The notes beneath the pieces are model-generated. The model worked only from the letters and a program-made list of their open reading frames with translations. It had not been told where the DNA came from and did not search any database. From positions 4,208 through 68,207 of the forward strand of contig CAYNYL010000006.1 in NCBI GenBank assembly GCA_964401485.1: 64,000 bases of DNA, written 5' to 3'. The stretch comes from an uncultured Gammaproteobacteria bacterium. GTDB lineage: Bacteria; Patescibacteriota; Patescibacteriia; UBA9934. The position numbers and the translations under genes were made by a program. This document shows, piece by piece, positions 1 to 64,000 of the stretch. How positions within the stretch are numbered: the first letter of the stretch is position 1; each line of letters starts with the position of its first letter.

Positions 1-1009
1 CTGCCGAAACCCATGAGACGACCCAAAACCGCATAACTACTTTTGGCTCCGGCCAGCCCTTTGCTTCAAAGTGGTGGTGGATTGGCGCAACGAGGAAAAT
101 TTTTCGTCCAAAGAGTTTTTTCGAAACAAGTTGGGCGATCGTTGTAAGACCCTCAACAACAAAGACGAGTCCGATAATCGGAAGAAAGAGCGCCGTGTTT
201 GTCAGCATCGCGACAACCGCAAGCGTAACCCCAAGCGACATCGCCCCCGTATCCCCCATGAAAAACCGCGCTGGGTAGATATTAAACCAAAGGAAGGCAA
301 GAAGGGCGCCAAGAACCACCCCGCAAAATCCGGCAAGCTCGTAACGTCCAAGAAGAAGCGCGATAATCGCGTACGCGGCAAACGCCGATGCGAGCGTCCC
401 ACCGGCAAGCCCGTCAAGCCCGTCGGTTTGATTAACGGAAAACGACGTGCCCACAAGAATTAAGATAAACATTGGAATATACCACCACCCGATCGTTACA
501 TCACCAATAAACGGGATGTGTAAAATATCGAACCCGAGTTTTACGAAAAACCACCAAGCGCCAATCGCCGCAATAACGGTATAAAGCGGGATCCGGTGGC
601 GCGCCTTAATCCCTCCGCCATTTCCCCCAATATTCTTTACGTTAAAAAAATCGTCGGCGAGCCCAAGGATTCCGGCGGACACAAGCGCAAACAGCGGAAG
701 CCAGGTTTGACCTCGCGAGAGAATATTCATTTTTGCAAGTCCGGCTTCAGGGACCACGACCACGCAAAGCGCAAAGACCGTCACAATCGCAAGCGTCGTT
801 CCCCAAACAATCACCCCGCCCATCGTCGGAGTCCCCGCCTTATCCTTGTGCAAACTCGCAAAAATCGGCGCCTGCGCCTTATCGCGAATCCGCTTCCCCA
901 TCTTCATCTTATAAAGCACACTCGTAAGAAGCGGCGTCCAAGCGATCGCCACAACGAAAGCAAGCGTCGTAAGAAGAAGGAGTTTCACGATATAGAAAGA
1001 CTCAACCAT
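1..1009 (-). CDS. mraY: Phospho-N-acetylmuramoyl-pentapeptide transferase MraY. N-terminus and core are present; the last ~20 C-terminal codons lie beyond the left edge, so no stop in window (hence absent from the ORF track).
   Basis: Hand translation of the minus strand from the ATG at 1007-1009 gives MVESFYIVKLLLLTTLAFVVAIAWTPLL...KDKAGTPTMGGV...NQTDGLDGLAGG...FMGDTGAMSLG...APIHHHFEAKGWPEPKVVMRFWVVSW. These are hallmark MraY motifs. The reading frame is open to position 1. Confidence 0.85.
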   Translation of the reverse strand, partial: MVESFYIVKLLLLTTLAFVVAIAWTPLLTSVLYKMKMGKRIRDKAQAPIFASLHKDKAGTPTMGGVIVWGTTLAIVTVFALCVVVVPEAGLAKMNILSRGQTWLPLFALVSAGILGLADDFFNVKNIGGNGGGIKARHRIPLYTVIAAIGAWWFFVKLGFDILHIPFIGDVTIGWWYIPMFILILVGTSFSVNQTDGLDGLAGGTLASAFAAYAIIALLLGRYELAGFCGVVLGALLAFLWFNIYPARFFMGDTGAMSLGVTLAVVAMLTNTALFLPIIGLVFVVEGLTTIAQLVSKKLFGRKIFLVAPIHHHFEAKGWPEPKVVMRFWVVSWVSA

Positions 1010-1415
1010 AATAAGCAAGATTAATGGCGACTAAGTGATAAACGGCAAGAAGCGCAAGGAGCGCGCAAAACGCACTCGTGACCGACGCGGTATAGCTCAC
1101 GAGCGGATCCTTCTTGTAAAAAATTGTGGAAAGAAGCGCATTGACGAGAAAAATACTAAGTGCGATTCCCGGAGACAAAAAGAGATAGTACCAATCCCCA
1201 ATCGTATCAACACCCGAGTGGACATTGTAATGGAGGGGTACAAAAAGTTGTGCCTTCGCTTCAGGAAGAAGCTGGTACCAAACATACCCAACCGAAAATG
1301 CGATAAGAAGAAGGCTGAACACGCTCATCCAAAAAAAGAACGGTCGGCGGTGAAGCGCGAGCGTCGAAATGACAAATTGTGCACCTTTTCGGATCATGGG
1401 ATCATTATACCGCAA
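1002..1415 (-). CDS. Small polytopic membrane protein, hypothetical. Alternative start MIRKGAQF at 1397. It overlaps the mraY start by 8 nt.
   Basis: 137-aa ORF with three or four hydrophobic helices (FFFWMSVFSLLLIAF..., YYLFLSPGIALSIFLVNALL, FCALLALLAVYHLVAI). It sits where murF would normally be. Confidence 0.45.
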   Translation of the reverse strand: MRYNDPMIRKGAQFVISTLALHRRPFFFWMSVFSLLLIAFSVGYVWYQLLPEAKAQLFVPLHYNVHSGVDTIGDWYYLFLSPGIALSIFLVNALLSTIFYKKDPLVSYTASVTSAFCALLALLAVYHLVAINLAYYG

Positions 1416-1629
1416 CTACGGATTTTATTTCAGGGATAGCGTCAATAATCGCCCGCTCCACCCCCATTTTCAGGGTTAACTGCGAAAATGGGCATCCTTT
1501 ACAGGACCCGGTCATCCGAACCCGAACAACCCCCTCCTCCAAATCCACCCCCGCAAGCTCAATATTTCCGCCGTGGCGAGCCAAGGCGGGGCGAATATAA
1601 GCGAAAACCTGTTCGATCCGTTCTTCCAT
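1405..1629 (-). CDS. NifU-like / Nfu-type Fe-S cluster assembly domain protein
   Basis: 74 aa with CxxC in MTGSCKGCPFSQLTLKMGVERAIIDAIPEI, typical of the NifU C-terminal (Nfu) domain. Confidence 0.7.
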   Translation of the reverse strand: MEERIEQVFAYIRPALARHGGNIELAGVDLEEGVVRVRMTGSCKGCPFSQLTLKMGVERAIIDAIPEIKSVVAV

Positions 1630-1701
1630 GCTATGAGGGTAACATACTTGACGAAAAATGCCATTTATCCTACTATATCCACACTATTTCGATAACCCAC
1701 T

Positions 1702-1983
1702 ATGGCACATAAGAAAGCCCAAGGATCTACAAGTAATGGACGAGACAGTTTAGCCAAACGCCTCGGCCTCAAAAAAGCAGCTGGTGAATTCGTTCGCACA
1801 GGTCAAATTTTGATCCGACAACGTGGAAGCAAGTACCGAGCGGGAGCAAACGTCGGAATCGGAAAAGACGATACCCTCTACGCAATCGCCGATGGAACCG
1901 TTTCCTTCAAGAAAAAGAAGGTCACAAACTTCCACGGAGCGTTGATGAAGAAAACCTTCGTCGAAGTACAAGCTACGGCTTAA
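1702..1983 (+). CDS. rpmA: 50S ribosomal protein L27
   Basis: [61 protein letters not shown] matches the L27 signature. Confidence 0.92.
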
Positions 1984-1997
1984 TAGATCAATAAAAG

Positions 1998-2027
1998 AAC
2001 CCCGGGTTTACGCCTGGGGTTTTTTTC
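1998..2027 (+). terminator. Rho-independent terminator after rpmA
   Basis: GC hairpin aaccccgggtttacgcctggggtt followed by TTTTTTT. Confidence 0.7.
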
Positions 2028-2091
2028 ATTTTACACAATGCCCGCCGCAACCTTTCGAGGTCACGACGGGCACACGACGGACGGCGTTCGA

Positions 2092-2673
2092 TCAATCTTC
2101 CTCGCGAAAGATCTCCGCCCACTTTTGAAGTGCCTCCTCGATCTGCGAGATCCTGGGCGGATCCGGATCGCGAGCGAGTCTCTGCTCGATTTCTCGAGAA
2201 GCTTCCTCAAATTCGGCGTAACCCGGAGTAATCGAGCGAGGCCACTCATCCTGACTGACCTCGTAGGAACCGGGCCACCACGCCTCTGGGCGGGGGACAT
2301 GCGTGTTGTAGGAAAACTCATCGCGACCCCGTTCATCGTCAATCACGAGTACCCTTGGCTCCAGACAGGAAAGCCACGTCGCGGCGAGCACGGATGCGCC
2401 ACAGTAACTCGCCGTGAGTGCAGAGTCATCGAACCCGACTCGATCATGCTCTGCAATCTCGAATCGCAGGATGTCATTCTCCATCCGCCTCGCGACTTCG
2501 GCCAGCTCGATGCTCCTCCACGCATCACGACCCACCCACGCTTGAACAATATCTGAGTAGACGACCCCCCGAACACACACGAGACACAGCACCAGGAAAA
2601 AGACCAAGACGCTATTCTTATGGTTCACGGAACCTCCAAGTATCCCCGGAATGGCGACCGAACATACTACCAC
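2092..2673 (-). CDS. Hypothetical exported protein, possibly a C39/papain-like cysteine peptidase
   Basis: Hydrophobic N-terminus (SVLVFFLVLCLVCV); a SYCGASVLAATWLS motif resembling the Cys box of Peptidase_C39-like domains; acidic C-terminus. Local GC (~57%) is higher than the backbone. Confidence 0.35.
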   Translation of the reverse strand: MVVCSVAIPGILGGSVNHKNSVLVFFLVLCLVCVRGVVYSDIVQAWVGRDAWRSIELAEVARRMENDILRFEIAEHDRVGFDDSALTASYCGASVLAATWLSCLEPRVLVIDDERGRDEFSYNTHVPRPEAWWPGSYEVSQDEWPRSITPGYAEFEEASREIEQRLARDPDPPRISQIEEALQKWAEIFREED

Positions 2674-2702
2674 GTTATCGCGGAAAAAGCAAGCGCCCGC
2701 CG

Positions 2703-3887
2703 CTAATCCATTTCAGCAGTTTTGATTCGGAATAGAGTTACAGCAACAATAACAAGCCCGAGGACGATAAACAGCGGATACTGGATATTGAACGTTGAGA
2801 GACGCGCGGCAAGGAGGAGGAGCGGGATATCAATCAACGCCTTAATAAGCGCAAGATTTGAGAGCGTGGTTGCGCGGTGATGTGAAGCGATGTGACGATT
2901 CACCGCCTCTGAGAACCATGGGGCACGGATATCGCAAAAGATGATAAGTAAAAGCATGGAGATAAAGAGAACCGGCACAGATTTCGAAAACGCAGAGACG
3001 ATCGAAAGTAGGACAAGGATCATTGCGCTCACCCTTAAAAGAACCCCGATGCGCACTCGCTCAAGGAGCGCCTTTGTGTACCATTTACCCGCAAACGTAA
3101 GCGCGTGCATCAGGAAGTAGAAAAGTCCGAGGAGGGTCACGGAAAGACCAAAAGATTCAAGGAGTGGCTGATAGCTCCGCCAAGCAATCACGGCCGCGAC
3201 AAAAATAAGCGTTGAGTTCATTGTCGCGCGCAGGAGAAACGGGGTGGAAAAAGCAACGCGAAGCGTTTCGATGTATGCGAGAGACTCGGTCTTTTCTAAT
3301 GATCGGCGATGCTCCGGCTCTTCAAGATAGGCAAGAAGAATAAAGGCGCCCATCGCAAACAAACAGTTTATTGCGATCAAAAGCGTGAACTGCCAAGGAA
3401 GGAGTTGTGAGGCGATAACAGCTCCGAGTGTCGGAGCAAAAATTTTGATAAAATGCCGCGCCGACTCAATTCGTGCGAACTCCCCCGCCATCTCTTTTTC
3501 ACGCCCAAGCTCTTTAAGAGAATCGTAAACGAGCGCCTGCGCCGTTCCGGAAAAACAGGATTCAGCAAGCGAAAGAAGAAGGAGCGTTAGCGCAAGTTCA
3601 AAAAACCCGTAAGCAAAAAAGGAAATGACAAGCGACGCGATCACGGCAACGACTCCGAACATGAGTAGAGGCTTTCGTCCGAAGCGATCGGCGAGATAGC
3701 CGGAGGGAATTTCAAAAAGCAGTGTGCCGACCGAATAAACGACCGTAAGATAAAAAATTTCCTCAACGGTAATCCCGCGTGCCAAATAAAATAGCGCGAT
3801 AATGGCGTTCAGCATCTTAAGCTCTGTAAACGCTCGAGCCCAAAAAAGGAGGCGTGAGTTGCGGGCTAGTCGGCTAAGGCGCTTCAT
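2703..3887 (-). CDS. MFS transporter. The ORF extends to 3989, but the likely start is MKRLSRLARN at 3887.
   Basis: About 12 TM helices. The GYLADRFGRKPLL motif between TM2 and TM3 is the MFS signature (G-x-L-a-D-r-x-G-r-k). Confidence 0.75.
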   Translation of the reverse strand: MKRLSRLARNSRLLFWARAFTELKMLNAIIALFYLARGITVEEIFYLTVVYSVGTLLFEIPSGYLADRFGRKPLLMFGVVAVIASLVISFFAYGFFELALTLLLLSLAESCFSGTAQALVYDSLKELGREKEMAGEFARIESARHFIKIFAPTLGAVIASQLLPWQFTLLIAINCLFAMGAFILLAYLEEPEHRRSLEKTESLAYIETLRVAFSTPFLLRATMNSTLIFVAAVIAWRSYQPLLESFGLSVTLLGLFYFLMHALTFAGKWYTKALLERVRIGVLLRVSAMILVLLSIVSAFSKSVPVLFISMLLLIIFCDIRAPWFSEAVNRHIASHHRATTLSNLALIKALIDIPLLLLAARLSTFNIQYPLFIVLGLVIVAVTLFRIKTAEMD

Positions 3888-3925
3888 ATAGTCGTAATGT
3901 CTAAAATACGCTACCCTTAGGCAGT

Positions 3926-5053
3926 ATGCAAACCCCTCTCTCCTATCTCGAAATCGACACGGAAGCCTTGCGGGCGAACGTAAGAGCACTTCGCTCGGAG
4001 CTTAAGGGCGGACAGAAGGTTGCCGGGGTGATAAAGGCAAATGCTTATGGGCACGGCGATACGCTCGTCGCAAAGGCGCTCGAAACGGAGGTCGATTATT
4101 TTCAAATTGACGATATCGAGGAGTGGCGCCGGATCCGACTGGTTACACAAAAACCGATTCTCCTTCTTGGCTACGTCCAAACAGAAGAAGCGCGCGAGCT
4201 TCTCGGAACCGAGACGGAACTCGCCGTGTTTTCAATGGAACAACTGCGCGAACTCGCTTCCCTGTCGCAAGATCAGCCCCTAAAGATCCACCTCACCTTT
4301 GACTGCCTCCTTGGACGCGAAGGTTTCCTTCCGATCGAAGCGGGGGACGTGATTTCATTCCTTAAAAGCGCGCCGTCACTCAAACTCTCCGGCGTCTACG
4401 CACACTTCGCGAACGTCGAAGACACAACCGATCAAACTCACGCGGTGAATCAAGTCACAACGCTGACCGAAATTGTTGAAGCATTCCTCGACGCAGGATT
4501 TTCACAGTTCGAGGTCCACCACTCTTCAACCGCCGGGTCCATGATTTTTGAGGATACGCGAGAGACGATTACGACACTCGCTCGCTTGGGCGTTGGGCTC
4601 TACGGATATTGGCCAGCGGATCATTTAAAAACCGCTTCGCATCTTACGAAGGTCTCTCTCACACCCGCGCTTCGATGGATAAGCCACGTCGCACAAGTAA
4701 AAACGATCCCTGCCGGACAATCGATCGGCTACGGTCGGACCCACGTCACGGACAAGGACACCGTGATCGCCCTTATCCCACAAGGCTACTCCGACGGATT
4801 CGATCGCGGTCTCTCCGGGAAGGGCCATGTGTTAATCGCGGGAGAAAAGCGTGCGGTTCTTGGTCGCGTGTCGATGAATATGCTCGTCGTCGACGTAACG
4901 GGAAGTAGCGTAGCGCGCGGCGATGAAGTGGTCCTTATCGGCCAACAAGGAAACGCATCGATCACAGCAACCGATATCGCAAACGAGATTAGCACAATCG
5001 ACTACGAAATCCTCGCGCGACTCTCGCCCCTCCTTCCTCGAATCGCAACATAA
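3926..5053 (+). CDS. alr: Alanine racemase
   Basis: N-terminal VAGVIKANAYGHGDTLVAKAL (PLP-binding Lys in AVVKANAYGHG-type motif), 375 aa, fold-type III PLP enzyme. Confidence 0.85.
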   Translation: MQTPLSYLEIDTEALRANVRALRSELKGGQKVAGVIKANAYGHGDTLVAKALETEVDYFQIDDIEEWRRIRLVTQKPILLLGYVQTEEARELLGTETELAVFSMEQLRELASLSQDQPLKIHLTFDCLLGREGFLPIEAGDVISFLKSAPSLKLSGVYAHFANVEDTTDQTHAVNQVTTLTEIVEAFLDAGFSQFEVHHSSTAGSMIFEDTRETITTLARLGVGLYGYWPADHLKTASHLTKVSLTPALRWISHVAQVKTIPAGQSIGYGRTHVTDKDTVIALIPQGYSDGFDRGLSGKGHVLIAGEKRAVLGRVSMNMLVVDVTGSSVARGDEVVLIGQQGNASITATDIANEISTIDYEILARLSPLLPRIAT

Positions 5054-5159
5054 TCCCCAGGGTGATCGTTGACCGAAGCGCCTACATATGTTTCAATGAA
5101 TTCATCCCGGATGGCTTTACACGAGCTCCTAGGGTGACGCAAAAATATCCCCAATAGCG

Positions 5160-5173
5160 CGAACATTTGTTCA
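5160..5173 (+). promoter_or_regulatory. Cheo-type SOS box (GAAC-N4-GTTC) upstream of the lexA-MTase fusion gene, embedded in the palindrome ATCCCCAA...TTGGGGAT (5148-5186)
   Basis: Sequence cgCGAACATTTGTTCAga is a perfect match to the Gram-positive LexA operator consensus CGAACRNRYGTTYG. It lies ~105 bp upstream of the ATG at 5277. Confidence 0.55.
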
Positions 5174-5276
5174 GACTGTTGGGGATTTTTTGTTGCCCCT
5201 AGCGTCAACTTTAGTTTTCCACAGGCTCATTCGTGACATGCTTCCTTTTTCGTATTTTTTCGTATATTGTTTGAAT

Positions 5277-6836
5277 ATGAGCAAAAATCGCAAGCATCAA
5301 ATCCTCGAATATATAAAAACCCATATAAAATCGAATGGCGGGTCTCCGACCCTTTACGAGATAAAAAACGGCGTTGGCTTAAAGTCTGTGTCAACGGTAC
5401 ACAAACACATCAAAGACTTGATCAGTGAGGATCTTTTACGAGATGACGGCTTGAATGGATACATCATAACCGCGCACTCAAGCAACACATCTAGTCGCGT
5501 TTCAGTTATTGGAACTATTACCGCAGGTGCCCCTATCGAAGCCATTGAAGACAACGACGATATCGTATGGGTTTCCGATCTACCGGCAAACAGCGATTTT
5601 TATGCATTGCGCGTAGCTGGCGACAGCATGATCGACGAAGGAATCTTCGATGGTGATTTAGTCATAATTAAAAAGCAAACCTCTGCAGAAAATGGCCAAA
5701 CCGTAGTAGCAATTATTGATAATAACCAAGCAACGTTAAAAAAAATATATAAAGAAAAGGGGGTCTTCCGCCTTCAGCCAGCCAATCAGAAAATGTTACC
5801 TCTTTTTAAAACCGAAGTTGAGGTACGCGGCATCGTCTGGTCTGTGATTCGTAATTTTAACAGACAGAAAGTTAATCAATCAAAAATCATACCTACAAAA
5901 GAGTGGCGCACTGTTGATTTATTTGCGGGCGTTGGGGGCATTCGTCTAGGTTTTGAAAAGGTTGGTTTTAGCACTGTATTCGCAAACGATTTCGAAGCCA
6001 AGTGTGCGGAAACATACAATACAAACTTTAAAACAACAAAATTAACAATCGAAGACATCACAAAAATTTCAACCAGTGATATTCCAGACTGCGACTTTGT
6101 TCTCGGTGGCTTTCCGTGCCAAGCATTCTCGATTGCGGGCTATCGTCACGGCTTCGAAGACCTGAAAGGTCGCGGAAATTTATTCTTCGATATAGCCCGA
6201 ATCATACAAGATAAACAACCCACCGGTTTTTTACTCGAAAACGTTAAAAACCTTAAATCTCACGACAATGGGAAAACTTTCAAAATTATAGAACAGACGC
6301 TTAGGGACCTGGGTTATTTTGTAAAAACTAAAATCCTGAACTCAATGGAATACGGTAACGTTCCACAGAACAGAGAACGCATTTATATAGTTGGCTTCAA
6401 GGATCAAAAAAGAGCCTCGCGATTTGAATTCCCAGAACCGATTCCACTCACAAAAACGATCAAGGATGTTTTAGAGGAAAATGTGGATGGGAAATACTAC
6501 TACAACGGCAAACCGCTATATGAACGATTAAAGAACGACGTAAGCGAAGAAAATTCCGTTTACCAATGGAGAAGGCAATACGTACGAAAGAATAAAAAAG
6601 GCGTCTGCCCAACGCTAACCGCAAATATGGGGACCGGTGGACACAATGTACCGATAATCTTTGACGGGCAAGGAATAAGGAAGCTCACGCCACGAGAATG
6701 TTTTAGGATACAAGGCTTCCCTGACAACTACAAATTACCCAAACTCGCCGATAGTGCGCTATATAAACAGGCTGGAAACTCAGTTTCCGTACCAGTCTTA
6801 ACAAGAATAGCCGAGCAAATAATGAAAGTATTATAA
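5277..6836 (+). CDS. LexA repressor (winged-HTH plus S24 peptidase domain) fused in-frame to a DNA (cytosine-5)-methyltransferase. The ORF opens at 5190, but the likely start is MSKNRKHQ at 5277.
   Basis: Residues 1-~200 align along their full length with LexA: ITAGAP (Ala-Gly cleavage site), RVAGDSMIDEGIFDGDLVIIKK (catalytic Ser and Lys), and C-terminal VRGIVWSVIRNF versus E. coli GLAVGVIRNG. Residues ~215-520 carry C5-MTase motifs: DLFAGVGGIRLGF (motif I), GGFPCQAFSIAG (motif IV, catalytic Cys), ENVKNL (VI) and QNRERIYIVGF (VIII). Confidence 0.85.
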   Translation: MSKNRKHQILEYIKTHIKSNGGSPTLYEIKNGVGLKSVSTVHKHIKDLISEDLLRDDGLNGYIITAHSSNTSSRVSVIGTITAGAPIEAIEDNDDIVWVSDLPANSDFYALRVAGDSMIDEGIFDGDLVIIKKQTSAENGQTVVAIIDNNQATLKKIYKEKGVFRLQPANQKMLPLFKTEVEVRGIVWSVIRNFNRQKVNQSKIIPTKEWRTVDLFAGVGGIRLGFEKVGFSTVFANDFEAKCAETYNTNFKTTKLTIEDITKISTSDIPDCDFVLGGFPCQAFSIAGYRHGFEDLKGRGNLFFDIARIIQDKQPTGFLLENVKNLKSHDNGKTFKIIEQTLRDLGYFVKTKILNSMEYGNVPQNRERIYIVGFKDQKRASRFEFPEPIPLTKTIKDVLEENVDGKYYYNGKPLYERLKNDVSEENSVYQWRRQYVRKNKKGVCPTLTANMGTGGHNVPIIFDGQGIRKLTPRECFRIQGFPDNYKLPKLADSALYKQAGNSVSVPVLTRIAEQIMKVL

Positions 6837-6840
6837 ACAA

Positions 6841-7926
6841 TTACTCTATACATCGCCTGATATCTGCGAGCATAATCTCTTCTTTACTTGGTATCATATC
6901 AACGATAGATTTGTGGGCGAAATATTCGTCGAAATCTTTTGACGATCTATCGAGTATTCCGAACTTTATAATATATGCTTTATCAGCCTGCAAGACTATA
7001 TCATTCAGCATCGCTTCGCCCGTGGTAATGATGGTTACGGAGCTCTTGCTATTCTTTATGAAACGTATATTTTGGATGCCGTCAACGTAGATATCCAGCA
7101 TCTTGTGGCTCGCTATAGCGTCCAAAACATTACCATTCCACCGATACAGCCCGTCCCCTTTCGGTGAAATTATATCGGAAAATGGTGTAATTGTTGAAAT
7201 AATTTTTGGGGACCTGGTTTCGCGTATGCGCTCTACATACACCGGGCTCTCCTTTGCAAAACACAGCGTGGAAAAAGACATAAAATCGTTTGCCATGCAA
7301 ACCGTGATAGGCTTAAGAGATCCCAAATTTGTGTTTTGACGATCAATTCGTGCAACCGAAGAGACGTCGCTATTGTCGTTCGATTTTATAAAGACTTCAT
7401 CGTTCATTTTTAAACCCTCATAAACGCTATCGTCGGTTACCGTCTGCTCAAAAAATGGCAAAAGATAGTCGCAATTAAGATTTGTTTCTACCAAGACCAA
7501 ATATTTATGATCGTAGCCCTGATTACGCAAACTTACCATGTATTGAGCTTTCTTGAATGTTTTTACTTCAATTTGTGGTGAGCCCTCGAGGGCGCGCCAT
7601 TCGTTCACGTACTCTACGAATGGTTTTAACTCTGTTCCAACTTTAATTCCAAGAACATCAGGAGCTATACCGGATTCCTTCGGTTTATACTTATAATAAT
7701 CAGAAATTACAGATAAATTGTCCGCTATCTTTGGCAAGAAATATTTATTAAAAATAACACTTTCGGGAATAATGTTGATCCAGCGATCAAAAATACCGCC
7801 TATGTAATCGCTCTTGCCACTCAACCCTCCATACATTCTTCCTCGTTGCGCCAATGAGCAAACAAAGTAGATATACGGTATAACGTCCTCTTTATTGATT
7901 ACTATTTCTTGATTGATTCTCTGCAT
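6841..7926 (-). CDS. Hypothetical protein, candidate Type II restriction endonuclease cognate to the adjacent C5-MTase
   Basis: Lies tail-to-tail with the MTase with a 4-bp gap and shares its low GC. A possible PD-(D/E)xK-like arrangement is present (APDVLGIKVG...SPQIEVKTFKK). No other recognisable family signature. Confidence 0.4.
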   Translation of the reverse strand: MQRINQEIVINKEDVIPYIYFVCSLAQRGRMYGGLSGKSDYIGGIFDRWINIIPESVIFNKYFLPKIADNLSVISDYYKYKPKESGIAPDVLGIKVGTELKPFVEYVNEWRALEGSPQIEVKTFKKAQYMVSLRNQGYDHKYLVLVETNLNCDYLLPFFEQTVTDDSVYEGLKMNDEVFIKSNDNSDVSSVARIDRQNTNLGSLKPITVCMANDFMSFSTLCFAKESPVYVERIRETRSPKIISTITPFSDIISPKGDGLYRWNGNVLDAIASHKMLDIYVDGIQNIRFIKNSKSSVTIITTGEAMLNDIVLQADKAYIIKFGILDRSSKDFDEYFAHKSIVDMIPSKEEIMLADIRRCIE

Positions 7927-7931
7927 ATCAT

Positions 7932-9551
7932 TTACTTCTTAGCCGCTTTTAAAAAGCCGAGGAACAACGGGTGTGGGGACAATGGACGCGACTGGAATTC
8001 GGGATGAAACTGTACGCCAACAAAGAACGGGTGATCTTTCACTTCAACGATTTCAACGAGACGATTGTCGGGCGACGTTCCCGCGATAACAAGACCCGCG
8101 GATTCGAGCACCTCTCTGTAATCATTATTAAACTCGAAACGGTGGCGGTGGCGTTCGCTAATCGAATCGGTTCCGTAAGCCTTTCGCGAAGCCGTCCCTT
8201 TCTTAAGTACGCACGGATACGAACCGAGACGAAGCGTTCCGCCGATCCCGCCCTCCTCAAGTTTTTCTTCTTGATCATCCATTAAATGGATCACCGGCGC
8301 CTTTGTTTTCGGTTTAATTTCGGTTGTTTGCGCGTCCTTAAGCCCGCACACATTTCGCGCGAATTCGATTACGGCGCACTGCATTCCGTAACACAGCCCG
8401 AGATACGGAATTTTATGCTCGCGGACATAATTAATCACCGCAATCTTTCCCTCGATCCCTCGCGACCCAAACCCGCCCGGAATAAGAATCCCGTCGAAGG
8501 TCTTAAGCTCCGCGAGTTTCTCGGGATGTTTTTCATATTCCTCGGCGTTTAGCCATTCAATCTTTGGCATTTGCCCAGTCGCCCATGACGCATGCTTAAT
8601 TGCCTCAAGAACCGAAAGGTACGCGTCGGTCAAGATAAAATCGCCGGTTGAGAAGTACTTTCCAACAACACCGATATGCACCTCTTTCTTCACCGTCGTA
8701 ATCGTCCTCACGAGTTTTTCAAACGCGCGAAGGTCTGCCGGCTTTGATTTCATTTTATATGAGCGCAAAACGGTTTCCGCAAACTTCTGTCGTTCAAAAT
8801 TAAGCGGAACTTCGTAAATAGAACGCGCATTCGGCGCTGTAATAATATGATCCTTCGGCACCCCGCAAAACCGCCCAAGCTTTTCACGTCTCGGTTCGTC
8901 AAGCTCCGCCTCCGAGCGACAAATAATAAAGTCCGGCACAATTCCGACACGATTAATTTCGCGCACGGCGTGTTGCGTCGGCTTTGTTTTCATTTCTCCA
9001 ATCGACGGCGGAACCGGAAGGTAACTTACAAGAATCGTCTTTACCGCGTCCGGATCCTTCATCTTCATCATCCGTAGAGCCTCAAGAAACAGAATATTTT
9101 CATATTCCCCAACCGTTCCCCCGATCTCGATTAACACAAAATCCGCCTTCGCCTTATCCGCGGCGTGTTCAATCCGCGCGATCACTTCTTCCGGTACACG
9201 CGGAACAACCTCGACGCATTTACCGTGATAATCCCCCCGGCGCTCGCGCTCGATCACACTTTGATACACGCGCCCGGTCGTCATGTAATTATCCCGCGTA
9301 ATATCAATATCGAGGAACCGTTCGTAGTTCCCAATATCTTGATCAGTCTCGTCACCGTCAACCGTTACAAACACTTCTCCGTGTTCAACCGGGTTCATCG
9401 TCCCGGCGTCCACGTTCACATACGGATCTATTTTTATCGCAGTAACTTTGTAACCCCGAGCCTTAAGGGTAAGTCCGAGCGCAGCGCTTGACGTCCCCTT
9501 TCCAACTCCCGACATGACTCCTCCTACGATAAATAGATACCGATGTTTCAT
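7932..9551 (-). CDS. pyrG: CTP synthase. Likely start MKHRYLFIVGG at 9551; the ORF extends to 9569.
   Basis: N-terminal GGVMSGVGKG P-loop-like motif and C-terminal class-I glutamine amidotransferase domain (GFGSRGIEGK...LGLCYGMQ...HPEF). Confidence 0.95.
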   Translation of the reverse strand: MKHRYLFIVGGVMSGVGKGTSSAALGLTLKARGYKVTAIKIDPYVNVDAGTMNPVEHGEVFVTVDGDETDQDIGNYERFLDIDITRDNYMTTGRVYQSVIERERRGDYHGKCVEVVPRVPEEVIARIEHAADKAKADFVLIEIGGTVGEYENILFLEALRMMKMKDPDAVKTILVSYLPVPPSIGEMKTKPTQHAVREINRVGIVPDFIICRSEAELDEPRREKLGRFCGVPKDHIITAPNARSIYEVPLNFERQKFAETVLRSYKMKSKPADLRAFEKLVRTITTVKKEVHIGVVGKYFSTGDFILTDAYLSVLEAIKHASWATGQMPKIEWLNAEEYEKHPEKLAELKTFDGILIPGGFGSRGIEGKIAVINYVREHKIPYLGLCYGMQCAVIEFARNVCGLKDAQTTEIKPKTKAPVIHLMDDQEEKLEEGGIGGTLRLGSYPCVLKKGTASRKAYGTDSISERHRHRFEFNNDYREVLESAGLVIAGTSPDNRLVEIVEVKDHPFFVGVQFHPEFQSRPLSPHPLFLGFLKAAKK

Positions 9552-9552
9552 A

Positions 9553-9993
9553 TTATTCTTCTGCTTCAATAATGACTGTAAGTTCCGCGTCGTATCCAGA
9601 ATCGAAGTTTACAACCGCCTCGTATTGCCCCGGCTCCTTCGTAGCTTCAAATGCGATCTGTTTCGGGTCGACTTTGATATCCATCTCTTTCAACGCTTTT
9701 GCAATTTCTTTGGCTGTAACAGCTGCGTAGAGTGTTCCATTATCAGCTTTTGCAAAAATCTCGACCTCGAGCCCGTCGATCGATTTCGCAAGTTCCCGTT
9801 CCGCGGCCTCCGTCTTTTTCTCTCGTCGCGCACCAGCCTTCTCTTGCTCGTCTTTTTGATGGAGCTTGTGCTCGCTCGCTTCTACCGCGAGATGTTGCGG
9901 AAAAAGAAAGTTGCGCGCGTAACCCTCGACCACTTCAACGATCTCGCCCTTGAGTCCAATTCGATCGACGTTTTCTAGTAGGATGACTCTCAT
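9553..9993 (-). CDS. rplI: 50S ribosomal protein L9
   Basis: [32 protein letters not shown] matches the L9 N-domain; 146 aa. Confidence 0.85.
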
Positions 9994-10562
9994 AGCTTGT
10001 TTTGTGCTTTAAGATAATCGAATGCTTTTTTAATAATTGGCTTCATGTCTTTATAGTTTGATCGAGCGGTCACTTCCTCAATCGGGATCCAGGCAACAGC
10101 ATGAATTTTCTCTCCGACTTTTTGTGATTTTGGAAGGCGAAGGCGGGTTTCCGGTCTTGCCTCAAAGAGGTAATAATGGATGAACTTATGGATAAGGCGC
10201 CCCTTGTGCACATAGCGATCCCGGAACCAAATATCGATCGACCCGAGCTCACACCGATAAATCATTTCCTCGATCCCGAGTTCCTCGCGCACTTCCCGCG
10301 CCGCCCCCTCCTCGAGACGCTCGTAACGGCGCACATGCCCCTTTGGGAATGTCCATTGCCCAAACGAATCCTTGAGCATCGCGACAAGCAAACCCCGGCG
10401 CGTCCGTTTATAGACGAGCCCACCCGCGGAAACCTCCTTTCGCGCATGTTCTCTACTTGATTTGCCCCTTGAGGTAAACGATTGCCGCGTCGAGTTGTGG
10501 TGTGGCGTTTTGTTTTGCATGTTCTTCTGTAAATGGAACAAGTTCATTTGGCTCAATACCAA
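9990..10562 (-). CDS. NUDIX hydrolase. The start is uncertain: the ORF overlaps the ctpA 3' end by ~110 nt, so the true start is probably an internal or alternative codon.
   Basis: Nudix box [24 protein letters not shown] (GX5EX7REUXEEXGU). Confidence 0.75.
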
Positions 10563-11667
10563 CTTTGTGAATTGATCGGCCGGTTGGAGTTAGCCATTCA
10601 GCAATCGTAAGCTTGATCGCTGAACCATCTTTAAGATCAAGGAGTTGCTGTACCGTTCCCTTTCCGAACGTTTGTTCACCGATAAGGTACCCAAGACCAT
10701 AGTCCTGGAGTGCTCCCGCAAGAATCTCGGAAGCGGAAGCCGATCCGCCGTTTACGAGAACGGCCGTTGGGATTCCTGCGAGCGTTGCAACCCCACCCGA
10801 GGTGTATGGCTCCTCGCGCTCCTGCATTCGCTCGATAACAACCGTTTGGTTTCCCGTCCAATATCCCGTGACATTGATCACCTGATCAAGAAGTCCGCCC
10901 GGATTATCGCGCAAATCAAGTACGATTCCCTTTGCCCCTTCGTTCTTCACTTCTTGTACCGCCTTGGCAAAAAGTCGCGTCGTATCTTCGTTAAACATGT
11001 GGATCGAGATGACCATAATTCCGTCGTCTCGCATTTCGTACTCGACGCTTTCGATCGTAATCTCGTCACGCACAATTTTCACCTCGAATGGCTTTGCGAC
11101 CCCGTCGCGGAAAATCGTAAGCGTAACGGTCGAGCCTTTCTCTCCACGAATAAGCGAAACCGCCTCGTTCACCGTCATCCCGTATGTCTCCGTGCCGTCA
11201 ATCGCAAGAATCATGTCATTTGCCCGAATCCCCGCTTTTGAAGCTGGGCTATTCTTAATTGGAGCAACAACGACGATCGAATCGTCTTTTGCATCGATTT
11301 CCGCTCCAATCCCCGAGAAGGTCCCGGCAACCTCTTGGTCAAAGGCCTCCGCCTCCTCCGGCGTGAAAAAGACCGAATACGGATCCTCGAGCCCCGAAAC
11401 AAGTCCGTGCATCGCGCCGTAGAACAAGTCACGCTCGGATACCGGTTGATGGACGTACTCATCCTTAATAAGCGCCCAGGCATTCCAAAACTCCCGAAAA
11501 TCAACATCGTCGGTTCGGACGGTGCCAAGATTCAAAACATTCCCCTCCCCCTCAGGAACGGCACTTTTTGACGTAACGTGGCCAAATTGATAGCCAAGAA
11601 CAAATAAAACGATACACCCAGCAACAAGTAACCACTGACTCTTTTTCATACCCTGCAAGTCTAGCAC
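10453..11667 (-). CDS. ctpA: Carboxy-terminal processing peptidase (S41 family), membrane-anchored
   Basis: N-terminal TM helix, a PDZ region (GIRANDMILAIDG) and the S41 catalytic region (LDLRDNPGGLLD ... GGSASASEILAGALQD). Confidence 0.85.
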   Translation of the reverse strand: MLDLQGMKKSQWLLVAGCIVLFVLGYQFGHVTSKSAVPEGEGNVLNLGTVRTDDVDFREFWNAWALIKDEYVHQPVSERDLFYGAMHGLVSGLEDPYSVFFTPEEAEAFDQEVAGTFSGIGAEIDAKDDSIVVVAPIKNSPASKAGIRANDMILAIDGTETYGMTVNEAVSLIRGEKGSTVTLTIFRDGVAKPFEVKIVRDEITIESVEYEMRDDGIMVISIHMFNEDTTRLFAKAVQEVKNEGAKGIVLDLRDNPGGLLDQVINVTGYWTGNQTVVIERMQEREEPYTSGGVATLAGIPTAVLVNGGSASASEILAGALQDYGLGYLIGEQTFGKGTVQQLLDLKDGSAIKLTIAEWLTPTGRSIHKVGIEPNELVPFTEEHAKQNATPQLDAAIVYLKGQIK

Positions 11668-11671
11668 ACTT

Positions 11672-12535
11672 CTAAACCGTCTGCATCTTCGAAAAAAACG
11701 CTTTAAGAGCCTCGGTTCGGTCTCGTAAAATTGGGCCTTTTGTGTTCAAAAGTGGAGCAAATTTTGGACATTTCGCCGGTCGCGGAAAAGCAGAAGAAGG
11801 AACCGGGATCCTCGGCGTCGAAACGTTCGCGATCGTAAAAATTTCCTCAGCAAATTCATACCAAGTCACCGGTTTTCCGCTGTTCACAAGATGGTAGACC
11901 CCGCCTCGCGCCTGCGCGTCGATAAGAGAACGCGTTGCGTCCGCGAGATCTGGCGCATAGGTTGGACATCCAACCTCTTCATTCACGATAGAAAGCGACG
12001 GCTTCTCGCTCGCAAGCTTGAGCATCATCGCGACGAAACTGATCTTCGCACCATCCGTTTTACCCGGCGCTCCAAAAAGTTTTGAAAGTCGAATAATAAG
12101 CGCATCCATGTTCGCCATCTGCACACCAACCTCCCCGGCAAGTTTCGTTTCCCCATATTTCGAGATTGGTCGCGGAAGATCATACTCGCGGTAACCTTCA
12201 GGCCTCGTACCCTCAAACACGTAATCGGTACTATAATGAACAAATCGTGCTCCGTACGTCTTACATGCCTCTGCGAGGTAAGTCGGGCCCTTGGCATTTA
12301 CAGCAAAGGCAAGGTCAAAAAAAGCTGGATCTTCAACGCGGTCGACGAGATTGTACGCAGCGGTATTCACAACAAGGCCAGGACTTGTCCTTGCAATAAA
12401 TGAAAAAACCGCTTGGCGATTTGTAATATCAAGCTCAACCCGATCCGTTTGGATAACTTCGTGGCCCGCTTCGGCAAATGTGCGGACAATCTCTTGGCCA
12501 AGCATCCCTCCCGCTCCAGTAACAACAACGCGCAT
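11672..12535 (-). CDS. rfbD: dTDP-4-dehydrorhamnose reductase. True start MRVVVTGAGG at 12535; the ORF opens at 12757.
   Basis: MRVVVTGAGGMLGQEIVRTF Rossmann motif and overall RmlD-like length and sequence. Confidence 0.8.
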   Translation of the reverse strand: MRVVVTGAGGMLGQEIVRTFAEAGHEVIQTDRVELDITNRQAVFSFIARTSPGLVVNTAAYNLVDRVEDPAFFDLAFAVNAKGPTYLAEACKTYGARFVHYSTDYVFEGTRPEGYREYDLPRPISKYGETKLAGEVGVQMANMDALIIRLSKLFGAPGKTDGAKISFVAMMLKLASEKPSLSIVNEEVGCPTYAPDLADATRSLIDAQARGGVYHLVNSGKPVTWYEFAEEIFTIANVSTPRIPVPSSAFPRPAKCPKFAPLLNTKGPILRDRTEALKAFFSKMQTV

Positions 12536-12536
12536 A

Positions 12537-13079
12537 TTAAAATCGAAGACCCGCGTCTTTAAGACCCGGCGCTTTCTCGTCGCGCGCCGAAAGGATCGGG
12601 GCTCCCGAAAGCGGCCACTCAACTCCAATCTCTGGTGCATCAAAACGGATATTCGCGTCAAGCGCTGGATCGTACATTTCACTCGTGAGATACAAGACAT
12701 CGCTGTCTTCGTACGCGAAAAATCCGTGTGCGCAATAACTTGGAATGAACATGACACGACGATTCTTTGCCGAGATTTCTACCCCAACCCAGTTCAAGTA
12801 CGTCGGAGACGACTTCCGCAAATCCACAATCACGTCAAAAATCGCTCCGTTCGTACACTGGACAATTTTGCCCATCGCTTTTGGCGGATGCTGAAAATGG
12901 AGTCCGCGAAGTACCCCTTTTGCCGACCGTGAGAAATTCGCCTGCTTTGGAACAAATGAAAGATCAAGCCCGCGATACTTCTCTTCGTGATAAAATTCAA
13001 AAAAACTTCCACGGTCATCGCCAAATACCTGTGGCTCAAGAAGAAATGCTCCGTCAATCGCAAGCGCCTGTTTTTTCAT
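12537..13079 (-). CDS. rfbC: dTDP-4-dehydrorhamnose 3,5-epimerase. True start MKKQALAIDG at 13079.
   Basis: LLEPQVFGDDRGSFFEFY...RGLHFQ cupin motifs of RmlC. Confidence 0.85.
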   Translation of the reverse strand: MKKQALAIDGAFLLEPQVFGDDRGSFFEFYHEEKYRGLDLSFVPKQANFSRSAKGVLRGLHFQHPPKAMGKIVQCTNGAIFDVIVDLRKSSPTYLNWVGVEISAKNRRVMFIPSYCAHGFFAYEDSDVLYLTSEMYDPALDANIRFDAPEIGVEWPLSGAPILSARDEKAPGLKDAGLRF

Positions 13080-13080
13080 A

Positions 13081-14088
13081 CTAGTTGGCACCAAACTGGA
13101 GGTTGTACCACTGCCTGTAGGAAGAGCTTTGACGAATTGGCCTCCACCAAGATTCATTCTTACGATACCAATCAACCATGTGTGCAAGGCCCTGATCAAA
13201 CGTGAGCGTCGGCGCCCAAGCAAGCTCCGTCTTCATTCGCGAAAAATCAATCGCGTAGCGTCTATCCTGCCCCGGCCGGTCTTTAATAAACTGAACCATC
13301 TCCTCGGTAACGCCCATGACCTTGATAAGCCGAAGCGCCGTCTCTCGGATCGAAAGTTCCGCGTCCCCGCCCATAAGATACGTCTCTCCGATACGCCCGC
13401 GATCAATGACCGCCAAAATTCCAAGGGCATGGTCACGCACATGAATCCAGTCACGAACCTGTGTTCCGTCCCCGTGGATCTGGATCTTTTGTCCATCAAG
13501 GACATTTGTAATCGAAATCGATAAGAACTTTTCCGGGTAAAGGAATGGTCCGTAATTGTTTGTACAATTTGAAATCGTTGCTTGAAGATTGTGTGTGTGG
13601 ATTCCGGCACGAACAAGGTGGTCGGAGGCAGCCTTCGTCGCGCTGTAGGGATTGCGTGGAGCGTAAGGAGATGCCTCGCTAAACTTCGCATCCGTTGGTC
13701 GCAGTTCCCCAAACACTTCATCCGTCGACACGTGGTGAAGTCGTTTTCCGAATTTCACGCAGGCGTCTACGAGTCGTTGCGTTCCAAGTACATTTGTAAG
13801 GATGAACGGTTCATTATCAACGATTGAACGATCAACGTGCGTTTCCGCAGCAAAGTTCACAACGAGATCAACCTTTGAAACGAGATCTTCAACAAGTTGT
13901 TTATTCACGATCGATCCGTACACAAACCGATAGCGAGGATCAGTTTGAAGATCGAGCGTGTTACTTAAATTGCCCGCGTAAGCGAGTGCGTCAAGATTGA
14001 TCACGGTCCAGTCCGGCTTTTGTTCAAAAAGAACCCGAATAAAGTGTGAGCCGATGAATCCGCACCCTCCGGTAACAAGAACCTGCAT
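13081..14088 (-). CDS. rfbB: dTDP-glucose 4,6-dehydratase
   Basis: MQVLVTGGCGFIGSHF, YSATKAASD (YxxxK) and full-length RmlB similarity. Confidence 0.9.
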   Translation of the reverse strand: MQVLVTGGCGFIGSHFIRVLFEQKPDWTVINLDALAYAGNLSNTLDLQTDPRYRFVYGSIVNKQLVEDLVSKVDLVVNFAAETHVDRSIVDNEPFILTNVLGTQRLVDACVKFGKRLHHVSTDEVFGELRPTDAKFSEASPYAPRNPYSATKAASDHLVRAGIHTHNLQATISNCTNNYGPFLYPEKFLSISITNVLDGQKIQIHGDGTQVRDWIHVRDHALGILAVIDRGRIGETYLMGGDAELSIRETALRLIKVMGVTEEMVQFIKDRPGQDRRYAIDFSRMKTELAWAPTLTFDQGLAHMVDWYRKNESWWRPIRQSSSYRQWYNLQFGAN

Positions 14089-14114
14089 AATAGGCTCACT
14101 TAACCGTCTTTTTC

Positions 14115-14519
14115 CTATTCGGTCAAGAGCCGAAGGACCTCGTCGAGCTCCTCCTTTGTTGGGGTTGTTTTAATAAAGGTTCGTGGCTGTCCGTCGTAGC
14201 GAGGCATGAAATGGAGGTGAGTGTGGAACACGTCTTGCCCTCCCGAGATTCCGTGGTTGAGACCGAGGTTGTAGCCAGTGGCACCAAGCGCCCTAAGGAC
14301 CTTCGGTGCGAGCCGGTGCGCGGTCGCCATAATCGCCTCAGCATCCTCGCTTGTGCCAAGACTCAAGGAGTCTGCGTGCACTTTCGGAATAATGAGGAAA
14401 TGCCCTCGCGTCACCGGCCCTATATCAAGAAAGGAAAATGTTTTTGAATCTTGATCGATAACACGGGAAGGAATCGTTCCGGAAATGATCTTGCAAAACA
14501 GACAGTCAGGATTTGTCAT
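14115..14519 (-). CDS. HIT-family (histidine triad) nucleotide hydrolase
   Basis: CLFCKII... and HTHLHFMP (HxHxHxx) motif. Confidence 0.8.
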   Translation of the reverse strand: MTNPDCLFCKIISGTIPSRVIDQDSKTFSFLDIGPVTRGHFLIIPKVHADSLSLGTSEDAEAIMATAHRLAPKVLRALGATGYNLGLNHGISGGQDVFHTHLHFMPRYDGQPRTFIKTTPTKEELDEVLRLLTE

Positions 14520-14721
14520 AATATAGGGTTACTAGAAATAGAATAAGACAAGGGAGGCAAAGAACGTAAAGAGGCATTACGAACGAAACGAAGCCCGGCC
14601 GAATCGCCTCAAGCGCAACAAAGAACGGGATCGAGAGAAAAGAGATGAGAAAAGCAAAACGTAGCATATTAGAGTCCGAATGGAAGGCGGTCGCGAAGCG
14701 CCTTAAGGAGCGCGCGTCCAC
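14506..14721 (-). CDS. Possible small membrane protein (53-71 aa)
   Basis: ORF with two hydrophobic helices in the HIT-to-14669 gene gap. No homology recognised; it may be non-coding. Confidence 0.25.
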   Translation of the reverse strand: MDARSLRRFATAFHSDSNMLRFAFLISFLSIPFFVALEAIRPGFVSFVMPLYVLCLPCLILFLVTLYYDKS

Positions 14722-16075
14722 GCAGTGGTGGCTTCGTAAAGGTCACTTCAATTTCTTGGACGCGAAAACTCTTGCCTTCGCGAGATACGGATGGCGACGA
14801 AAGTGCGAACGTAATGACGCCATTTGCATCAACGTATGGAGCGATCGCAAACGTCTGTTCGCCAATCACTCCGCCCTCGACTCGCTCCACCGATTGGTAA
14901 CTCGTAAGAATCGCGTCGACTTCGCGCGCCTCAAGATCGGCAAGTCCGCCGAGCCTCGTCCCTTCTGGATTGAAGAACTGATCCCGTGTAAATGCAATGA
15001 CGCCATCAACCGTTAGTCGCGCATCCCCCTTTGGAATCGTTACCGGAAGAACCCCCGTCTCGGTCGTCGAGAAATACACTTGCTCGCGCGGAGCGGAAAG
15101 CTCAAACGACTGATCTCCAACGCGAATCGTTTGCACCCCTTCAACGTGAAGTGTCTCCGCCGTTAGATCTTTTCCATTCGTAAACACGGTCTCACCATAC
15201 ACGTCGTCACTCCACCCAACCTGATCCCCAAACGATATCGCTTGAAGAAACACCCACTTTGTAAGCGTTGTGGTCCATTCTCGTAAGAAGAGATCGCTCG
15301 TCGTTGTCCATTCGATACGATACGGACCCTCCGGAAGATCCTCAATCCGAAGCGGGACCGCGATCCGTGAAAACGCTTGATCCTTCGAACGATTCCCATC
15401 ATCCGCCGTCACCCCTTCGTACACAACTTCGTCACGCTCATTGTAGACGCGAAACGTTAACGGATCCTCGCCGGTCGTACGATTCACATCCGTGAACGTA
15501 AACGTAACATCAAGCGGTTCATTTTTCACGTAAACGGCAACACGGTGTGAACCACGAAGTGACGTCTTTGTTGTACGCAATTCTCCGCTAGCTCGATATC
15601 CGGCAAGACGCAAAGGGACCGGGTTCTCGGCATGATAAAACGCGACTTCGGAGGCCGAGGAAATCGGGTCTCCGTCACGGGTAAAATACCGAAGTCCGTT
15701 CGCATAGACCTCCCTTGGCCAAGAAAGCTCCTCAAGGAGACGGTGATATAGCGGTCGCAAATCAAAAGCACGCGAAAACGGGTCGGCAAGCGGACCGATC
15801 TCAACGAGATCCGTTGTCATAGGGTCAAGCGCCACACGGACCGTCACAGTTTCATACTCCGAGCTCGGTGGCCGAACAGTGAAGTAAACCGGCTCACCAA
15901 TAACCTCAAATCCATTAAGCCGCTCTGTCGGCGAAAGGGCACTAACAAACGGAGATTGCTCACCCTCTTTAATTGAGGCAACCCGTTCACCGTCAATTTG
16001 AAGGTCAACCAAAAATAGTGCGACGAAGAGCGTCAACGGAATAGAAAGGATCGCTATTCGATAGCCAATCGTCAT
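14669..16075 (-). CDS. Hypothetical membrane-anchored extracytoplasmic protein (468 aa), co-operonic with the GT-C-like gene
   Basis: Single N-terminal TM (IAILSIPLTLFVALFLV) followed by a large soluble domain. Its start overlaps the upstream gene stop by 4 nt. Confidence 0.5.
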   Translation of the reverse strand: MTIGYRIAILSIPLTLFVALFLVDLQIDGERVASIKEGEQSPFVSALSPTERLNGFEVIGEPVYFTVRPPSSEYETVTVRVALDPMTTDLVEIGPLADPFSRAFDLRPLYHRLLEELSWPREVYANGLRYFTRDGDPISSASEVAFYHAENPVPLRLAGYRASGELRTTKTSLRGSHRVAVYVKNEPLDVTFTFTDVNRTTGEDPLTFRVYNERDEVVYEGVTADDGNRSKDQAFSRIAVPLRIEDLPEGPYRIEWTTTSDLFLREWTTTLTKWVFLQAISFGDQVGWSDDVYGETVFTNGKDLTAETLHVEGVQTIRVGDQSFELSAPREQVYFSTTETGVLPVTIPKGDARLTVDGVIAFTRDQFFNPEGTRLGGLADLEAREVDAILTSYQSVERVEGGVIGEQTFAIAPYVDANGVITFALSSPSVSREGKSFRVQEIEVTFTKPPLRGRALLKALRDRLPFGL

Positions 16076-17640
16076 AGTGAAGAAATACGATAAAGCGTTT
16101 CAGAACCAAACGATTCGATCGGCGAAATTGTAAGTCCAACGGGTCCAAGCCGCACCGTTTGAAGATACATAAGATCACGTTCGGGAAGCGTTACACCAAA
16201 ATAATACACTGGTCCAAGCCCCGCCATTTTTGGAAGCATGTAGTAGGTACGCTCACTACGAAGCGGGTGCACAACCCCTCGATCCGGATACAAATACTTG
16301 TCCGCATAGTCGGTAATGATCAATGCATTCTCCTCGGTAAGCGCAAGGATTTGCTCTTTATACTCGGCATTTTGAAGAAGAACCTCCCGCGTTTTAAGGA
16401 GCCCGTCATGCGACAAAAGAACGAGCCCTAGGTTCGCAAGAAGGAATGGCACAAGAAGAAGTCCAAGAATGAAGTCACGACGCTTCGAAATGACAAAGAA
16501 GGCGTGAGCAATAAAGGGAGTAGTAAGGACAAAGATCGGCAAAAAGTAGCGGATGTAGGAATTTCCAAGCGTAATAACCGAACGATCTGGATTATCGTAA
16601 AACACCCAACTCGCATAGACAAGAACTAGGTAGCCGGAAATCAACGCCGTAAGAAGAAGATAGGGTCTCGCGGGCTTCGGAAGCGCGATGATCCCGATAA
16701 ATACAAAAACCGCAATCCATGGGAATAGGACGACGAGATAGTTCGTCGCGTTACGTAGAATCGCACGTTCATGGATCCCAAACGGAAAGAGTACACCGAG
16801 AATTCCTGGATAGTCATCCTGTTTTACCGTTGGAAGAAACTCTGCCGATTCTTGAATCACAACCGCCGGCGTTTCATGCGCCTGGTAGCCCGTTTTAACG
16901 AGAGACCCGTACAGCTCTGCGTTCAGTCCAAGAAACGGCAGGCTCGCAAACAATCCGCCAAGAACAAAGACAAGAACCTGCGCACGAGACGCGAACGCCT
17001 TGAGAACCGCGTACAGCAAGAGCGCGAAAACGACAGGCGCAACCCAAACCACTTCATTCATCCGGAACGCCACAGCGAAGGCAAGAGCGACCCCCGCAAG
17101 CCCCATCTGCCAAACACTCTTTCGTCGCATCGCCTCAACCGCAAGAAAAAGAGCAAACAAAAGGAATGAGACAAAGGGAACATTGTGCATCAGTGCACGC
17201 CCCGAATAAAAGAGGAAGGCGGGATGGAGAAAAAGCAGGGCGCCCGAAAGGAGGGCAAACCGCTCATCATTTGTCGCGTAATACACAAGCCGTGCAAAAA
17301 CTAGAACAGCGAGCGCTCCAAACACCATCGTCAAATAAGGGATCACAAAGACCCCAACCGAAGCACCGATCGATCCGTAAAGCACAGGTAGTCCAATAAA
17401 ACTTTTTGGGACAACACGGCCCTCGAGGACAAGCGTACTTCGCGGACGTACAATTCCGTCAAGTTCTCCATTTCTCGCATCAGTAACCCCAATCTCCCCC
17501 TCCCTCGCAAACTGCTCAGCAAAGAGACGGTTCGCCGATTCATCGGGCGAATTTGAAACCCCAACCCCAACGACGAGGAGCGAAGAAATGACAAGATAGC
17601 AAAGTCCTGCCAGAATAAAGGTTGTCCAGTAAAATCGCAT
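16072..17640 (-). CDS. Polytopic membrane glycosyltransferase, GT-C fold (ArnT/PMT-like, polyprenyl-phosphate-sugar dependent)
   Basis: 522 aa with about 12 TM helices, an early extracytoplasmic loop carrying SPDESANR (DE-type motif), and adjacency to GT2 DPM1-like and GtrA-like genes. Confidence 0.55.
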   Translation of the reverse strand: MRFYWTTFILAGLCYLVISSLLVVGVGVSNSPDESANRLFAEQFAREGEIGVTDARNGELDGIVRPRSTLVLEGRVVPKSFIGLPVLYGSIGASVGVFVIPYLTMVFGALAVLVFARLVYYATNDERFALLSGALLFLHPAFLFYSGRALMHNVPFVSFLLFALFLAVEAMRRKSVWQMGLAGVALAFAVAFRMNEVVWVAPVVFALLLYAVLKAFASRAQVLVFVLGGLFASLPFLGLNAELYGSLVKTGYQAHETPAVVIQESAEFLPTVKQDDYPGILGVLFPFGIHERAILRNATNYLVVLFPWIAVFVFIGIIALPKPARPYLLLTALISGYLVLVYASWVFYDNPDRSVITLGNSYIRYFLPIFVLTTPFIAHAFFVISKRRDFILGLLLVPFLLANLGLVLLSHDGLLKTREVLLQNAEYKEQILALTEENALIITDYADKYLYPDRGVVHPLRSERTYYMLPKMAGLGPVYYFGVTLPERDLMYLQTVRLGPVGLTISPIESFGSETLYRISSL

Positions 17641-17643
17641 CTT

Positions 17644-19707
17644 TTGTCATGTTATACTAAAAAACGGTATTTTTCTATGCGCCTCCTCTCCCCCCTCTCT
17701 ACGACCCCATTTCTCCTCATTTTTGGGGTAGGAACGCTCCTAAACGGCCTTTTTTTGCGGTCCCCTGGGCTTGGGCTCATTTTTCTTATCGTTCTTGGTC
17801 TCGGAGCAGCAAAACGGCTCGGAAACCCCTTCGAGGGCGGGCTCATTCTTCTAAGTAGCATTATGCTCTTTTTTACGGGAGCATTCTACCTCGTCGACAT
17901 CCCCCGCCTTTTCTTTGCAGGAGCATTCCTCTTCTTCCTTTTTGGACTCATGCTTTTGCGACGCACAAGCGTCAAACGCGAATCGGAACGCGCCCCTCTT
18001 CTCTTTTATCCGCTCTGCCTCGCAACTGCCGTCCTCACCGCCCTCTTTTTCAATGCGGTCGCCCCTTTCGCAACGGAGCTTGCAACTCGCTCCCCTTGGC
18101 TCCTTCTCCCGCCATCAATCCTTCTTTATCCATTTTTCATCGGGATCCTTGCAACCATTACCGCCTTTGTCGCGGACGTGCGTCGAGGTGCGCTCCCGCT
18201 AATCCTTATTTCGGCGATCGGAACACTCCTCGCCTTCACCCTTTTCCCTCTCGGATACGGTTTTGACCCTTTCATTCACGAAGCAACGATTCGCCACATC
18301 CTTACCTTCGGAACGATTGATCCAAAACCGCTCTACTATATCGGACAGTACGCGCTCGAGCTTTTCCTTGTTCATCTTTTTGCGCTCGACCTTACGCTTC
18401 TCAACCAACTTCTCCTTCCGGTTCTCGCAATCCTCACCCTCCCGTTCGCGCTAAGCGCGGGGCTTCGCGGGGCTGGTGTAAAACAGGGGTTCGCTCTCCT
18501 TAGCCTCGTCGCCCTTCCATTCGGCGCGTTTATCATGACAACTCCGCAGGGGCTCGGCTATCTCTTTAGCGCCGTGATTTTATTTCTCACCCTTCCCGCT
18601 CTCGTCCGAGAACCACTCCCCGTACGACACGTAACGATCGCCCTCCTCGCGCTTGCGACACTCGCGATCCACCCGCTCGCCGGAATCCCAATCATTCTCT
18701 ATCTCGCACTCCTCTATACACGCACACGCATTCCACGCCTAAGCGCACTGATCGTTGTCGCTACTCCCCTTGCCCTTCCGCTCGTCTTCACTCTGCAAAG
18801 CGCTCTTTCGGGTAACGCAATCTCCATCCATTTGGACCGCATTCTCCCGTCGATTGCGTCCCTTCCTTTTGGATTTTTGACAACCCACTACGATCCGATT
18901 CTTGACCTACTCTATTTCTTTGGAGCGAATATTCTTCCGCTCCTGCTCCTCGTATCGCTTAGCCTTCTTTACACACTCCGCTCACACAAGGACCGCTCCC
19001 TTCTTCGAACCCCACTCCTCTTTGCTTTTCTTCTTTTCCTTTCCTCCCTCCTCCTTCGCGCCCTGTCGTTTGACTACCTCGCCGAACATGAACGTAACGA
19101 CTTTGCGGAGCGACTTTACGTCTTAATGACTCTGTTCCTTCTTCCGTCGCTCGCCGTTCTCTTTGATTCGATCCGCACCCGAATTCGCGGCCCTCTCCAT
19201 CTCACCGTCTTTACGCTCTTTGTTGCCACGCTGTTCACCGGAAACCTTTACCAAAGCTACCCTCGTCACGACGGGTATGCCCGCTCCGGTGGCTTTACGA
19301 TTTCGGCCTACGACCTCCTAACTGTGAGTGCGATTGAAGAAGATGCAAATGGCGCCCCCTACCTTGTCCTCGCAAACCAAGCCGTTTCCGCTGTAGCGCT
19401 TCGCGAATTTGGATTTAACAACCGCTACTACAACAACTCTTTCTTCTACCCGATTCCAACGGGAGGAAAACTCTACGAGCGCTACCTTGCAATGAATGAA
19501 TCTCCAACAAAAGAGAACGCAAAAAGCGCGATGGATCTTCTTTCGATCGACCGCGCCTACTTTGTCGTGAATGACTACTGGTGGGACAAGGAGCGTATTG
19601 TTGAGCAAGCAAAACTCGAATCAGATAGCTGGTTCGCAATCGGTGACGAACACCTATTTGTGTTTCTCTTTACGCGCGAGGAGGATTCGCTCGAATCGGT
19701 CCGTTAA
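17644..19707 (+). CDS. Large polytopic membrane protein (687 aa), putative second GT-C family glycosyltransferase or oligosaccharyltransferase-like
   Basis: More than 12 N-terminal TM helices plus a ~200-aa C-terminal soluble domain. It diverges from the 16072-17640 gene with a 3-bp gap, and its 3' end overlaps the convergent GT4 gene by 54 bp. Confidence 0.5.
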   Translation: MSCYTKKRYFSMRLLSPLSTTPFLLIFGVGTLLNGLFLRSPGLGLIFLIVLGLGAAKRLGNPFEGGLILLSSIMLFFTGAFYLVDIPRLFFAGAFLFFLFGLMLLRRTSVKRESERAPLLFYPLCLATAVLTALFFNAVAPFATELATRSPWLLLPPSILLYPFFIGILATITAFVADVRRGALPLILISAIGTLLAFTLFPLGYGFDPFIHEATIRHILTFGTIDPKPLYYIGQYALELFLVHLFALDLTLLNQLLLPVLAILTLPFALSAGLRGAGVKQGFALLSLVALPFGAFIMTTPQGLGYLFSAVILFLTLPALVREPLPVRHVTIALLALATLAIHPLAGIPIILYLALLYTRTRIPRLSALIVVATPLALPLVFTLQSALSGNAISIHLDRILPSIASLPFGFLTTHYDPILDLLYFFGANILPLLLLVSLSLLYTLRSHKDRSLLRTPLLFAFLLFLSSLLLRALSFDYLAEHERNDFAERLYVLMTLFLLPSLAVLFDSIRTRIRGPLHLTVFTLFVATLFTGNLYQSYPRHDGYARSGGFTISAYDLLTVSAIEEDANGAPYLVLANQAVSAVALREFGFNNRYYNNSFFYPIPTGGKLYERYLAMNESPTKENAKSAMDLLSIDRAYFVVNDYWWDKERIVEQAKLESDSWFAIGDEHLFVFLFTREEDSLESVR

Positions 19708-20871
19708 CCGCGACACGTAGTTCGAGAGTCCGTAATCGGATACCGTTGATTTAATCACCTCTTGCGATTGATAGTACAAATCGCGCTTCTCCATTACGTT
19801 TCTTACCGCTCGGCAATAATCCGCCAAATTCCCCGGTTCAAACATTACGCCGTTTTTTGGCTCCTGTATTAGTTCTCCAACTCCGCCAATATCCGCAGCA
19901 ACAACCGGAACCCCAGCCTGTAAACTTTCGTAAATTACCGTCGGGGAATTTTCATAGCAAAGCGACGGGACAACAAGCGCGTCCGCGATACCAAAGCAAC
20001 TTATGAGTTGGTCGATCGCGATATACCCGAGGTACGTAATCCGCTTATCCGCCTTTGCGGCCGCCGAAACCTCAGCGGAAAGCGTTCCTTCTCCCGCGAT
20101 AATAAGCTCCACTTCCGGCGGAAGCTCCTTCATCGCTTCAAGAAGAAGTCGAATCCCTTTGTGATACTCGAGCTGCCCAACAAAGAGAAGACGGAAATGT
20201 CCCTCTGGCTTTCCGGTACGAAGCACTGCCTGAAACTCCGGCGCTGGATTTGGAAGCACCTCTACTTTTGAATGTTTAAAAAATCCGTGCTTAAGATATT
20301 CATCCTTAAGAAATTGTGAGGGGAAAATAACAAGGTCTGGTTGGCCAAGAAGCATCCGACACACAAATCGATAGACGCCATATACAGGCGCGAAGATGCG
20401 TGGCTTCTTCTCTTCTCCTGCAAAGAGGAGCCCGGACGGATAGATGAGTTGGAGGTCATGCACGACGTGAACATGGGCGAGGCGCAGTTTTCGAATCGCT
20501 CCCGGAATTCGAAGACCGATACCTTTGAGATTATGTGTCACAACTACATCTGGCTGTTCGCCAGAAAGAATTTCTTCTACGCGCCTTGCCGGATAAGGAG
20601 AAAACGCGTCTATGATATGCCAAAGCAACCGCTTCAGGACGGGTTGCTTATAGTCATCAAGCAAATAGTAGAGATTTTTTGGATAGAATCGATAGACTGG
20701 TTCGGCATTTCGAGACGTTTCAATTGCATCATTCGCGGTTTTTCGGCGCGTTGAAATAACAAACGCGTCATGACCTCGTTCGCTCAATCCCTCAACCGTC
20801 CGTACAACAACGTGCTCGGCGCCACCTCGGACATAGGGAGGATAAAGATTCGATATAAAGCCAATCTTCAT
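19654..20871 (-). CDS. Glycosyltransferase family 4 (GT-B fold). Likely start MKIGFISN at 20871.
   Basis: N-terminal YPPYVRGGAEHVV and C-terminal E-x7-E-like region (PSLCYENSPTVIYESLQAGVPVVAADIGG). Confidence 0.8.
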   Translation of the reverse strand: MKIGFISNLYPPYVRGGAEHVVVRTVEGLSERGHDAFVISTRRKTANDAIETSRNAEPVYRFYPKNLYYLLDDYKQPVLKRLLWHIIDAFSPYPARRVEEILSGEQPDVVVTHNLKGIGLRIPGAIRKLRLAHVHVVHDLQLIYPSGLLFAGEEKKPRIFAPVYGVYRFVCRMLLGQPDLVIFPSQFLKDEYLKHGFFKHSKVEVLPNPAPEFQAVLRTGKPEGHFRLLFVGQLEYHKGIRLLLEAMKELPPEVELIIAGEGTLSAEVSAAAKADKRITYLGYIAIDQLISCFGIADALVVPSLCYENSPTVIYESLQAGVPVVAADIGGVGELIQEPKNGVMFEPGNLADYCRAVRNVMEKRDLYYQSQEVIKSTVSDYGLSNYVSRLTDRFERILLARKEKHK

Positions 20872-21917
20872 ATAACCTCGTTGTAACATGATTCTAGCCG
20901 ATCGAACAGCACGGCCGGCGCATAGCGCTCGCGAGCTCTCACCGAAGCATTTCGGCCAAGGAGCGCAAGGCGATCGGGGCTTGCGAGGACCTCGTTAAGA
21001 AGAACGGCGAGCCGATCCGCATCCGAAGGCGGGGTAATAAACCCGGTAACACCGTGTTCAACGACCGTTCGCACTCCCGGGAGATCCGAAACAATCGAGG
21101 GCGTCCCGCTAAGCGCAGACTCAACCGTCACAATACCGAATGCTTCCGCCTTTGTCGTCGATGGAAGAAGGTGCACCCAGGCTCGCCGATAGGCTTTCGC
21201 TTTATCTTCGTCGGACAGCGCGCCGAGAAAACGAACGCGATCTTGAAGCCCGAGACGCTTCGCCAACGTCTCAAACACCCCTCGCAAATTTCCGTCCCCA
21301 ACAAGTTCAAGAACAACCCCAGGGGTTGAAACATGGACCAGGGCACGAAGGAGAATCGGAATCCCTTTAAAATAATGTGCGCTATCCATTCCCCCGACAA
21401 ATAACAGTGTTGGTTGGCTCGCACGTTCAAGCGCATTTGGAAAAAAGAGATGTTCATCCGCTCCAAACGGAAGCTCAATAACGGACGGGTGCACCACCCC
21501 TTGTGCCGAAAGATAATCCGCACTACTTACAAACAACCGTTTTGCGGTGCGCAAAATTGGCCCCTCGCCAAGAATCCGACTAAGCCAAAAAATCCATCCC
21601 TTTATTCCAGTCCCGGTCGCGCGCATGTGAAACGTTGCAACAAGCGGGATTTTGAATAGTCGACAAGCAATCGCTGTAAACACCTGTGCCCCGTAAAACG
21701 GATAGTGAAGATGAACAAGGTCAAATGACCGCAATCGCCAAAGGAGACTAAAAAATAGTCGCGCGTTTCCAAAACGAAGCGCCACCCGATCGCTTCCCGA
21801 ATGAAAAACAACAACTTCGTGCCCACGGGCGCGTAGTGCCTCCGTGTAATCCTTTGCGACCTGACCAATTCCTCCTCGCTCCGGCGGATAGACGCAAACA
21901 ACCTGTGCGATTCTCAT
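20868..21917 (-). CDS. Glycosyltransferase family 1/4 (GT-B fold). Likely start MRIAQVV at 21917.
   Basis: VYPPERGGIGQVAKDY N-terminal motif; C-terminal LLPSTTKAEAFGIVTVESALSGTPSIVSDLPG. Confidence 0.8.
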   Translation of the reverse strand: MRIAQVVCVYPPERGGIGQVAKDYTEALRARGHEVVVFHSGSDRVALRFGNARLFFSLLWRLRSFDLVHLHYPFYGAQVFTAIACRLFKIPLVATFHMRATGTGIKGWIFWLSRILGEGPILRTAKRLFVSSADYLSAQGVVHPSVIELPFGADEHLFFPNALERASQPTLLFVGGMDSAHYFKGIPILLRALVHVSTPGVVLELVGDGNLRGVFETLAKRLGLQDRVRFLGALSDEDKAKAYRRAWVHLLPSTTKAEAFGIVTVESALSGTPSIVSDLPGVRTVVEHGVTGFITPPSDADRLAVLLNEVLASPDRLALLGRNASVRARERYAPAVLFDRLESCYNEVI

Positions 21918-21918
21918 A

Positions 21919-22995
21919 CTACCAACGAACAACGAATTGAATCCCCTTTGTTAAAAGCGTAAGTACTGGGTTCGCGAACCGTTCAACGATAAAACTCGAT
22001 TGCTCCTGCGCCTCGATGCGCCCCGAAAAAAGCGCGACAAGTTCGCGATCCGAAATCACACGAAGGCGCTTTGTGCGGGTGCGAATGGAAAAAATCAGCC
22101 GGTACGTACGAAGCCGAAGCCACTCACGCCAAGCCCAACGCTTCGCCGAAAACCACCCACCTTTTATCGCAAGAAGAGTCGTCGCCCCCTCGACCGCAAC
22201 CAAGATCGGTAAAACAAGAAGGAGCGTCAGGGGCTTCAAATATCCAAACAATACAACGTGGCGATAGAGCTCCATCCAAGCAAATTTTTTCGGGTTGCGC
22301 GTAAAGGCGTAGTCGTGGAGCGCCAGCGCCTTTGACGCGAGAACGTTACGATACCCCGCGATACGAAATCGGAGTCCCCACTCAAGGTCTTCGTGATACA
22401 TGAAGAACCGATCCTCGAGTAGACCCACCTCCTTAATCACGGAGGTCTTTACAAGAAGGGCCGCACCCGTCGCATACGTTACGTCCTCTACCTCTTCAAA
22501 CACTCTCTGCGAACGCTTCGTCCCATTATCACGCGCATACCCAAAACCAGCGATATGAACGATTCCCCCGCTCACGTTAATCACCTCAGGCGATTTCATA
22601 TGTAGTACGAGCGGTTGAACGCTCGCGATCTTCTCGTCCCCTTCCGCAACCGCCACCATTCGCTCAATCGTTTCAGGTTCTAAAACGAGGTCTCCGTTGT
22701 GAAGAAGAATGTACTCATACCCTCGCTCAATCGCCCAAGTGATCGCTAAATTATTCCCTCCCGAAAATCCGTGATTCTTTCCATCATCAAGAAGCACCAC
22801 TTCCGGTAAATCCTTCTTCGAGCGCGGAAGAAATTCCGTTTGAACGATCTCGCTCGCGTTTCCCGTCGATCCATTTGGAATACAAACAAATGTCAGAGCC
22901 TCTTTCGGGTAAGTTTGCGAAGCGATCCCATCCGCAACCATCCGCATGTACTCCTCGGCCCCATAACAAAGATAGAGGATGGCAACGCGCTTCAT
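21919..22995 (-). CDS. Glycosyltransferase family 2. Likely start MKRVAILY at 22995.
   Basis: VAILYLCYGAE...LLDDGKNHGFSGGNN and a DxD-like HNGDLVLEP motif; GT-A fold. Confidence 0.75.
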   Translation of the reverse strand: MKRVAILYLCYGAEEYMRMVADGIASQTYPKEALTFVCIPNGSTGNASEIVQTEFLPRSKKDLPEVVLLDDGKNHGFSGGNNLAITWAIERGYEYILLHNGDLVLEPETIERMVAVAEGDEKIASVQPLVLHMKSPEVINVSGGIVHIAGFGYARDNGTKRSQRVFEEVEDVTYATGAALLVKTSVIKEVGLLEDRFFMYHEDLEWGLRFRIAGYRNVLASKALALHDYAFTRNPKKFAWMELYRHVVLFGYLKPLTLLLVLPILVAVEGATTLLAIKGGWFSAKRWAWREWLRLRTYRLIFSIRTRTKRLRVISDRELVALFSGRIEAQEQSSFIVERFANPVLTLLTKGIQFVVRW

Positions 22996-22996
22996 A

Positions 22997-23329
22997 TTAT
23001 TCTGGACGCTTAGCATCACGAATTGCGATCTCGCGCGTTAAATTCGTAATCTCTTTTCGGAGACTCTCTTGCTTCACCATGATTCGATAATTTACGTAAA
23101 ACAACAAGACGAGCGCGAGGTAGACAAGGAGATCCGCTCCCCGTCCAACTCCAACAAATTTTGCAACAATATCCGTCGATTCCGGTGTAATCGCAACGGC
23201 AATGACAAGAAGCCAGCCGATGCTCCAAATCGTCATCCACCACTTGCTTACCCGCTCTGCACGGAATTGGCGATAACTATGAAAAAGCGCAAAGACTGCA
23301 AACGTAACAAGAAGAATTTGAAAAATCAT
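22997..23329 (-). CDS. DUF2304/GtrA-like small membrane protein, commonly paired with polyprenyl-phosphate glycosyltransferases
   Basis: 110 aa with three or four TM helices followed by a short basic cytoplasmic tail. It is sandwiched between the two GT2 genes with 4-nt overlaps. Confidence 0.55.
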   Translation of the reverse strand: MIFQILLVTFAVFALFHSYRQFRAERVSKWWMTIWSIGWLLVIAVAITPESTDIVAKFVGVGRGADLLVYLALVLLFYVNYRIMVKQESLRKEITNLTREIAIRDAKRPE

Positions 23330-24009
23330 AGTTCATCAAAAAATTTATCATGGAAAAAATCCGCAAGGATCTTAAAGCCACCCATGAATGACTGTCCTTT
23401 TTTTAGCGTCTCGTCGGTATATCGGATCGTCACCGGTCGCTCAACGTACCTCAAGCGTCCAACAACAATCTCGTCGAGGATTTCGGACGCATGAGCCATT
23501 CGGTCGAGCGTGATACGCAACTTTTCCGCCGTCTTTCTTGAGAGCGCGCGAAACCCGTTGTGCGTATCGGTAAGTCGAATCCCAGAAATCAACATCGTAA
23601 AAAGAAGGGCCGGCTTAAGGGTTAACCACTTACGAATAAATGGCATCGACGTTCCTCCGCGAAGAAAGCGAGAACCGAGCACAATATCCGCCTCTCCCTT
23701 CGCGATCGGATCCACAAGTCGCGCAATCTCGTCACCCCGCATCTGCCCATCCGCGTCAAAATGAACGATAATATCCGCGTCGAGGTGCCGAAGCGCATAG
23801 TCGGTCGCCGTTTGAAGCGCCGCCCCCTGACCTCGGTTGATCGGATGACGAAGAACGATCGCCCCCGTCGAAAGTGCAACGTCACCCGTTTCGTCAGACG
23901 AGCAATCGTCAACAACGACAACAAAATCGACAAATGCCTTTGCATCCAAAATCGCCTCCCGAACCCTTGTCCCCTCATTATACGCGGGAATGACAGCAAC
24001 GATTTTCAT
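23326..24009 (-). CDS. GT2 polyprenyl-phosphate sugar synthase (DPM1/GtrB/ArnC-like)
   Basis: MKIVAVIPAYNEGTRVREAI...VVVVDDCSSDET...HFDADGQ (DAD motif). Confidence 0.85.
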   Translation of the reverse strand: MKIVAVIPAYNEGTRVREAILDAKAFVDFVVVVDDCSSDETGDVALSTGAIVLRHPINRGQGAALQTATDYALRHLDADIIVHFDADGQMRGDEIARLVDPIAKGEADIVLGSRFLRGGTSMPFIRKWLTLKPALLFTMLISGIRLTDTHNGFRALSRKTAEKLRITLDRMAHASEILDEIVVGRLRYVERPVTIRYTDETLKKGQSFMGGFKILADFFHDKFFDEL

Positions 24010-24023
24010 AGAAAAACCGTAGC

Positions 24024-25025
24024 TTATTTCGGCTCCGTGGTCAATAATAGCTTGTTCGCACGGATATAATCGATCGTCTTCTTAAGCCCGTCATCCATCT
24101 TTATAAGCGGGGTCCAAGAAAGCGTCTCGCGCGCCTTCGAAATGTCGGCAACCCCCGTCTCGGGCGAAAACATCGGTTCCTCTTGGTAGCTGATCGTTGA
24201 GCTCGACTCCGTAAGCGCTACAATACGCTCGGCGAGCGCGCCAAGCGTCACCGGCGTATCCGATCCAAAGTTTACTGCCGAAGCGACACCATCCTCGCGC
24301 ATAAGCCGAATAAGCCCATTGATTAGGTCCGTAACATAGAGAAGCGAGGTCGTCGCGTCCTTCGAGCCCTTTACAATCACCGGTTCGTTACTTAACGCTT
24401 GAAGAATCATGTCTGGAATTTGGTGACCGTCAAAGACCGGCATACGGGGACCAAACGTACGGAAGATTCGAGCGATCGGCGCAACGATTCCGTAAAGATC
24501 CGCATAGGTTGCAAACATCGTTTCGGCAAACCGCTTCCCCTCGTCGTAACTCGCCCTCGCCGAGAGATGGTCAACAATCCCAAGATCATCTTCACGCAAA
24601 CGCCCATCGCCGTCTCCGTACACAACGGAACTCGAGCAAAGAAGAATCCGTGACTGATACTTCACCGCAACCTCAAGGAGATGATGCGTTCCGATAGAAT
24701 GAGATAGGAGCGACTCAAGACGGTGGTCCGGAAAATGCTCGATCGAGACGGGGGACGCGACGTGATAGATCTCCTGGATTCCATTATGTGCGATCTGAAA
24801 AGATTCAAGTTCAGGCTGTGTTTCTAGATCGAAGGGACGGTTAATATCCAACCGGAGAAACTGAAAATTCGGTTGACGAAGGAACGGATCAATATTGCGG
24901 ACATGTCCCGTTGTAAAATCATCAAGACAAATAACGCGATTCCCTTCGCGAAGGAGTGCCTCACAAAGGAATGACCCGATAAACCCCGCTCCACCGGCAA
25001 CGAGAACGATTTTTGATTGCTCCAT
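24024..25025 (-). CDS. NAD-dependent sugar-nucleotide epimerase/dehydratase, UDP-glucuronate decarboxylase (UXS)-like
   Basis: VLVAGGAGFIGSFLCEALLREGNRVICLDDFTTGHVRNI and YDEGKRFAE (YxxxK). Confidence 0.85.
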   Translation of the reverse strand: MEQSKIVLVAGGAGFIGSFLCEALLREGNRVICLDDFTTGHVRNIDPFLRQPNFQFLRLDINRPFDLETQPELESFQIAHNGIQEIYHVASPVSIEHFPDHRLESLLSHSIGTHHLLEVAVKYQSRILLCSSSVVYGDGDGRLREDDLGIVDHLSARASYDEGKRFAETMFATYADLYGIVAPIARIFRTFGPRMPVFDGHQIPDMILQALSNEPVIVKGSKDATTSLLYVTDLINGLIRLMREDGVASAVNFGSDTPVTLGALAERIVALTESSSTISYQEEPMFSPETGVADISKARETLSWTPLIKMDDGLKKTIDYIRANKLLLTTEPK

Positions 25026-25026
25026 A

Positions 25027-26562
25027 TTACTTAGCTAATGAAGTTCGTTTTTTCATAATGCTTTTATCGACCGCGATAGGGGACTCGATAACCGCGCCTT
25101 CTCCAAACTTTGAAAAGTGCGTCGGCTCGACGTCGATCACGTAGTCCGCCCAGTCCGAGCCATACATTGCGATCGCCACTTCCTCCGTCTTAATGTGCCG
25201 TAAGTAAGGCCGATACGGGTTTTCCGGATTCTGCATCACGGCGAAGACCGCCGGCACCGATTGAATCTTTACGAGCACAACACCATATTTTGGAAGCGCG
25301 ATTCCTCCAAGATCGATCGCTCCAAGTTCCGCATCGGTTACAACTTCGACCGGGGAAAAGTCATCTTCCCACGTAAAGTAACTCTGACTGTTGATAAAAA
25401 TGTAACGCTTTCCCTTTACGACTGCGTAGACAGCGCTTGATCCGGCCGTGCGAATATAACGAGCGTCTTCCCCCGCCTCCTCCGGCGTCACAAATGATTC
25501 GCCTGCGGTCAACGCCTTTGCGACATTAAGTCGCCCCGCACCAAGATGCGCTTTCTCGGGTTCGGTATCCGGAATTGCATCAACGCCAGCCTCAAGCGCA
25601 AGGCGAACTCCGGTCGGAGTCAGATTCGGATACTTCGCGAGAAGAAGTGCCGAGGCGCCAACAACCATCGGGGCGGCAACCGATGTTCCCTGCCAACCAT
25701 TGTCGTAGAAATCATCATATCCGTTCACCGCGTCTTGGTATGAAAGTCCAAAAATCGACACTCCCGGCGCAACAAGATCCGTGCACTCCGATCCATAATT
25801 TGAAAAATCTGCTCGTTCGTCGCGACGATCACTCGCCCCAACCCCGATAACGTAATCATCCTCCCCGCTTCGCAAACAGACCGGATAGACCGTTTTATCA
25901 TTCGCGTTCACATTCGCATTCCCCATCGCCGCCACTATCACAACGCCGCTATGAAATGCATACGCGATCGCATCATTCAAAATATCATCCGACTCGTATC
26001 CCGAGAAACTTAAATTGATAATATCCGCGCCATTTGCAACCGCGTAGTAAATCGCATTCGCGACATCGGTCGAAGAGCCGGCTCCCGCACTATTTAGTCC
26101 GCGAAGCGACATAAGCCTCACCCTCCAGGCGATACCCGATGTCCCAACACTATTATTCCCGAGTGCCCCAACAATCCCCGCAACCATCGTCCCGTGCGTC
26201 ATAGCGATCGGATCGAGCTCATCTTCGGTAACGTCTGGTGTTGGATCATTATCATCTGAAACGAAATCCCACCCATTACGGTCGTCGATAAATCCGTTTT
26301 GATCATTATCGATTCCATCGATCGGATCATCGTTCACCCAAATATTTCCCGCAAGATCCGGGTGGTCAAGATCAATTCCGCTATCGATAATCGCAACAAC
26401 TACGCTCGACGCGTCTGTTTGCGTATCCCAAGCGTCAAAAGCGCCAATCTGCTCCAAATACCACTGATCCGATACGTTCGGATCATTCGATTCGCGCGCT
26501 AAAACCGGAGCACTAATCGCAAACTGACCAAGCAACAAAAGAGACGCGACGAATTGCTTCAT
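25027..26562 (-). CDS. Secreted subtilisin-like serine peptidase (S8) with a C-terminal ~130-aa conserved domain shared with two neighbouring proteins
   Basis: Signal peptide MKQFVASLLLLGQFAISAPVLA. Catalytic triad motifs VAIIDSGIDLDHPDL (D), HGTMVAGIVGA (H) and GTSVAAPMVVGASALL (S). C-terminal domain SSAVYAVVKGKRYIF...VLVKIQSVPAVFAV...DWADYVIDVEP...MKKRTSLAK. Confidence 0.85.
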   Translation of the reverse strand: MKQFVASLLLLGQFAISAPVLARESNDPNVSDQWYLEQIGAFDAWDTQTDASSVVVAIIDSGIDLDHPDLAGNIWVNDDPIDGIDNDQNGFIDDRNGWDFVSDDNDPTPDVTEDELDPIAMTHGTMVAGIVGALGNNSVGTSGIAWRVRLMSLRGLNSAGAGSSTDVANAIYYAVANGADIINLSFSGYESDDILNDAIAYAFHSGVVIVAAMGNANVNANDKTVYPVCLRSGEDDYVIGVGASDRRDERADFSNYGSECTDLVAPGVSIFGLSYQDAVNGYDDFYDNGWQGTSVAAPMVVGASALLLAKYPNLTPTGVRLALEAGVDAIPDTEPEKAHLGAGRLNVAKALTAGESFVTPEEAGEDARYIRTAGSSAVYAVVKGKRYIFINSQSYFTWEDDFSPVEVVTDAELGAIDLGGIALPKYGVVLVKIQSVPAVFAVMQNPENPYRPYLRHIKTEEVAIAMYGSDWADYVIDVEPTHFSKFGEGAVIESPIAVDKSIMKKRTSLAK

Positions 26563-26583
26563 ACGCGCCCATTGTATCACGGT

Positions 26584-27273
26584 TTATCTCAGTCCACACG
26601 TGACCCGCGCCTGCTCAAGGTCGTTACGAAGGGCGGTTTTCAGCTCTTCTTCATCGGTAAGGCGAATCGCATTCTCAAAATAGTCGTACGCGGTATCGCA
26701 TGAGCCGTACTTCAGCTCCCACTCCGCCAAATAGTACATAAACGTTGGATTTTGACCCTCCGCCTGTACAGCGAGATCGAGCAACGCCTTAACGTCATCT
26801 TTACGCTCGCCGTTAGGCGCCTGTTCTTCGATAATCTGGATAAGACTGAGAACATATTGTTGTGAAACAAACATCGAAAGCACTTGACGATAGGCACTCT
26901 CAGCCGTTCGCAAATCACCACGAAGGCGCATTACTTCCGCATACTGCGCCCAAGCGACATAGCTCACAGGACTAAGCTCGAGGTAAGTCTCGTACGTTTC
27001 GGCCGCTGATTTCAAATCCCCAAGGAGCTCATAGTCATAGGCGAGAACGGTATAAAGATCCCAATCCACTTCCCCGACCGACTCTTGCGCCTCGATCGCG
27101 GAACGCGTGACCGCTACACGTTGCTCAACAAGATCGCGCATCTCGGGCGCGAGTTCGATCTCGCGTGTATCAATCAACCCCGTCTCTTCAGGCTTCTTAT
27201 CGCGTGGGAGAATCAAAACCACGAGCACAATAATGACAGCCGGAATAATCCAAAATAGACGTTTTACGTTCAT
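26584..27273 (-). CDS. Membrane-anchored TPR-repeat protein
   Basis: N-terminal TM (LFWIIPAVIIVLVVLIL) followed by several TPR-like helical repeats (YETYLELSP..., AEVMRLRGDLRTAESAYRQ...). Confidence 0.65.
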   Translation of the reverse strand: MNVKRLFWIIPAVIIVLVVLILPRDKKPEETGLIDTREIELAPEMRDLVEQRVAVTRSAIEAQESVGEVDWDLYTVLAYDYELLGDLKSAAETYETYLELSPVSYVAWAQYAEVMRLRGDLRTAESAYRQVLSMFVSQQYVLSLIQIIEEQAPNGERKDDVKALLDLAVQAEGQNPTFMYYLAEWELKYGSCDTAYDYFENAIRLTDEEELKTALRNDLEQARVTCGLR

Positions 27274-27300
27274 ATAGGCGCATCCTACCACGGCGAGCTA

Positions 27301-27336
27301 AAAAAACAAGAAAACCGAGAGGGCTACTCTCGGTTC
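27301..27336 (-). terminator. Rho-independent terminator downstream of the 27352-28920 gene
   Basis: Stem aaccgagag/ctctcggtt (9 bp, 5-nt loop), followed on the minus strand by TTCTTGTTTTTT. Confidence 0.75.
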
Positions 27337-27351
27337 TTGTTTGCTGTATTT

Positions 27352-28920
27352 CTATTTGAGTGATGTGCGCTTCTTCATCATCGTTCGATCGACCATGATG
27401 TCGGAGCTCGCCTCGATATCCTCACCTTGTCCAAAACGGTTGAAGAAGGTTGGCTCAATATCGATTACGTAGTCAGCCCAGTCGTTACCGTACATCGCCT
27501 TCGCGATGTTTTCCGTAAGAATGTGGCGGAGGACTGGGGTAATCCCGTCTTGTCCTTCCGTAAGAGCATAGACGTAAGGAACTGATTGAATCTTTACGAG
27601 AACAACACCAGCCTTTGGAAGCATCGATCCTTCAAGTGGGAATTTCGCAAGATCCTCGTCATTCAAGGTAACGACGTGATCGAAGGTGGAGTGCCAGGTA
27701 AAGTAGGTCTTTGCATCAAGGAACACTCTTCGTCCAAAATCGTTCGTGATATAGTAGACCGCTGACGAATTTCGCGACTTAACAACGTCACCCGGTTCAA
27801 TTCCACTAACAGGCGACTCGCCAACAACCTCTTCCTCATCTGGCATATCTTCATCGGTAACGACCGTGAATGTAGCAGAATCTGTTGCGAGTGTTGATGC
27901 GAGATCCGTGAGGGACGCGGTGATAGTGATTGAGTCTGCACCAATTGTCGAAGGAACATTCCAGGTGAATTCACCATCGTTTTTGGTATTTGTCGCAATC
28001 ATCTTTGTTACACCGTTTTCCGTGTAGGAAAGGCTTACATATTGCGCAGAACCCATCGTCGTCCACTCAAGCTCAATCGGTTGACCTGGAAATACTTCCG
28101 GCGAAACTCCCGCGATCAAATCAATCGCGTTGATTGGAGCTGGCTGCGTATCAAGCGAGGCGGCTGAGCAGGAGCTAACAATGAAGCTATAATCCGCGTA
28201 TGTCACCAAACTTATAACGGATCCAGCGTCAGCGTCAATCGTTGATTCATCAAGTGCGATTGTGTAGGTCGTTCCGCAAAGCATTGGCGACGAAGAGGCA
28301 AGCGTAACCGTTGTATCACCCGTTCCGCTCCATGTTTCGGTGAAGGTTCCTGGATCAGGGGTAATCGTGAATTCGGTATCTTCAACAAAGGAGGCATCCA
28401 TCGGCTCCGAGAAGTTGAAAACAAGTGAGGCGAATTTTGACGCGCCGCTTGAACCACTAGCCGGAGAGGTGCTCGTAATAACTGGCGCCGCAGCATCGGT
28501 CGCAGCTTGCGAGGCCTTTGCTGACATCGCCCCTTCAGTAAGGGTAACCGAACCGGCCGTGCCCGCGTTTGCGTAAGAAATAACAGGATTCGTCGCTCCT
28601 CCAGTCACGTTTGCGGTTGTCGTAACGGTAATATCAAGGTATTGATCGCTACCCGTGCAGGTAAGGGCTGTAACTGCCGTTACACCAATCGATCCAGCCG
28701 TGTTCACCGTCCAATCACCCGCTTCATACGTACACGCAGTCACATTCTCATCTCCACCCATATCCCATCGAATCGTCTCGACGGTTCCGTTCGTATTGTT
28801 GTCGCGATACGTTGCCAAGTTAATATCGTCTGCCGCAAGCGACTGTCCAGCAAAAAGGAAGAGGCTTGCAAAAAGTGCGAACGATGAAACGATCGCTCCT
28901 TTTACTACATAGTTTGTCAT
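27352..28920 (-). CDS. Secreted Thr/Ser-rich hypothetical protein carrying the same C-terminal conserved domain as the S8 peptidase. True start MTNYVV at 28920.
   Basis: Signal peptide SSFALFASLFLFAGQSLAA. C-terminal SSAVYYITNDFGRRVF...VLVKIQSVPYVYAL...DWADYVIDIEP...MKKRTSLK aligns residue by residue with the S8 C-terminus. Confidence 0.6.
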   Translation of the reverse strand: MTNYVVKGAIVSSFALFASLFLFAGQSLAADDINLATYRDNNTNGTVETIRWDMGGDENVTACTYEAGDWTVNTAGSIGVTAVTALTCTGSDQYLDITVTTTANVTGGATNPVISYANAGTAGSVTLTEGAMSAKASQAATDAAAPVITSTSPASGSSGASKFASLVFNFSEPMDASFVEDTEFTITPDPGTFTETWSGTGDTTVTLASSSPMLCGTTYTIALDESTIDADAGSVISLVTYADYSFIVSSCSAASLDTQPAPINAIDLIAGVSPEVFPGQPIELEWTTMGSAQYVSLSYTENGVTKMIATNTKNDGEFTWNVPSTIGADSITITASLTDLASTLATDSATFTVVTDEDMPDEEEVVGESPVSGIEPGDVVKSRNSSAVYYITNDFGRRVFLDAKTYFTWHSTFDHVVTLNDEDLAKFPLEGSMLPKAGVVLVKIQSVPYVYALTEGQDGITPVLRHILTENIAKAMYGNDWADYVIDIEPTFFNRFGQGEDIEASSDIMVDRTMMKKRTSLK

Positions 28921-29001
28921 AGGTTCACTCATAGAATTATGCGTTAATGATACTCTTAAGGCGCTATAAAATCGAGGCCACTTGTGGAAAACATCAAACA
29001 A

Positions 29002-29030
29002 AAACCCCGCGTTTCCGCGGGGTTTTTGCG
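29002..29030 (-). terminator. Rho-independent terminator downstream of the giant surface-protein gene
   Basis: ccccgcg-tttc-cgcgggg hairpin flanked by an A-run and a T-run (also bidirectional). Confidence 0.7.
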
Positions 29031-29063
29031 CTCATGCGCTAGGCGATGAACTTGAGGCGTTCA

Positions 29064-32000
29064 TTAGAAGATGAACGAACCTCCGGTGACTGGAAGACCT
29101 TCTACGAGGTAAGCGCCCCAGTACGAATCATCGTCCGTGCTGTCGGCCCATACACTCGCCTCTCCATCATCTTGCCAGAGCAAGCTTCCTGGAATGCGGT
29201 ACATATCGTCGTCTGTATTGCTCAACGATGCGTACGCTACTGGCGTTGTACCAGCGTATCCACGAATTACCGTCAACGTGTTGCTCGAAATTCCGATAAC
29301 GAGCATGCGTTCACTTGACGAAGGCGAAGCTCCACCGTCTGCATCGGTTTCATCGTAAGCGATGATATCACCAACAGAGTAGGCAGATCCACTGTCAACA
29401 GCGATCGTTGTATCCGTGATAGCGATCGCGGATTCATTCGTCGAGTTAGCAATTTCGATCATTGAGCTTACGATATAGTCTCCAGGGATCGAAACCTGCA
29501 AGATATCATCTTGCGTGGTCGAAGCTCCTACTGCGTTCATGTAGAGCACGTAGGTTGCCGTCGTTCCCTTCGGTACAACGATTTGATCCGTGGCACCGAG
29601 GGTCAATGTTACGAATCCAGCGTCAGCCGCCGTTGTCGTACAATCTGCACCCGTCGTTGCTTGAAGTTCCCAATCGCTGTCTGAACCCTCGATTGGATCT
29701 GAGAGGTTCGAGCTCTTGTAGAGCGTGAAGTCCGTTGTATCAAGTACGGTACCAACAGCTGCGTCGGTGTCGCATTGATTCCAGTTGCTTCCAGCATTGT
29801 CAGACGTCGAGAGTTTGAAAACCAACTCTTGAAGAACAACGTCCTCGTTTGCTGCTGCCGCTACGTTGAATCGAAGCGCTTCCATTACTGCAGGAACAGC
29901 ATTTCCCGATGGGGTTGAAGCTGAAACTGAGAATGTTGGAGCCGTTTCCTTAACCGTGAAACGTGCAGCCGTCGAAACAGCTGTTCCGCTGTCATCGTTA
30001 AGTGATTCACCAGATGAAGCTCCGATAGCCTTGAAGTTGTCATCGCCCGATGTGTCCATGAAAAGACCCATTGAGACGTACTCGTTCGAGGTTGCAGATC
30101 CTCCAGCTGTTCGGTCGGTTACTGGTACGTTTACCAATACCTTTACCTTTGCAGCGTTTTCAATCGTTACTGGGATTGAAAGACCTGTGAACTTCGCTTC
30201 GTATCCGCTTGTGAATCCACCCGTTACCGGCACTGTTGCGCCGGCAGCATTGGTGTACTCAAGGGTTACCAAGTTGATGTTGTTCGTGTAGGTCGAAGCA
30301 TCTGTTCCGGTAAGCATTCCAGCCGCTTCTTCAGAAACCGTCAACGTTTGAAGAGTGAAGTCTTCTTTCGCTGCCGTGAATCGGAATGTTGAAACGTGGT
30401 TGCTTGACATTCCCGTCAAGAGGAAGTCTGGCGTTGGGGTTGATGAATCAATTCCCATTGCAAGAGTTCCAACAGAGTCAACGGTAAGAACCTTTGAGAC
30501 AGATGCAGGGGTTGTTGCACCTCCGATGTCTGCTCCGGTTGGGGTAACCGTTGTTCCGTCCTCATCTTGTGCGGTCATGTCTGAATCCGCATCAAGCGTG
30601 AATCCGAAGTATCCAGAGTTCGTGGTTGATGGGTTTGCAAGGTTACACTTGAGATCAAGTTGTACGCTCGCTCCCGCTGCCACCTTCCAGCTGAATCCAT
30701 CGTACACGAGGTTTGCACCTGAGTTCGAAGGAGAGACTGGTCCATCGATCAATGTATCACCAACGTAGATCGAGCATGAGCTGATGTAGTCAGTAACCGT
30801 AACATCCCAGTCAGCATCAGCATCACTACTGTCGTCATCCACAGAGTTTCCTGCCGTGAACGTTCCAGAAGAGGCATCGTTTGAGTAAACGTCGATCGTA
30901 AGATCTGAAACCGTAACCTGACCAGCCTCTGAAGCAACAACGTTGTACGAGTTAACGAGAACGTTGCTTGAGTTTTGCACCGTTACTGGGTTCACTGGCG
31001 TTGAAGCGAGAGAAACCGTAAGTGATGCTGACTTCGCTGTTTGCGCTTGTCCCGTGATATCGCTCGAAGGAACGATATTTGAGGTTGAAAGCGCATCTCC
31101 TCGTCCGTCTTGTACGGTAAGTCCAGAGATATCTACCGCTGCTCCGAATTCTGTTCCGGATGTAACATCGTTGTCGATGTCCGCAAGTACTTGAAGTGTC
31201 ATCGTTTCTCCGGCCGCCATTTCAAAGTCATCCGTGAAATCGATGATTTGCGCAGCGTCTTCGGCGTCAAGAGTATCTCCGGTGATATCCGCTTCGTTTG
31301 TGTCATCATCCGTCGTCACATCAAGCTCAAGAGGTCCCATAACAACCGTTCCGGTTGCCTTGTCGACAATCTTGATGTCTGTAATGTTCGCCGTATCCGA
31401 AGCACCGATGAGTCCGGTGTTGTCTCCGGTGCCTCCACCGTCTTCATCTCCATCGAATGGATCATTATCGTCGTCGTCACCGAAAACGATAACGTCGAGG
31501 TCCTGGATCGTGAGACGTTGTGTCGCGCTTACCGTGAACTCAAGAAGAACTTGGTCTTGGCTGTTTGTTCGGATGTCCGAAGCGGTTGGACCCACAAAAG
31601 CGAGGTTCAAATCTCCGCCTTGGATTGTCGAGAACGAACAGTCGCTTGACGAACTAGCACAAGTGCCATTCGTCTCAGCTCCGCTCGAATCTCCTCCATC
31701 GTATCCACCTCGGTTGATCGTCATTCCGAAACCGTAGTCTCCACCAACGATAAGGAAGTCCGTATCGTTTTCTGTGTAAACTTCGACTGTGTCCGCAGCT
31801 TCTCCACCGATGTCAGCTGAAACTTTCAAGGTCTTTCCTTGTCCTTCCGTGATGGAAAGTGGGGATGCGAGCTTGAATGAAACGAGCTTGTCTCCGATGT
31901 AGGTTCCTGTGGCAAGAAGGGTCGTATCATTCCAGAGCTTGTAGTCTGTGTGATCCGCACCATTGTCAACCTTCAAGGTGACTTCTTGTACCGAAGCGTC

Positions 32001-33299
32001 TTCGGATGATGGGGTGAGTCGGAATTGTCCGATAACCGCATCATTTTGTCCGATCGTTGGGTTCGTCATTGTACCGTTTTTCGCGATAGTGACTGATCCA
32101 ACCGTAACGGTTCCGATTGTGTGGGTGTTTCCAGAAACTGGGAACGATCCACCAACCGATCCTCCGTTCGCGTCAACATCTGATGCTGAAGCGAGCGAGA
32201 ATTGTACTTGAGCTCCAACCGTTGAGCCCGAAGCAACCTCTGCACGAAGCGTAAGCGTTCGTGTTTCATTTGCCGCAAGGTCAAGGTCAAGGCTTCCGAA
32301 TGTTACCTTTCGTGTTGAAGCGTTTACTGAACGAGCTTCGGTCAATCGCATTTCTCCCTCGTAGAGGTAGACGTTTGAAAGATTTGAAGTTAATCCAAGC
32401 GCTCCCATGGTAAGTGTCAATTGATTGACTGTTGCCGCTTCTGAACCAGCCTTTACGTTGAAGCTGAAGAGCTTAACGCCGTTCGCCGACTTTGGAAGAG
32501 TCGAAGAAGCTGGGTTTGAAGATGCAGCCATAACCGTTACTGCTCCGGTTGAGGATGTTTCGTCGCAACCTGTTTGTGAGGCGTCAACGAGTCCGCAATC
32601 ACGTGCTGTAATATCTGAACCGGATGCAAGAGCTGAATCATCGATGTTCGCTCCATCAAGGAACCAACCATCGTTCATGTAGTTTGCAGTTCGGCCAGCG
32701 CTTGAAACCATGCGCTTTTCACCATCCCATGAGAGATAGTAGCTTCCTCCGTCCATGTACATCGCACCATCGAACGCCGTAGCGGTCATGAGCGAAGCAC
32801 CGACTGAGTAATCTTCGAAGAAGACGTCTGGAACATCGTCAATGTTTGTGTTCCAGTTGCTTCCCGCGAAATCTGTTGCAACGGTTTCTGTTTCAATCCA
32901 GTGGATGTTTCCATCGGTTGAAACAGCATAGGTCTTAGGAGCCGATTGGATTTTGATCCATCGTGATCCTGGGCGATAAACGACGTTTCCTCCGAGCGGG
33001 ATAGCCGCGAGAGATGAGTCGGAAATCGTTTGTACTCCGCTGAAGGTTGTTCTCCAGGTCTTGTACGTTTTTTCATTTGGGAAGATGTAGCGCTCGCCGT
33101 CGTATCCGTAGAAGTAGACGGTTGAAAGCGATGTTCCGCGGATCAAGTCTCCTGCCGCTGCAGCGCTCGCGTCTTGAGGCAAGCTCAATCCGGCAAGGCC
33201 GAGAGAAAGGATCGTTGCTCCAGCGACGATCGCTGTAAGAACGCGCTTCCCAACTGATGTTAGGGAGTTATCCATAAGTTTATAGTGTCCTTTTTTCAA
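29064..33299 (-). CDS. Giant (1411 aa) secreted surface protein: Thr/Ser/Gly/Asp-rich with Ig-like/DUF11-like repeats and an N-terminal copy of the ~130-aa shared domain
   Basis: Signal peptide with an Ala-rich cleavage region. N-terminal STVYFYGYDGERYIF...WIKIQSAPKTYAVS... aligns with the C-terminal domains of the two downstream proteins. Low-complexity beta-rich composition typical of adhesins and S-layer-associated proteins. Confidence 0.7.
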   Translation of the reverse strand: MKKGHYKLMDNSLTSVGKRVLTAIVAGATILSLGLAGLSLPQDASAAAAGDLIRGTSLSTVYFYGYDGERYIFPNEKTYKTWRTTFSGVQTISDSSLAAIPLGGNVVYRPGSRWIKIQSAPKTYAVSTDGNIHWIETETVATDFAGSNWNTNIDDVPDVFFEDYSVGASLMTATAFDGAMYMDGGSYYLSWDGEKRMVSSAGRTANYMNDGWFLDGANIDDSALASGSDITARDCGLVDASQTGCDETSSTGAVTVMAASSNPASSTLPKSANGVKLFSFNVKAGSEAATVNQLTLTMGALGLTSNLSNVYLYEGEMRLTEARSVNASTRKVTFGSLDLDLAANETRTLTLRAEVASGSTVGAQVQFSLASASDVDANGGSVGGSFPVSGNTHTIGTVTVGSVTIAKNGTMTNPTIGQNDAVIGQFRLTPSSEDASVQEVTLKVDNGADHTDYKLWNDTTLLATGTYIGDKLVSFKLASPLSITEGQGKTLKVSADIGGEAADTVEVYTENDTDFLIVGGDYGFGMTINRGGYDGGDSSGAETNGTCASSSSDCSFSTIQGGDLNLAFVGPTASDIRTNSQDQVLLEFTVSATQRLTIQDLDVIVFGDDDDNDPFDGDEDGGGTGDNTGLIGASDTANITDIKIVDKATGTVVMGPLELDVTTDDDTNEADITGDTLDAEDAAQIIDFTDDFEMAAGETMTLQVLADIDNDVTSGTEFGAAVDISGLTVQDGRGDALSTSNIVPSSDITGQAQTAKSASLTVSLASTPVNPVTVQNSSNVLVNSYNVVASEAGQVTVSDLTIDVYSNDASSGTFTAGNSVDDDSSDADADWDVTVTDYISSCSIYVGDTLIDGPVSPSNSGANLVYDGFSWKVAAGASVQLDLKCNLANPSTTNSGYFGFTLDADSDMTAQDEDGTTVTPTGADIGGATTPASVSKVLTVDSVGTLAMGIDSSTPTPDFLLTGMSSNHVSTFRFTAAKEDFTLQTLTVSEEAAGMLTGTDASTYTNNINLVTLEYTNAAGATVPVTGGFTSGYEAKFTGLSIPVTIENAAKVKVLVNVPVTDRTAGGSATSNEYVSMGLFMDTSGDDNFKAIGASSGESLNDDSGTAVSTAARFTVKETAPTFSVSASTPSGNAVPAVMEALRFNVAAAANEDVVLQELVFKLSTSDNAGSNWNQCDTDAAVGTVLDTTDFTLYKSSNLSDPIEGSDSDWELQATTGADCTTTAADAGFVTLTLGATDQIVVPKGTTATYVLYMNAVGASTTQDDILQVSIPGDYIVSSMIEIANSTNESAIAITDTTIAVDSGSAYSVGDIIAYDETDADGGASPSSSERMLVIGISSNTLTVIRGYAGTTPVAYASLSNTDDDMYRIPGSLLWQDDGEASVWADSTDDDSYWGAYLVEGLPVTGGSFIF

Positions 33300-33420
33300 T
33301 CAAGAATGAAAGAGTAAACGGCCTGACGGCCTCGACCTTTGAAGTTTACCCGGTAATTAACATGGGGGACGCGAACGCGTTCCCTTGCAGGGGCACACTT
33401 TGCCCGCGCAAGGAAACACG

Positions 33421-34467
33421 TTACTCCACCACGGTCTCTGCATCTTCGGTCTCCGGTTCTTCCTGCGAGCTATTGGCGAAGATGATAGCATCTTCCGCCT
33501 CTGCAAGGAGAGCCTCGATTGTGAGTAAGTGCCCTTCCGCTGTCGCGAGGAGATCGAAGGCGGTTCGATAACTTGCCGTTGCGGCAAAGTCCATTGAGTC
33601 AAAGAGCGCAGTGGAAACAGAATTTACGTTGTATTCAAGTTCTCCGAGTTGCTCTTGCGTGACCGCTGGATTTTTCCCGGCAAGTGCGCGAATTCGATCG
33701 ATACGCGCGAGGTCAAATGTTTGGCGCTCCTTGATCGAAGTGAACCGGTTTTGGTAGGCCCGCTTTGCATTCTCCGTCGTCGTCACGTTTTCCTTGAGTT
33801 CTTCGTGCGCTTCGACAATGACCGCAACCGCCGTGTTTGAGGCGGACTCGGTCGCCGTCATCGCCTCCTTTCCTTCTGCCGTACCAACATTCACCTGGAT
33901 CTCCGACGAGAATGACTTCAGCTTCTCATCGACAGCGCTCGCGATCGTCGAGGCCTCACTCGTCTTTTCACTTCGCAGAATTTCGAGATCCGCCTGCGCC
34001 TGCGCGATCTGTGTCGAGAAACCTTTCATTGCGGTCTGTACCTTCGCTTTCGCCTCGTCGCTCTCCCCCGCTACCGCCGTCGCCTCGTCGAGTCGCCGTT
34101 TTGCGAACTCAGTATGAAGGATCGCCTTTTTCTCCCTCGAAGCAAGCCGGAGTTGCGCCCGCTCGGTTGCGAGCTTAACGCTATATAAGGAATCGCCCGG
34201 GAGCGAGCTCGACGCCCGAACCGTCGTTAAAGATCCTCCGAAGGCAATGACAAAAAACGCCACGACAACCGTTACCGGCATCGAGACAAATCCACGGAAA
34301 TAGAAACCCACCGTCGCAAAAACCGTTTCAAATTTAGAAACTTCTTTCTCTTCCCCGCCAATCGCCGAGAGGAGCATCGCTCGCGCTCGCGCCTTCTCAA
34401 CCAAAGAAACCGCTCCGAACTTCGGATCATCGCGACGGCTCTTCAATTGGTGAAGAAGGTCATTCAT
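33421..34467 (-). CDS. Putative anti-sigma factor: single-pass membrane protein with an extracytoplasmic coiled-coil/helical domain
   Basis: Start lies 1 nt after the ECF sigma stop. It has a cytoplasmic N-terminal segment, one TM (VTVVVAFFVIAFGGSLTTV) and a long helical C-terminal region. No family signature recognised. Confidence 0.45.
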   Translation of the reverse strand: MNDLLHQLKSRRDDPKFGAVSLVEKARARAMLLSAIGGEEKEVSKFETVFATVGFYFRGFVSMPVTVVVAFFVIAFGGSLTTVRASSSLPGDSLYSVKLATERAQLRLASREKKAILHTEFAKRRLDEATAVAGESDEAKAKVQTAMKGFSTQIAQAQADLEILRSEKTSEASTIASAVDEKLKSFSSEIQVNVGTAEGKEAMTATESASNTAVAVIVEAHEELKENVTTTENAKRAYQNRFTSIKERQTFDLARIDRIRALAGKNPAVTQEQLGELEYNVNSVSTALFDSMDFAATASYRTAFDLLATAEGHLLTIEALLAEAEDAIIFANSSQEEPETEDAETVVE

Positions 34468-34468
34468 A

Positions 34469-34999
34469 TTAGACAGACTCTTTCAGCGCTTTTTTCGCGC
34501 GTGAGAGGAGAACCCTGACATTATTTGATGTTTTTTCTAGTGCCCCCGCGATTTCCTTAATCGACATCTGATCAAGGAACCGCATCACGAGAACTTCTCT
34601 ATACTCTTCTTTCAATTTTTTCATGGCCCGCAGGAGCTCATCGCTCTCTTCGTGGATCATGACCTGCTCGACAAGGACGTCGGCACCCGAAAGCATTTCA
34701 GCCGATTCGAGCCCATCCTCACGTCTCTTACTTTGTGCCCGATAGAAATCGGCAATCAAGTTCCTCGCGATCTTATAGAAGAGCGCACCAGCGTTCTCTA
34801 CCTGACTCGACGTCGTGAACTCCCAGCCGCGAAGAAAGACTTCGCTTGTGAGTTCGTCGACATCTTCTTTTTTCGCGAGCTTGAAAAGAAGGAAGCGTCG
34901 AATGCGCTCGTAGAACAAGTCGTACAGTTCCGCATATGCTTTCGCATCTTGGAAGCGGTACACACGAAAAAGAAGAAATCGTTGACGGCGCATTGACAT
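34469..34999 (-). CDS. ECF-type sigma-70 family RNA polymerase sigma factor
   Basis: Region 2 (DVDELTSEVFLRGWEF...FYKIARNLIADFYR) and region 4 HTH (LKEEYREVLVMRFLDQMSIKEIAGALEKTSNNVRVLLSRAKKALKE). Confidence 0.8.
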   Translation of the reverse strand: MSMRRQRFLLFRVYRFQDAKAYAELYDLFYERIRRFLLFKLAKKEDVDELTSEVFLRGWEFTTSSQVENAGALFYKIARNLIADFYRAQSKRREDGLESAEMLSGADVLVEQVMIHEESDELLRAMKKLKEEYREVLVMRFLDQMSIKEIAGALEKTSNNVRVLLSRAKKALKESV

Positions 35000-35128
35000 G
35001 TAATAAGACGGAGAAATTCTAGAATCATTACAGCGACCCCTTAATGGCTCCAGTTATCCACAGTTCGCATAAACTGACAAGACTAGCTTTGACATTTTTC
35101 TCTCTTATGTCTACGCTAGAGTAGACAT

Positions 35129-35413
35129 ATGGAACAAACACAACCGATCCGTCTCTCCGTTTCGGAAGCCTCGCGCCTCTTTGGCGTCAGTTCTCGCACG
35201 ATCCGTCGTGCAATCGCAAATAATGAAATTGCGTACATCGTTGTGCACGGCCGTTACAAGATCCAATTCGAATCTCTCTTAAAATGGTCCCAAAGTAGTA
35301 CCACGGTTCGCAACAAACGCGACAAAAGCGGGATCGGCCAGTTTGTCGATCGCTGGAGGATTAAAAATAAGCTCTTCTCGCCAAACGCTCCGATAATCGA
35401 AGAAGAGGAATAA
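35129..35413 (+). CDS. HTH_17/excisionase-family DNA-binding protein
   Basis: LSVSEASRLFGVSSRTIRRAIANNEIAYIVVHGRYKI is a classic MerR-superfamily HTH_17 motif; 94 aa. Its stop overlaps the start of the next gene (TAATATG). Confidence 0.6.
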   Translation: MEQTQPIRLSVSEASRLFGVSSRTIRRAIANNEIAYIVVHGRYKIQFESLLKWSQSSTTVRNKRDKSGIGQFVDRWRIKNKLFSPNAPIIEEEE

Positions 35414-35414
35414 T

Positions 35415-36602
35415 ATGGACGCTCAACTTTTCGAAGCGTACAAAGCGCTTCGCGTCCCGTCGGTAGCAAAATCCGTCAGACAAGATTACAAAACGCTGAA
35501 TGAAAAAAAGGGTACGTTTCTTAAAACGCGAGAAATCCCGACGTTTACTTACGAGAAAGCGGGACGCGTGTCCGTTCAAAATTATCTAAAACGCCTCGAA
35601 CGCTTTAAACGACTCCTTGCAAATTCAACCCTTAATCCGATCGTACGAGAACTCTATGAGGAAAAAGTACGAGAACTCGAGATCAAGGGCCAACTTATTA
35701 TCGCCGTACAACAAGAGGACGACGCAAAGGTAAGTACTCTCTCTGGCGAACTACATTCCTTCCCAAAAACAAGCCTAGAAACGGTCAACGCCGAGCTCGA
35801 AGAACGGCTCCGATTTGCTGAAACCTTTCATCTTCATCGTAACCCGATAGACGCTGACCAATTTTCGAAAATGGTCGAAGTGCTTCTTGCGCGTTACGAC
35901 ATCGCCGACACAAAGATCGCCCGTACCGTCCGAAAAACAATTCGAATCTCACACACTTCAACCGACAAACAAACAATCTACATCCCGCATAAACTTAAAC
36001 TCTCAAGATCCCGCGCCCGACGCGTTCTTACACATGAAATCGAGGGTCATCTCCTTCGACGCGCGAATGCCTATACCCAACCGCTCCACCTCCTTCGAGT
36101 AGGACTTTCGGGCTATATGGCAACTGAGGAAGGAATCGCGACCTATCTCCAAAAAAAGGCCGACACACACGAGAAGCGATTCGACCCTGGATTTTGGGAT
36201 CTCTTTGCGACAGTGCTAACAAAGACAAATGATTTCAACGGCGTATTTGATGCGCTTTATTCCGCGAAACTTCGACTTCTTGAAAAGCAAGGCGTTGAAG
36301 ATGCAAAAACACACGCGGAAGATTCGGCGTGGACGCTTTGCCTTCGCGCCTACCGCGGAATTCGACACCCAAATACTCCAGGCCTCGGTTACTATCGTGA
36401 CCACCTCTACCGAGAAGGATTTTCAGAGGTACGAGAGGCAATTACGCAAAACCCTAGGATTCTTTCCGAACTCTTTATCGGAAAGGTCTCACTTCGTCAT
36501 CTTCCAAAACTAAAAGAACTCAGGCTTTCTAATTCCCGAGTTCCAAAACTGCTTGCCGGCGAGGTCGTGAAACTTATTCGTGAGCGAGAACGCCGTGCTT
36601 AA
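35415..36602 (+). CDS. DUF1704-like protein with an HExxH zincin motif (putative metallopeptidase/amidase)
   Basis: THEIEGHLLRRANAY (HEIEGH) and TEEGIATYLQ (QEGLA-like motif). Confidence 0.55.
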   Translation: MDAQLFEAYKALRVPSVAKSVRQDYKTLNEKKGTFLKTREIPTFTYEKAGRVSVQNYLKRLERFKRLLANSTLNPIVRELYEEKVRELEIKGQLIIAVQQEDDAKVSTLSGELHSFPKTSLETVNAELEERLRFAETFHLHRNPIDADQFSKMVEVLLARYDIADTKIARTVRKTIRISHTSTDKQTIYIPHKLKLSRSRARRVLTHEIEGHLLRRANAYTQPLHLLRVGLSGYMATEEGIATYLQKKADTHEKRFDPGFWDLFATVLTKTNDFNGVFDALYSAKLRLLEKQGVEDAKTHAEDSAWTLCLRAYRGIRHPNTPGLGYYRDHLYREGFSEVREAITQNPRILSELFIGKVSLRHLPKLKELRLSNSRVPKLLAGEVVKLIRERERRA

Positions 36603-37434
36603 GAAGCGACGCCATCTCGATTTGATCAACAATCGCCGTCGCCCGTTTCTCCCATGTTGAGCGGATTTCGACTTCAACGCGTGCCTCGTGACCAAGAATC
36701 ATCCATTCTTCAATCGTCGTCGGTTCATCTTTTGGTGCGAGGCTTCCCGTGTACACCGTTCCATAACTCATCGTCTCCTCGCGCATGTCGCTCGTCGTCA
36801 CAACGCCGAGTGCGCCGCTAAAGAGCGCGTAAAGGGTGCTTGCGTCACGTGCCTCGGGAACATGGATCGTTCCTTTCATGTGAAGCGCCTCCCCGCCAAA
36901 AATCGCAACTGGGTAACGGCCAAGAAATCGTCGAACCGCTTGCTTCACTTCCTGTTGTTCAAGGGAGCGAGCGTCAATAAGCATGTACCCCTTTGCATCA
37001 AGTCCATAAACCGAAAGAAGTGTCGGACTAATGATTCCCCGCTTTTTCTCAATCCCATCAACAATTTGCACAACAGTTGTCGCAAAAACCGCGCTGATCG
37101 ATTTGGCCGGGGTACGTTCCGCGATAACGATCGTTGTGCGTGGAGCGAGAACGCGTGCAAACGCAACGTCAATAACAGCGGGCGAAACGAAGAAAATGTG
37201 GGTTGGGCGAGTCCAAAGAAGCTCAACAATCAACCCAAACTGACGCAAACCAGGAAGCTTAGAAAACGTTCCGATATCGACAAAGTCGCGTCGTGATTCA
37301 TTCATTTTTTGAAAGAATAGAGCCCGAACCGTGTGCTTCTTTGCCCCAAAAATCGAACCAATGCCGAAAATCCAAGCAATTTCGCTTGTTTTTTGTTTCG
37401 GAGAGTCGATGATCATTAAACGCATAAGGGGCAA
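36574..37434 (-). CDS. Hypothetical protein (286 aa)
   Basis: ORF with protein-like composition, convergent to and overlapping the 35415-36602 gene by 29 nt. No family recognised. Confidence 0.35.
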   Translation of the reverse strand: MPLMRLMIIDSPKQKTSEIAWIFGIGSIFGAKKHTVRALFFQKMNESRRDFVDIGTFSKLPGLRQFGLIVELLWTRPTHIFFVSPAVIDVAFARVLAPRTTIVIAERTPAKSISAVFATTVVQIVDGIEKKRGIISPTLLSVYGLDAKGYMLIDARSLEQQEVKQAVRRFLGRYPVAIFGGEALHMKGTIHVPEARDASTLYALFSGALGVVTTSDMREETMSYGTVYTGSLAPKDEPTTIEEWMILGHEARVEVEIRSTWEKRATAIVDQIEMASLLKHGVLAHE

Positions 37435-37533
37435 TTCTAGCAGATTTAAGCCATTTTGTCAAAAAGAAATAGGGCCCGAAGCATTTCTGCTTCGAGCCCT
37501 CTTCACCCGCGTGTGTTCACGCGAGTGGACGAA

Positions 37534-40500
37534 TCACTGGCCGGTGTAGGCGACGCGCCAGAAGGTCGTTCCACCCTCCGTACGCCGCTCGATCCGACAC
37601 AGACTCGTGTCGTTGAGGTACGCCCCACCGAGATGCACCGTCGAGATGCCGAGCGAGCCCTGGAGCTCGATCGACCAGTCGCCGGTCGTGAAACTCGCTC
37701 CCCGCGTCGCCGAGTCGAAACTCGACGTCGAGAGAAGGTTCATTCCACGAACGTACCGAACCGTCGTCGGCGTCCCCACGCTCGAGAGCGTGTAGGAGGC
37801 GAGCGGACCGGTCGCGGTCACCGACAGGGTCGAACCGCTCACCGCACAGGTCAGGGCGATCTGACACTGGTAGGTCGTCTGGTTGGCACAGCTGTACGCC
37901 GTCCAAGCAGTCGTCCCACCCGTTCCGCCGGTTCCGCCCGACGTGCCGGTCTCATCGACCTGCCCGTCACAGTCGTCGTCGATGGTGTTGCCCGCAACTT
38001 CCGACGCTCCCGGATGAACCGAGGGCTTGAGGTCGTCGCAGTCGTTGCCATCGTCGTCGAAGGGCGCGTACTCGATCTCGCGCTCGGGCATCTCGTCACA
38101 GGCGAAGATCGACGGCCGACCGTCATCTCCGTACCCGTCCTCGTCGCGATCCTGCAACCATTCGATGGTCGCGGGATCCGAGGGGAGCGGACTCTCGTCG
38201 ACCTGCCCGTCGCAGTCGTCGTCGAGATCGTTGCACCGTTCCTGCGCTCCCGGGTTGCGGGAGGCGGTCGTCGGGGCGCAGTCGCCCGCGACGCTCGCGA
38301 AGCCGGACCGGATCGTACAGGCCTGGATCGTACTCGAGGCGACTCCGTACGAGTCGCTGTCCACGTCCGCGTAGAAGGTCGAGGCGCCGATCGCCCCGTC
38401 CTCGTCGATGACCGTGTCGCAGTCATCGTCGACACCGTTGCACCGCTCGCTCGCGCTCGGGCTGACCGCCGAGTTCGAGTCGTTGCAGTCGGTCGCCACC
38501 GCGTAGTAGCCGGTGGGCGCCGTGCACGCCTGCGTCGTCGTTGCGCTTCCCGCGAAGAGGTCGCGGTCGGCGTCGAGGTAGAAGGTCATCTTGACCCCCT
38601 CGTCGATTCCGCCGATGCAGTTGTTGTCGACCCCGTCGCAGACCTCGGTCGCGTTCGGGTTGATGAGCCGGGAGAGGTCATCGCAGTCGTTCGCGTTCGT
38701 CACGAGTCCGCTCGTGCGCGTGCAGGAAGCCTGCGTCTCGGTCATGCTCCCGAAGGAGTCGCCGTCCCGATCGACGTTGAACGTGGTCATGTCGACCGCG
38801 TTCTCGTCGACCGCACCACTGCAGTTGTCGTCGACACCGTTGCACCGCTCGGAAGCACCGGGCTTCACGGCGGGGTCGCTGTCGTTGCAGTCAGTCGAGC
38901 GGGCGGAGTAGCCCGTCGGGACCGTGCACGCGAGCGTCGTCGGCGAGGGCACCCCGTAGGTGTCGCCGTCCGCGTCGCGGTAGAACGTCGTTCCGCCGGT
39001 CGCCCCGGCCTCGTCGATCTGCGCGTCGCAGTCGTCGTCGTAGCCGTTGCAGGCCTCAACGCCGTTCGGGTTGACCGCGACCTTGGTGTCGTCGCAGTCG
39101 TCGTTGTTCGCCGTGTAGCCGGAAGGCGCGCTACACGCCTGCACGGTGTCACGTCCGCCGAAGGTGTCGGCGTCGGCGTCCTTGTAGTACGTGTACGTTG
39201 CGCCCTCATCGGTGGAACCATCGCAGTCGTCATCCTTCCCGTTGCACACCTCCGTGGCGCCGGGGAAGATGGAGCGGTTCCGATCGTCGCAGTCCTGGCT
39301 GTTCGCGACGAGTCCGACCGTGGCCGTACAGGCACGGATCGGCGCACCGAGGTCTCCGAAGAGATCCCGATCGGTGTCGGCGTAGAACGTGATCATGTCG
39401 ACCGCGTTCTCGTCGATCTCCGCGTCGCAGTCATCGCTCACCCCGTTGCACCGCTCTTGGGCGCCCGGGTTGATCGCGACGTTGCCGTCGTTGCAGTCGC
39501 CGGTGCGGGCGATGTACCCGACCGGCGCCGTGCAGGCGACCTGCGTGCGATTCGGATCACCGTACGTGTCGGTGTCCGCGTCGAGGTACCAGGTCGCTCC
39601 ACCGGTCGCGCCGGCCTCGTCGATCTGCGTGTCACAGTCGTTGTCGACCGCGTCGCAGACCTCGCTCGCACCAGGACGAATCGCGACATTCCCGTCGTTG
39701 CAGTCGCCAGCGAGGGCGACGTAGCCCGACGGGATCGCGCTCGGACACCCGGGAGTGGTCTGCGTCTGCAGCCCGTACCCGTCGCCGTCCGCGTCGCGGT
39801 AGTAGGCGACTTGGACATTCTCGTCGACCTGCCCGTCACAGTCCTGATCCGCGCCATCGCAGACCTCCGACCCTCCGGGCCGGATGTCACTACGCGTGTC
39901 GTTGCAGTCCGTGTTCGTCGTCGCGAATCCCGCGCTGATCGTACAGGCCCGAACCGTCTGCGTCGTTCCGAACCCGTCTCGGTCCGTGTCGACGAAGAAC
40001 GTCGTGCCGTTGACGGGGTCGTTGTTGACGAGCCCGTCGCAGTCGTTGTCGAACGTGTCGCAGACCTCGCTCGCGCCGGGATTGACCGACGCGACACCGT
40101 CGTTGCAGTCGAACGCCGAGCGCACCGCGACCCAACCGGTCGGCGGAGGCGCGCAGAACTGATGCGAGCCGACGGCGTTTCCCCACCCGTCCCGATCGGA
40201 ATCGGGGAAGTAGGTCGTCGTCCCTTCGGCGTCATCTTCGTTCGCGACCCCGTCGCAGTCATCGTCGTGCGTCGTCGAGCAGAGCTCTTCGGCGTCCGGG
40301 TTGACCGAGGCGAGGCCGTCGTTGCAGTCGCCACCCTCGGCCGTGTAGCCGGGAGGGGCGGTGCAGGCGAGCACCGTCGTCTGGGAATTCCCGAAGGTAT
40401 CCCCGTCCGAATCGGCGTAGAACGTCCGACTTCCGGTTGCTCCGGTCTCGTTGTTCGTGCCGTCGCAGTCGTTGTCGATCGTGTCACAGACCTCGGCGAC

Positions 40501-40992
40501 GCCCGGGTTGACCGAGGCGACGCTGTCGCAGGACTCGTAGCCCAGCTGATCGCCGTTCTCGACGTAGCCGGGTTGCGGACCGCACGCGCGTTCGACGATC
40601 GTCGCGTTCACCGCGTACCGATCGCCGTCCGCGTCGACGAGGAACTGGCACACCTCGTCGGGGCTCACTCCTTCGTCGACCTGCCCGTCGCAGTCGTTGT
40701 CGAATCCGTCGCTCCGCTCGAGCTCTCCGGGGTTGATCCCGGCGAGCCCACCCTCGACACCGTCGAGGGAACGTCCCCCGACATCCGCCATCACGTCGGC
40801 GCAATCGCCGTCGCGATCGATGTATCCCCGGGGGGCCGTGCTCGCGCACGTGGAAGTGTTGCTCCGGCCGAAGCCGTCGCTGTCCGCGTCCGCGAACCAC
40901 TCCCTTTCGCCGGCGGGGCAATCACCCCCGTCGACCTGAAGACAGCCTGACCCCGCGACCACCATGGTCGCGAGGAGCGCAAGGTAGCGCAT
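37534..40992 (-). CDS. Giant lipoprotein (1152 aa) built from ~14-15 tandem MopE-type putative metal-binding repeats, with a distinct Thr/Gly-rich C-terminal domain
   Basis: Signal/lipobox MRYLALLATMVVAGSGC. Repeats of the form YxDADGDGYG...ACxxPxGY...DCNDxxxxxxPGAxExCNGxDDDCDGxxDE. The gene is strongly GC-rich (~65%). Confidence 0.8.
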   Translation of the reverse strand: MRYLALLATMVVAGSGCLQVDGGDCPAGEREWFADADSDGFGRSNTSTCASTAPRGYIDRDGDCADVMADVGGRSLDGVEGGLAGINPGELERSDGFDNDCDGQVDEGVSPDEVCQFLVDADGDRYAVNATIVERACGPQPGYVENGDQLGYESCDSVASVNPGVAEVCDTIDNDCDGTNNETGATGSRTFYADSDGDTFGNSQTTVLACTAPPGYTAEGGDCNDGLASVNPDAEELCSTTHDDDCDGVANEDDAEGTTTYFPDSDRDGWGNAVGSHQFCAPPPTGWVAVRSAFDCNDGVASVNPGASEVCDTFDNDCDGLVNNDPVNGTTFFVDTDRDGFGTTQTVRACTISAGFATTNTDCNDTRSDIRPGGSEVCDGADQDCDGQVDENVQVAYYRDADGDGYGLQTQTTPGCPSAIPSGYVALAGDCNDGNVAIRPGASEVCDAVDNDCDTQIDEAGATGGATWYLDADTDTYGDPNRTQVACTAPVGYIARTGDCNDGNVAINPGAQERCNGVSDDCDAEIDENAVDMITFYADTDRDLFGDLGAPIRACTATVGLVANSQDCDDRNRSIFPGATEVCNGKDDDCDGSTDEGATYTYYKDADADTFGGRDTVQACSAPSGYTANNDDCDDTKVAVNPNGVEACNGYDDDCDAQIDEAGATGGTTFYRDADGDTYGVPSPTTLACTVPTGYSARSTDCNDSDPAVKPGASERCNGVDDNCSGAVDENAVDMTTFNVDRDGDSFGSMTETQASCTRTSGLVTNANDCDDLSRLINPNATEVCDGVDNNCIGGIDEGVKMTFYLDADRDLFAGSATTTQACTAPTGYYAVATDCNDSNSAVSPSASERCNGVDDDCDTVIDEDGAIGASTFYADVDSDSYGVASSTIQACTIRSGFASVAGDCAPTTASRNPGAQERCNDLDDDCDGQVDESPLPSDPATIEWLQDRDEDGYGDDGRPSIFACDEMPEREIEYAPFDDDGNDCDDLKPSVHPGASEVAGNTIDDDCDGQVDETGTSGGTGGTGGTTAWTAYSCANQTTYQCQIALTCAVSGSTLSVTATGPLASYTLSSVGTPTTVRYVRGMNLLSTSSFDSATRGASFTTGDWSIELQGSLGISTVHLGGAYLNDTSLCRIERRTEGGTTFWRVAYTGQ

Positions 40993-41181
40993 GGTTCACC
41001 TCGTTGTGAATGACCAAACTTCAAGAATCGGGATTATTCCCGATCTTGCGCAAGGCGACAATTCCCTACGTAAGACAAGGAAAAATGAAGGAGCTTTTTA
41101 TCATAAAATCTAAAAAACGTCAACCGTTAGCGGAGAAAGAAGAAACCCCACCCCCGAGCGTTCTCGGAAGTGGGGTCAGTT

Positions 41182-43791
41182 TCAGGGGACAGAGAGGTAG
41201 AGCTCGCCCACCTGTGGGTTCGCGAGGTCAAGGACACACGCCTCGTTTTCAACCGGGTCGAGCGCGATTCCATCGCGCAAAACACGGGCAAAACGGACTT
41301 GGCCCCCGTCGTAGGGCTTTGAGGCAACGGTAAACTGGAACGGACCATTGAGCGGATTGCGCGAGATGACGTGGACCGCCGTCTCGCCAAGCCAAGGCGT
41401 TCCGTTCACCGTCCCCCCGCTCGCGCGAAGCTCGCCAACCTCGAGCGTTGCCCCGCTCGTTGGATGGACGAGCGCCGGCGTGAGCCAGGGCCTGACCACC
41501 CCCCGTGCATAGACGCGGAGCGGAAACACCGGATCATCGACAAGCTCGCACCAAACGACGAGGCATCCCGCATCCGTGTCGAGCGCGTCAACCAAGGTGT
41601 CGCAATCGTTGTCCGCGCTATCGTTGCAGACTTCGACTGCGCCCGGGTAAACGCTCGGATCATCGTCGTCACAGTCCCCCGTCTCAAGTGCATAGTCGCC
41701 GGAGGCCGGCTCAACGCACCGAGTAACCGAGGCCGCTCCGCCGACACCGTCGACATCGTGGTCCGCGTACCACCGCGTCGCGCCCGTGACGCTGTCCGCG
41801 TCATCGACGAGCAAATCGCAATCGTTATCGACCCCGTCGCAGATCTCGTCTGCTCCCGGGCGAATCGCTGCGACCGTGTCGTTGCAATCCCCCGCGCGTT
41901 GCACGTATCCCGGCGGGACCGTACAGCTCGCAAGTGACTGCGTAGACGTTCCCCAGGTATCGGCGTCCTGATCTCGGTACCAAGTTACCGACTGCGCGCC
42001 CTCGTCGATCGAGGAATCGCAATCGTTATCAAGTCCGTCACAGAGTTCCGGGGCGCCGGGGTACCGCGTCGACCGCGTGTCGTCGCAATCCCCGGCTCGC
42101 GAGGCGAAGCCAGGCGGAATCGTACAGGCGCTCATGGCCGTACCAACTCCGTAGGTATCGCGATCAACGTCCGTGTAGTAGGCGACGAGAAGGCCTTCGT
42201 CGATCTGCGTGTCGCAGTCGTCGTCGAACCCGTTGCACGTCTCTACCGCTCCGGGATAGATCGACGCGACCGCGTCGTTACAGTCCCCACCAACCGACAC
42301 GTACCCGCTCGGACGAGAACAGGCGAGACGCGTTGTACTTCCGCCAAACGCATCCCCGTCCCCATCGACATACCACGTCGTGCGCCCACTCGGCGCCGTG
42401 TCGAAGTCGTCAACGAGCGTGTCGCAGTCGTCGTCGAACCCGTTGCACCGCTCTTCGGCGCTCGGGTTGACGCTCGCGAGGCCGTCGTCACAGTCTCCCG
42501 CAACCGCGGTGTAACCCGTCGGGCGAAAGCAGGCCCGCGTCGTCACCCCTGTGTTTCCGTACTGATCGGCGTCCGAGTCCGCGTACCAAAGGAGCGGATC
42601 CGTCGCGTCCGTTTCCCCGCCCTGGCAGTTATTGTCCGTGCCATTGCAGGTTTCCAGCGCTCCAGGATACACATCCGGCCGACCGTCGTGACAGTCTCCA
42701 GCCGTTTCGACATATCCGCTTGGTTGATCGCAGGTGGCAACGCTCGCGGAAGGATCTCCCGCACCGTCACCGTCGTTATCACGATAGTAGGTCGTACGAC
42801 CAATCGCGTCCGACTCATCGCCGGAGCAATTGTTGTCGACCCCATCGCAGTAATCGAATTCCTGCGGATTCACCTGGAACGAATCGTCGTTACAGTCTGA
42901 GCCATCAAGAACATGGCCCGGAACGCTCGTACAGCCGATCACCGGATCCGCATCACCATCGCCGTATCCGTCCCCATCGAGATCCGGATAGTAGCGATTG
43001 AAGCCGAGCGTGTCTTCGTCATCGGCATCGACCGCAAGATCGCAGTCGTTGTCGACCCCATCACACACCTCGAGCGCACCGGGGAACACGTCGTCGTTTG
43101 AGTCGTCACAGTCATTGCTGTTCTCCGCGAGCACTCCCTGCTCGCAAGAGAGCACGACCTCTAACGAACCGAAACCGTCGCCGTCGAGATCCTCGAAGTA
43201 CGTACGGAGGTCACTCGCGTCGAGGTCGGTCACCTCGTCGCAGTCGTTATCGATCCCGTCACACACCTCGAGCGCCCCAGGCGAAACGAGTCCATTCGTG
43301 TCGTCGCAGTCTCCCGCATCCGGCACGAACCACCGATACGCCACCTCCCGAGCCTCGCCGTCGCACGAACGAAGCGTTTGTGCGCCCCCTCCGTAGCCGT
43401 CGAGATCATCGTCGCGGTAGACCATGAATGCGCCGTCGTTTCCGTTCGGCTCGTCCACGCCATCCACGCAGTTGTTATCGATCCCGTCACAGAACTCCAA
43501 GGCTCGCGGGAAGACGGCGCCATTCTCGTCGTCGCAATCACCGGTCTTCACCGCATGGGTGTCCGAGTGGTCGCAGTGCGACGTGAACGAGATCGTGGGC
43601 TCCATGCCACCAAATCCGTCCCTATCGCGATCGACGTAGTAGGTCGTCTCCTCGTAGCTCCAGGTGCGCGAACCGCATTCCTCAACGAGTGATGCGATCC
43701 GTGCCTCCTGCTCTTCCTCGATCCTCTCAAGGCGAAGTCGACACCCACCAAGGGCGAGAACTAAGCCCAAAACAACGAAAAGCCGTTGCAT
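41182..43791 (-). CDS. Second giant lipoprotein (~870 aa) of MopE-type repeats with a different C-terminal domain. Likely start MQRLFVV at 43791.
   Basis: Lipobox LVLALGGC. About 12 repeats such as DCDDTNGLVSPGALEVCDGIDNDCDEVTD and DCNDAVASIYPGAVETCNGFDDDCDTQIDEG. High GC. Confidence 0.8.
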   Translation of the reverse strand: MQRLFVVLGLVLALGGCRLRLERIEEEQEARIASLVEECGSRTWSYEETTYYVDRDRDGFGGMEPTISFTSHCDHSDTHAVKTGDCDDENGAVFPRALEFCDGIDNNCVDGVDEPNGNDGAFMVYRDDDLDGYGGGAQTLRSCDGEAREVAYRWFVPDAGDCDDTNGLVSPGALEVCDGIDNDCDEVTDLDASDLRTYFEDLDGDGFGSLEVVLSCEQGVLAENSNDCDDSNDDVFPGALEVCDGVDNDCDLAVDADDEDTLGFNRYYPDLDGDGYGDGDADPVIGCTSVPGHVLDGSDCNDDSFQVNPQEFDYCDGVDNNCSGDESDAIGRTTYYRDNDGDGAGDPSASVATCDQPSGYVETAGDCHDGRPDVYPGALETCNGTDNNCQGGETDATDPLLWYADSDADQYGNTGVTTRACFRPTGYTAVAGDCDDGLASVNPSAEERCNGFDDDCDTLVDDFDTAPSGRTTWYVDGDGDAFGGSTTRLACSRPSGYVSVGGDCNDAVASIYPGAVETCNGFDDDCDTQIDEGLLVAYYTDVDRDTYGVGTAMSACTIPPGFASRAGDCDDTRSTRYPGAPELCDGLDNDCDSSIDEGAQSVTWYRDQDADTWGTSTQSLASCTVPPGYVQRAGDCNDTVAAIRPGADEICDGVDNDCDLLVDDADSVTGATRWYADHDVDGVGGAASVTRCVEPASGDYALETGDCDDDDPSVYPGAVEVCNDSADNDCDTLVDALDTDAGCLVVWCELVDDPVFPLRVYARGVVRPWLTPALVHPTSGATLEVGELRASGGTVNGTPWLGETAVHVISRNPLNGPFQFTVASKPYDGGQVRFARVLRDGIALDPVENEACVLDLANPQVGELYLSVP

Positions 43792-43901
43792 TAGCCCCCC
43801 AATCATGTCCTTAACGGACAGGTAATCGTATCGGAAAACTGGGTTTTTGTAAAGAAAAAGCTGTTGACAGGGAAAAAGACCCGTGCTACTCTCTTTGCAT
43901 T

Positions 43902-44192
43902 ATGAAAGCGGACATCCACCCAACTTATCACGAAGCCGTAACGGCAACATGTGCCTGCGGAGCGACCTACGCAATCGGTTCGACCCACGATTCAATCTTT
44001 GTCGAACTTTGTAAGGCTTGCCACCCGTTCTACACAGGAAAGCAAAAGATTCTCGATACGGCGCGTCGCGTAGAGAAGTTCCAATCAAAGGCGACGAAGA
44101 AATCGACCGCCACTCTTGGACACAAAGCAAAACTCGAAAAGAGCGCTGCGCGTGCAAAGAAGCGTGAAGAAAAGAAAGCAAAAGGAGCGTAA
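43902..44192 (+). CDS. rpmE: 50S ribosomal protein L31
   Basis: [49 protein letters not shown] is the L31 zinc-ribbon signature. Confidence 0.9.
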
Positions 44193-44208
44193 CAACGCCC
44201 CCGATCAA

Positions 44209-44238
44209 GCAACACCCGAAAAACGGGTGTTGTTTTTA
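44209..44238 (+). terminator. Rho-independent terminator after rpmE
   Basis: caacacccg-aaaaa-cgggtgttg hairpin followed by TTTTT. Confidence 0.75.
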
Positions 44239-44242
44239 TCCT

Positions 44243-45298
44243 ATGCAACTCCTCGAACAACTTGAAAAACAACAAATCGCTCTTAAAGCGACCGAAGCGA
44301 GACTTTCAGATCCCGCCGTGCTTCAAAATCAAAAAATGCTAAAGGACGTTACACGAGAATACCAGCGTCTAAACGACATCGTTGCAAAAGGTGAAGCGCT
44401 AAGAAAGGCGGTTGCAAACCTCGAAAGCGCCAAGGCATCGCTTAATGACACCGATCCAGATATTCGTGCCCTCGCCGAAGAAGAAATCCTCTCTCTTGAA
44501 GAAGCGATCCCCTCGCTCGAACTAACGTTTAAGCGAGCGCTCATTCCGGAAGATCCTCTCGACGCCCACGACGCAATTATCGAAATCCGAGCCGGAGCAG
44601 GTGGAGACGAAGCCTCCCTCTTTGCCGGCGACCTTTACCGCATGTACTCACATTTCGCCGAAAATCACGGGCTTCGTGTTGAAATTTCCTCACAAAGTCT
44701 TAACGACGTTGGCTTTAAAGAACTCGTGTTTGAAATCATCGGAACTGGTGCCTACGGAAAAATGAAATACGAATCAGGTGTTCACCGAGTTCAACGTGTT
44801 CCTGAAACGGAAAAACAAGGCCGAATCCACACCTCAACCGTCACAGTTGCCGTATTCCCGAAAATCGAGGAACAAGAGTTCGAGCTCAACATGAACGACT
44901 TAACAATCGAAGCGACAACCTCACAGGGTGCGGGAGGACAAAGCGTTAACACGACCTATTCGGCAATCCGCATCGTCCACAAGCCAACAGGAATTGTTGC
45001 CTATTGCCAAGACGAACGTTCGCAACGACAAAACAAAGAAAAGGCACTGAACGTAATTCGGGCGCGTGTTTTTGCCCATGAACAAGAACAAAAGCGACAA
45101 GCGATGGAAGCCGAGCGTCGAGACCAAATCGGCTCCGGCGACCGAAGTGAAAAAATCCGAACCTACAATGGCCCACAAGATCGCGTCACCGACCACCGAA
45201 TCAAACAAAGCTGGCACAACCTCCCTGGAATTCTCGCTGGCAACCTCGACGAGATCGTCGACGCATTAAAACGCGCCGAAGAAGAACTCTCGCTATGA
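44243..45298 (+). CDS. prfA: Peptide chain release factor 1
   Basis: GGQ motif ([12 protein letters not shown]), PxT-region context, 351 aa. Confidence 0.95.
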
Positions 45299-46167
45299 CA
45301 ATCCTTGAAGCGCTCACATTTGGCGAACAACGACTTAAGTCGCGCTTCAAAGCGACCGAGCTAGGCTCCCCACGAATCGACGCACAAGTACTCCTCGCAA
45401 GCGTGCGAGGCAAGGGTTCAAGCTATCTCTTCTCGCACATGGAAGAAGAGCTCCCACTCGACACCGAACGACGCTATCGTAAAGCGATTGATCGTCGAGC
45501 AACCTTCGAGCCCGTCGCCTATATCGTCGGCCACAAAGCATTTTATGGACGCGATTTTTTTGTCACAAAAGACACCTTGATTCCACGCCCAGAAACGGAA
45601 CTTCTTGTTGACGAAGCAATCAAGGCCATCGATACCCGCCCACTCATCCTTGATATCGGAACAGGCTCAGGAGCCATTGCAATCACCCTGGCTCTCGAAA
45701 CACGCCGACCGATTCTTGCCTTCGATCTCTCAAAAGAAGCGCTCGCCGTCGCAAAAAAGAACGCATCGGCGCTTTCGGCCGATGGCCTCGTCCATTTCGA
45801 ACAAGGAAACCTTCTTTCTCCACTTACAAAAGACCGAGTCCCCTACTCCGACTTCTCGTCGCTTATTATTTGCGCAAATCTTCCCTATCTCCCAGCTAGC
45901 ACGATTCCATCCCTTGATCCGGACGTTCGTCTCTTTGAGCCGACACTCGCGCTCGATGGAGGCATTGATGGACTCGATCTCTATCACGCGCTCCTTGATG
46001 AACTAAAAGCCCACGCCAATCTTCTCCCTAAAAAACAAACGATTCTTTGTGAAATCGACCCTTCGCAACCCGCACTTATCTCCGCTCTCGCGACAACTTA
46101 CGGATACACGGTAAAAATAGAAAACGATCTTAGTTCGAAACCCCGTCTTGCGATTCTATCGAAATAG
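45295..46167 (+). CDS. prmC: Release-factor glutamine N5-methyltransferase PrmC/HemK
   Basis: Overlaps the prfA stop by 4 nt. SAM motif [13 protein letters not shown] and NLPY (NPPY-type) motif in ICANLPYLP. Confidence 0.85.
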
Positions 46168-47200
46168 CGCTCGCACTCTCGAGCGTATCGACAATATGAA
46201 TCCAGGTGCGCCCGAGGTTGATCGCAACCTCTTTTCCATTTACATCATAGAACCGTAGGCGCTCCTCGTTTGATGCTTTTTTCCAAGTAATTTCTTGCAC
46301 CACCCCGTCTTGCGCGAAAAGACCGTATCCATCCCCAATCGTCGTAACTGCTTTTCGACCTTTCTCGTCGATTGTACGCACATCGGTCTCAATCACAACA
46401 ATCGAATCAACAATAACATTCGCGCCATTTTCAACCGTCATCACTTCATCTCCCTGAATACGCGTATAGCGATTTGTCTCCGAATCATAGTCCCAGCGCA
46501 CGCGGTACACTCCTAGCGATTGATTTACGCGTAACGATTCGTTTCCACGCGATGCTCCCTCTTTCCTCTTCCAGAGTCCGTACTGAAATGGCGCAACGTT
46601 AAACTCCTCGATCGCCCCGCGAAGCGACTCAATGCTCGTAAACACGTTGTGCGGCGCGTAGCGGCCGTTCGTTGTCTGGCGGTAAAAATATTCGCTTTGG
46701 AAAAACTGATCGAGGTCTTGAACAGAGTCCGTACCGTGGACTTTATCGAGCGCCTCAGGCGAACCCCCGACGTGTGCATAAATCGCCCCAAACTCCGATG
46801 CGTAATCAATATAATACGGGCGCGCCGATCGCACCGGACCAATTTTTTTTGTTTCCTGATCCTCCCGGAAAAATGCAAGGAAACGAGGAATATCTCCCTC
46901 AACCGGCGCTTCGATCACAAGAAACGCATCCTCGAGTCCCGAGAGTGGCCAAGCGTCGTAAGCATTCTCGATCATGACTCCAAAAATAACCGCACGCTCC
47001 TCCTCGATAACAACACTTTCTTCTTCGTCGCTTGGTGTAACGCTCGGCGCCTCGCTAGACCCACGCAGCACGAAGAAAAGAACAATAGCCACAACAAACA
47101 GAACACCGAAGAGAACGGCAGCGAGAGCGTAACGAAAAGAAACGAGCAGTGAAAGCCCGTTTCTTAATCGGTGTTTGAGTTGCGTTAAACGCTTCTTCAC
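46130..47200 (-). CDS. Membrane-anchored hypothetical protein, DUF3048 (YerB-like) candidate
   Basis: N-terminal TM (LAAVLFGVLFVVAIVLFFVL) followed by a soluble domain; family resemblance only. Its 3' end overlaps the prmC 3' end by 38 bp. Confidence 0.4.
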   Translation of the reverse strand: MKKRLTQLKHRLRNGLSLLVSFRYALAAVLFGVLFVVAIVLFFVLRGSSEAPSVTPSDEEESVVIEEERAVIFGVMIENAYDAWPLSGLEDAFLVIEAPVEGDIPRFLAFFREDQETKKIGPVRSARPYYIDYASEFGAIYAHVGGSPEALDKVHGTDSVQDLDQFFQSEYFYRQTTNGRYAPHNVFTSIESLRGAIEEFNVAPFQYGLWKRKEGASRGNESLRVNQSLGVYRVRWDYDSETNRYTRIQGDEVMTVENGANVIVDSIVVIETDVRTIDEKGRKAVTTIGDGYGLFAQDGVVQEITWKKASNEERLRFYDVNGKEVAINLGRTWIHIVDTLESASAISIESQDGVSN

Positions 47201-47202
47201 AC

Positions 47203-47898
47203 TTATTTCTTTTCTTTTTCTGCTTTTTCCTTTTCAGCTGCCGCAGCCTTCTCCGCTTCAATCTTCGCGTTTTGTTCCGCAACCTTATCTTCAACAGGCG
47301 CATCAAGAGCCGCGAGTTCCTCTTCAGAGCGAGGAGGTTGCACGCTCGCAACCGCGAGACTCATATCCGTCTTTACCTCGATTCCCGCTGGAATCACGAT
47401 ATCGGAAACGTGAATCACATCTTCAAAGGTCTTAAGCCCTGTAACATCTACCTCGATTTCACGAACGAGAGCCGATGGAAGCGCAAGCACTTCAAGCTCA
47501 TCAACTGCGTGTGCAAAGGTTCCACCAAGCTCCTTAACCGCTGGAGCAAGTCCAACGAATTTAAGCGCAATCGTCGCCTCAACCTTCTTACTCATGTCTA
47601 CCGCACGAAAATCAACGTGCGTAACGAAGTCGGTCATCGGATCAAATTGGATATCTTGCAAAAGCACGTTGAAGGTCTTTCCTTCAGCGTCGAGCGTGAT
47701 AACCGTACTTTCTCCCGCTTCCTTATAAAGCTTCGCAACTTGGTTGCGGTCAAGAGTAAGCATCATCGGTTCCGTACCAAATCCGTACAAAACACCCGGA
47801 ACTTTTCCTTCAGCGCGAAGGTCATCCGTGTGTCGTCCTTTAATAATGCGTTTTTCCGCATGAATTGTTGCCATTTCCATAGAATGCCCGTATTTCAC
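47203..47898 (-). CDS. 50S ribosomal protein L25 / general stress protein Ctc, with a Lys/Ala/Glu-rich C-terminal tail
   Basis: ATIHAEKRIIKGRHTDDLRAEGKVPGVLYG matches the L25 N-domain; 231 aa Ctc-type length. Confidence 0.85.
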   Translation of the reverse strand: MKYGHSMEMATIHAEKRIIKGRHTDDLRAEGKVPGVLYGFGTEPMMLTLDRNQVAKLYKEAGESTVITLDAEGKTFNVLLQDIQFDPMTDFVTHVDFRAVDMSKKVEATIALKFVGLAPAVKELGGTFAHAVDELEVLALPSALVREIEVDVTGLKTFEDVIHVSDIVIPAGIEVKTDMSLAVASVQPPRSEEELAALDAPVEDKVAEQNAKIEAEKAAAAEKEKAEKEKK

Positions 47899-48191
47899 AT
47901 AATTTTTATAAAACTGTCAAGTTTTAGGGCATTGTGGACAGCAATCACGTCATCCACCGAAACGGCTTCATTTTGCCAAAAACGAAGGATTTCAAAGCGA
48001 CGAAGGTCCGTCGGCATCCCTAAAACCTGAAGCGCCCCGTCAACTTCCTTCATCGAAAACAACATGGAAAGCTTACACTCTTCACATTCTCCATGAAAGA
48101 TATCCTCAATCTCTCTTCGATCAACAAGCACGAGCTGACCAGAACGGTAGGTAGAACGACACTTGGGACATGCGAAGAAAGAATGATTCAT
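47895..48191 (-). CDS. Small zinc-ribbon protein
   Basis: CPKC...(26 aa)...CEEC C4 arrangement; 98 aa. Confidence 0.4.
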   Translation of the reverse strand: MNHSFFACPKCRSTYRSGQLVLVDRREIEDIFHGECEECKLSMLFSMKEVDGALQVLGMPTDLRRFEILRFWQNEAVSVDDVIAVHNALKLDSFIKIM

Positions 48192-48194
48192 ACG

Positions 48195-49325
48195 TTAAGT
48201 ATACCACGGGGTATCCGTACCATCCCCTGGACGGATTCGCAAGACAATACTTTGCGCGAGCGCAACTAAGGAAAAGGAAAGAAGGAGCGAACTTCCTCCA
48301 TAGCTCACGAACGGTAGGGTGACGCCGGTCGCCGGTAGAAGCGAGAGATTGACCCCGATAATAACAAAAGACTGGATAAAAAACGCCGCAAAAATACCAA
48401 CGAGAAGAAAGACCGTGAACCCATCGCGCGCACGAGCGGTTAGTCGAAGTAAACGATACAAGAGAAGAAACAGCGCCGTAAATAACACCGTTACACCGAT
48501 AAACCCAAGCTCCTCGGCGATAATCGCAAATACAAAGTCCGTGTGACTTTCCGGTAAAAACTTAAGCTGACTTTGGGAACCAAAACCAAGCCCCTTTCCA
48601 AATAACTGACCGGAACCGATCGCGATTTTTGCTTGAATCAGGTTGTAGCCGCTATCGAGCGGATCAAGACCCGGCCGAAGAAACACCTCGATACGTTCCC
48701 GCTGATAATCCTCAAACAAAAGCCCCCAAGAAAGTGTAAAGACAAGTGCGAAAATACCTCCCAGGATCGCGAGATGCGAAAGACGGATCCCAGCGAACAA
48801 AAGGAAGATGCCCCAAATTCCGACAAGCATTCCCGCACTTCCAAGATCAGGCTGTAAAAGCACAAGAAGAACCGGGATGCCGACAATCATTCCACTTTGA
48901 TATATCTCCTTCCACCCAAAATAGTATCGAGCATGTTCCCCAAAGTACCGAGCAAGCGCAAGGATCAAGGCGAACTTCATAAACTCAACCGGCTGAAATG
49001 AGAAGAAACCGAAGTCAAACCATCCTTTCGTTCCTCCAAACACACGCCCGAAAATGATAACAAGGACTAGGAGCACGTTTCCACCGATATACATGAGCCG
49101 GGCGTAGTTACGCCACTGCAAATAATGGAAGTTGAGAATGAATACAGCAAGAAGAAGTCCAATCGCGCTTGCGATCACTTGCTTTCGAAGAAGAAGAAAC
49201 TGCCCCGCCTCCCGTCCAAGTTCTACGGAATAGATCGCCGAAAATCCAAAAAGAAGGAGAACAAAGACTGCGACAAGGATAAACCAATCAAATGATTGCA
49301 GGGTTTTGAGAAGACGGTCGAACAT
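48195..49325 (-). CDS. SEDS-family peptidoglycan glycosyltransferase (RodA/FtsW)
   Basis: About 10 TM helices. Conserved motifs GGSKGWFDFGFFSFQPVEF-type, PESHTDFVFA and PFVSYGGSS. Confidence 0.85.
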   Translation of the reverse strand: MFDRLLKTLQSFDWFILVAVFVLLLFGFSAIYSVELGREAGQFLLLRKQVIASAIGLLLAVFILNFHYLQWRNYARLMYIGGNVLLVLVIIFGRVFGGTKGWFDFGFFSFQPVEFMKFALILALARYFGEHARYYFGWKEIYQSGMIVGIPVLLVLLQPDLGSAGMLVGIWGIFLLFAGIRLSHLAILGGIFALVFTLSWGLLFEDYQRERIEVFLRPGLDPLDSGYNLIQAKIAIGSGQLFGKGLGFGSQSQLKFLPESHTDFVFAIIAEELGFIGVTVLFTALFLLLYRLLRLTARARDGFTVFLLVGIFAAFFIQSFVIIGVNLSLLPATGVTLPFVSYGGSSLLLSFSLVALAQSIVLRIRPGDGTDTPWYT

Positions 49326-49334
49326 GTACCCACT

Positions 49335-50258
49335 CTAGAAGAAGAGGCGCTCTTCTTCAAGGCTCGAGGTACTATCCATGTAGACATCTGGATCGAGGTA
49401 ATCAATCATCGGAAGAATCCGAACCTCGCCAACCGTTGGCGCCGATCCATACCATTGAAGTTCAACATCACGAGATTCGCCGACCTCAAGCCCTCGAAGC
49501 GTCACGGTATTCACCCCAATGACCGTTCCAGATCGTTCAATAAGAACGAGAAAGGTCGGGCTCCAATAGGCGTAGGGAGTTGAGTTTTCGAGCGTAAACC
49601 GAGTTCGTGTAATTTCAGCGCCATCGACCAGGACCGTTTCGTGGCGCGCATTAAGAAAACGAAAATCATTGTGCGCAAAAATCCACTCCGAAATCGTCGC
49701 CGTCCCAGCGCCCGGAAGATTGCGCGGGTTCAATCGCTCAAAGACGATATCTTTGATAAGTACATCGCTAACCCCTGGGCGACTCGTTGAGGGAACGCGG
49801 TAGGCAAGAAGTCCACCTTCACTCTTTGGCATGATCGTCGCCTTCGCCAATTCCGTCTCCCCGTCCCCGGTTTCAAACGTATACGTGATCATCGCCGCCC
49901 ACTGTTCATTCGCGTTCTCAACTGGTGCAAAAAAATCATAGGTTCCTTCCGTATTTTGAAAAACGCTCGTCGAGCCAATAATCAAGGAAGAAGCCGCTCC
50001 CGATCTCGCTGCCTCCGCGTGTACGCGCGTGTTTTCCGCCATGCGCGCCACGAGCCGTTTATCAACAAACTGTCCATTTGAGACATATGCCCCAAGCGAA
50101 AAGAGCACGAAGAGCAGAAGCACGAGATCAATTCCCGCCCAAAGTCCCCAAAAAAGCCGAACAAGAAGCGGTTTTCCAACCTCAATCGCCGTATCGCGCC
50201 GATACGCGAAATCAATCTCTTTAAACGCTCCAGCTCGCTTATCCTCCCCTTCCTGCAT
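49335..50258 (-). CDS. Hypothetical single-pass membrane protein upstream of rodA/ftsW
   Basis: TM helix LFWGLWAGIDLVLLLFVLFSL followed by a ~250-aa soluble domain. No family recognised. Confidence 0.4.
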   Translation of the reverse strand: MQEGEDKRAGAFKEIDFAYRRDTAIEVGKPLLVRLFWGLWAGIDLVLLLFVLFSLGAYVSNGQFVDKRLVARMAENTRVHAEAARSGAASSLIIGSTSVFQNTEGTYDFFAPVENANEQWAAMITYTFETGDGETELAKATIMPKSEGGLLAYRVPSTSRPGVSDVLIKDIVFERLNPRNLPGAGTATISEWIFAHNDFRFLNARHETVLVDGAEITRTRFTLENSTPYAYWSPTFLVLIERSGTVIGVNTVTLRGLEVGESRDVELQWYGSAPTVGEVRILPMIDYLDPDVYMDSTSSLEEERLFF

Positions 50259-50285
50259 ATAGACTAGTATAGCAAATTCTTGTAA

Positions 50286-52295
<2,010 letters not shown>

Positions 52296-52335
52296 TCCCT
52301 TGCAAAGAAGTTCCTTCCGTGGTATGTTGTCCACA

Positions 52336-52358
52336 ACAGCCCCGGAAGGGCTTTTTAA
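52336..52358 (+). terminator. Possible rho-independent terminator after gyrB
   Basis: Short GC stem agccc-cggaa-gggct followed by TTTTT. Confidence 0.45.
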
Positions 52359-52369
52359 AATAGTAAAAT

Positions 52370-52672
52370 ATGGCACTAAACAATCCGGTCGTGAATTACT
52401 TGCGTGAGTCGAAAATCGAACTCGAAAAGGTAAGTTGGCCAACGCGTAAAGACACCGTTCGCTACACGCTTGCTGTAATCTTGTTCGCCGTGATCCTTGG
52501 AGCATTTTTCGCAGTCGTTGACCAAGCATTCAACCTCGGCGTCCTTACTCTCCTTGACCTCTCGGAAACAACGGCCCCTGCCCCATCGCTCGACATCAGC
52601 GACATCACAACGACCCCGGTCGAAGTTGACGCCGACGCAACCGAGCCGGTAGCGACCGAACCTGCAAACTAA
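52370..52672 (+). CDS. secE: Preprotein translocase subunit SecE
   Basis: YLRESKIELEKVSWPTRKDTVRYTLAVILFAVILGAFFAVVD is the typical SecE C-terminal TM; it lies immediately upstream of nusG. Confidence 0.75.
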   Translation: MALNNPVVNYLRESKIELEKVSWPTRKDTVRYTLAVILFAVILGAFFAVVDQAFNLGVLTLLDLSETTAPAPSLDISDITTTPVEVDADATEPVATEPAN

Positions 52673-52673
52673 T

Positions 52674-53219
52674 ATGGCAAAACAAACAGCGAATTACGGC
52701 CGACGCTGGTATGCGATCCATACCTACTCCGGCTACGAAGAAAACGTACTTGATAACCTCAAGCAACGAATTGATACGATGGACATGGAAGAAAAAATCT
52801 TCAGCGTCCTCGTTCCAAAGGAAAAGAAAATTAAGATTAAAAACGGAAAGCGTCGCGTGATCGAGGAGAAGATTTTCCCTGGATATGTGCTCGTTGAGAT
52901 GATCGTAACCGACGATTCTTGGTACGTTGTGCGAAATACGCCAAACGTTACGGGATTCATTGGCGCCGGAACAACTCCGACCCCAATTCCACAAGAAGAA
53001 ATCGATGCGCTTATGAAGCGCGTCGGTGTCGACGAACCGGAATTTACGCTCGATGTTTCGGTCGACGATCCGGTAACGATTACAGACGGTCCATTCAAGG
53101 GTCAACAAGGAAAGGTTGCGGAAATCGACGAACAACGTGGAAAGATGAAAGTACTCGTTTCCATGTTCGGCCGAGAGACTCCTGTCGAACTCGACTTCCT
53201 TCAAGTCAAAAAGGTTTAA
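52674..53219 (+). CDS. nusG: Transcription termination/antitermination factor NusG
   Basis: NGN domain (WYAIHTYSGYEENV) and KOW motif (FPGYVLVEM ... GPFKGQQGKVAEID). Confidence 0.9.
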   Translation: MAKQTANYGRRWYAIHTYSGYEENVLDNLKQRIDTMDMEEKIFSVLVPKEKKIKIKNGKRRVIEEKIFPGYVLVEMIVTDDSWYVVRNTPNVTGFIGAGTTPTPIPQEEIDALMKRVGVDEPEFTLDVSVDDPVTITDGPFKGQQGKVAEIDEQRGKMKVLVSMFGRETPVELDFLQVKKV

Positions 53220-53226
53220 AAAGATA

Positions 53227-53250
53227 CGCCCACCCGGGCGTGTTTTTTTA
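53227..53250 (+). terminator. Rho-independent terminator after nusG
   Basis: cgccc-acc-cgggcg hairpin followed by TGTTTTTTT. Confidence 0.75.
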
Positions 53251-53278
53251 TCTAGCGATTGCTATACTTTGTACAACT

Positions 53279-54142
53279 ATGTCTTTTATTACACTTATCA
53301 TCGCCATGATCATCGAACTAACGATGACTTCGTTTATCGCGTCTACCGACGTTTCATATAATGGTGACGGCAAGGGCGAGTATCCAACGAATCTAGCCCA
53401 AGTAGAACCCAATCGAGGTGAAACAGAGGAAGGCTCAAGACTTCGCGCCGAAAATATCGCACAGGTTGAAACGCAAGCAAAAGCAATGGAACAAACGCTT
53501 GCCGAGGGCGAAAGAACATGGATCGGACGCATTGCCGGTGAAGTCGACGATTCGGACGGAAGCCTTCCCACCATTCCATTCGAAATCGTTAAGGTTGAAA
53601 ATGGGGCTGAAACAGTCGTCTACAGCACGATCGTTTACACTTACTCTAGTACAACGATCAGCGTTCAAGACGATAGCGTCGTCATTTCCGATTACCAAGG
53701 TGCGCCGGAGGGTGGACATTTTACCGATATTTTCTTTGTTAACGGAGAAGAACGGTACCGCGTGGAATACGGTGGCGCCTGGGGCTATGTACGCTCGCTT
53801 ACCGTCAAAAAAGAATCCACGCCTCAATTCGATATTTTACTTGCGTCAAGCGAGCAATGCGTACATAGAACCCTTTACGATTCGAGCGAAACGCCCGATC
53901 AAACCGAGGTAACGGGGCTTATTCTCGTCGAATTTCAGTACAATGAATTCTACCCGATTCCAAAAGGTCCAATCGCGGTACCATGCGAATTTATAGATTC
54001 CGTACAATATAATCCAACATTTAGAGTGGAGAGTATCACGCCAATCGTAAATGGCATCGCGATTACGCTTCCTGGTGGCAGAAAGGCGTTTGTTGAGATC
54101 GCAGATGACGGCACGGCAGATGTTATTTATCCAAACTTTTGA
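53279..54142 (+). CDS. Hypothetical secreted protein (288 aa) inserted between nusG and rplK
   Basis: ATG at 53279 after the nusG terminator; N-terminal hydrophobic segment MSFITLIIAMIIELTMTSFIA. The 52919 ORF in the track is an upstream read-through artefact in another frame from nusG. Confidence 0.45.
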   Translation: MSFITLIIAMIIELTMTSFIASTDVSYNGDGKGEYPTNLAQVEPNRGETEEGSRLRAENIAQVETQAKAMEQTLAEGERTWIGRIAGEVDDSDGSLPTIPFEIVKVENGAETVVYSTIVYTYSSTTISVQDDSVVISDYQGAPEGGHFTDIFFVNGEERYRVEYGGAWGYVRSLTVKKESTPQFDILLASSEQCVHRTLYDSSETPDQTEVTGLILVEFQYNEFYPIPKGPIAVPCEFIDSVQYNPTFRVESITPIVNGIAITLPGGRKAFVEIADDGTADVIYPNF

Positions 54143-54768
54143 AGGAGAATCGGAACCTGTTCGTCAAAAACCACGAGCGTTACTCGATCATTGTCAAAGA
54201 ATGTATAGCGGAACACGAGGGGAAGTGAAAAAATGGTTTGCAGGATAACAGAGAGAGCTTCCGGGTTTTCGAGTCGGAAGGAAACGATCGCGAGGTCAAC
54301 CTCTCCCGCTGTCATCGTCGTGTGCAGTTCCGGTTCTTGTGAAAACGCCGCAAGATGATCCATCGGAAAAAAGAGATCTATCCCCTCTTTCGTATTGAGC
54401 GTAATCGGTATCGAGCCTCCGCGTCTTTGAACCCACGCCTCGGTTAATCTCGCGACGTGCATATCGGTATACCGACAATGTGCAAGTCCATTCCAAACAG
54501 AAACATCTCGGACAATAGGCGTCGGCTGTACATAATGTGAGTGATGTTTTTGCATTCTTCGGAGCGCCATTACGATAGCGGGTATCGAGACCTGTCGCCC
54601 AACCGCACCACTGACCGACGCTTGAATTACCCGGGCGTACGCAGTGATATTGAGAAATCCTCTTGTGAAAGCCTCTCTTGCAGACGTATCCAACAAAAAC
54701 GCTTCTTTGATGTGGTTTTGAAGTTTTGGGTAGGCCACCTCTGCCTGGTACTGACCCTTTGACAGCAT
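54127..54768 (-). CDS. Hypothetical protein (213 aa)
   Basis: Protein-like ORF convergent to and overlapping the 53279-54142 gene by 16 nt. No family recognised. Confidence 0.35.
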   Translation of the reverse strand: MLSKGQYQAEVAYPKLQNHIKEAFLLDTSAREAFTRGFLNITAYARVIQASVSGAVGRQVSIPAIVMALRRMQKHHSHYVQPTPIVRDVSVWNGLAHCRYTDMHVARLTEAWVQRRGGSIPITLNTKEGIDLFFPMDHLAAFSQEPELHTTMTAGEVDLAIVSFRLENPEALSVILQTIFSLPLVFRYTFFDNDRVTLVVFDEQVPILLQKFG

Positions 54769-54886
54769 ATTTTTGTTATAATTATAACAGAATCGTTAGA
54801 TTTATAACAAAAGCGAGGCCTAAAAGAGTGCCGAGGTGGGATGCCCATACCACCCACGAAAAAATGATCCTAAAATCCCCCGAGGT

Positions 54887-54915
54887 TTGACAAAAATCCA
54901 CAAATAGGGCAAAAT
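54887..54915 (+). promoter_or_regulatory. Candidate sigma-70 promoter for rplK-rplA (TTGACA-17 nt-CAAAAT)
   Basis: Perfect -35 hexamer at 54887-54892 and a 5/6 -10 match at 54910-54915, ~65 nt upstream of the rplK ATG. Confidence 0.4.
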
Positions 54916-54980
54916 CCCAGCACTAATTCACGACATAGTTGCCGTCCAAAAAACGGAATCTATTCTAAAAATACGTCGTT

Positions 54981-55406
54981 ATGGCAGAGAAAAAGATCAA
55001 AGCCGTCGTCAAAATTCAGGCGACGGGAGGTGCCGCGACTCCAGCGCCACCGCTCGGACCGATCCTCGGTCAACAAGGAGTCAACATTGCGCAGTTTGTT
55101 AATGACTTTAACAACGCCACGCAAGATCGAAAGGGAGAAATCGTTCCAGCCGTCCTTACGATTTACGAAGACCGAAGCTTTAGCTTCGTCCTTAAAATCG
55201 CCCCAGCGTCAGAGCTTATCAAAAAAGCAGCGAAGATCGCTAAGGGATCCGGAAAGCCACTTTCCGAGAAAGTCGGATCGATTACGAAGGATCAGCTCCG
55301 CGAAATCGCGACAGCAAAACTTCCAGACCTTAATACAAACGACGTGGACCGAGCGATGAACATTATCGCCGGAACATGCCGACAGATGGGCGTTGAGATC
55401 AAATAA
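54981..55406 (+). CDS. rplK: 50S ribosomal protein L11
   Basis: KIQATGGAATPAPPLGPILGQQGVNIAQFVNDFN is the L11 N-terminal signature. Confidence 0.95.
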   Translation: MAEKKIKAVVKIQATGGAATPAPPLGPILGQQGVNIAQFVNDFNNATQDRKGEIVPAVLTIYEDRSFSFVLKIAPASELIKKAAKIAKGSGKPLSEKVGSITKDQLREIATAKLPDLNTNDVDRAMNIIAGTCRQMGVEIK

Positions 55407-55407
55407 T

Positions 55408-56091
55408 ATGAATAAACGCTATACGGAAGCAAAAGCGAAAATCAACAAGTCGCAGCTTCACTCAATCACCGAAGCCGTCGCACTCGTACAGAGCATGCCA
55501 AAGGCAGCTTTCGACGAAACCGTTGAGATCCATGTTCGCGTCGGAATCGACCCAAAGCAAGGAGACCAACAGGTACGAGGAACAATCGCCCTTCCACACG
55601 GATCGGGAAAGCAGGTCCGCGTCGCCGCCTTCGTCGACAGTGCAAATGAAACAGCCGCAAAGAACGCGGGAGCAGATATCGTCGCTACAGAAGAAACGAT
55701 TGAACAAATCGTTGCAACCGGAAAAATCGACTTTGACGTCGCGGTTGCCGTTCCAGCAATGATGCCTAAGCTCGCTAAGGCCGCGAAGGTTCTCGGACCT
55801 CGTGGACTCATGCCGAACCCAAAGACAGATACAGTTGGACCAAACATCGAAAAAATGATCACGGAACAAAAGGGTGGAAAGGTCTCGTTTAAGAACGACA
55901 ACACCTGCAATATCCACACGATCGTTGGTAAAGTATCGTTTGACGCGACAAAACTCGCCGAAAACATCGCACTTACCCTTGAGACAATCAAGAAAGCAAA
56001 ACCAAACTCGTCAAAAGGAGTCTATATGAAGACCGCCTTCCTCACGACGACAATGGGACCATCAATCAAACTCGATCTCTCTACGATCTAA
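55408..56091 (+). CDS. rplA: 50S ribosomal protein L1. Likely start MNKRYTEAK at 55408; the ORF opens at 55393.
   Basis: Full-length L1 similarity: VEIHVRVGIDPKQGDQQVRGTIALPHGSGK..., MPKLAKAAKVLGPRGLMPNPK. Confidence 0.95.
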   Translation: MNKRYTEAKAKINKSQLHSITEAVALVQSMPKAAFDETVEIHVRVGIDPKQGDQQVRGTIALPHGSGKQVRVAAFVDSANETAAKNAGADIVATEETIEQIVATGKIDFDVAVAVPAMMPKLAKAAKVLGPRGLMPNPKTDTVGPNIEKMITEQKGGKVSFKNDNTCNIHTIVGKVSFDATKLAENIALTLETIKKAKPNSSKGVYMKTAFLTTTMGPSIKLDLSTI

Positions 56092-56097
56092 GGAAAA

Positions 56098-56125
56098 GCG
56101 CCCACACGGGCGTTTTTTCTTTTTT
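56098..56125 (+). terminator. Rho-independent terminator after rplA
   Basis: gcgccc-aca-cgggcg hairpin followed by TTTTTTCTTTTTT. Confidence 0.8.
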
Positions 56126-56132
56126 CGGGGGC

Positions 56133-56801
56133 GTGCTAAGCTTTTCTCGTATGATCCTTACCCGCGCGCATATTCTAGACCGGATTAAGACTGGGGACCT
56201 CGCGTTTACGCCCGCGCTTGACCAATTCCAGCTCCAACCCCACGCAATCGACCTTCGCCTCGGTTACCGATTTCTTATTCCGAAGAATTGGATGATGACG
56301 GACCGCGGGCGAAAGGCGCTTACGGTTTCGATTGAGCCGGATCAGTTTCACGCCGAACACTTTGATGAAGTCATATTACAGCCGGGTCAGTACTTTGAAT
56401 TACTCCCGAATGAATTTGTTATCGGAACAAGCCTGGAGAAAATCGAAATGCGGGCGGGTGATTTAATGGCGATTTTGTTTCCGCGAACGTCGACCAACCG
56501 CCGAGGGATCAACCTGTCGCTTTCCGGGATCATTGACGCCGGCTACTCGGGCACGCTTATTTTCCCGATGAAAAACGAGGCGGGTAACCAAGTAATCCGA
56601 ATTTTCCCGGGCGAGCGCGTATGCCAAATCGTCTTTGAAGAACTCTCCTCTTCCCTTTCCCCGGAAGAAGCAAATCTCCACGGGCTCAACCAAGCAAAAT
56701 ACACGAACGCGGGTAACAATTTTAAAGTCGATAAGCAGGAAGAAACCTCCCTTTTAACCGCTGGCGATCTTGATAAACTCAAACAAAACTACCCTCTATG
56801 A
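56133..56801 (+). CDS. dcd: dCTP deaminase (dUTPase superfamily)
   Basis: IDAGYSGTLIFPMKNEAGNQVIRIFPGERVCQIVF matches the dCTP deaminase / beta-clam fold core. Confidence 0.75.
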   Translation: MLSFSRMILTRAHILDRIKTGDLAFTPALDQFQLQPHAIDLRLGYRFLIPKNWMMTDRGRKALTVSIEPDQFHAEHFDEVILQPGQYFELLPNEFVIGTSLEKIEMRAGDLMAILFPRTSTNRRGINLSLSGIIDAGYSGTLIFPMKNEAGNQVIRIFPGERVCQIVFEELSSSLSPEEANLHGLNQAKYTNAGNNFKVDKQEETSLLTAGDLDKLKQNYPL

Positions 56802-57232
56802 CGCGACCAAGCTGGGACGAGTACTTTATGAGCATGGCAGAGCTCGCCTCTACACGCTCCACCTGCGACCGCCTTCAAGCAGGAGCAATATTAGTAAAAG
56901 ATAAGCGGGTTCTTGCCACGGGATACAACGGCTCGCCAGCCGGCCTTGATCACTGTGATGACGTTGGTCACCTTATGGAAGATGGCCACTGCATACGCAC
57001 TCTTCACGCAGAAGAAAACACCCTGCTCCAATGCGCAAAGTTTGGAGTTATAAGTGAGGGATCAACGATTTACACAGTCGCCTCTCCCTGCTACCACTGC
57101 TTCAAAAAGCTTGTAGCAGGAGGGGTGAAGGAGATCGTGGCAAAAAAAATCTATCGAGACAGCACAATTGAGCAATCCTGCAAGAACGCAGGGATTGTCT
57201 TCCGTCTGTTTACAAAATCCGATAATGCATGA
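56798..57232 (+). CDS. dCMP (deoxycytidylate) deaminase, ComEB-like
   Basis: HAEENTLLQ (H(A/C)E) and PCYHCFKKL (PCxxC) zinc-binding motifs of the CDA fold. Confidence 0.85.
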   Translation: MTRPSWDEYFMSMAELASTRSTCDRLQAGAILVKDKRVLATGYNGSPAGLDHCDDVGHLMEDGHCIRTLHAEENTLLQCAKFGVISEGSTIYTVASPCYHCFKKLVAGGVKEIVAKKIYRDSTIEQSCKNAGIVFRLFTKSDNA

Positions 57233-57716
57233 GCACCGCGCTCTCGTTGAGCATCTTTGATTCAACAAATTTTAGGCGCTGGTTGAACTTACCGGAAACA
57301 AATGGAACGCCGTCGCCGAAGACAATTGGCTCGATTGTCGCAAAGACGTCGGTCACGAGTCCCGCTTCGAGAAATGCCGAGTAGATTTGTGCTCCACCGC
57401 CAATAACAACCTTCTCGTAACCACGATTTTTAAGATCCTCGAGGATTTCCTTCGGGGATTTTTCGGTCCATTCTACTTGCCCCGGAAGTGATTCCTTCCC
57501 CAACACATCGCGAGTCATGATAACAAGCAGGCGGTCTTTTAATGGTCTATTGATTGTTGCGAAAGTTGCGCTTCCCATGATAACAACGCGAGCCTCTTTC
57601 GTTTTCGAAACAAAGTACGCCGTGTCTTCTTTACTCGTCCAAACAAGCGACGACTCGTCTTTCGCGCAAGAGATCTTCCCATCAAGCGACAATGCAACAA
57701 CAATTTCTACCTTCAT
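57210..57716 (-). CDS. folA: Dihydrofolate reductase
   Basis: MKVEIVVALSLDGKI...VIMGSATF...GGAQIY matches type I DHFR motifs; 168 aa. Confidence 0.85.
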   Translation of the reverse strand: MKVEIVVALSLDGKISCAKDESSLVWTSKEDTAYFVSKTKEARVVIMGSATFATINRPLKDRLLVIMTRDVLGKESLPGQVEWTEKSPKEILEDLKNRGYEKVVIGGGAQIYSAFLEAGLVTDVFATIEPIVFGDGVPFVSGKFNQRLKFVESKMLNESAVLMHYRIL

Positions 57717-58594
57717 ACAGCAATCTCAAATTCAATTTTCGGGTGGCATTGATAATTAAGAATCCGCGTATCCGTATAATTCCACGCAAAGATCGACGCG
57801 AAGTTATCCGTTTCGATCGTCGGGAGCGGGAAGGCACTCGCCTCACGAGACAACTGCTCGCGTGCGCCGACAACGTGATTCTCGTAAATATGAACGTCCG
57901 CTAAAAATCCGACGAGTTTTCCTGGGGTAAATCCCGTTTCTTTTGCGAGCAAGTGAAGAAGGAGCGCGTAGCTAGCGATATTAAACGGAAGTCCAAGCAT
58001 CGTATCAACGGACCGCTGATTCCACAAAAGATTAATCTTTCCGTCGATCACCGTTACCTGAAAGCCATAATGACACGGCGGAAGCGCAACCTCTTCGAGC
58101 ACGGACGGATTCCATGCCATTACGATCATCCTACGATCCCGCGGATTCGTCTTTAATTTATGAACGAGCTTCTTTAACTGGTCGACGCCTTTTCCTTCGT
58201 AGTTCGTAAAAAACTGGTCATAAGGCGCGTTATAGTGACGCCACTGAAATCCGTAGATTGGACCAAGCTCGCGCGCCTCTAGCATGCGCTTCTTCGACTC
58301 CTCGTCGTGTCCGTACGGCGCAACCTTTGGGCTCGCCCACTCGTCCCAAATATGGTTGTTGCGATCAATAAGCCATTGTTTATCGGTAATCCCCTTAATA
58401 AAAAACTCGAGTTCGGAAGCGATCAGGCGAAACGGGACTTTCTTTGTCGTGAGGAGCGGAAATCCCTCCGCCATATCATGCTCAAACATCGCTCCAGCCG
58501 TCGTAAACGCCTTAACTCCGGTTCGTGTCTCAACAAGCACCCCCTGATCAAGAATCCGCTTCACAATATCCAAGTAGGCTTTCATATCCCCCAA
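57713..58594 (-). CDS. thyA: Thymidylate synthase (ThyA type)
   Basis: RTGVKAF, LPPCHYGFQVTV (catalytic Cys), ASYALLLHLLA; 293 aa. Overlaps the folA start by 4 nt. Confidence 0.95.
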   Translation of the reverse strand: MGDMKAYLDIVKRILDQGVLVETRTGVKAFTTAGAMFEHDMAEGFPLLTTKKVPFRLIASELEFFIKGITDKQWLIDRNNHIWDEWASPKVAPYGHDEESKKRMLEARELGPIYGFQWRHYNAPYDQFFTNYEGKGVDQLKKLVHKLKTNPRDRRMIVMAWNPSVLEEVALPPCHYGFQVTVIDGKINLLWNQRSVDTMLGLPFNIASYALLLHLLAKETGFTPGKLVGFLADVHIYENHVVGAREQLSREASAFPLPTIETDNFASIFAWNYTDTRILNYQCHPKIEFEIAV

Positions 58595-58681
58595 ACCTTA
58601 ACACGCCTATTTCCTTGATTTTAGAGCCCTTGGGGATATCTAATTTTTCAGGGTTCTCTGGCATTGATACCGTGCAGTCGT

Positions 58682-59113
58682 ATGAAGCTTCCGGTTAAGC
58701 GCCTTGTAAAACACGCCGTCCTTCCCGCCTACCAGACCTCGGGGTCGGCCGCCTTTGATTTAGCGATTATTGAAGATATCGCGATTCCGCCTCGAGGGAT
58801 CGTTAAAGTTCGGACAGGGCTTGTTATCCAAACACCACCGGGACATGTGCTTATTTTGGCGTCCCGCTCATCAAACCCGATGAAGAAAGGGATTGATCTT
58901 GCAAATTCGATTGGGGTGATCGATAGCGACTATCGCGGGCCGGAGGACGAGATCCTTCTAGTCCTCGTTAACTTAACGGAGGCGGAAGTGCGACTCGAGA
59001 AAGGTGACCGCGTCGCACAAGGGATGATTATTCCGGTCGTACAGGCGGAGATTACCGAAATCCTCGCGATTGAAGAGCCGTCGCGCGGAGGATTTGGAAC
59101 AACGGGAAGATAG
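58682..59113 (+). CDS. dut: dUTP diphosphatase. Likely start MKLPVKRL at 58682.
   Basis: YQTSGSAAFDL, RSSNPMKKGIDLANSIGVIDSDYRG and GDRVAQ match dUTPase motifs I-IV. Confidence 0.9.
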   Translation: MKLPVKRLVKHAVLPAYQTSGSAAFDLAIIEDIAIPPRGIVKVRTGLVIQTPPGHVLILASRSSNPMKKGIDLANSIGVIDSDYRGPEDEILLVLVNLTEAEVRLEKGDRVAQGMIIPVVQAEITEILAIEEPSRGGFGTTGR

Positions 59114-59114
59114 T

Positions 59115-59822
59115 ATGAAAGGGAAATTTATCATGGTTGACGGAATTACGGGGAGCGGAAAATCGACCGTGTTTCGGTTTATGCAGGAAATGCTCCGGTG
59201 CAACAAAAGCGCCGTGACAAAAGAGTGGTTTAAGGCAAATGGACGACCGCCAAAGATTTCAGACTTTCCGGAGGAGCAAATTCTCTTTACGTGCGAACCA
59301 ACGTATTGGTGGGTTGGCGCGTCGATTCGAGACGAACTCTCGCACCATCCCGACCGCTACTTCGCCCCACTTCTCGCGCAGGCCTTTTCGCTCGATCGCT
59401 ACCTCCAATATCAAACACTGATTATTCCGGCCATCGACGTCGGTAAAACGATTATCCAAGAGCGCGGATTTACGAGTTCCGTGATTATCCAGCCGATAAT
59501 GAAGCATGGGCCGACGCTTGAAGAACTCCTCGCCCTTCCCGGAAATGCCGAGGCGCTCAAGAATCCTCCCGATCACTTCATTTTCCTCGACCTTGACCCA
59601 GACGTTGCCGCCGAACGCCTAAAGCTCCGCGACACCGAAAACAAAGGCGTTTTCGAGCAAACCGAGATCCTCCGCGCAACCGCCGAACGATTCCGCGCCC
59701 CTTGGTTCCGAGAACTTCTTACTTCGCGCGGGACAAAAATCCACACACTCAACGCAAATCAACCGCTCGATATGATTAAAAGCGATCTCTTTGGTATAAT
59801 GAAGGAAATTTTTTCCCTATGA
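59115..59822 (+). CDS. tmk: Thymidylate kinase-like (dTMP or deoxynucleoside monophosphate kinase)
   Basis: P-loop MKGKFIMVDGITGSGKST at the N-terminus, in dNK/TMK-fold context immediately after dut. Specificity is uncertain. Confidence 0.65.
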   Translation: MKGKFIMVDGITGSGKSTVFRFMQEMLRCNKSAVTKEWFKANGRPPKISDFPEEQILFTCEPTYWWVGASIRDELSHHPDRYFAPLLAQAFSLDRYLQYQTLIIPAIDVGKTIIQERGFTSSVIIQPIMKHGPTLEELLALPGNAEALKNPPDHFIFLDLDPDVAAERLKLRDTENKGVFEQTEILRATAERFRAPWFRELLTSRGTKIHTLNANQPLDMIKSDLFGIMKEIFSL

Positions 59823-60700
59823 AAACGCTTCCAAGCATTGGTTCGCTCCTTGATCGCTCCTTCGAGCTCTATTTTAAGAATATCCGAACGTTTATTTCGA
59901 TTTCCCTCCTCTATTTCGTGGCTTCCATCCCCTTTATTATCGGTACGGTTCTCGCTCCGGGAAAAGATATCGCCTTCCTGGTTGCTAACGGGCTCGTCTC
60001 TCCTGTCGAAAAAATTGGACTCGCGCTAAATGGGATCACAACGATTGTCACGGTTCTCGTTCTATCCCTCCTCGTAACAATCGGCGTGATAATCGCAAGC
60101 AAGCGCCTTCTTGAAAATAAATCGGCAGACAAAAAAGAGGTTCTTGCCGAAGGAGTAAGAAGCGGGGTAAACGTGATTCTTGTTAAGCTGTACCAATTTT
60201 TCTTAACAATGGTGCCACTTATCGCAATCGCTCCGGGAGGGCTCCTTATAACACTCGCCGTAAACCGTGGCGTTGGCCTCCTCTCGCTCGTTGGAGTATT
60301 CCTGTACTTCTTCGGGCTCATCATTGCCATCGCGGGTATTTTGTATATCGGTGTTCACCTCCAATTCGGTCAATTTCTCACCATCCTTTCAAAGCAAGGT
60401 CCCGTTGAGGCCCTTATCAGTTCACGAAACCTTGTGCGGGGTCGACTCCTTGCAACAATCCTCCGACTCATTGTTCCAAAAACGATTATCTTCACCGGCT
60501 TCTTTATTAGTCAGCTTATTGCTTTCGTTCTTCTCACGATTCTCTTCTTCTACCTCCCGTTTGAATCAACAGATGTCGTCTCAAAAATCGCGGACATTAT
60601 TGCGCACCTTCTTCGAATGGCTCTCCTTGTCATTTGGTTCCCACTCTTTACGGTGACCGATACGATCCTCTTCAATGATCTCGAAGATACTCGATTCTAG
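59819..60700 (+). CDS. Hypothetical polytopic membrane protein (293 aa)
   Basis: Six or seven predicted TM helices; no family recognised. Confidence 0.45.
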   Translation: MKTLPSIGSLLDRSFELYFKNIRTFISISLLYFVASIPFIIGTVLAPGKDIAFLVANGLVSPVEKIGLALNGITTIVTVLVLSLLVTIGVIIASKRLLENKSADKKEVLAEGVRSGVNVILVKLYQFFLTMVPLIAIAPGGLLITLAVNRGVGLLSLVGVFLYFFGLIIAIAGILYIGVHLQFGQFLTILSKQGPVEALISSRNLVRGRLLATILRLIVPKTIIFTGFFISQLIAFVLLTILFFYLPFESTDVVSKIADIIAHLLRMALLVIWFPLFTVTDTILFNDLEDTRF

Positions 60701-60719
60701 GGCGATTCCATTACAAACA

Positions 60720-61292
60720 ATGCTCTTCATCTTTGCATTGGCGTATTTTTATAGTGGCATCAGCTTTTCCCCTTCAATCGCCCTTCCGCTCAAACTACTC
60801 TTCGGTGGCCTCTTTATACTCGGACTCATCGTCGCGCATCTCGTCATTGTACAAGACCTCCGTGTCCCAAGCACAAAAGGAATCCTCCTTGGGCTCCTAA
60901 CCCTTGCCGTCCTCACCGTGTTTATCCTCACGGGCCTTGTCTTTTTCATTGTACCCGGAGTAATTCTCACCCTACTTCTCTTTCCGGTACCAGCCCTCGC
61001 CTCAAGCTCCAAACTCACGCCCGCAAAGGCGACAATCGTGCAACTTCGAACACTGAAGGGTGCGCTCATCTCAACCATTGCTAGACGCTCCCTCCTCTTT
61101 GCCGGCATCGCCCTTGGCTTCATTCTATTTTTCACCTCAGCCCTCCTCCTTCTTGCCCACGGGAATATCCCCTCGGCCTTTCTTGCCATTTCCCGTCCAT
61201 CAATGATCCACGAATTTATAGGCCTTTTTTACACAATTCTTCTTCTCCCATTCTATTCGGATTACGTCCGAAAAATCTTGCGAAACTCGTAG
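60720..61292 (+). CDS. Hypothetical polytopic membrane protein (about 190 aa)
   Basis: Four or five TM helices. The ORF opens at 60675, but the likely start is MLFIFALAYF at 60720. Confidence 0.4.
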   Translation: MLFIFALAYFYSGISFSPSIALPLKLLFGGLFILGLIVAHLVIVQDLRVPSTKGILLGLLTLAVLTVFILTGLVFFIVPGVILTLLLFPVPALASSSKLTPAKATIVQLRTLKGALISTIARRSLLFAGIALGFILFFTSALLLLAHGNIPSAFLAISRPSMIHEFIGLFYTILLLPFYSDYVRKILRNS

Positions 61293-61315
61293 AATTGCGG
61301 TACAGTCGGGTCATT

Positions 61316-62788
61316 ATGCGACTCTCTCCTGTTATCGGGCTCGAAACCCATATTCAGCTCAAAACCAAGAGCAAACTCTTCTCTGGCGCTCAAAACGCCG
61401 TAGATGACGCAGAACCAAATGCGCACATTAGCGCGATTGATCTTGGACATCCAGGAACCCTTCCTGTACCAAACGCACAGGCGATCGAATGGGCGGTACG
61501 TCTTAGCCTTGCACTCAACGGAGAAATCGCAACGATTTCGAAATTCGATCGAAAGCACTACTTTTACCCTGACCTTCCAAAGGCCTACCAGATTTCCCAG
61601 TTCGACGCCCCAATCATGCAAAATGGGTGGCTCGAAATTGACGTACCTGGCCATACCAATCCGGTAAAAATCCGAATTGAGCGACTCCATCTTGAAGAAG
61701 ACGCCGCCAAAAACATCCACGGTGCGGACGGAAAGAGTTACGTCGATTATAATCGCGCTGGCGCCCCACTTTGCGAAATCGTCACAAAGCCTGACTTTAG
61801 AAATTCCGCGGAAGCAAAAGCCTACCTCCAAGAGCTTCGACTTATTGCACGAACGCTCGGAGTTTCGGATGCGGATATGGAAAAGGGTCAGCTTCGTTGC
61901 GACGTCAACATTTCATTGCGCGAAGTAGACGAGAACGGCGTACCGGTAAGCGATGTACTCCACCCAAAAACAGAGATCAAGAACGTTAACTCGTTCCGCA
62001 ACGTTGAACGCGCGATCGAGTATGAAATTAAGCGACAGACCGAACTTTGGGAAAAGGGTGCGATCCCTTCCGTAACAACGACTCGCGGATGGAATGATGA
62101 AAAGCAAGCAACGGAACTCCAACGTGAAAAAGAGGGTTCCGCAGACTACCGTTATTTCCCTGAACCAGACATTCCACCAATGGATCTTCGCGAACTTGAA
62201 CGCGATCTTAAGCGCACCCTTCCGGAGCTCCCTCGCGCAAAACGAGAACGATTTGTTACGGAGTACGGGCTTAAACCGGAAGATGCGAAACAATTTGTCG
62301 ACGAACCAGCTCTTGCGACATTTGTTGAGCGCGTCTATTCAGAGCTTCAAACCTACGAGAAAAATGATGCCTATACAAAACTTGTTCCAAGTTGGATTTT
62401 AAACAAACTCCAGGGGCTTCTCGCAGATCGAGGCGCAAGCGTCGAAACAATGAAGCTCACGCCGGAAAACTTCGCCGAATTTCTCTCTCTCCTTGCAACC
62501 GGAGCAATCACTGGGCCAACTGGTCTAAAAGTACTTGAGAAAATGCTCGAGGACGGATCGGATCCAAGCCACGTTGTTGAATCCCTCGGCGCGAAACGTA
62601 TCGATAGCGTAGACGCGCTCGAGTCCGTAATTGACGGAGTCCTTGCGGAAAACCCGAAAGAAGTTGAACGCTACAAGGCAGGCGAGAAGAAACTCCTCCA
62701 ATTCTTCCTTGGCCAAGTAATGAAAGAAACGCGCGGGAACGCCGATCCGGAACTCACGGCAAAACTCCTCTCCGACAGACTCGCCTAA
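61316..62788 (+). CDS. gatB: Asp-tRNA(Asn)/Glu-tRNA(Gln) amidotransferase subunit B. Likely start MRLSPVIGLE at 61316.
   Basis: VIGLETHIQL, HYFYPDLPKAYQISQ, C-terminal YqeY-like GatB domain (LQFFLGQVMKETRGNADP). Confidence 0.9.
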   Translation: MRLSPVIGLETHIQLKTKSKLFSGAQNAVDDAEPNAHISAIDLGHPGTLPVPNAQAIEWAVRLSLALNGEIATISKFDRKHYFYPDLPKAYQISQFDAPIMQNGWLEIDVPGHTNPVKIRIERLHLEEDAAKNIHGADGKSYVDYNRAGAPLCEIVTKPDFRNSAEAKAYLQELRLIARTLGVSDADMEKGQLRCDVNISLREVDENGVPVSDVLHPKTEIKNVNSFRNVERAIEYEIKRQTELWEKGAIPSVTTTRGWNDEKQATELQREKEGSADYRYFPEPDIPPMDLRELERDLKRTLPELPRAKRERFVTEYGLKPEDAKQFVDEPALATFVERVYSELQTYEKNDAYTKLVPSWILNKLQGLLADRGASVETMKLTPENFAEFLSLLATGAITGPTGLKVLEKMLEDGSDPSHVVESLGAKRIDSVDALESVIDGVLAENPKEVERYKAGEKKLLQFFLGQVMKETRGNADPELTAKLLSDRLA

Positions 62789-62795
62789 ATTGACA

Positions 62796-62842
62796 AAGAG
62801 CGTACCTATGGCATAGTGGCTATAGATACGCTCTTTTGTTTT
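62796..62842 (+). terminator. Rho-independent terminator after gatB (10-bp stem, long loop)
   Basis: aaagagcgta ... tacgctcttt perfect 10-bp stem followed by TTGTTTT. Confidence 0.7.
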
Positions 62843-62844
62843 GG

Positions 62845-62923
62845 GGGTGGTCTTCCCGCATCAAGCGAGGGGAATCGAGGAGAGGAAGATAGCGCATACG
62901 CCTGTTGCAAAGAAGGCCACCCC
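62845..62923. repeat. 12-bp inverted repeat GGGGTGGTCTTC / GAAGGCCACCCC with a 55-nt spacer, followed by a second hairpin gcccgc-N13-gcgggc (62948-62972)
   Basis: Seen directly in the gatB-miaA convergent intergenic region. Confidence 0.5.
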
Positions 62924-62971
62924 TATCACATTTGTTCTATCCCGTTTGCCCGCCAGCCTCTGCTGTGCGGG

Positions 62972-63682
62972 CTATTCTTTTAGAAAATCGGTTGCGAGAG
63001 CGATTGCTTCTTGCGTTCCGGCCACAACCTTGGCGTCCCCGTGATGTCGCCACCAAGTCCACTGACGCTTCGCGTAATGCCTCGAATCGCGCTTCATTTG
63101 TCGCACCGCTTCGTCAAATGGAATCTCGCCTCGAATATAGCGCACAAACTGCCGGTAACCGATACCCGTCATGCTTGGGATATCCGATCCGTATGCCTCA
63201 TACACTCGTCGCACCTCTTCTTCGAATCCCGACGCAATCATCGCGTCAACGCGCTCGTCTACGCGTGCGTATAGCGTCTCACGCTCCATTCCAGTCATAA
63301 GCGTCAACACCTCGTATTTTTTCTCTCCAACAGATTTCGTTGCGAAATCGTAATTATCGGTTAACGCTGACAAGTAGAGTCCCGTCCCCCCAACGACGAT
63401 CGGGACATGACCACGCGCCACAATCTCCTCAATCGTCCGTTCAGCAAACTGCTTAAAATCAAATACGGTCCAAGGTTCGTTTGGAAGCACCAAATCAAGG
63501 CCATGGTGTGGAACATCTCCCTGCTCGTCCTTTGTTACCTTAGCAGTCCCGATATCCATCCCCCTGTAGACGGTGCGCGAATCCGCAACAACAATTTCAC
63601 CGCCGACAGCTCTCGCGAGCTCGATCGAAAGCGCCGTCTTTCCACTTCCCGTAACTCCCGCAATTACAATAATCTTCTGCAT
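62972..63682 (-). CDS. miaA: tRNA dimethylallyltransferase
   Basis: P-loop IVIAGVTGSGKTALSIELA and DSRTVYRGMDIGTAK match the MiaA core. Confidence 0.85.
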   Translation of the reverse strand: MQKIIVIAGVTGSGKTALSIELARAVGGEIVVADSRTVYRGMDIGTAKVTKDEQGDVPHHGLDLVLPNEPWTVFDFKQFAERTIEEIVARGHVPIVVGGTGLYLSALTDNYDFATKSVGEKKYEVLTLMTGMERETLYARVDERVDAMIASGFEEEVRRVYEAYGSDIPSMTGIGYRQFVRYIRGEIPFDEAVRQMKRDSRHYAKRQWTWWRHHGDAKVVAGTQEAIALATDFLKE

Positions 63683-63703
63683 ACACGTTGCTCTTTTTTC
63701 GAG

Positions 63704-64000
63704 CTACGCGTGCTTCACTTCATCAAGAAGCTTCTCTTGAGAAACAATTCGCTCCTCTCCGCCAAACACCGTGATTCGTAGTGGCTCACCAGCAATCTCT
63801 TTTTCTCCAATGACAATGCTCCAAGGAATCTTTGCCATCGCCGAATTTCGAATCTTCTTTCCAACACCTTCGTTTGACGCATCTACCGTTGCACGAATTC
63901 CCGCCTCTTCAAGCTTCGCGAGTAGACCCTTCGCAAATCCCTCAAACTGATCGGAGACCGTGATAAGACGAATCTGCTCCGGCGCAAGCCAAAATGGGAA
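63704..64000 (-). CDS. Partial CDS (C-terminal ~98 aa only): class-II aminoacyl-tRNA synthetase anticodon-binding domain, most like threonyl-tRNA synthetase
   Basis: Hand translation of the minus strand gives FPFWLAPEQIRLITVSDQFEGFAKGLLAKLEEAGIRATVDASNEGVGKKIRNSAMAKIPWSIVIGEKEIA...DEVKHA, stop TAG at 63704-63706. This resembles the ThrS/ProS/HisS-type C-terminal domain. Confidence 0.5.
   Translation of the reverse strand, partial: FPFWLAPEQIRLITVSDQFEGFAKGLLAKLEEAGIRATVDASNEGVGKKIRNSAMAKIPWSIVIGEKEIAGEPLRITVFGGEERIVSQEKLLDEVKHA

Follow-up and report, generated by a model that had tools for sequence, protein, structure and literature searches.

The window, a 64,000-nucleotide stretch of DNA from an uncultured, ultra-small, Uhrbacteria-like bacterium of the Patescibacteria/CPR, contains a real, strongly conserved gene cluster. 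Nine genes, rather than the eleven counted in a preliminary description, lie within 14669-25025, encoding proteins of 468 aa, 522 aa, 687 aa, 411 aa (GT4), 354 aa (GT4), 366 aa (GT2), 110 aa (DUF2304), 227 aa (GT2) and 333 aa (SDR). The ORFs listed in that description were all found in place, and every one of them has homologues, indicating that they are real genes. The cluster runs past these limits, with genes for a TPR protein and an S8 protease upstream and for a HIT protein and RmlBCD downstream; sugar- or envelope-related assignments were obtained for 12 of the 15 genes from rmlD to the TPR gene. Families and homologues were searched in Pfam, NCBIfam and the PDB, and two of the cluster's protein families (687 aa and 468 aa) have no current database name.

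When likely internal ATG starts are used, the junctions measure -4, +1, +1, -4, +14, +1, +3 and -4 nt, those from the TPR gene to the GT4 genes ranging from -4 to +14 nt; with these starts, the earlier statement that nearly all junctions are of 1-4 nt is true. A terminator-like hairpin (27311-27337, minus strand; an 11-bp stem followed by a T-run) lies between the gene of a Big_5 surface protein and the TPR gene, and probably marks the upstream end of the transcription unit. Of 21 consensus hits, a total not above shuffle expectation, none is stronger than this one, and a promoter scan showed no enrichment.

The tightly packed unit opens with the gene of the TPR protein (235 aa; 26584-27291, minus strand; Pfam TPR_14 and others), whose one hydrophobic segment, residues 11-29, forms an N-terminal TM anchor. 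After 3 nt follows the gene of a secreted, mycosin-like S8 subtilase (517 aa; 25027-26580, minus strand; Peptidase_S8, E = 1.7e-48), which scores 167.6 bits against the mycosin model, under its cutoff of 278.75, and 1 nt separates this gene from the SDR gene. At the opposite end lie a HinT-like HIT protein (134 aa; 14115-14519, minus strand; PF01230, E = 1e-19; HinT model, 86 bits) and the minus-strand genes rmlB (13081-14088; GDP_Man_Dehyd/Epimerase, E = 3e-65), rmlC (12537-13079; dTDP_sugar_isom, E = 1e-58) and rmlD (11672-12535; RmlD_sub_bind, E = 4e-77). Together, rmlBCD (11672-14088) cover steps 2 to 4 of the dTDP-rhamnose pathway, with 1-nt junctions at internal ATG starts; as previously described for rfbBCD without rfbA, no RmlA-like gene occurs within the window. 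The neighbouring large secreted proteins, a Big_5 protein of 549 aa and a protein of 1411 aa, carry a signal or anchor at the N terminus, and Ser+Thr make up 22.6-22.7% of their residues.

The SDR (333 aa; 24024-25025, minus strand) matches human UXS1 with 216 bits (E = 6e-63) over residues 4-323, compared to 93 bits for the next PDB match, and the two proteins have the YDEGKR catalytic stretch in common. This match bears out the proposed UXS-like decarboxylase/epimerase and makes the SDR a probable UDP-glucuronate decarboxylase; UDP-glucose dehydrogenase was not found within the window. The adjacent GT2_227 (227 aa; 23326-24009, minus strand; PF00535, E = 2.8e-23) has DAD motifs at 77 and 85 and no TM segments. 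Its nearest NCBIfam model is PpgS, a polyprenyl-P-HexNAc synthase (194 bits over residues 5-219 of 227, under the cutoff of 370), and it scores 54 bits against the dolichol-P-mannose synthase DPMS (PDB 5mlz). Consistent with its earlier designation as DPM1/GtrB-like, its sequence most likely places it with GacI, WpsA and PpgS among the polyprenyl-phosphate sugar synthases; at a score under the PpgS cutoff, this likeness would not fix its sugar specificity.

The GT2_227 gene overlaps by 4 nt the gene of a 110-aa protein (22997-23329, minus strand; PF10066, E = 7e-24) with three hydrophobic segments. Of its former DUF2304/GtrA-like label, the DUF2304 part stands; identity as a GtrA flippase is ruled out, the family being PF10066 rather than PF04138. 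By its family it is a predicted activator partner of the GacJ/WpsB/Rv3632 type, and the roles of GacJ and WpsB are documented (10.1101/180810; PMC10821137). Since the small membrane protein is activator-type DUF2304 and not GtrA, the cluster is left without a recognisable flippase, and none was recognised elsewhere in the window.

Three further glycosyltransferases are encoded between this module and the membrane transferases. The 366-aa ORF reaches to 23019, with a product of about 358 aa (21919-22995, minus strand; Glyco_tranf_2_3, E = 1.4e-9); it has no PDB match and scores 44.8 bits against the TIGR01556 rhamnosyltransferase model (cutoff 200), a likeness that weakly suggests a rhamnosyltransferase-like GT2. 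The 354-aa ORF reaches to 21932, with a product of about 349 aa (GT4_354; 20868-21917, minus strand; Glycos_transf_1, E = 2e-30) whose top PDB match is PimA (2gej/4n9w; 81 bits, E = 1e-21, residues 32-332), followed by a match of 64 bits. The 411-aa ORF reaches to 20889, its product on record having 405 aa (19654-20871, minus strand; Glycos_transf_1, E = 5.5e-29) and weak PDB matches. These two had been called one GT1 and one GT4; the GT4 assignment holds and the GT1 assignment does not, as both contain Glycos_transf_1 and Glyco_transf_4 and are of the CAZy-GT4 type.

The 522-aa protein (GTC522; 16072-17640, minus strand) is a GT-C of the PMT/PMT_2 (GT39/GT83-like) type. Its Pfam matches are marginal: PF02366 (PMT) exceeds its gathering cutoff (25.1 versus 22.7 bits), in support of the ArnT/PMT-like assignment made before, and PF13231 falls under its own (24.5 versus 26.1 bits), although 11 of 40 homologues match it. 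P32-D33-E34 is invariant immediately past TM1, and the invariant Asp-Glu in loop 1 is what we take to be the PMT-type motif. By 4 nt, the GTC522 gene overlaps that of b468 (468 aa; 14669-16075, minus strand), which had been described as a membrane-anchored exoprotein and indeed combines an N-terminal TM anchor with several jelly-roll/sandwich domains that together form an all-beta ectodomain (AF2 pLDDT 90.7). Its family has 1440 representatives; we found no Pfam match and only generic beta-sandwich matches in Foldseek (TM <0.2), with no informative structural neighbour. We propose that b468 is an acceptor-binding partner of GTC522.

The 687-aa protein (M687; 17677-19707, plus strand; 676 aa, or 687 aa from a TTG at 17644) is polytopic with a C-terminal alpha/beta domain, and has no match in Pfam or NCBIfam; neither its family nor that of GTC522 has a PDB sequence match. 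We compared its AF2 model (pLDDT 91.8, pTM 0.93) with known folds. The Foldseek E-values are weak (best 3.9e-3), and the only meaningful TM-score matches (0.28-0.43) are GT-C enzymes: AglB is top by E-value (probability 0.99), ArnT has TM-scores of 0.36/0.43 and EmbA/B of 0.28. In hhalign, the M687 profile aligned to the GTC522 family at 92.4% (E = 5e-7, score 65.9), compared to at most 7% for shuffled controls; reversed alignments scored 30-32, and none of 20 block-shuffles exceeded 33.7. D197, H201, K217 and R479 are invariant in the family. The model and profile comparisons identify M687, previously without annotation, as a member of an unnamed family with a predicted, divergent GT-C fold. 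The alternative of a transporter is rejected by TM-scores of at most 0.13 for transporter folds and by the profile homology to the PMT_2 family, so that the earlier placement of both large membrane proteins among GT-Cs is favoured. The M687 gene is convergent to the minus-strand GT4 gene of 411 aa, as described before, overlapping its 3' end by 54 nt, and head-to-head with the GTC522 gene, the starts 3-36 nt apart, an arrangement kept in other genomes.

Members of the M687 family occur in at least 527 species-level genomes, and in 83 loci (at least 83 species-level genomes), all from a single lineage of Uhrbacteria and relatives, gene order and strand are kept at about 35% (30-40%) protein identity. 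The same order and strand were found for GTC522 in 66/67 loci (head-to-head), b468 in 60/63, the GT4s in 52-53/63, RmlB in 51/59, DUF2304 in 47/57, HIT in 47/61, GT2_227 in 46/56, the SDR in 45/55, the rhamnosyltransferase-like GT2 in 41/58, S8 in 37/50 and TPR in 23/49; the 1411-aa family occurs in 18 loci, and the S41, NUDIX and HIT housekeeping genes are syntenic too. The GT-C/M687 pair survives where all other neighbours differ, and in distant genomes it occurs alone or with two GT4s (as in locus L087), in both cases without GT2/DUF2304. Consequently, the two modules are separable, and they might serve different products. In 73 of the 83 loci, a PgsA-like CDP-alcohol phosphatidyltransferase gene, not found in the window, lies between GTC522 and M687.

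Taken together, the genes probably form a transmembrane glycosylation pathway of many components that serves a cell-surface glycoconjugate and resembles GacI/J/L or the lactococcal Wps system. [quoted passage not shown] What was observed are the families and folds of the proteins, the operon-like packing of their genes and the deep synteny; from these we infer catalytic steps, sugars, a role for b468 and an acceptor. The SDR would decarboxylate UDP-glucuronate to a UDP-sugar, possibly a UDP-pentose. With its 3-TM partner keeping it at the membrane and raising its activity, GT2_227 would load a sugar from its UDP form onto polyprenyl monophosphate at the cytoplasmic side, as in GacI/GacJ, WpsA/WpsB and PpgS/Rv3632. 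Genes for a phosphoglycosyltransferase, an ABC or Wzx transporter, Wzy or LCP were found neither in the window nor in loci L001, L004 and L088; GT2_227/DUF2304 would therefore be the cluster's sole lipid-loading enzyme. The rhamnosyltransferase-like GT2 and the two GT4s may use dTDP-rhamnose from RmlBCD, and these three cytoplasmic enzymes would either lengthen the lipid-linked sugar to a short oligosaccharide, as WpsC-F do, or make the acceptor. A flippase would move the lipid-linked donor outward, where GTC522, probably with the translationally coupled b468 as acceptor-binding subunit, and M687 would pass the sugar(s) to the final acceptor and/or build a polymer on it. By a rough estimate, no single acceptor is more likely than not: a wall or secreted glycopolymer ranks somewhat ahead of a lipid-anchored glycan and a Ser/Thr-rich surface protein, which rank equal. 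The lipid-anchored glycan is an acceptor class new to this analysis, suggested by the PimA-like GT4 and the PgsA-like gene of 73/83 loci.

Two other mechanisms would account for parts of the same evidence. If Ser/Thr residues in the large neighbours (Big_5 and 1411 aa) received sugar from a polyprenyl-P donor through the PMT-like GT-C and/or M687, the latter as an oligosaccharyltransferase, with TPR and S8 recognising and processing the substrate, then the Pfam PMT match and loop 1 Asp-Glu of GTC522, the AglB match of M687, the packing and synteny of TPR and S8, and the Ser/Thr-rich composition of the two anchored proteins would be explained. Protein O-glycosylation is nevertheless unlikely: GT2_227 is PpgS/GacI-like and not a Ppm1/DPM1-type mannose synthase, M687 has neither an STT3 Pfam match nor a WWDYG-type motif at the expected position, distant genomes have the GT-C/M687 pair with no S8, TPR or large protein near it, and the rml genes with three cytoplasmic transferases imply a glycan more complex than PMT-type single sugars. 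We consider equally doubtful a PIM/lipomannan-like product, in which PimA-like GT4s glycosylate a membrane phospholipid or glycolipid from the cytoplasmic side and, after flipping, two GT-Cs elongate it from polyprenyl-P-sugar to a lipoglycan. The near full-length PimA match, the PgsA-like gene of related loci, the GT4s kept without GT2/DUF2304 in L087, and the lack of a phosphoglycosyltransferase or LCP ligase agree with it, and HIT and NUDIX in the gene run loosely recall the mycobacterial operon Rv2613c-pgsA-Rv2611c-pimA-Rv2609c (PMC3229680). However, the PgsA-like gene is missing from the window and its product is far nearer to housekeeping PgsA (76-85 bits) than to PI-phosphate synthase (28-35 bits), the GT4 family is so wide that 81 bits to PimA does not fix the acceptor, the HIT protein resembles HinT and not Rv2613c, and no acyltransferase is present.

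An inherited gene order in a small, streamlined genome, joining unrelated processes and with M687 a transporter or other membrane protein, would fit the single-lineage synteny set, the equally syntenic S41, NUDIX and HIT genes, the promoter scan and the weak Foldseek significance of M687. It is very improbable when set against order and strand kept across so many species at such low identity, the retention of the GT-C/M687 pair among wholly different neighbours, the 1-4-nt junctions, the predominance of sugar- and envelope-related assignments, and the GT-C fold and PMT_2 profile homology of M687, which exceeds all controls.

The transmembrane pathway proposed here is most likely a variant of known lipid-linked glycosylation systems. 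Like the S. pyogenes GacI/GacJ/GacK/GacL system (GlcNAc side chain of the group A carbohydrate), it combines a TM-less GT2 and an adjoining 3-TM DUF2304 activator with a GT-C outside the membrane, dTDP-rhamnose genes and more cytoplasmic transferases (10.1101/180810). Unlike Gac, it lacks a Wzx (GacK) flippase, an ABC transporter (GacDE) and a GacH-type enzyme, and it has a second GT-C and, as a partner of its own, a beta-sandwich protein. It also belongs to a CPR host, and its upstream UXS-like SDR suggests another sugar. The Lactococcus WpsA/WpsB pellicle (PSP) system has the same order of GT2, DUF2304 and a run of cytoplasmic transferases; that run begins, in L. cremoris NZ9000, with an enzyme that transfers rhamnose to GlcNAc-P-C55 (PMC10821137), and the gene after DUF2304 is rhamnosyltransferase-like here. 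Further likenesses are the oligosaccharide on polyprenyl monophosphate and more than one GT-C outside the membrane (WpsH/I/J) (PMC10821137), whereas the Wzx flippase (WpsG) and rhamnan backbone machinery are absent from our cluster, and PMT/PMT_2 are the only named families to which a sequence relation of its GT-Cs was detected.

In M. tuberculosis PpgS (Rv3631)/Rv3632/Rv3779, which places GalN on arabinogalactan, the synthase is the best NCBIfam match of GT2_227 and a GT-C makes the final transfer; M. tuberculosis also encodes an SDR sugar-nucleotide enzyme nearby. GT2_227 differs in scoring under the equivalog cutoff (194 versus 370), and our locus has a UXS-like SDR in place of an epimerase. 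The DUF2304 partner Rv3632 stimulates its synthase, according to the citation in 10.1101/180810. The likeness to mycobacterial PIM/LM/LAM synthesis (PgsA1, PimA, PimB', Ppm1, GT-C mannosyl- and arabinosyltransferases) goes no deeper than the superfamily: shared are a PimA-like GT4, a polyprenyl-P-sugar synthase, several GT-Cs, HIT and NUDIX neighbours and, in most related loci, a CDP-alcohol phosphatidyltransferase (PMC3229680), against a phosphatidyltransferase that is PgsA-like rather than PI-phosphate-synthase-like and absent from the window, and no acyltransferase. The ArnA/ArnC/ArnE-F/ArnT pathway has the same progression, in which a UDP-GlcA decarboxylase-type SDR is followed by a GT2 that loads polyprenyl-P and then by a GT-C of the PMT_2 family, and the 'PDE' motif past TM1 of GTC522 aligns, not significantly, with 'QPDET' of E. 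coli ArnT. Compared to Arn, the locus lacks ArnB aminotransferase, formyltransferase, ArnD and ArnE/F, it scores 45 bits with the ArnA model (cutoff 777) and 26 bits with the ArnC model (cutoff 529), and CPR bacteria are without lipid A (PMC5220378).

The interval 14669-25025, which the preliminary description had presented as an eleven-gene envelope glycosylation locus, holds nine genes, and every ORF that it had named is present in the window. From upstream to downstream, the minus strand carries a 333-aa UXS-like protein (SDR, 24024-25025), a 227-aa GT2 (GT2_227, 23326-24009), a 110-aa DUF2304 membrane protein (22997-23329), a 366-aa GT2 (GT2_366, 21919-23019) and two GT4 enzymes of 354 aa (GT4_354, 20868-21932) and 411 aa (GT4_411, 19654-20889). 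Next come the 687-aa polytopic protein M687 on the plus strand (17644-19707; the database version has an ATG start at 17677 and 676 aa) and, again on the minus strand, the 522-aa GT-C protein GTC522 (16072-17640) and the 468-aa protein b468 (14669-16075). Two family assignments change: the small protein described as DUF2304/GtrA-like is a DUF2304 protein (PF10066) and not of the GtrA flippase family, and the supposed GT1 disappears, as the last two transferases both belong to GT4.

When the most likely internal ATG codons are taken as starts, gene junctions lie between -4 and +14 nt, and therefore the earlier remark on tight packing holds. GT2_227, DUF2304, GT2_366, GT4_354 and GT4_411 follow in order at junctions of -4, +1, +1 and -4 nt, M687 converges on GT4_411 with a 54-nt overlap, and M687 and GTC522 stand head-to-head with starts 3-36 nt apart. 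The packed unit exceeds the interval first described, continuing upstream, across a 1-nt gap, with an S8 subtilase and then, across a 3-nt gap, with a TPR protein anchored by a TM segment. Its probable upstream end is a terminator-like hairpin at 27311-27337, the single convincing one in a promoter and terminator scan that gave no enrichment compared to shuffles. HIT, RmlB, RmlC and RmlD genes stand downstream of b468, and no RmlA-like gene lies within the window, in agreement with the reported absence of rfbA.

When one genome per species was scanned, at least 527 genomes proved to encode a relative of M687. Across 83 fetched loci, gene order and strand are kept at protein identities of about 30-40%, the typical order being (S41) RmlD RmlC RmlB HIT b468 GTC522 / M687 / GT4 GT4 GT2 DUF2304 GT2 SDR S8 TPR large-protein. 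Counted over the loci with enough flank for each gene, synteny was found for GTC522 (66/67 loci), b468 (60/63), the two GT4 genes (53/63 and 52/63), RmlB (51/59), HIT (47/61), DUF2304 (47/57), GT2_227 (46/56), SDR (45/55), GT2_366 (41/58), S8 (37/50) and TPR (23/49). The named homologues belong without exception to Candidatus Uhrbacteria, Patescibacteria or Parcubacteria. The title 'uncultured Gammaproteobacteria bacterium' stands on many MAG records with a Patescibacteria-type locus (L005, L008, L011, L012 and others), almost certainly as a placeholder or by mistake.

De novo ORF clustering of the related loci identified three extra components that are absent from the window. In 73 of the 83 loci (for example, L001 9363-9983, L004 9383-9970 and L088 7414-7980), GTC522 and M687 are separated by a CDP-alcohol phosphatidyltransferase of ~203 aa, which the window and a few close relatives lack; it is PgsA-like (76-85 bits, cutoff 109) as opposed to a PI-phosphate synthase (28-35 bits). 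An RmlA-like nucleotidyltransferase is present in 27 loci. Between HIT and b468, 51 loci encode a hydrophobic protein of 127 aa (125-141; L001 5924-6301, L088 4273-4656), which has no Pfam or NCBIfam match, probably forms four TM helices and is a candidate flippase. Searching the window by tblastn with the PgsA-like, small-TM and RmlA-like genes returned none of them.

In distant genomes the conserved set becomes smaller. One locus (L087) keeps the GTC522/M687 pair with two GT4s, while in L002 and L086 the head-to-head pair stands alone amid housekeeping genes, near BacA and YceG. The conserved set thus shrinks to the pair, and therefore GTC522 and M687 form the core from which the other modules are separable. 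Genes for dCTP deaminase, DHFR, ThyA, Tmk, GatB and MiaA directly flank the pair in L002 and L086; in the window they are found at 56133-63682, about 40 kb away from the cluster, and this placement looks like the remnant of an older gene order.

For M687 and 47 relatives alike, searches of Pfam, NCBIfam and PDB sequences returned no match. The AlphaFold2 model of M687, built from a 48-sequence alignment (pLDDT 91.8, pTM 0.93), contains some 14-16 TM helices, with a C-terminal alpha/beta domain spanning residues ~540-670. In a Foldseek search of the PDB, AglB ranked first (E 3.9e-3, probability 0.99; TM-scores 0.28/0.24), and GT-C enzymes were the sole matches with meaningful TM-scores, including ArnT (0.36/0.43) and EmbA/B (0.28). 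Transporter homology, which the preliminary description had named as the finding that would count against the large membrane proteins being GT-C enzymes, came out negative for M687; a transporter identity was rejected, with transporter folds reaching at most 0.13 compared to 0.28-0.43 for GT-C folds. Profile-profile alignment by hhalign linked the M687 family (A1) to the GTC522 family (A4) over 323 columns (92.4%, E 5e-7, score 65.9). Scores were 30-32 for reversed alignments and reached 33.7 at most in 20 block-shuffles, and these controls reject a compositional match.

The homology between M687 and GTC522 is limited to the TM core, and no relation was detectable between their N-terminal parts or C-terminal domains. 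The N-terminal ~200 residues of M687 form about seven extra helices unrelated to GTC522. Invariant residues gather in the acidic loop that follows helix seven (G195-F196-D197, H201, P216-K217 and Y220-Y221) and at R479 and Y528-P529-R530. Based on its predicted structure and the profile alignment, we conclude that M687 is a divergent GT-C. Membership in the oligosaccharyltransferase (OST) family STT3/PglB/AglB was rejected: PF02516 matches 0 of 48 members, the likeness to AglB is at the level of the fold only, and the conserved Y634-W635 stands close to the end of the protein rather than behind the last TM helix, at the start of the C-terminal domain, where a WWDYG-type motif was looked for.

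GTC522 narrowly passes the Pfam PMT gathering score (PF02366, 25.1 versus 22.7) and falls just under the PMT_2 cutoff (24.5 versus 26.1), and PF13231 is found in 11 of 40 homologues. P32-D33-E34, directly after TM1, is invariant in an alignment of 39 homologues, and we take this site to be the catalytic acidic motif position of PMT/ArnT-type GT-C enzymes. GTC522 therefore has both a PMT/GT39 model score, if marginally, and an acidic Asp-Glu motif in its first extracytoplasmic loop. The 'QPDET' stretch of Escherichia coli ArnT aligns with P32-D33-E34 in a non-significant alignment; as a single sequence, this ArnT reached P 0.067 against A4 and P 0.087 against A1 in hhalign, neither significant. 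Sequence and profile searches of PDB sequences with GTC522, A4 and A1 returned nothing meaningful.

The b468 gene overlaps the GTC522 gene by 4 nt, and the two occur together in 60 of 63 loci. Its product begins with a TM helix, and the ectodomain behind it is all-beta, made up of several jelly-roll or sandwich domains (pLDDT 90.7). Foldseek gave generic multi-jelly-roll matches alone (birnavirus VP2, PorU and EngBF; TM <0.2), and we therefore draw no function from them. A Pfam scan of 47 family members found no consistent family, and an exhaustive profile search collected 1440 representatives at 50% identity, nearly all 470-520 aa long. Rismondo and Gründling have speculated that small GT-C enzymes may depend on a partner protein for binding the acceptor polymer (PMC8035078). 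b468 is a candidate acceptor-binding protein of this kind for GTC522.

SDR aligns with the human UDP-glucuronate decarboxylase UXS1 over residues 4-323 (216 bits, E 6e-63; next family 93 bits) and shares its YDEGKR catalytic stretch (Tyr-x3-Lys); as an extended SDR nearest to a characterised UXS, it is best called UXS-like. GT2_227 (PF00535, E 2.8e-23) has DAD motifs and no hydrophobic or TM segment. Among NCBIfam models it scores best with that of the polyprenyl-phospho-N-acetylgalactosaminyl synthase PpgS (194 bits along its entire length, short of the equivalog cutoff of 370), and its sole PDB relative is a dolichol-P-mannose synthase (DPMS 5mlz, 54 bits). Its sequence fits a cytoplasmic, TM-less GT-A enzyme of family GT2 with a predicted activity of making polyprenyl-P-sugar. 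GT2_366 bears a weak likeness to rhamnosyltransferases (TIGR01556, 44.8 bits), and GT4_354 finds its best PDB match, nearly full-length, in PimA (81 bits, E 1e-21).

The DUF2304 protein (PF10066, E 7e-24) has three hydrophobic segments in 110 aa, and its gene overlaps that of GT2_227 by 4 nt. GacJ, WpsB and Rv3632 belong to the same family; they bind their cognate GT2s, enzymes that load polyprenyl monophosphate with GlcNAc or GalNAc, and strongly stimulate them (10.1101/180810; PMC10821137). An identity as GtrA flippase was rejected, considering the different Pfam family and the activator role given by the literature.

Taken together, the locus probably encodes a multi-component transmembrane glycosylation pathway. 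The UXS-like enzyme would supply a UDP-sugar, from which GT2_227 with DUF2304 would make a polyprenyl-P-sugar. GT2_366 and the two GT4s, with dTDP-rhamnose, would then extend the lipid-linked sugar or else build the acceptor. After flipping by a further protein, GTC522 (with b468) and M687 would act extracytoplasmically, transferring or polymerising the sugar(s) outside the membrane. Extension would mirror the lactococcal WpsC-F enzymes, which act on GlcNAc-P-C55 and, in strain NZ9000, add rhamnose as the first sugar (PMC10821137). We mildly prefer such a Wps-like oligosaccharide on a monophosphate carrier to a Gac-like single-sugar decoration, because the widely conserved cluster has no other lipid-loading enzyme or exporter; phosphoglycosyltransferase (PGT), Wzx/ABC exporter, Wzy and LCP ligase genes were found neither in the window nor in the annotated relatives L001, L004 and L088. 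We infer the identity of the sugar, the lipid carrier, the topology of the C-terminal domain, co-expression and the acceptor.

Three classes of acceptor can be considered for this pathway. A wall or secreted polymer containing rhamnose is a tentative possibility. A lipid-anchored glycan, which we hold to be somewhat less likely, would agree with the PimA-like GT4_354, the PgsA-like neighbour in related loci and the L087 arrangement of the pair with two GT4s, and the mycobacterial pgsA-pimA operon is loosely similar (PMC3229680). About as likely as the lipid-anchored glycan is glycosylation of the neighbouring secreted proteins, which are 22.6-22.7% Ser+Thr; the PMT-like motif of GTC522, the AglB-like fold match of M687 and the TPR and S8 genes in the same operon-like unit point to it. 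As to the partners of PMT-type systems, a Ppm1/DPM1-type polyprenyl-P-mannose synthase and Ser/Thr protein acceptors, GT2_227 scores 54 bits against DPMS 5mlz versus 194 against PpgS, and the Ser/Thr-rich secreted neighbours would be potential acceptors.

A bolder and unlikely reading is that M687, GTC522 and b468, joined in most relatives by the PgsA-like gene, constitute an undescribed, CPR-specific envelope-assembly module with three new parts. M687 would represent a new GT-C family, set apart by some seven additional TM helices at the N-terminus and by a novel C-terminal domain; b468 would be the first case of a small GT-C with its acceptor-binding subunit as a separate protein, so far only speculated (PMC8035078); and the lipid-linked donor would be a polyprenyl-phosphate pentose from the UXS-like enzyme. 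Its product would then form the main coat, lipoglycan or glycoprotein, on the surface of these ultra-small cells.

Several other features of the window were recorded. Upstream of the hairpin lie a 549-aa Big_5 protein (27352-29001, minus) and a 1411-aa protein without a Pfam match (29064-33299, minus), both starting with a signal or anchor segment and containing about 22.7% Ser+Thr. In 18 loci, a member of the 1411-aa family stands in synteny with the glycosylation cluster. The genes directly upstream of the two (33421-34999, minus) encode an ECF sigma factor and a DUF5667 protein, likely a sigma/anti-sigma pair. The plus strand at 35415-36602 encodes a 395-aa protein that matches the MATCAP (microtubule-associated tyrosine carboxypeptidase) Pfam family (E 2e-25), an annotation unusual for a bacterium. 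Two large Asp/Gly-rich secreted proteins (37534-40992 and 41182-43806, both minus) carry 14 and 10 Cu-binding_MopE repeats, with GC up to 0.60-0.67 in this stretch and a 1164-aa antisense shadow ORF (37456-40950, plus) opposite the first gene; in L001, a MopE-repeat protein fills the position after TPR. A single 548-aa ORF (5190-6836, plus) combines LexA DNA-binding, Peptidase_S24 and C-5 cytosine DNA methylase domains and adjoins a 361-aa ORF without a Pfam match (6841-7926, minus) in a GC-poor patch (0.40 versus about 0.50). These two may form a restriction-modification unit whose methylase is self-cleaving and regulated in the manner of LexA.

Envelope biogenesis in CPR/Patescibacteria is an acknowledged, uncharacterised gap (PMC5220378), and surface chemistry is central to CPR biology because the organisms depend on other cells or live attached to them. 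The locus provides a concrete, testable gene set kept in hundreds of species-level genomes, and gives a probable fold and role to two widespread, unnamed families of 'hypothetical proteins', M687 (at least 527 species-level genomes) and b468 (1440 representatives). It would extend lipid-monophosphate glycosylation of the GacI/J-WpsA/B type beyond Firmicutes and Actinobacteria, and offers a candidate for a split GT-C with an acceptor-binding subunit. What is new here is the CPR setting, the second, highly divergent GT-C family and the stand-alone beta-sandwich partner, together with a protease (S8) and a TPR protein within one unit. A limited literature search on CPR glycosylation loci or polyprenyl-P-xylose donors returned nothing relevant.

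Compared to known systems, the locus departs from each in at least one tested feature, because it has no recognisable flippase, its scores lie under equivalog cutoffs and the hallmarks of Arn, OST and PIM are missing. The Arn (aminoarabinose) pathway was rejected, with 44.8 bits to the ArnA model (cutoff 777), 25.7 to ArnC (cutoff 529) and no aminotransferase, deformylase or ArnE/F found. A PIM/LM-type lipoglycan pathway was likewise rejected: GT4_354 is PimA-like (81 bits), the CDP-alcohol transferase is PgsA-like and absent from the window, and there is no acyltransferase. As in lactococcal PSP-type systems, WpsA/WpsB homologues are followed by cytoplasmic GTs in one operon-like run with conserved order, where elongation would be analogous; a Wzx flippase and the rhamnan backbone machinery (Rgp GTs, ABC transporter) were not found in the window, L001, L004 or L088. 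Judged by the features of GacI/J/K/L-type systems (PMC8035078, Fig. 2b), the flippase (GtrA- or Wzx-type) is lacking in the window, with GtrA, Polysacc_synt, MurJ and ABC2 matching no cluster or window ORF. GT2_227 stands for the TM-less cytoplasmic GT2 with predicted polyprenyl-P-sugar synthase activity, the DUF2304 protein is the adjacent small 3-TM partner, and the polytopic GT-C-fold transferase is represented by GTC522 (PMT) and by M687 (AlphaFold2, Foldseek and hhalign). The locus would work like GacI/J/K/L, WpsA/B-J and PpgS/Rv3632/Rv3779, and more loosely like the Arn pathway.

Follow-up and report, generated by a model that had tools for sequence, protein, structure and literature searches.

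Two described systems come closest in fold to the domain reported here. The first consists of the cell-wall-binding domains (CBDs) of Gram-positive phage lysins, namely PlyCB (4f87), whose binding to the polyrhamnose backbone is lost upon the R66E substitution, the CBD of LysIME-EF1 (6ist), in which R190E abolishes wall binding, and the CBD of Lys170 (7d55), named a cell-wall-binding domain by its depositors. Each is a single unit, with 4 or 8 chains assembling into a ring (tetrameric for LysIME-EF1, octameric for PlyCB). The second comprises the repeats of mycobacterial EccB (PF05108; 3x3m, 4kk7, 5cyu, 6sgy, 7nps), which probably scaffold the periplasmic part of the type VII secretion system (T7SS); the established role of EccB is structural, and wall binding is not demonstrated. 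With respect to the ligand, GacI and GacJ are a GT2+DUF2304 pair that decorates streptococcal polyrhamnose. The closest parallel in gene logic is provided by the SLH and CWB2 modules of Firmicutes: a single module recurs on the chief large surface protein, on a protease and on further wall proteins, sits at either end of the protein, is swapped between orthologs, and is encoded in clusters linked to the genes for a secondary wall polymer.

A considerable part of bacterial diversity belongs to the Patescibacteria, nearly all of which are uncultured and whose cell envelope is poorly understood. In the 64,000-nucleotide stretch of DNA analyzed here (the window), we confirmed three minus-strand genes for secreted proteins that an earlier note had described, including all the peptides it quoted (Table 1). 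As that note had claimed, the S8 peptidase, the Thr/Ser-rich Big_5 protein and the 1411-aa giant protein share a domain, albeit one of ~140 rather than ~130 aa. In BLASTP comparisons, S8 aa 360-515 align with aa 394-548 of the Thr/Ser-rich protein over 160 aa (50% identity, E 1e-41), the S8 copy aligns with aa 41-180 of the giant protein (34% identity, E 9e-18), and the Thr/Ser-rich copy likewise aligns with the giant protein (35% identity, E 8e-19), so that the likeness among the three copies is well past chance level. A profile hidden Markov model (HMM) of the single unit places the domain at aa 49-172 of the giant protein, and at aa 403-530 of the Thr/Ser-rich protein and aa 374-499 of S8, in both cases followed by a tail. 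When the window was translated in six frames and searched with an HMM of the three copies, no fourth copy appeared, and a possible degenerate third unit following unit 2 in the giant protein was not significant with the unit HMM.

Table 1. Features of the surface-protein cluster and the adjoining glycan genes, in gene order, with window coordinates
Feature	Position	Strand	Description
ECF-type sigma-70 factor	34469..34999	-	Pfam; heads the cluster
DUF5667 protein	33421..34467	-	Pfam; one hydrophobic segment; directly upstream of giant gene
Giant secreted acidic protein	29064..33299	-	1411 aa; 1403 aa as called; signal peptide and N-terminal domain
Domain copy in giant, N-terminal	32784..33155	-	Unit 1 = 32970-33155; unit 2 = 32784-32972; BLASTP, unit HMM
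Strong intrinsic-terminator-like hairpin	28998..29029	-	14-bp stem, 8 G-C pairs, T run; directly 3' of giant gene
Secreted Thr/Ser-rich protein	27352..29001	-	549 aa from TTG; 526/522 aa from ATGs; Big_5 Ig-like aa 169-273
Domain copy in Thr/Ser-rich protein, C-terminal	27355..27795	-	Unit 1 = 27613-27795; unit 2 = 27412-27612; BLASTP, unit HMM, AlphaFold2, fold matches
Thr/Ser-rich protein tail with MKKRTSLK	27355-27378	-	
Intrinsic-terminator-like hairpin	27311..27337	-	11-bp stem and T run; after Thr/Ser-rich gene
Small TPR protein	26584..27291	-	Pfam TPR families; one N-terminal hydrophobic segment
Secreted S8 (subtilisin-like) peptidase	25027..26580	-	517 aa from GTG; catalytic domain aa 59-329
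Domain copy in S8, C-terminal	25030..25461	-	Unit 1 = 25303-25461; unit 2 = 25084-25284; BLASTP, unit HMM
S8 tail with MKKRTSLAK	25030-25056	-	Tail motif statistics
NAD epimerase/dehydratase	24024-25025	-	Pfam; glycan block 19654..25025 directly downstream of S8
GT2	23326-24009	-	Pfam
DUF2304/GacJ-family protein	22997-23329	-	Pfam
Second GT2	21919-23019	-	Pfam
GT4	20868-21932	-	Pfam
Second GT4	19654-20889	-	Pfam
15-TM protein	17644-19707	+	TM count; synteny
PMT-like GT-C	16072-17640	-	Pfam; synteny
orf468	14669-16075	-	Listed with further wall-glycan genes, 11672..19707
RmlB-like	13081-14088	-	Pfam
RmlC	12537-13223	-	Pfam
RmlD	11672-12757	-	Pfam

Each of the three proteins contains one N-terminal signal-like segment of the cleavable type and no membrane anchor. 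The S8 peptidase (Pfam Peptidase_S8, E 1.7e-48), with the D/H/S triad motifs visible in the translation, is called as a 511-aa protein on identical Logan contigs, and its real start is likely the ATG at 26562, which yields this length. We rejected its identification as a mycosin given the score of 167.6 bits against the cut-off of 278.75 on the mycosin model and the lack of a T7SS context. The Thr/Ser-rich protein starts downstream of the listed TTG, which is overlapped by the terminator of the giant gene, at the 526-aa call (about 28932). The TPR gene lies between the surface-protein genes, a position that is kept in related loci (L015, L019-L023), and the hydrophobic segment of its product is either a membrane anchor or a signal peptide. 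The DUF5667 protein is a candidate anti-sigma-like partner.

The giant protein is acidic (pI ~4.05) and rich in T, S, A, D, G and V, and beyond the shared domain is modeled by AlphaFold2 (aa 241-1411, pLDDT 83) as all-beta, with about nine sandwich domains in a row. A sequence search of the PDB with this protein gave no match, and Foldseek retrieved only generic Ig-like arrays, which do not separate an S-layer protein from an adhesin, an archaeal S-layer protein ranking 39th; 58 homologs were identified among the fetched proteins. The size, the pI, the anchor-like domain, the predicted beta-sandwiches and the dedicated strong terminator would all suit an S-layer protein, and the giant protein is a candidate S-layer or fibril subunit.

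A profile search of the kind proposed in the earlier note identified 6,467 cluster representatives at E ≤ 1e-3, with 3,179 of these at E ≤ 1e-30. The named sources are mostly Ca. Uhrbacteria, Komeilibacteria and the Patescibacteria group, the exceptions being one Acidobacteriota-labeled fragment and some generic "uncultured Gammaproteobacteria" titles. A homolog search with the unit alignment returned short fragments only, each less than ~1.8 times the query length, a limit that possibly stems from the search method. All partner domains found are extracytoplasmic and include Big_5, Big_7, Big_1, fn3, Kre9_KNH, CopC, GH10, DUF3048, chagasin, cupredoxin and S8; no peptidoglycan hydrolase was detected among those sampled. 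The flexible placement that the earlier note had seen extends across the family, which contains N-terminal, C-terminal and N+C-terminal forms. Some genomes have the domain on their S8 ortholog; in other genomes, the ortholog ends in a different C-terminal region. Furthermore, at loci without the giant gene, the domain is found in small stand-alone proteins and in association with enzymes, including adjacent pairs of ~470-aa and ~270-aa domain proteins. For every window copy, relatives in other genomes are as close as the window paralogs, or closer, which rules out a recent local duplication confined to the three genes. In particular, the giant's copy shares 66-76% identity with its counterparts in giant-type proteins from other genomes, compared with 45% identity or less in the region downstream of the domain (that region aligned with full-length orthologs). 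Thus, the domain is a real, widespread, mobile and unannotated module of secreted proteins.

The C-terminal copies of S8 and the Thr/Ser-rich protein end in D(K/R)x(I/M)MKKRTSL(A)K; these tails (IMKKRTSLAK and MMKKRTSLK) are nearly identical, and not identical as originally noted, given that they differ by a one-residue indel. Of the 26 copies of the C-terminal subclass, 25 have an MK(K/T)R motif 8-12 residues from the C-terminus. The motif is wholly absent from N-terminal copies and is replaced by a different ending, NTMERELGI, in proteins with the domain at both ends. Hence the tail characterizes the C-terminal subclass throughout the family and is not a mark of recent duplication. None of the three window proteins has a C-terminal TM segment or an LPXTG motif; because no hydrophobic segment precedes the tail, a sortase, LPXTG or PEP-CTERM-type signal was ruled out. 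In the AlphaFold2 model of the Thr/Ser-rich copy, the tail residues are part of the fold (pLDDT ~96).

Two ~60-aa units, duplicated in tandem, make up the domain: the two halves of the family align with each other (hhalign, 93.8%, E 1.7e-7), and units taken singly from three sources also fall into register when aligned. The AlphaFold2 model of 27355-27804 (the Thr/Ser-rich copy; pLDDT 97.2) shows each unit as a small beta-sheet with short helices, and the predicted fold shows what is typical of a PlyCB-type unit, a four-stranded sheet flanked by helices within ~60-70 aa. The best structural matches of this model are EccB structures, and the predicted fold class is that of the EccB repeats and of the wall-binding domains of the PlyC, LysIME-EF1 and Lys170 phage lysins. 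The claim of an unrecognized domain holds to the extent that the domain belongs to no curated family (no match in Pfam at E ≤ 1 or in NCBIfam), and so no known family with a non-anchoring function covers it, but the fold is not an orphan. The three proteins also have no match in Pfam (E ≤ 1) or NCBIfam to SLH, CW_binding_2, LysM, SH3b, PG_binding or choline-binding domains.

At the sequence level, similarity to the lysin CBDs is undetectable, and no membership in known lysin CBD families was found in Pfam, PHROGs, the PDB or phage genomes. A PDB search with the profile of the three copies yielded only noise (galectin-10, E 0.18); with the unit profile, the top matches (Crov588, designed and PQQ beta-propellers) are artefacts of repeat summing and EccB1 is a marginal match. 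PF05108 itself (T7SS_ESX1_EccB) does not match the three window proteins at E ≤ 1, and P0090, a 16-unit relative, matches it only through summed weak matches. The window copies have no match in PHROGs, in 50,697 phage genomes (tblastn) or, on a scan for the domain, in IMG/VR, and none of these three sources contained a phage lysin with this domain. The generic unit of P0090 matches phrog_9616, to which no function is assigned; a further weak match of a P0090 unit (E 2e-3) is a small Streptomyces-phage hypothetical protein encoded after a minor tail gene, which is uninformative. Compared with the phage CBDs, the window domain has two units fused in one chain and belongs to cellular surface proteins instead of lysins. 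With a pI of 4.3-4.95 and a net charge of -6 to -8, the domain is acidic, unlike the CBD of LysIME-EF1 with its positively charged binding patch, and the idea of a basic anchor was dropped for that reason. Unlike EccB, the window proteins lack an EccB-type N-terminal membrane anchor and central domain, and a Pfam survey of most of the larger ORFs revealed no type VII secretion genes in the window. Literature searches for "PlyCB-like", "EccB-like" and "DUF5667" found no account of the domain family.

The neighboring glycan locus, to which the earlier note had drawn attention, is linked to the domain genes in many contigs. Many metagenomic contigs repeat the order sigma factor, DUF5667, giant, TPR, S8, epimerase, GT2, DUF2304, GT2, GT4, GT4, with dTDP-rhamnose genes alongside. 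Among 38 related loci of 10 kb or more, a sample skewed to close relatives because patterns from the window copies were used for retrieval, 23 contain 2-4 domain genes, 18 a homolog of the sigma factor and 16 a homolog of the DUF5667 protein, the latter upstream of the giant gene where mapped. The GT2+DUF2304 pair resembles GacI/GacJ and is adjoined by RmlB, RmlC and RmlD. The window also contains the peptidoglycan genes for alanine racemase and FtsW/RodA.

With the homology of the copies, the internal duplication, the family size and architectures, the predicted fold and the conserved synteny established here, we are inclined, on balance, to regard the domain as a non-covalent cell-wall anchoring module of Patescibacteria. 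Under this scenario, the S8, Thr/Ser-rich and giant proteins would be exported by Sec via their signal-like segments and retained at the surface by binding of the two units to a wall glycopolymer, either peptidoglycan or, more likely, a neutral rhamnose-containing polysaccharide produced by the adjacent Rml, GT2-DUF2304, GT4 and GT-C genes. Fusion of two units could provide the multivalency that the phage domains get from rings. The module would be N-terminal in the giant multi-Ig protein and C-terminal in the protease and Ig-like proteins, where the short conserved phi-M-K-(K/T)-R helix would complete the fold. This proposal is in line with the SLH/CWB2 logic, and the only tested function in the predicted fold class is Gram-positive wall binding, by PlyCB and the LysIME-EF1 CBD. 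Counting against it are the acidity of the domain, the lack of a hydrolase among the sampled partners and of a lysin with the domain in the phage databases, and the fact that EccB has no demonstrated wall binding.

A more far-reaching interpretation, which we put forward only tentatively, is that the entire cluster is an S-layer or surface-coat cassette of this lineage of Patescibacteria, with the giant protein as the lattice or fibril subunit, the domain as the general anchor to a rhamnose-type secondary wall polysaccharide from the adjacent Rml, GT2-DUF2304 and GT-C genes, S8 and the TPR protein processing or assembling the coat, the ECF sigma factor and the DUF5667 protein regulating it, and the unit being ancestral to the EccB repeats and PlyCB-type CBDs. 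A rather unlikely alternative is that the domain is a protein-protein docking or oligomerization module whose units associate among themselves or with the giant protein's copy, building a surface complex or lattice and binding no wall polymer. The structural role of EccB, the best structural match, the propensity for self-association suggested by the PlyCB and LysIME-EF1 rings, the co-location of the domain genes with the giant gene, and the acidic surface, which argues against electrostatic binding of anionic wall polymers, are all compatible with docking. However, the phage rings themselves are wall-binding devices, stand-alone proteins and enzymes with the domain occur where there is no giant gene, and docking leaves the retention of the giant protein unexplained because that protein has no other anchor.

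Many Patescibacteria are attached to host cells and are thought to be epibionts, which raises the unlikely scenario of an adhesin or targeting module for the wall glycans of a host bacterium, delivering the protease, the Ig-like proteins and the giant protein to the host. The characterized fold relatives, the phage lysin CBDs, indeed recognize the wall of a target cell, and the domain occurs with a protease, with a GH10 glycosidase and with Ig arrays resembling adhesins, but a self ligand better accounts for the conserved linkage to glycan-synthesis genes of the same organism, the cupredoxin and DUF3048 partners resemble housekeeping surface functions rather than attack factors, and the conservation of the giant's domain relative to the downstream region is unlike that of a fast-evolving receptor-binding module. 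Finally, it is highly improbable that the MK(K/T)R tail acts as a signal for sorting or processing (e.g., by the S8 protease or a sorting enzyme), with the domain mainly its carrier: the regularity of the motif in the C-terminal subclass and the presence of S8 and the TPR protein in the same conserved cluster are outweighed by the tail's position inside the modeled fold, its lack of the hydrophobic segment seen in LPXTG and PEP-CTERM signals, its absence from N-terminal and N+C proteins, and its presence on the S8 protease itself.

Module-based wall anchoring is already well known, and hence the conceptual gain is moderate. Nevertheless, a single unannotated module, a candidate addition to the domain databases, marks thousands of secreted proteins of Patescibacteria and structurally links cellular surface proteins to phage-lysin CBDs and EccB; should the coat-cassette interpretation be correct, it would support the long-suspected wall-binding role of EccB. 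The analysis also marks out the conserved giant protein as probably the main component of the surface and the wall glycan of the linked gene block as the candidate ligand. If the domain is an anchor, it would provide a sequence handle on the surface proteome of Patescibacteria, including proteases, Ig-like adhesins, cupredoxins and glycosidases.

Three neighbouring genes, encoding an S8 peptidase, a Thr/Ser-rich protein and a giant protein, share a domain, as the earlier note had proposed, and its length is about 140 aa; the ORFs are present as described, and their BLASTP alignments are significant. Residues 360-515 of the S8 peptidase and 394-548 of the Thr/Ser-rich protein are 50% identical (E 1e-41), and residues ~41-180 of the giant protein match both copies at 34-35% identity (E ~1e-18). 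When the window was translated in all six frames and searched with an HMM built from the three copies, no fourth one appeared. Each protein has a single, N-terminal hydrophobic segment and none possesses a C-terminal helix or an LPXTG motif; all three are therefore secreted and lack an obvious membrane or covalent anchor. The giant gene has a strong terminator of its own (14-bp stem; 28998-29029, minus strand) which overlaps the TTG start of the 549-aa Thr/Ser-rich ORF, so that this protein must begin at a downstream ATG (526 or 522 aa).

Coordinates of the genes and regions of the window that are discussed in the text
Feature	Coordinates	Strand	Content
LexA-methylase fusion, 548 aa	5190-6836	plus	LexA DNA-binding, Peptidase_S24 autocleavage, complete C-5 cytosine DNA methylase
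Conserved supra-operon	11672-25025 and 33421-34999		recurs in many metagenomic contigs
S8 peptidase	25027-26580	minus	Pfam Peptidase_S8, aa 59-329
Thr/Ser-rich protein	27352-29001	minus	Pfam Big_5 Ig-like domain, aa 169-273
Giant protein, 1411 aa	29064-33299	minus	ORF
MATCAP-family homologue	35129-36602	plus	behind a small 94-aa ORF
GC-rich island	37456-43806		60-67% GC within a ~50% GC window
Two large island genes	37534-40992 and 41182-43806	minus	14 and 10 Cu-binding_MopE 'putative metal-binding motif' repeats
DUF3048 protein	46130-47200	minus	shared domain absent

The domain had been thought to lie outside known families and, indeed, it has no match at E<=1 in Pfam or NCBIfam and no meaningful match in a PDB sequence search; the family is missing from Pfam, NCBIfam and PHROGs, and no description of it was found in the searchable literature. 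A search for the family's distribution, which the earlier note had called for, revealed thousands of relatives beyond the window. A word-indexed search with the domain profile recovered 82 short proteins, none with a Pfam annotation on the domain segment, the organism-named members being mostly from Patescibacteria, including Ca. Uhrbacteria; an exhaustive search of cluster representatives yielded 6,467 matches at E<=1e-3 and 3,179 at E<=1e-30. Scans of genomes added 11 encoded relatives and scans of metagenomes 283; their sources are Uhrbacteria, Komeilibacteria, 'Patescibacteria group' and metagenomes of groundwater or sediment. The window's own sequence is contained in the Logan assemblies of SRR13355620/21.

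The S8 copy shows 88% identity with its ortholog from the related locus L003, ~52% with the family protein P0003 and 51% with the Thr/Ser-rich copy. The giant copy shows 66-76% identity with copies in giant-type proteins from other genomes, and the S8 and Thr/Ser-rich copies come only ~180th of 217 among its nearest relatives. A recent local duplication is ruled out; by these identities, the three copies are old paralogs within a large family.

Among 226 fetched proteins, the placement of the domain is as flexible as supposed: 178 carry an N-terminal copy right behind the signal peptide, 29 a C-terminal copy and 11 a copy at both ends. The top representative matches are mostly giant-type proteins of 1100-1550 aa, many of which finish in an LP(V)TGGT(I)xY/F-like motif. 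In several proteins (P0007, P0009, P0015, P0020, P0028, P0030, P0034 and P0040), a conserved stretch, SPVTGE.E.I..V..GDYI, precedes the C-terminal copy (GESPVSGIEPGDVV in the Thr/Ser-rich protein, at about 27796-27840), so that the C-type subclass may in truth extend ~15 residues further upstream than the domain as modelled.

Within the domain, the first half is homologous to the second (hhalign 93.8%, E 1.7e-7, 56 columns, P0090 excluded). The units of P0090 align in register with both kinds of half-domain, and thus the domain is a tandem pair of ~60-aa units. P0090 itself (1423 aa; locus L018, 6001-10272) contains 16 tandem ~61-aa units, alternating between an A and a B form, and a C-terminal HEWGH zinc-protease motif; its unit matches phrog_9616 (unknown function). 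The contig neighbours of P0090 (a DUF2095 protein and others) look archaeal, which implies that the basic unit reaches well beyond Patescibacteria.

A Pfam survey of 59 family members and 10 further ORFs identified extracytoplasmic partners only: Big_5, Big_7, Big_1, fn3, Kre9_KNH and CopC, as well as GH10, DUF3048, a chagasin-type inhibitor, beta-propellers and cupredoxin, besides S8. The syntenic S8 peptidase contains the domain in loci L019, L020, L021 and L054 and has a longer C-terminal region instead in L015, L022, L023, L038 and L069, indicating that the module is exchanged between orthologues. The DUF3048 protein of the window lacks the domain, and in P0083 N-terminal and C-terminal copies flank a DUF3048 core, which is another sign of module gain and loss on the same kinds of surface proteins. 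In P0012, P0018, P0036, P0039 and P0045 (~260 aa), an N-terminal copy of the domain is fused to a plastocyanin-like cupredoxin. Ten loci (L028, L031, L032, L039, L042, L047, L049, L061, L076 and L084) encode two N-type proteins side by side, one of ~270 aa and one of ~470 aa, the larger containing Big_7 in L028, the one checked. The ~270-aa ORFs, equated by size alone, may be cupredoxin fusions, in which case they would be wall-tethered blue-copper proteins.

The domain genes cluster: of the 38 related loci that span 10 kb or more, 23 contain 2-4 domain ORFs. They adjoin a polysaccharide-synthesis locus, as previously noticed, and the complete gene order or a part of it is found again in L003, L015, L019-L023, L038, L054, L069, L095 and L098: ECF sigma, DUF5667, giant, TPR, (domain proteins), S8, epimerase, GT2, DUF2304, GT2, GT4, GT4, 15-TM protein and PMT-like GT-C. 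The GT2 and DUF2304 pair resembles streptococcal GacI/GacJ, a type of gene pair that provides the polyprenyl-phosphate sugar decorating polyrhamnose, in a pathway completed by the GT-C enzyme GacL (bioRxiv 180810). RmlB, RmlC and RmlD adjoin the glycan block in the window. Peptidoglycan is made as well, given that alanine racemase and FtsW/RodA are encoded in the window. A homologue of the MATCAP (microtubule-associated tyrosine carboxypeptidase) family is transcribed divergently from the sigma factor at the head of the surface-protein cluster. Elsewhere in the window, a long shadow ORF runs on the other strand of the GC-rich island, and the LexA, Peptidase_S24 and C-5 cytosine DNA methylase fusion is unusual.

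Structure prediction, also suggested by the earlier note, produced an AlphaFold2 model (61-sequence alignment; pLDDT 97.2, pTM 0.88) in which a beta-beta-beta-alpha-beta-alpha unit occurs twice in succession. Residues Y17, R25, K71, W109 and D115 of the modelled 150-aa segment of the Thr/Ser-rich protein (27355-27804) are invariant. Its fold matches, with modest scores, are EccB1 (3x3m; 6.2), the cell-wall-binding domain (CBD) of the LysIME-EF1 endolysin (6ist, two chains; 4.8), 3l9a (4.8), PlyCB (4f87; 4.2) and the Lys170 CBD (7d55; 3.5). EccB1/3/5 fill the top 11 places in Foldseek (E 0.012-0.075, probability up to 0.9). The sequence links of the unit to EccB are marginal: the unit profile matches EccB1 with E 0.05, and P0090 exceeds the PF05108 cut-off of 27 bits, scoring 39.3, through the sum of weak repeat matches. 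The EccB1 repeats have been noted as PlyCB-like, without evidence for wall binding (PMC4769845). The ligand of PlyCB is the polyrhamnose backbone of the streptococcal wall carbohydrate (bioRxiv 2021.03.19.436156). The LysIME-EF1 CBD, a four-stranded sheet with two helices, forms a tetramer, and its R190E mutation abolishes wall binding (PMC7098653).

The best-supported reading, which we favour with some reservation, is that the shared domain is a non-covalent wall-anchoring module; both the fold class and the principle, modular wall anchoring, are known ones. Several points speak against it, namely the modest fold scores, the acidity of the domain (pI 4.3-4.95; family medians 4.88 and 4.47), the lack of a peptidoglycan hydrolase in the partner survey and the lack of a phage lysin with this domain in PHROGs, an IMG/VR scan and phage genomes. 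Such acidity makes anionic polymers less likely as ligands; if the domain binds a glycan at all, a neutral one is indicated. A role in protein-protein docking or oligomerisation retains a small share of probability. That the domain targets the wall of a host cell seems improbable.

The C-terminal tail would be a sorting signal only with very low probability, as it is modelled at pLDDT ~96 and no hydrophobic helix precedes it; we infer that it is a fold-capping element. Both C-terminal copies in the window have the tail, although the two versions, IMKKRTSLAK and MMKKRTSLK, are not identical as had been claimed. It is not confined to this locus: 25 of 26 copies in the C-terminal subclass (VLVKIQS...WADYVID) have M[KEQR][KT]R 8-12 residues before the end, and a variant, NTMERELGI, closes the proteins with copies at both ends.

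The giant protein (pI 4.05; rich in T, S, A, D, G and V) has no Pfam match and 58 homologues among the fetched proteins. In its predicted structure (pLDDT 83), about nine beta-sandwich domains follow one another, and Foldseek retrieved generic Ig-like arrays (hydin, mastigoneme, PrgB, alpha-2-macroglobulin, integrins), with a Haloferax S-layer protein in 39th place. These features fit, but do not prove, an S-layer or fibril subunit; S-layer proteins have already been predicted in Patescibacteria (bioRxiv 2024.05.28.596244). In the SLH and CWB2 systems, the lattice protein shares one anchor domain with further proteins of the wall, and this domain is co-distributed with wall-polymer genes (bioRxiv 2025.04.02.646754). 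The main value of the family described here lies in the annotation of Patescibacteria surface proteomes, and it also bears on the role of the EccB repeats.

Follow-up and report, generated by a model that had tools for sequence, protein, structure and literature searches.

Two neighbouring minus-strand genes in a 64,000-nt stretch of DNA (the window) encode long proteins, p1 and p2, built largely of Cys- and Asp-rich repeats. The locus raises the question whether these repeats are metal-binding devices or parts of a surface structure, and how such genes came to lie in this genome. An earlier note had described two giant lipoproteins composed of MopE-type metal-binding repeats. The Pfam profile PF11617 (Cu-binding_MopE), which it proposed as a check, matched both proteins far above its curated gathering threshold of 27 bits (p1: E = 1.5e-122, 399.7 bits, 14 stretches; p2: E = 1.4e-83, 275.1 bits, 10 stretches), confirming both as tandem-repeat members of this family. 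No NCBIfam family, including the Myxococcus-type Cys-rich repeat, matched p1 or p2 at E ≤0.01. The two reading frames of 1152 and about 870 residues were likewise recovered, and the features of the locus are listed in the table.

Features of the p1-p2 locus (window coordinates; aa, amino acids)
Feature	Coordinates	Strand	Basis
Intrinsic-terminator-like hairpin, 13 pairs and T tract, directly past p1 stop	37471..37500	-	
p1 coding sequence, 1152-aa lipoprotein, 14 PF11617-type units	37534..40992	-	ORF and Pfam
p1 C-terminal part: Gly/Thr linker, aa 1016-1029, followed by orphan domain with 4 Cys, aa 1030-1152	37537..37947	-	
p1 array of 14 repeat units (65-85 aa each), aa 33-1015	37948..40896	-	segmentation and unit alignment
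p1 signal peptide and putative lipobox MRYLALLATMVVAGSG/C, Cys17	40942..40992	-	translation, PROSITE-type lipobox rule
Promoter-like site (9/12) upstream of p1, inside AT-rich spacer	41033..41061	-	
Strong terminator-like hairpin, 15 pairs and T tract, directly past p2 stop	41144..41177	-	
p2 coding sequence, 874 aa from first ATG, 10 PF11617-type units	41182..43806	-	ORF and Pfam
p2 orphan C-terminal domain, aa 742-874	41185..41583	-	
p2 array of 10 repeat units (65-74 aa and 4 Cys each), aa 57-741	41584..43638	-	
Longest exact direct repeat, 32 nt, in p2, copies 210 nt (one unit) apart	42207-42238 and 42417-42448	.	
p2 signal peptide and putative lipobox …MQRLFVVLGLVLALGG/C, Cys22	43741..43806	-	translation
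Promoter-like site upstream of p2, in divergent spacer common to p2 and rpmE	43825..43853	-	

A protein identical to p1 was called on an independent Logan contig (L001), and a ribosome-binding site (GAGGTG) precedes the p1 ATG by 4-5 nt. Translation of p2 probably starts at Met6 (nt 43791) and not at the first ATG, because the alignment with its positional orthologue in a related genome (L083) begins at Met6. The terminator-like hairpin following the p2 stop codon indicates that p2 and p1 are transcribed as separate units. To the right of p2, rpmE (ribosomal protein L31) and the genes for RF1 and PrmC are annotated.

According to the translations, the N-termini read MRYLALLATMVVAGSGC in p1 and (MIGGL)MQRLFVVLGLVLALGGC in p2. 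Both satisfied the lipobox rule [LIVMFWSTAG]2-[LIVMFYSTAGCQ]-[AGS]-C on pattern inspection by eye, not by a dedicated predictor, in line with the lipoprotein signal peptides reported before. Each carries an Arg near the N-terminus and an uncharged hydrophobic core. The signal of the L083 orthologue is laid out like that of p2 (MYRLLLVFGVLICAG/C), and matching lipoboxes were found in the Patescibacteria relatives L083 (ICAG-C) and L050 (FIVG-C). Neither Lgt nor LspA was matched among the Pfam-scanned part of the window ORFs or among the annotated genes on matching contigs. Judged from these motifs, p1 is probably acylated on Cys17 and p2 on Cys22, which would anchor both at the outer face of the cell membrane.

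Segmentation of the arrays resolved 24 units (14 and 10) of 65-74 residues, with lengths of up to 85 in p1. The repeat array described in the earlier note therefore stands, with fewer units than the proposed 26 or so. The unit consensus, YxDxDxDxxG...AC..P.GY....DCxD....PGAxExCDGxDNDCDGxxDE with four Cys per unit, agrees with the Cys/Asp form of about 70 residues given there. Across all 24 units, D3, D5, D7, P43 and C56 are invariant, and each of the three further Cys is conserved to 90% or more; in p1, the two terminal units of the array are degenerate and have lost the third Cys. A super-repeat of three units is apparent in p1, where residues 398-602 and 603-803 are 55% identical, and shows up in the DNA as spacings of 606-609 nt. 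Together the proteins contain 306 Asp and 106 Cys (61 and 45), close to the 110 Cys estimated previously. Only 4 and 8 residues, respectively, are His, and Met is very scarce too. Both proteins are extremely acidic, with a pI of about 4 and net charges of -162 and -142. AlphaFold modelling of three consecutive units (40-row alignment) returned a pLDDT of 94.7 and a pTM of 0.73; the predicted fold is defined and mostly non-helical, contains short hairpins and keeps neighbouring units in a fixed arrangement.

The C-terminal domains of p1 and p2 are non-repetitive and unlike each other, as had been noted. Neither matched a Pfam family. The p1 domain had no relative among 79 related loci and none in a word-indexed search of 5.8 billion proteins, and HMMER, run exhaustively with the p2 domain against 1.84 billion representatives, returned only the query itself and one marginal match (E = 3.9e-4).

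The tandem PF11617 lipoprotein architecture itself is already widespread. More than 6000 relatives were found, in Myxococcota and other phyla, deposited at NCBI as 'MopE-related protein' or 'putative metal-binding motif-containing protein'. They share the unit of 65-75 residues, 35-45% identity over most of p1, 11-26 units and variable terminal domains. About half of the best relatives are lipoproteins, with lipoboxes present in 55 of the top 109. Like arrays are fused to C-type lectin, matrixin, reprolysin-type protease, FG-GAP and RCC1 domains, and some bear type IX secretion (T9SS), CHU_C or MYXO-CTERM sorting tails. p1 and p2 differ from the Myxococcota-type proteins in two respects: their C-terminal domains lack detectable relatives, and they form GC-rich islands in a Patescibacteria genome whose GC content is about 50%. 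The commonness of this architecture, the GC island and the Patescibacteria host are all absent from the earlier account.

The host was assigned through GyrB. All organism-named relatives at 73-80% identity belonged to Patescibacteria, Uhrbacteria or Parcubacteria, and by this marker the host is an Uhrbacteria-like member of the Patescibacteria (CPR). Against this background, p1 has a GC content of 0.67 and a GC3 of 0.86, and p2 of 0.62 and 0.71, compared with GC3 values of 0.44-0.61 in the neighbouring genes. Of 79 loci in other genomes, 77 had a gene whose GC content equalled that of its flanks, among them loci of hosts at 40% GC. All four Patescibacteria cases examined displayed a GC3 excess, namely the window, L050 (0.71 versus 0.39-0.46), L027 (0.69 versus 0.51-0.57) and the L083 fragment (0.78 versus 0.48-0.53), whereas non-CPR hosts had none. 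This restriction to Patescibacteria indicates horizontal acquisition, and the composition points to GC-rich bacteria, Myxococcota and similar, in which the architecture abounds, as the source of the p1 and p2 coding sequences. That both look imported from a GC-rich donor into Patescibacteria is the new element of the present analysis.

The spacers and regulatory signals are host-like, with a GC content of 0.46 between p1 and p2 (41000-41180), and the coding sequences are not, a pattern that does not follow in any obvious way from a simple recent transfer of the whole locus.

We also considered ongoing replacement, in which a resident Patescibacteria surface-lipoprotein locus is repeatedly overwritten, in its coding sequence only, by PF11617 DNA from GC-rich neighbours or hosts. 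Such a process would account for a GC excess that spares promoters, terminators and spacers and that recurs in all four Patescibacteria cases and in no non-CPR host. It would also fit the divergence of the positional orthologue, which is 37% identical to p2 over 78 residues (a comparison resting on a 72-codon fragment) amid flanking proteins that are 69-98% identical, and the different GC3 values of p1 and p2, as expected if the events differ in age. However, no donor closer than about 45% identity turned up among the more than 6000 relatives, and fast divergence of a surface protein after one old transfer, with slow amelioration, gives a similar picture. We regard ongoing replacement as improbable; if true, it would result in antigenic or adhesive variation. 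The related proposal that Patescibacteria PF11617 lipoprotein genes are a hot spot of repeated foreign-DNA uptake, with coding sequences replaced and flanks kept, appears quite unlikely to us. Under it, the donors would be GC-rich bacteria, perhaps the very organisms on which the episymbiotic Patescibacteria live, and surface stalk and tip domain would form a rapidly exchangeable attachment cassette.

We then weighed copper against calcium. The earlier note had suggested copper or calcium binding, or sequestration, and the arrays might act as a sponge that takes up copper or other transition metals through Cys and Asp, like MopE in methanotrophs. The family name, the significant PF11617 matches and the enormous carboxylate density favour such a role. 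In addition, IMAC suggested that the N-terminal 24 residues of MopE*, a region overlapping the motif, contribute to weak Cu(II) binding (PMC3423442). The likeness to MopE/MopE* of Methylococcus capsulatus (PDB 2VOV) and to CorA of Methylomicrobium album comes down to one motif of about 30 residues, DCNDxxxxxxPGAxE..DGVDxNCDG; MopE is surface-associated or secreted too. The repeat profile matched MopE* at residues 14-47 only (E = 1.7e-4), and a phmmer search of the PDB with p1 returned no MopE match. MopE carries this motif singly, without the third Cys and not in tandem, and neither p1 nor p2 has anything corresponding to its Cu(I) site or its structured domain (residues 47-336). The Cu(I) site consists of His132, His203 and kynurenine-130, EPR did not support Cys coordination, and the 46 N-terminal residues, disordered or cleaved, are invisible in the crystal (PMC3423442). 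The motif thus lies in a crystal-absent stretch away from the Cu(I) site; "Cu-binding" is a family name only. The scarcity of His and Met in p1 and p2 speaks against a copper site as well. In other phyla like arrays are joined to lectins, proteases and sorting tags, so that a scaffold fits better than a dedicated metallochaperone. Patescibacteria are not known to have a large demand for copper. Altogether, we consider a metal sponge distinctly unlikely and did not uphold the copper claim; the many carboxylates may still bind other divalent metals with low affinity.

Calcium offers a better match. CaCl2 stabilises MopE* (PMC3423442), and Tucker et al. aligned the teneurin C-rich core with PF11617 (PMC3278476). 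Of the 24 units, 22 contain the core [DN]xxD[ND][DN]Cxxxx[DE] and 14 its strict form D[ND][DN]xDxxxD. The ligand spacing of the strict core (+0, +1, +2, +4, +8) equals that of D843-N844-D845-x-D847-xxx-D851 in the C-rich domain of teneurin-4, whose 1.5 Å structure has D843, N844, D845, D847 and D851 coordinating Ca2+ and all Cys in disulfide bonds (PMC9058538). Like the thrombospondin type-3 (TSP3) and LDL-receptor class A (LDLa) modules, the teneurin domain is a short, Asp-rich, disulfide-bonded extracellular module, and its core D-N-D-x-D-G-x-x-D is reproduced in register in the p1 and p2 repeats. In contrast, teneurin has six Cys in 38 residues and the repeats four per 70-residue unit, and the repeats possess an N-terminal DxDxD hairpin in addition to what teneurin, TSP3 and LDLa modules contain. 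HMM and Foldseek comparisons did not link the unit to teneurin, TSP3 or LDLa structures.

The sole resemblance of a PDB entry to the whole unit was to the N-terminal segment of the large subunit of mammalian acyloxyacyl hydrolase (AOAH), which was not significant (E at least 0.2 by sequence and at least 4 by structure). This segment presumably binds Ca2+ in the crystal. It follows the pattern FKDVDSDKY…GY…DCNDSD..V.PG……D.NCNG and superposed over 45-65 residues with an rmsd of 2.5-3.4 Å (PDB 5W7A, 5W7B, 5W7C). It differs in being a single copy inside an enzyme and in lacking the first and third Cys.

From the conserved residues, the PF11617 modules of p1 and p2 most likely bind Ca2+ and not copper, with the invariant DxDxD loop and the D-N-D-C-D-G-x-x-D-E segment as candidate ligands. 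By analogy with teneurin, the four conserved Cys of each extracytoplasmic, Asp-rich module probably pair as disulfides. The Cys/Asp richness emphasized before is real, and the picture of some 110 free Cys displayed as metal ligands was replaced by one of probable structural bonds. Local Cys numbers are odd in unit 1 (five Cys) and unit 14 (three Cys) of p1 and in the N-terminal linker of p2 (Cys44), and some Cys may therefore be free or engaged in intermolecular bonds.

The DNA of the arrays had been thought highly repetitive and prone to expansion, contraction or collapse in the assembly. Neither view held. Tandem Repeats Finder detected no tandem array of about 200 nt period in the p1-p2 region, periodic DNA families of 198-210 nt were only 60-80% identical, and the 24 unit-coding segments shared on average 53% and at most 71% of their nucleotides. 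The 32-nt exact repeat in p2 (see table) is the only plausible site for gain or loss of a unit. Here k-mer assemblies break, with Logan contigs ending at 42236 and 42419. Contigs from runs SRR13355620 and SRR13355621 were 100% identical to the window up to 37161, from 37140 to 42236 and from 42419 onward. Both GC junctions are thus real, since independent contigs match them at 100%. Only positions 42237-42418, between the two 32-nt copies, are unbridged by Logan contigs, and p2 may have one unit more or fewer. That the GC-rich block is an artefact of assembly or binning and does not belong to this genome, whether as a chimera with DNA of a Myxococcota-like genome or as a collapsed repeat, is highly improbable. 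In favour of an artefact, GC changes abruptly, by 0.15-0.17, at each end of the island, contigs break at 37140-37161 and 42236/42419, and p1 and p2 are singletons in the protein collection. Against it, L001 runs from 394 nt of low-GC left flank through the whole of p1 and the AT-rich spacer into p2, of which it covers 1055 nt. Two contigs from two runs (L002 and L003) link p2 to rpmE, prfA and at least through ftsW, with L002 continuing through gyrB and beyond, and all three contigs are identical to the window. A MopE-type lipoprotein gene also occupies the equivalent junction beside rpmE in a related genome (GCA_964491425.1). The units are too diverged for collapse, and the one exact repeat accounts for the internal break.

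The explanation we prefer, with somewhat better than even confidence in it as a whole, is that p1 and p2 are real, separately transcribed and horizontally acquired genes for lipoproteins that would act as calcium-loaded, probably disulfide-stapled stalks. Lipid-anchored at the cell surface, each would expose a long, very acidic array of modules, which Ca2+ and disulfides would turn into a rigid spacer. Such a stalk would keep an orphan, lineage-specific C-terminal domain distant from the cell and make p1 and p2 adhesin-like or surface-coat proteins. The varied domains and sorting tails attached to related arrays are in keeping with a spacer, and the low identity of the positional orthologue beside well-conserved flanking proteins is in keeping with a surface protein. 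Sequence and model together lead us to favour this reading, and the surface location and adhesion-type role suggested before seem reasonable for PF11617 lipoproteins with distinct C-terminal domains.

Taken by themselves, p1 and p2 are ordinary members of a class of bacterial surface proteins that is very common. For the family, our comparison implies that the 'Cu-binding' label on thousands of proteins rests on a motif distinct from the MopE copper site, and that calcium-dependent structural modules are a better working model for PF11617 arrays. The three-unit block, with its high predicted fold confidence and no solved homologue, is an informative target for structure and metal analysis. Patescibacteria genes of the p1/p2 type, as apparent GC-rich imports with fast-diverging orthologues, are candidates for encoding the surface molecules through which these ultra-small cells touch other organisms.

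Both p1 and p2, two neighbouring minus-strand genes, matched the Pfam family PF11617 (Cu-binding_MopE, a putative metal-binding motif) far above threshold, with E = 1.5e-122 in 14 stretches for p1 and E = 1.4e-83 in 10 stretches for p2, confirming the family membership proposed in the earlier note; NCBIfam models gave no match to either protein. Segmentation anchored on the Y/F-x-D-x-D-x-D start yielded 14 units in p1 and 10 in p2, that is 24 instead of the roughly 26 counted before. The units are 65-74 aa long (degenerate ones up to 85 aa) and contain four cysteines each. D3, D5, D7, P43 and C56 are invariant in the 24-unit alignment, and G10, the other three cysteines, D33, D36, E47 and D53 are conserved to at least 90%. 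We take the invariant DxDxD opening of each unit to resemble EF-hand and TSP3 (thrombospondin type-3) loops. Together the proteins contain 106 Cys and 306 Asp; both have a pI of about 4.05, with net charges of -162 (p1) and -142 (p2), and His occurs four times in p1 and eight times in p2. By inspection, both N-termini (MRYLALLATMVVAGSG-C and MQRLFVVLGLVLALGG-C) conform to the lipobox rule, in agreement with the proposed lipoprotein start and surface location.

Met6 is probably the true start of p2, because the alignment with its orthologue from another Patescibacteria genome (L083) begins there. p1 and p2 are each preceded by a promoter-like site and followed, directly 3′ of the stop codon, by a strong terminator-like hairpin; they are therefore separate transcription units. 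A long plus-strand ORF was rejected as a gene, since it mirrors the GC-rich repeat frame and family support exists only for the minus-strand frame. For p1, the exact protein has a record from the Logan assembly alone and none under the NCBI entry for the 72-kb contig, so that the public annotation probably uses a different p1 start or treats p1 as a pseudogene. The p2 protein is recorded only from NCBI.

Coordinates of features in the window and in related Patescibacteria loci (aa, residues of the protein)
Feature	Sequence	Position	Strand	Remarks
548-aa ORF	window	5190-6836	plus	LexA DNA-binding, Peptidase S24 and C-5 cytosine DNA methyltransferase domains
Low-GC patch	window	6001-8000		GC 0.40 vs ~0.50
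361-aa ORF	window	6841-7926	minus	directly after the 548-aa ORF
1411-aa ORF	window	29064-33299	minus	host-like GC
ECF sigma factor/DUF5667 pair and adjoining MATCAP/DUF1704-type putative carboxypeptidase	window	33421-34999 and 35415-36602	minus and plus	just upstream of the island
L084/L001 overlap	window	37140-37161		22 nt
Rejected ORF	window	37456-40950	plus
p1	window	37534-40992	minus	1152-aa ORF
p2	window	41182-43806	minus	874-aa ORF
32-nt direct repeat	window	42207-42238 and 42417-42448		210 nt (one unit) apart, in frame
Stretch unbridged by Logan contigs	window	42237-42418
p1 C-terminal domain	p1	aa 1030-1152		follows Gly/Thr linker
p2 C-terminal domain	p2	aa 742-874
PF11617 gene	L050	7788-9935		lipoprotein, FIVGC lipobox
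PF11617 gene	L027	182-1795		adjoins ATP synthase genes
PF11617 gene fragment	L083	1-242		last 242 nt of contig

A search with p1 gives more than 6000 proteins at E <= 1e-20. The best relatives, named 'MopE-related protein' or 'putative metal-binding motif-containing protein', are 35-45% identical and 1100-2000 aa long. Their arrays are joined to C-type lectin, FG-GAP, RCC1 or Ig-like domains, to matrixin or reprolysin-type proteases, and to T9SS (type IX secretion), CHU_C or MYXO-CTERM sorting tails. Lipobox-type N-termini were present in 55 of the 109 best matches starting with Met, which carry 11-26 units. The giant tandem MopE-repeat lipoprotein is thus an established architecture, and p1 and p2 join a known, widespread class of proteins in which, judged from these domain combinations, the array appears to act as a generic extracellular spacer.

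The host was assigned from its GyrB: all relatives of this protein at 73-80% identity that bear an organism name are labelled Patescibacteria group, Candidatus Uhrbacteria or Parcubacteria. No host markers came from scans of the window for Rfam families and tRNAs. To the right of p1/p2 lie rpmE, prfA, prmC, ftsW, gyrB, secE and nusG. The left side begins with a MATCAP-like protein and an ECF sigma factor, the latter paired with a DUF5667 protein that may act as its anti-sigma factor; further left are the 1411-aa ORF, a Big_5 protein, a subtilase and genes of a glycosyltransferase/rhamnose cluster. The neighbourhood is envelope-rich, and the 1411-aa ORF, which had no Pfam match, is probably another large envelope protein. 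Near the left end of the window, a LexA-like repressor with LexA-type self-cleavage domain is fused to a Dcm-type methylase (Pfam E-values: LexA 3.5e-8, Peptidase S24 1.2e-25, C-5 cytosine methyltransferase 8.1e-95), which is unusual. The adjoining 361-aa ORF, which had no Pfam match, possibly encodes the restriction enzyme that goes with this methylase, as part of a small restriction-modification island of foreign origin.

The GC content of p1 (67%) and p2 (62%) exceeds that of the window (about 50%), and the 190-nt spacer between the genes has a GC of 0.46. GC3 is 0.86 in p1 and 0.71 in p2 compared to 0.44-0.61 in twelve neighbouring genes. The bias touches all codon families; ACA and GTA do not occur in p1 and are used 93 and 62 times in the flanking genes. 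As a control, we compared 79 PF11617 loci of other genomes, from a contig scan that gave the best 80 of more than 479 matches, a set without the window's own genome. In 77 of these, including Flavobacteriales at 40-45% GC, gene and flank GC agreed within ±0.06, and the two exceptions were the two Patescibacteria loci. The PF11617 gene has a GC3 of 0.71 against flanking values of 0.39-0.46 in L050 (Uhrbacteria) and of 0.69 against 0.51-0.57 in L027; for the fragment in L083 the values are 0.78 and 0.48-0.53. The GC excess thus recurs in Patescibacteria only. Amino acid composition of the repeat was rejected as its cause: the excess resides at third codon positions, and in low- and mid-GC hosts outside the Patescibacteria, Flavobacteriales among them, GC3 of the PF11617 gene is not above that of its neighbours, so the repeat does not force high GC. 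On compositional grounds, the PF11617 genes of Patescibacteria look like imports from donors rich in GC. Genomes with 62-75% GC, Myxococcota among them, account for most relatives; the matches listed include no potential donor closer than about 45% identity.

The related locus L083 (CAZBFR010000005.1 of GCA_964491425.1) is collinear with the window from 43807 onward, with nucleotide identities of 73-96% by block and 81% across the 9.6 kb adjoining p2. Its last 242 nt, divergent from rpmE, read MYRLLLVFGVLICAGC…WYPDADGDGFGY…, a lipobox and then the first PF11617 unit, and the contig stops within the repeats of this MopE-type lipoprotein gene. Since the same gene occupies the same place, the locus is older than the split of the two genomes. 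Over 78 aa, the orthologue and p2 share only 37% identity, in contrast to 98% for GyrB, 90% for RF1, 86% for FtsW, 77% for DUF3048 and 69% for PrmC. Either the product of this locus therefore evolves far more quickly than the neighbouring proteins, or it was replaced.

Chimerism or collapse in the assembly had been named as what would speak against the repeat region. Logan contigs of SRR13355620 and SRR13355621 match the window at 100% identity (L084 up to 37161, L001 at 37140-42236, L002 and L003 from 42419 onward). A chimeric insertion of the p1/p2 block is very unlikely, because each of the two GC steps falls within one independent Logan contig and the related genome has the gene beside rpmE. 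The sole unbridged stretch is flanked by two 32-nt copies, at which both Logan assemblies break exactly, and the unit number of p2 may possibly be off by plus or minus one. L084 and L001 overlap in a sequence unique within the window, about 370 nt downstream of the p1 stop; this break may reflect strain variation.

The coding DNA, which the earlier note had called highly repetitive, is not. Tandem Repeats Finder detected no array of period near 200 nt in the region; periodic families of 198-210 nt share 60-80% identity, and the 24 unit-coding segments are 53% identical on average and 71% at most. The 32-nt pair is the longest exact direct repeat. Residues 398-602 and 603-803 of p1 are 55% identical, which shows that a block of three units was duplicated at least once as the array grew. 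The unit duplications are old. Contrary to the proposed instability, neither collapse during assembly nor frequent slippage of the RecA type is likely outside the 32-nt pair, where one 70-aa unit may be lost or gained or strains may differ.

A copper role, towards which the earlier note had leaned, is suggested by the family name and unsupported by the evidence. A profile of the 24 units matched MopE* (the Methylococcus capsulatus form, PDB 2VOV) at residues 14-47 and nowhere else (E = 1.7e-4), within the 46-residue N-terminal stretch not seen in the crystal, and p1 alone as query gave no MopE match. The high-affinity Cu(I) site of MopE* is formed by His132, His203 and kynurenine-130, and its N-terminus was tentatively assigned weak Cu(II) binding and nothing stronger; CaCl2 stabilises the protein, and EPR does not support Cys ligation (PMC3423442). 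The PF11617 core has been aligned by Tucker et al. (PMC3278476) with the Cys-rich region of teneurin. In a 1.5 Å structure, that region binds three Ca2+ through E835, D840, D843, N844, D845, D847, D851 and others and holds every Cys in disulfides (PMC9058538). The cysteines of the repeats, too, would fit disulfides better than the free state assumed before. The repeat motif [DN]-x-x-D-[ND]-[DN]-C-D-G-x-x-D-E matches the D840/D843/N844/D845/D847/D851 spacing in register, and the ligand pattern occurs in 14 of the 24 units in its strict and in 22 in its relaxed form.

A single-unit AlphaFold model, built on an alignment of the 24 window repeats, reached a pLDDT of 57.6 and was unusable; in its place we took a three-unit model (p1 398-602 with 40 homologous three-unit blocks; pLDDT 94.7, pTM 0.73). 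It shows little regular secondary structure beyond one hairpin per unit, and the model predicts a defined fold with fixed inter-unit geometry. Foldseek against the PDB returned nothing below E = 4, therefore the fold has no solved representative; the only fold matches were to the N-terminal segment of the large subunit of acyloxyacyl hydrolase, also the sole weak sequence match. We infer that the array would form a Ca2+-loaded, disulfide-stapled rod. Cys parity is locally odd at p1 unit 1, p1 unit 14 and p2 Cys44. The abundant carboxylates may bind other cations weakly.

As had been noticed, p1 and p2 end in different non-repeat domains, unrelated to each other. Neither had a Pfam match or a relative in the 79 related loci. 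The p1 domain gave no match in a word-indexed protein search, and an exhaustive comparison of the p2 domain with 1.84 billion representatives returned itself and one marginal match to Ig-like repeats. These domains are likely the functional tips.

We found no literature on MopE together with Patescibacteria. The additions of modest interest are that this Patescibacteria genome has a GC island limited to the coding sequences, that such an excess recurs elsewhere in the phylum and that the positional orthologue diverges fast. Taken together, these observations allow the more novel, tentative reading that a surface-protein cassette of Patescibacteria may have been replaced recurrently by foreign DNA.
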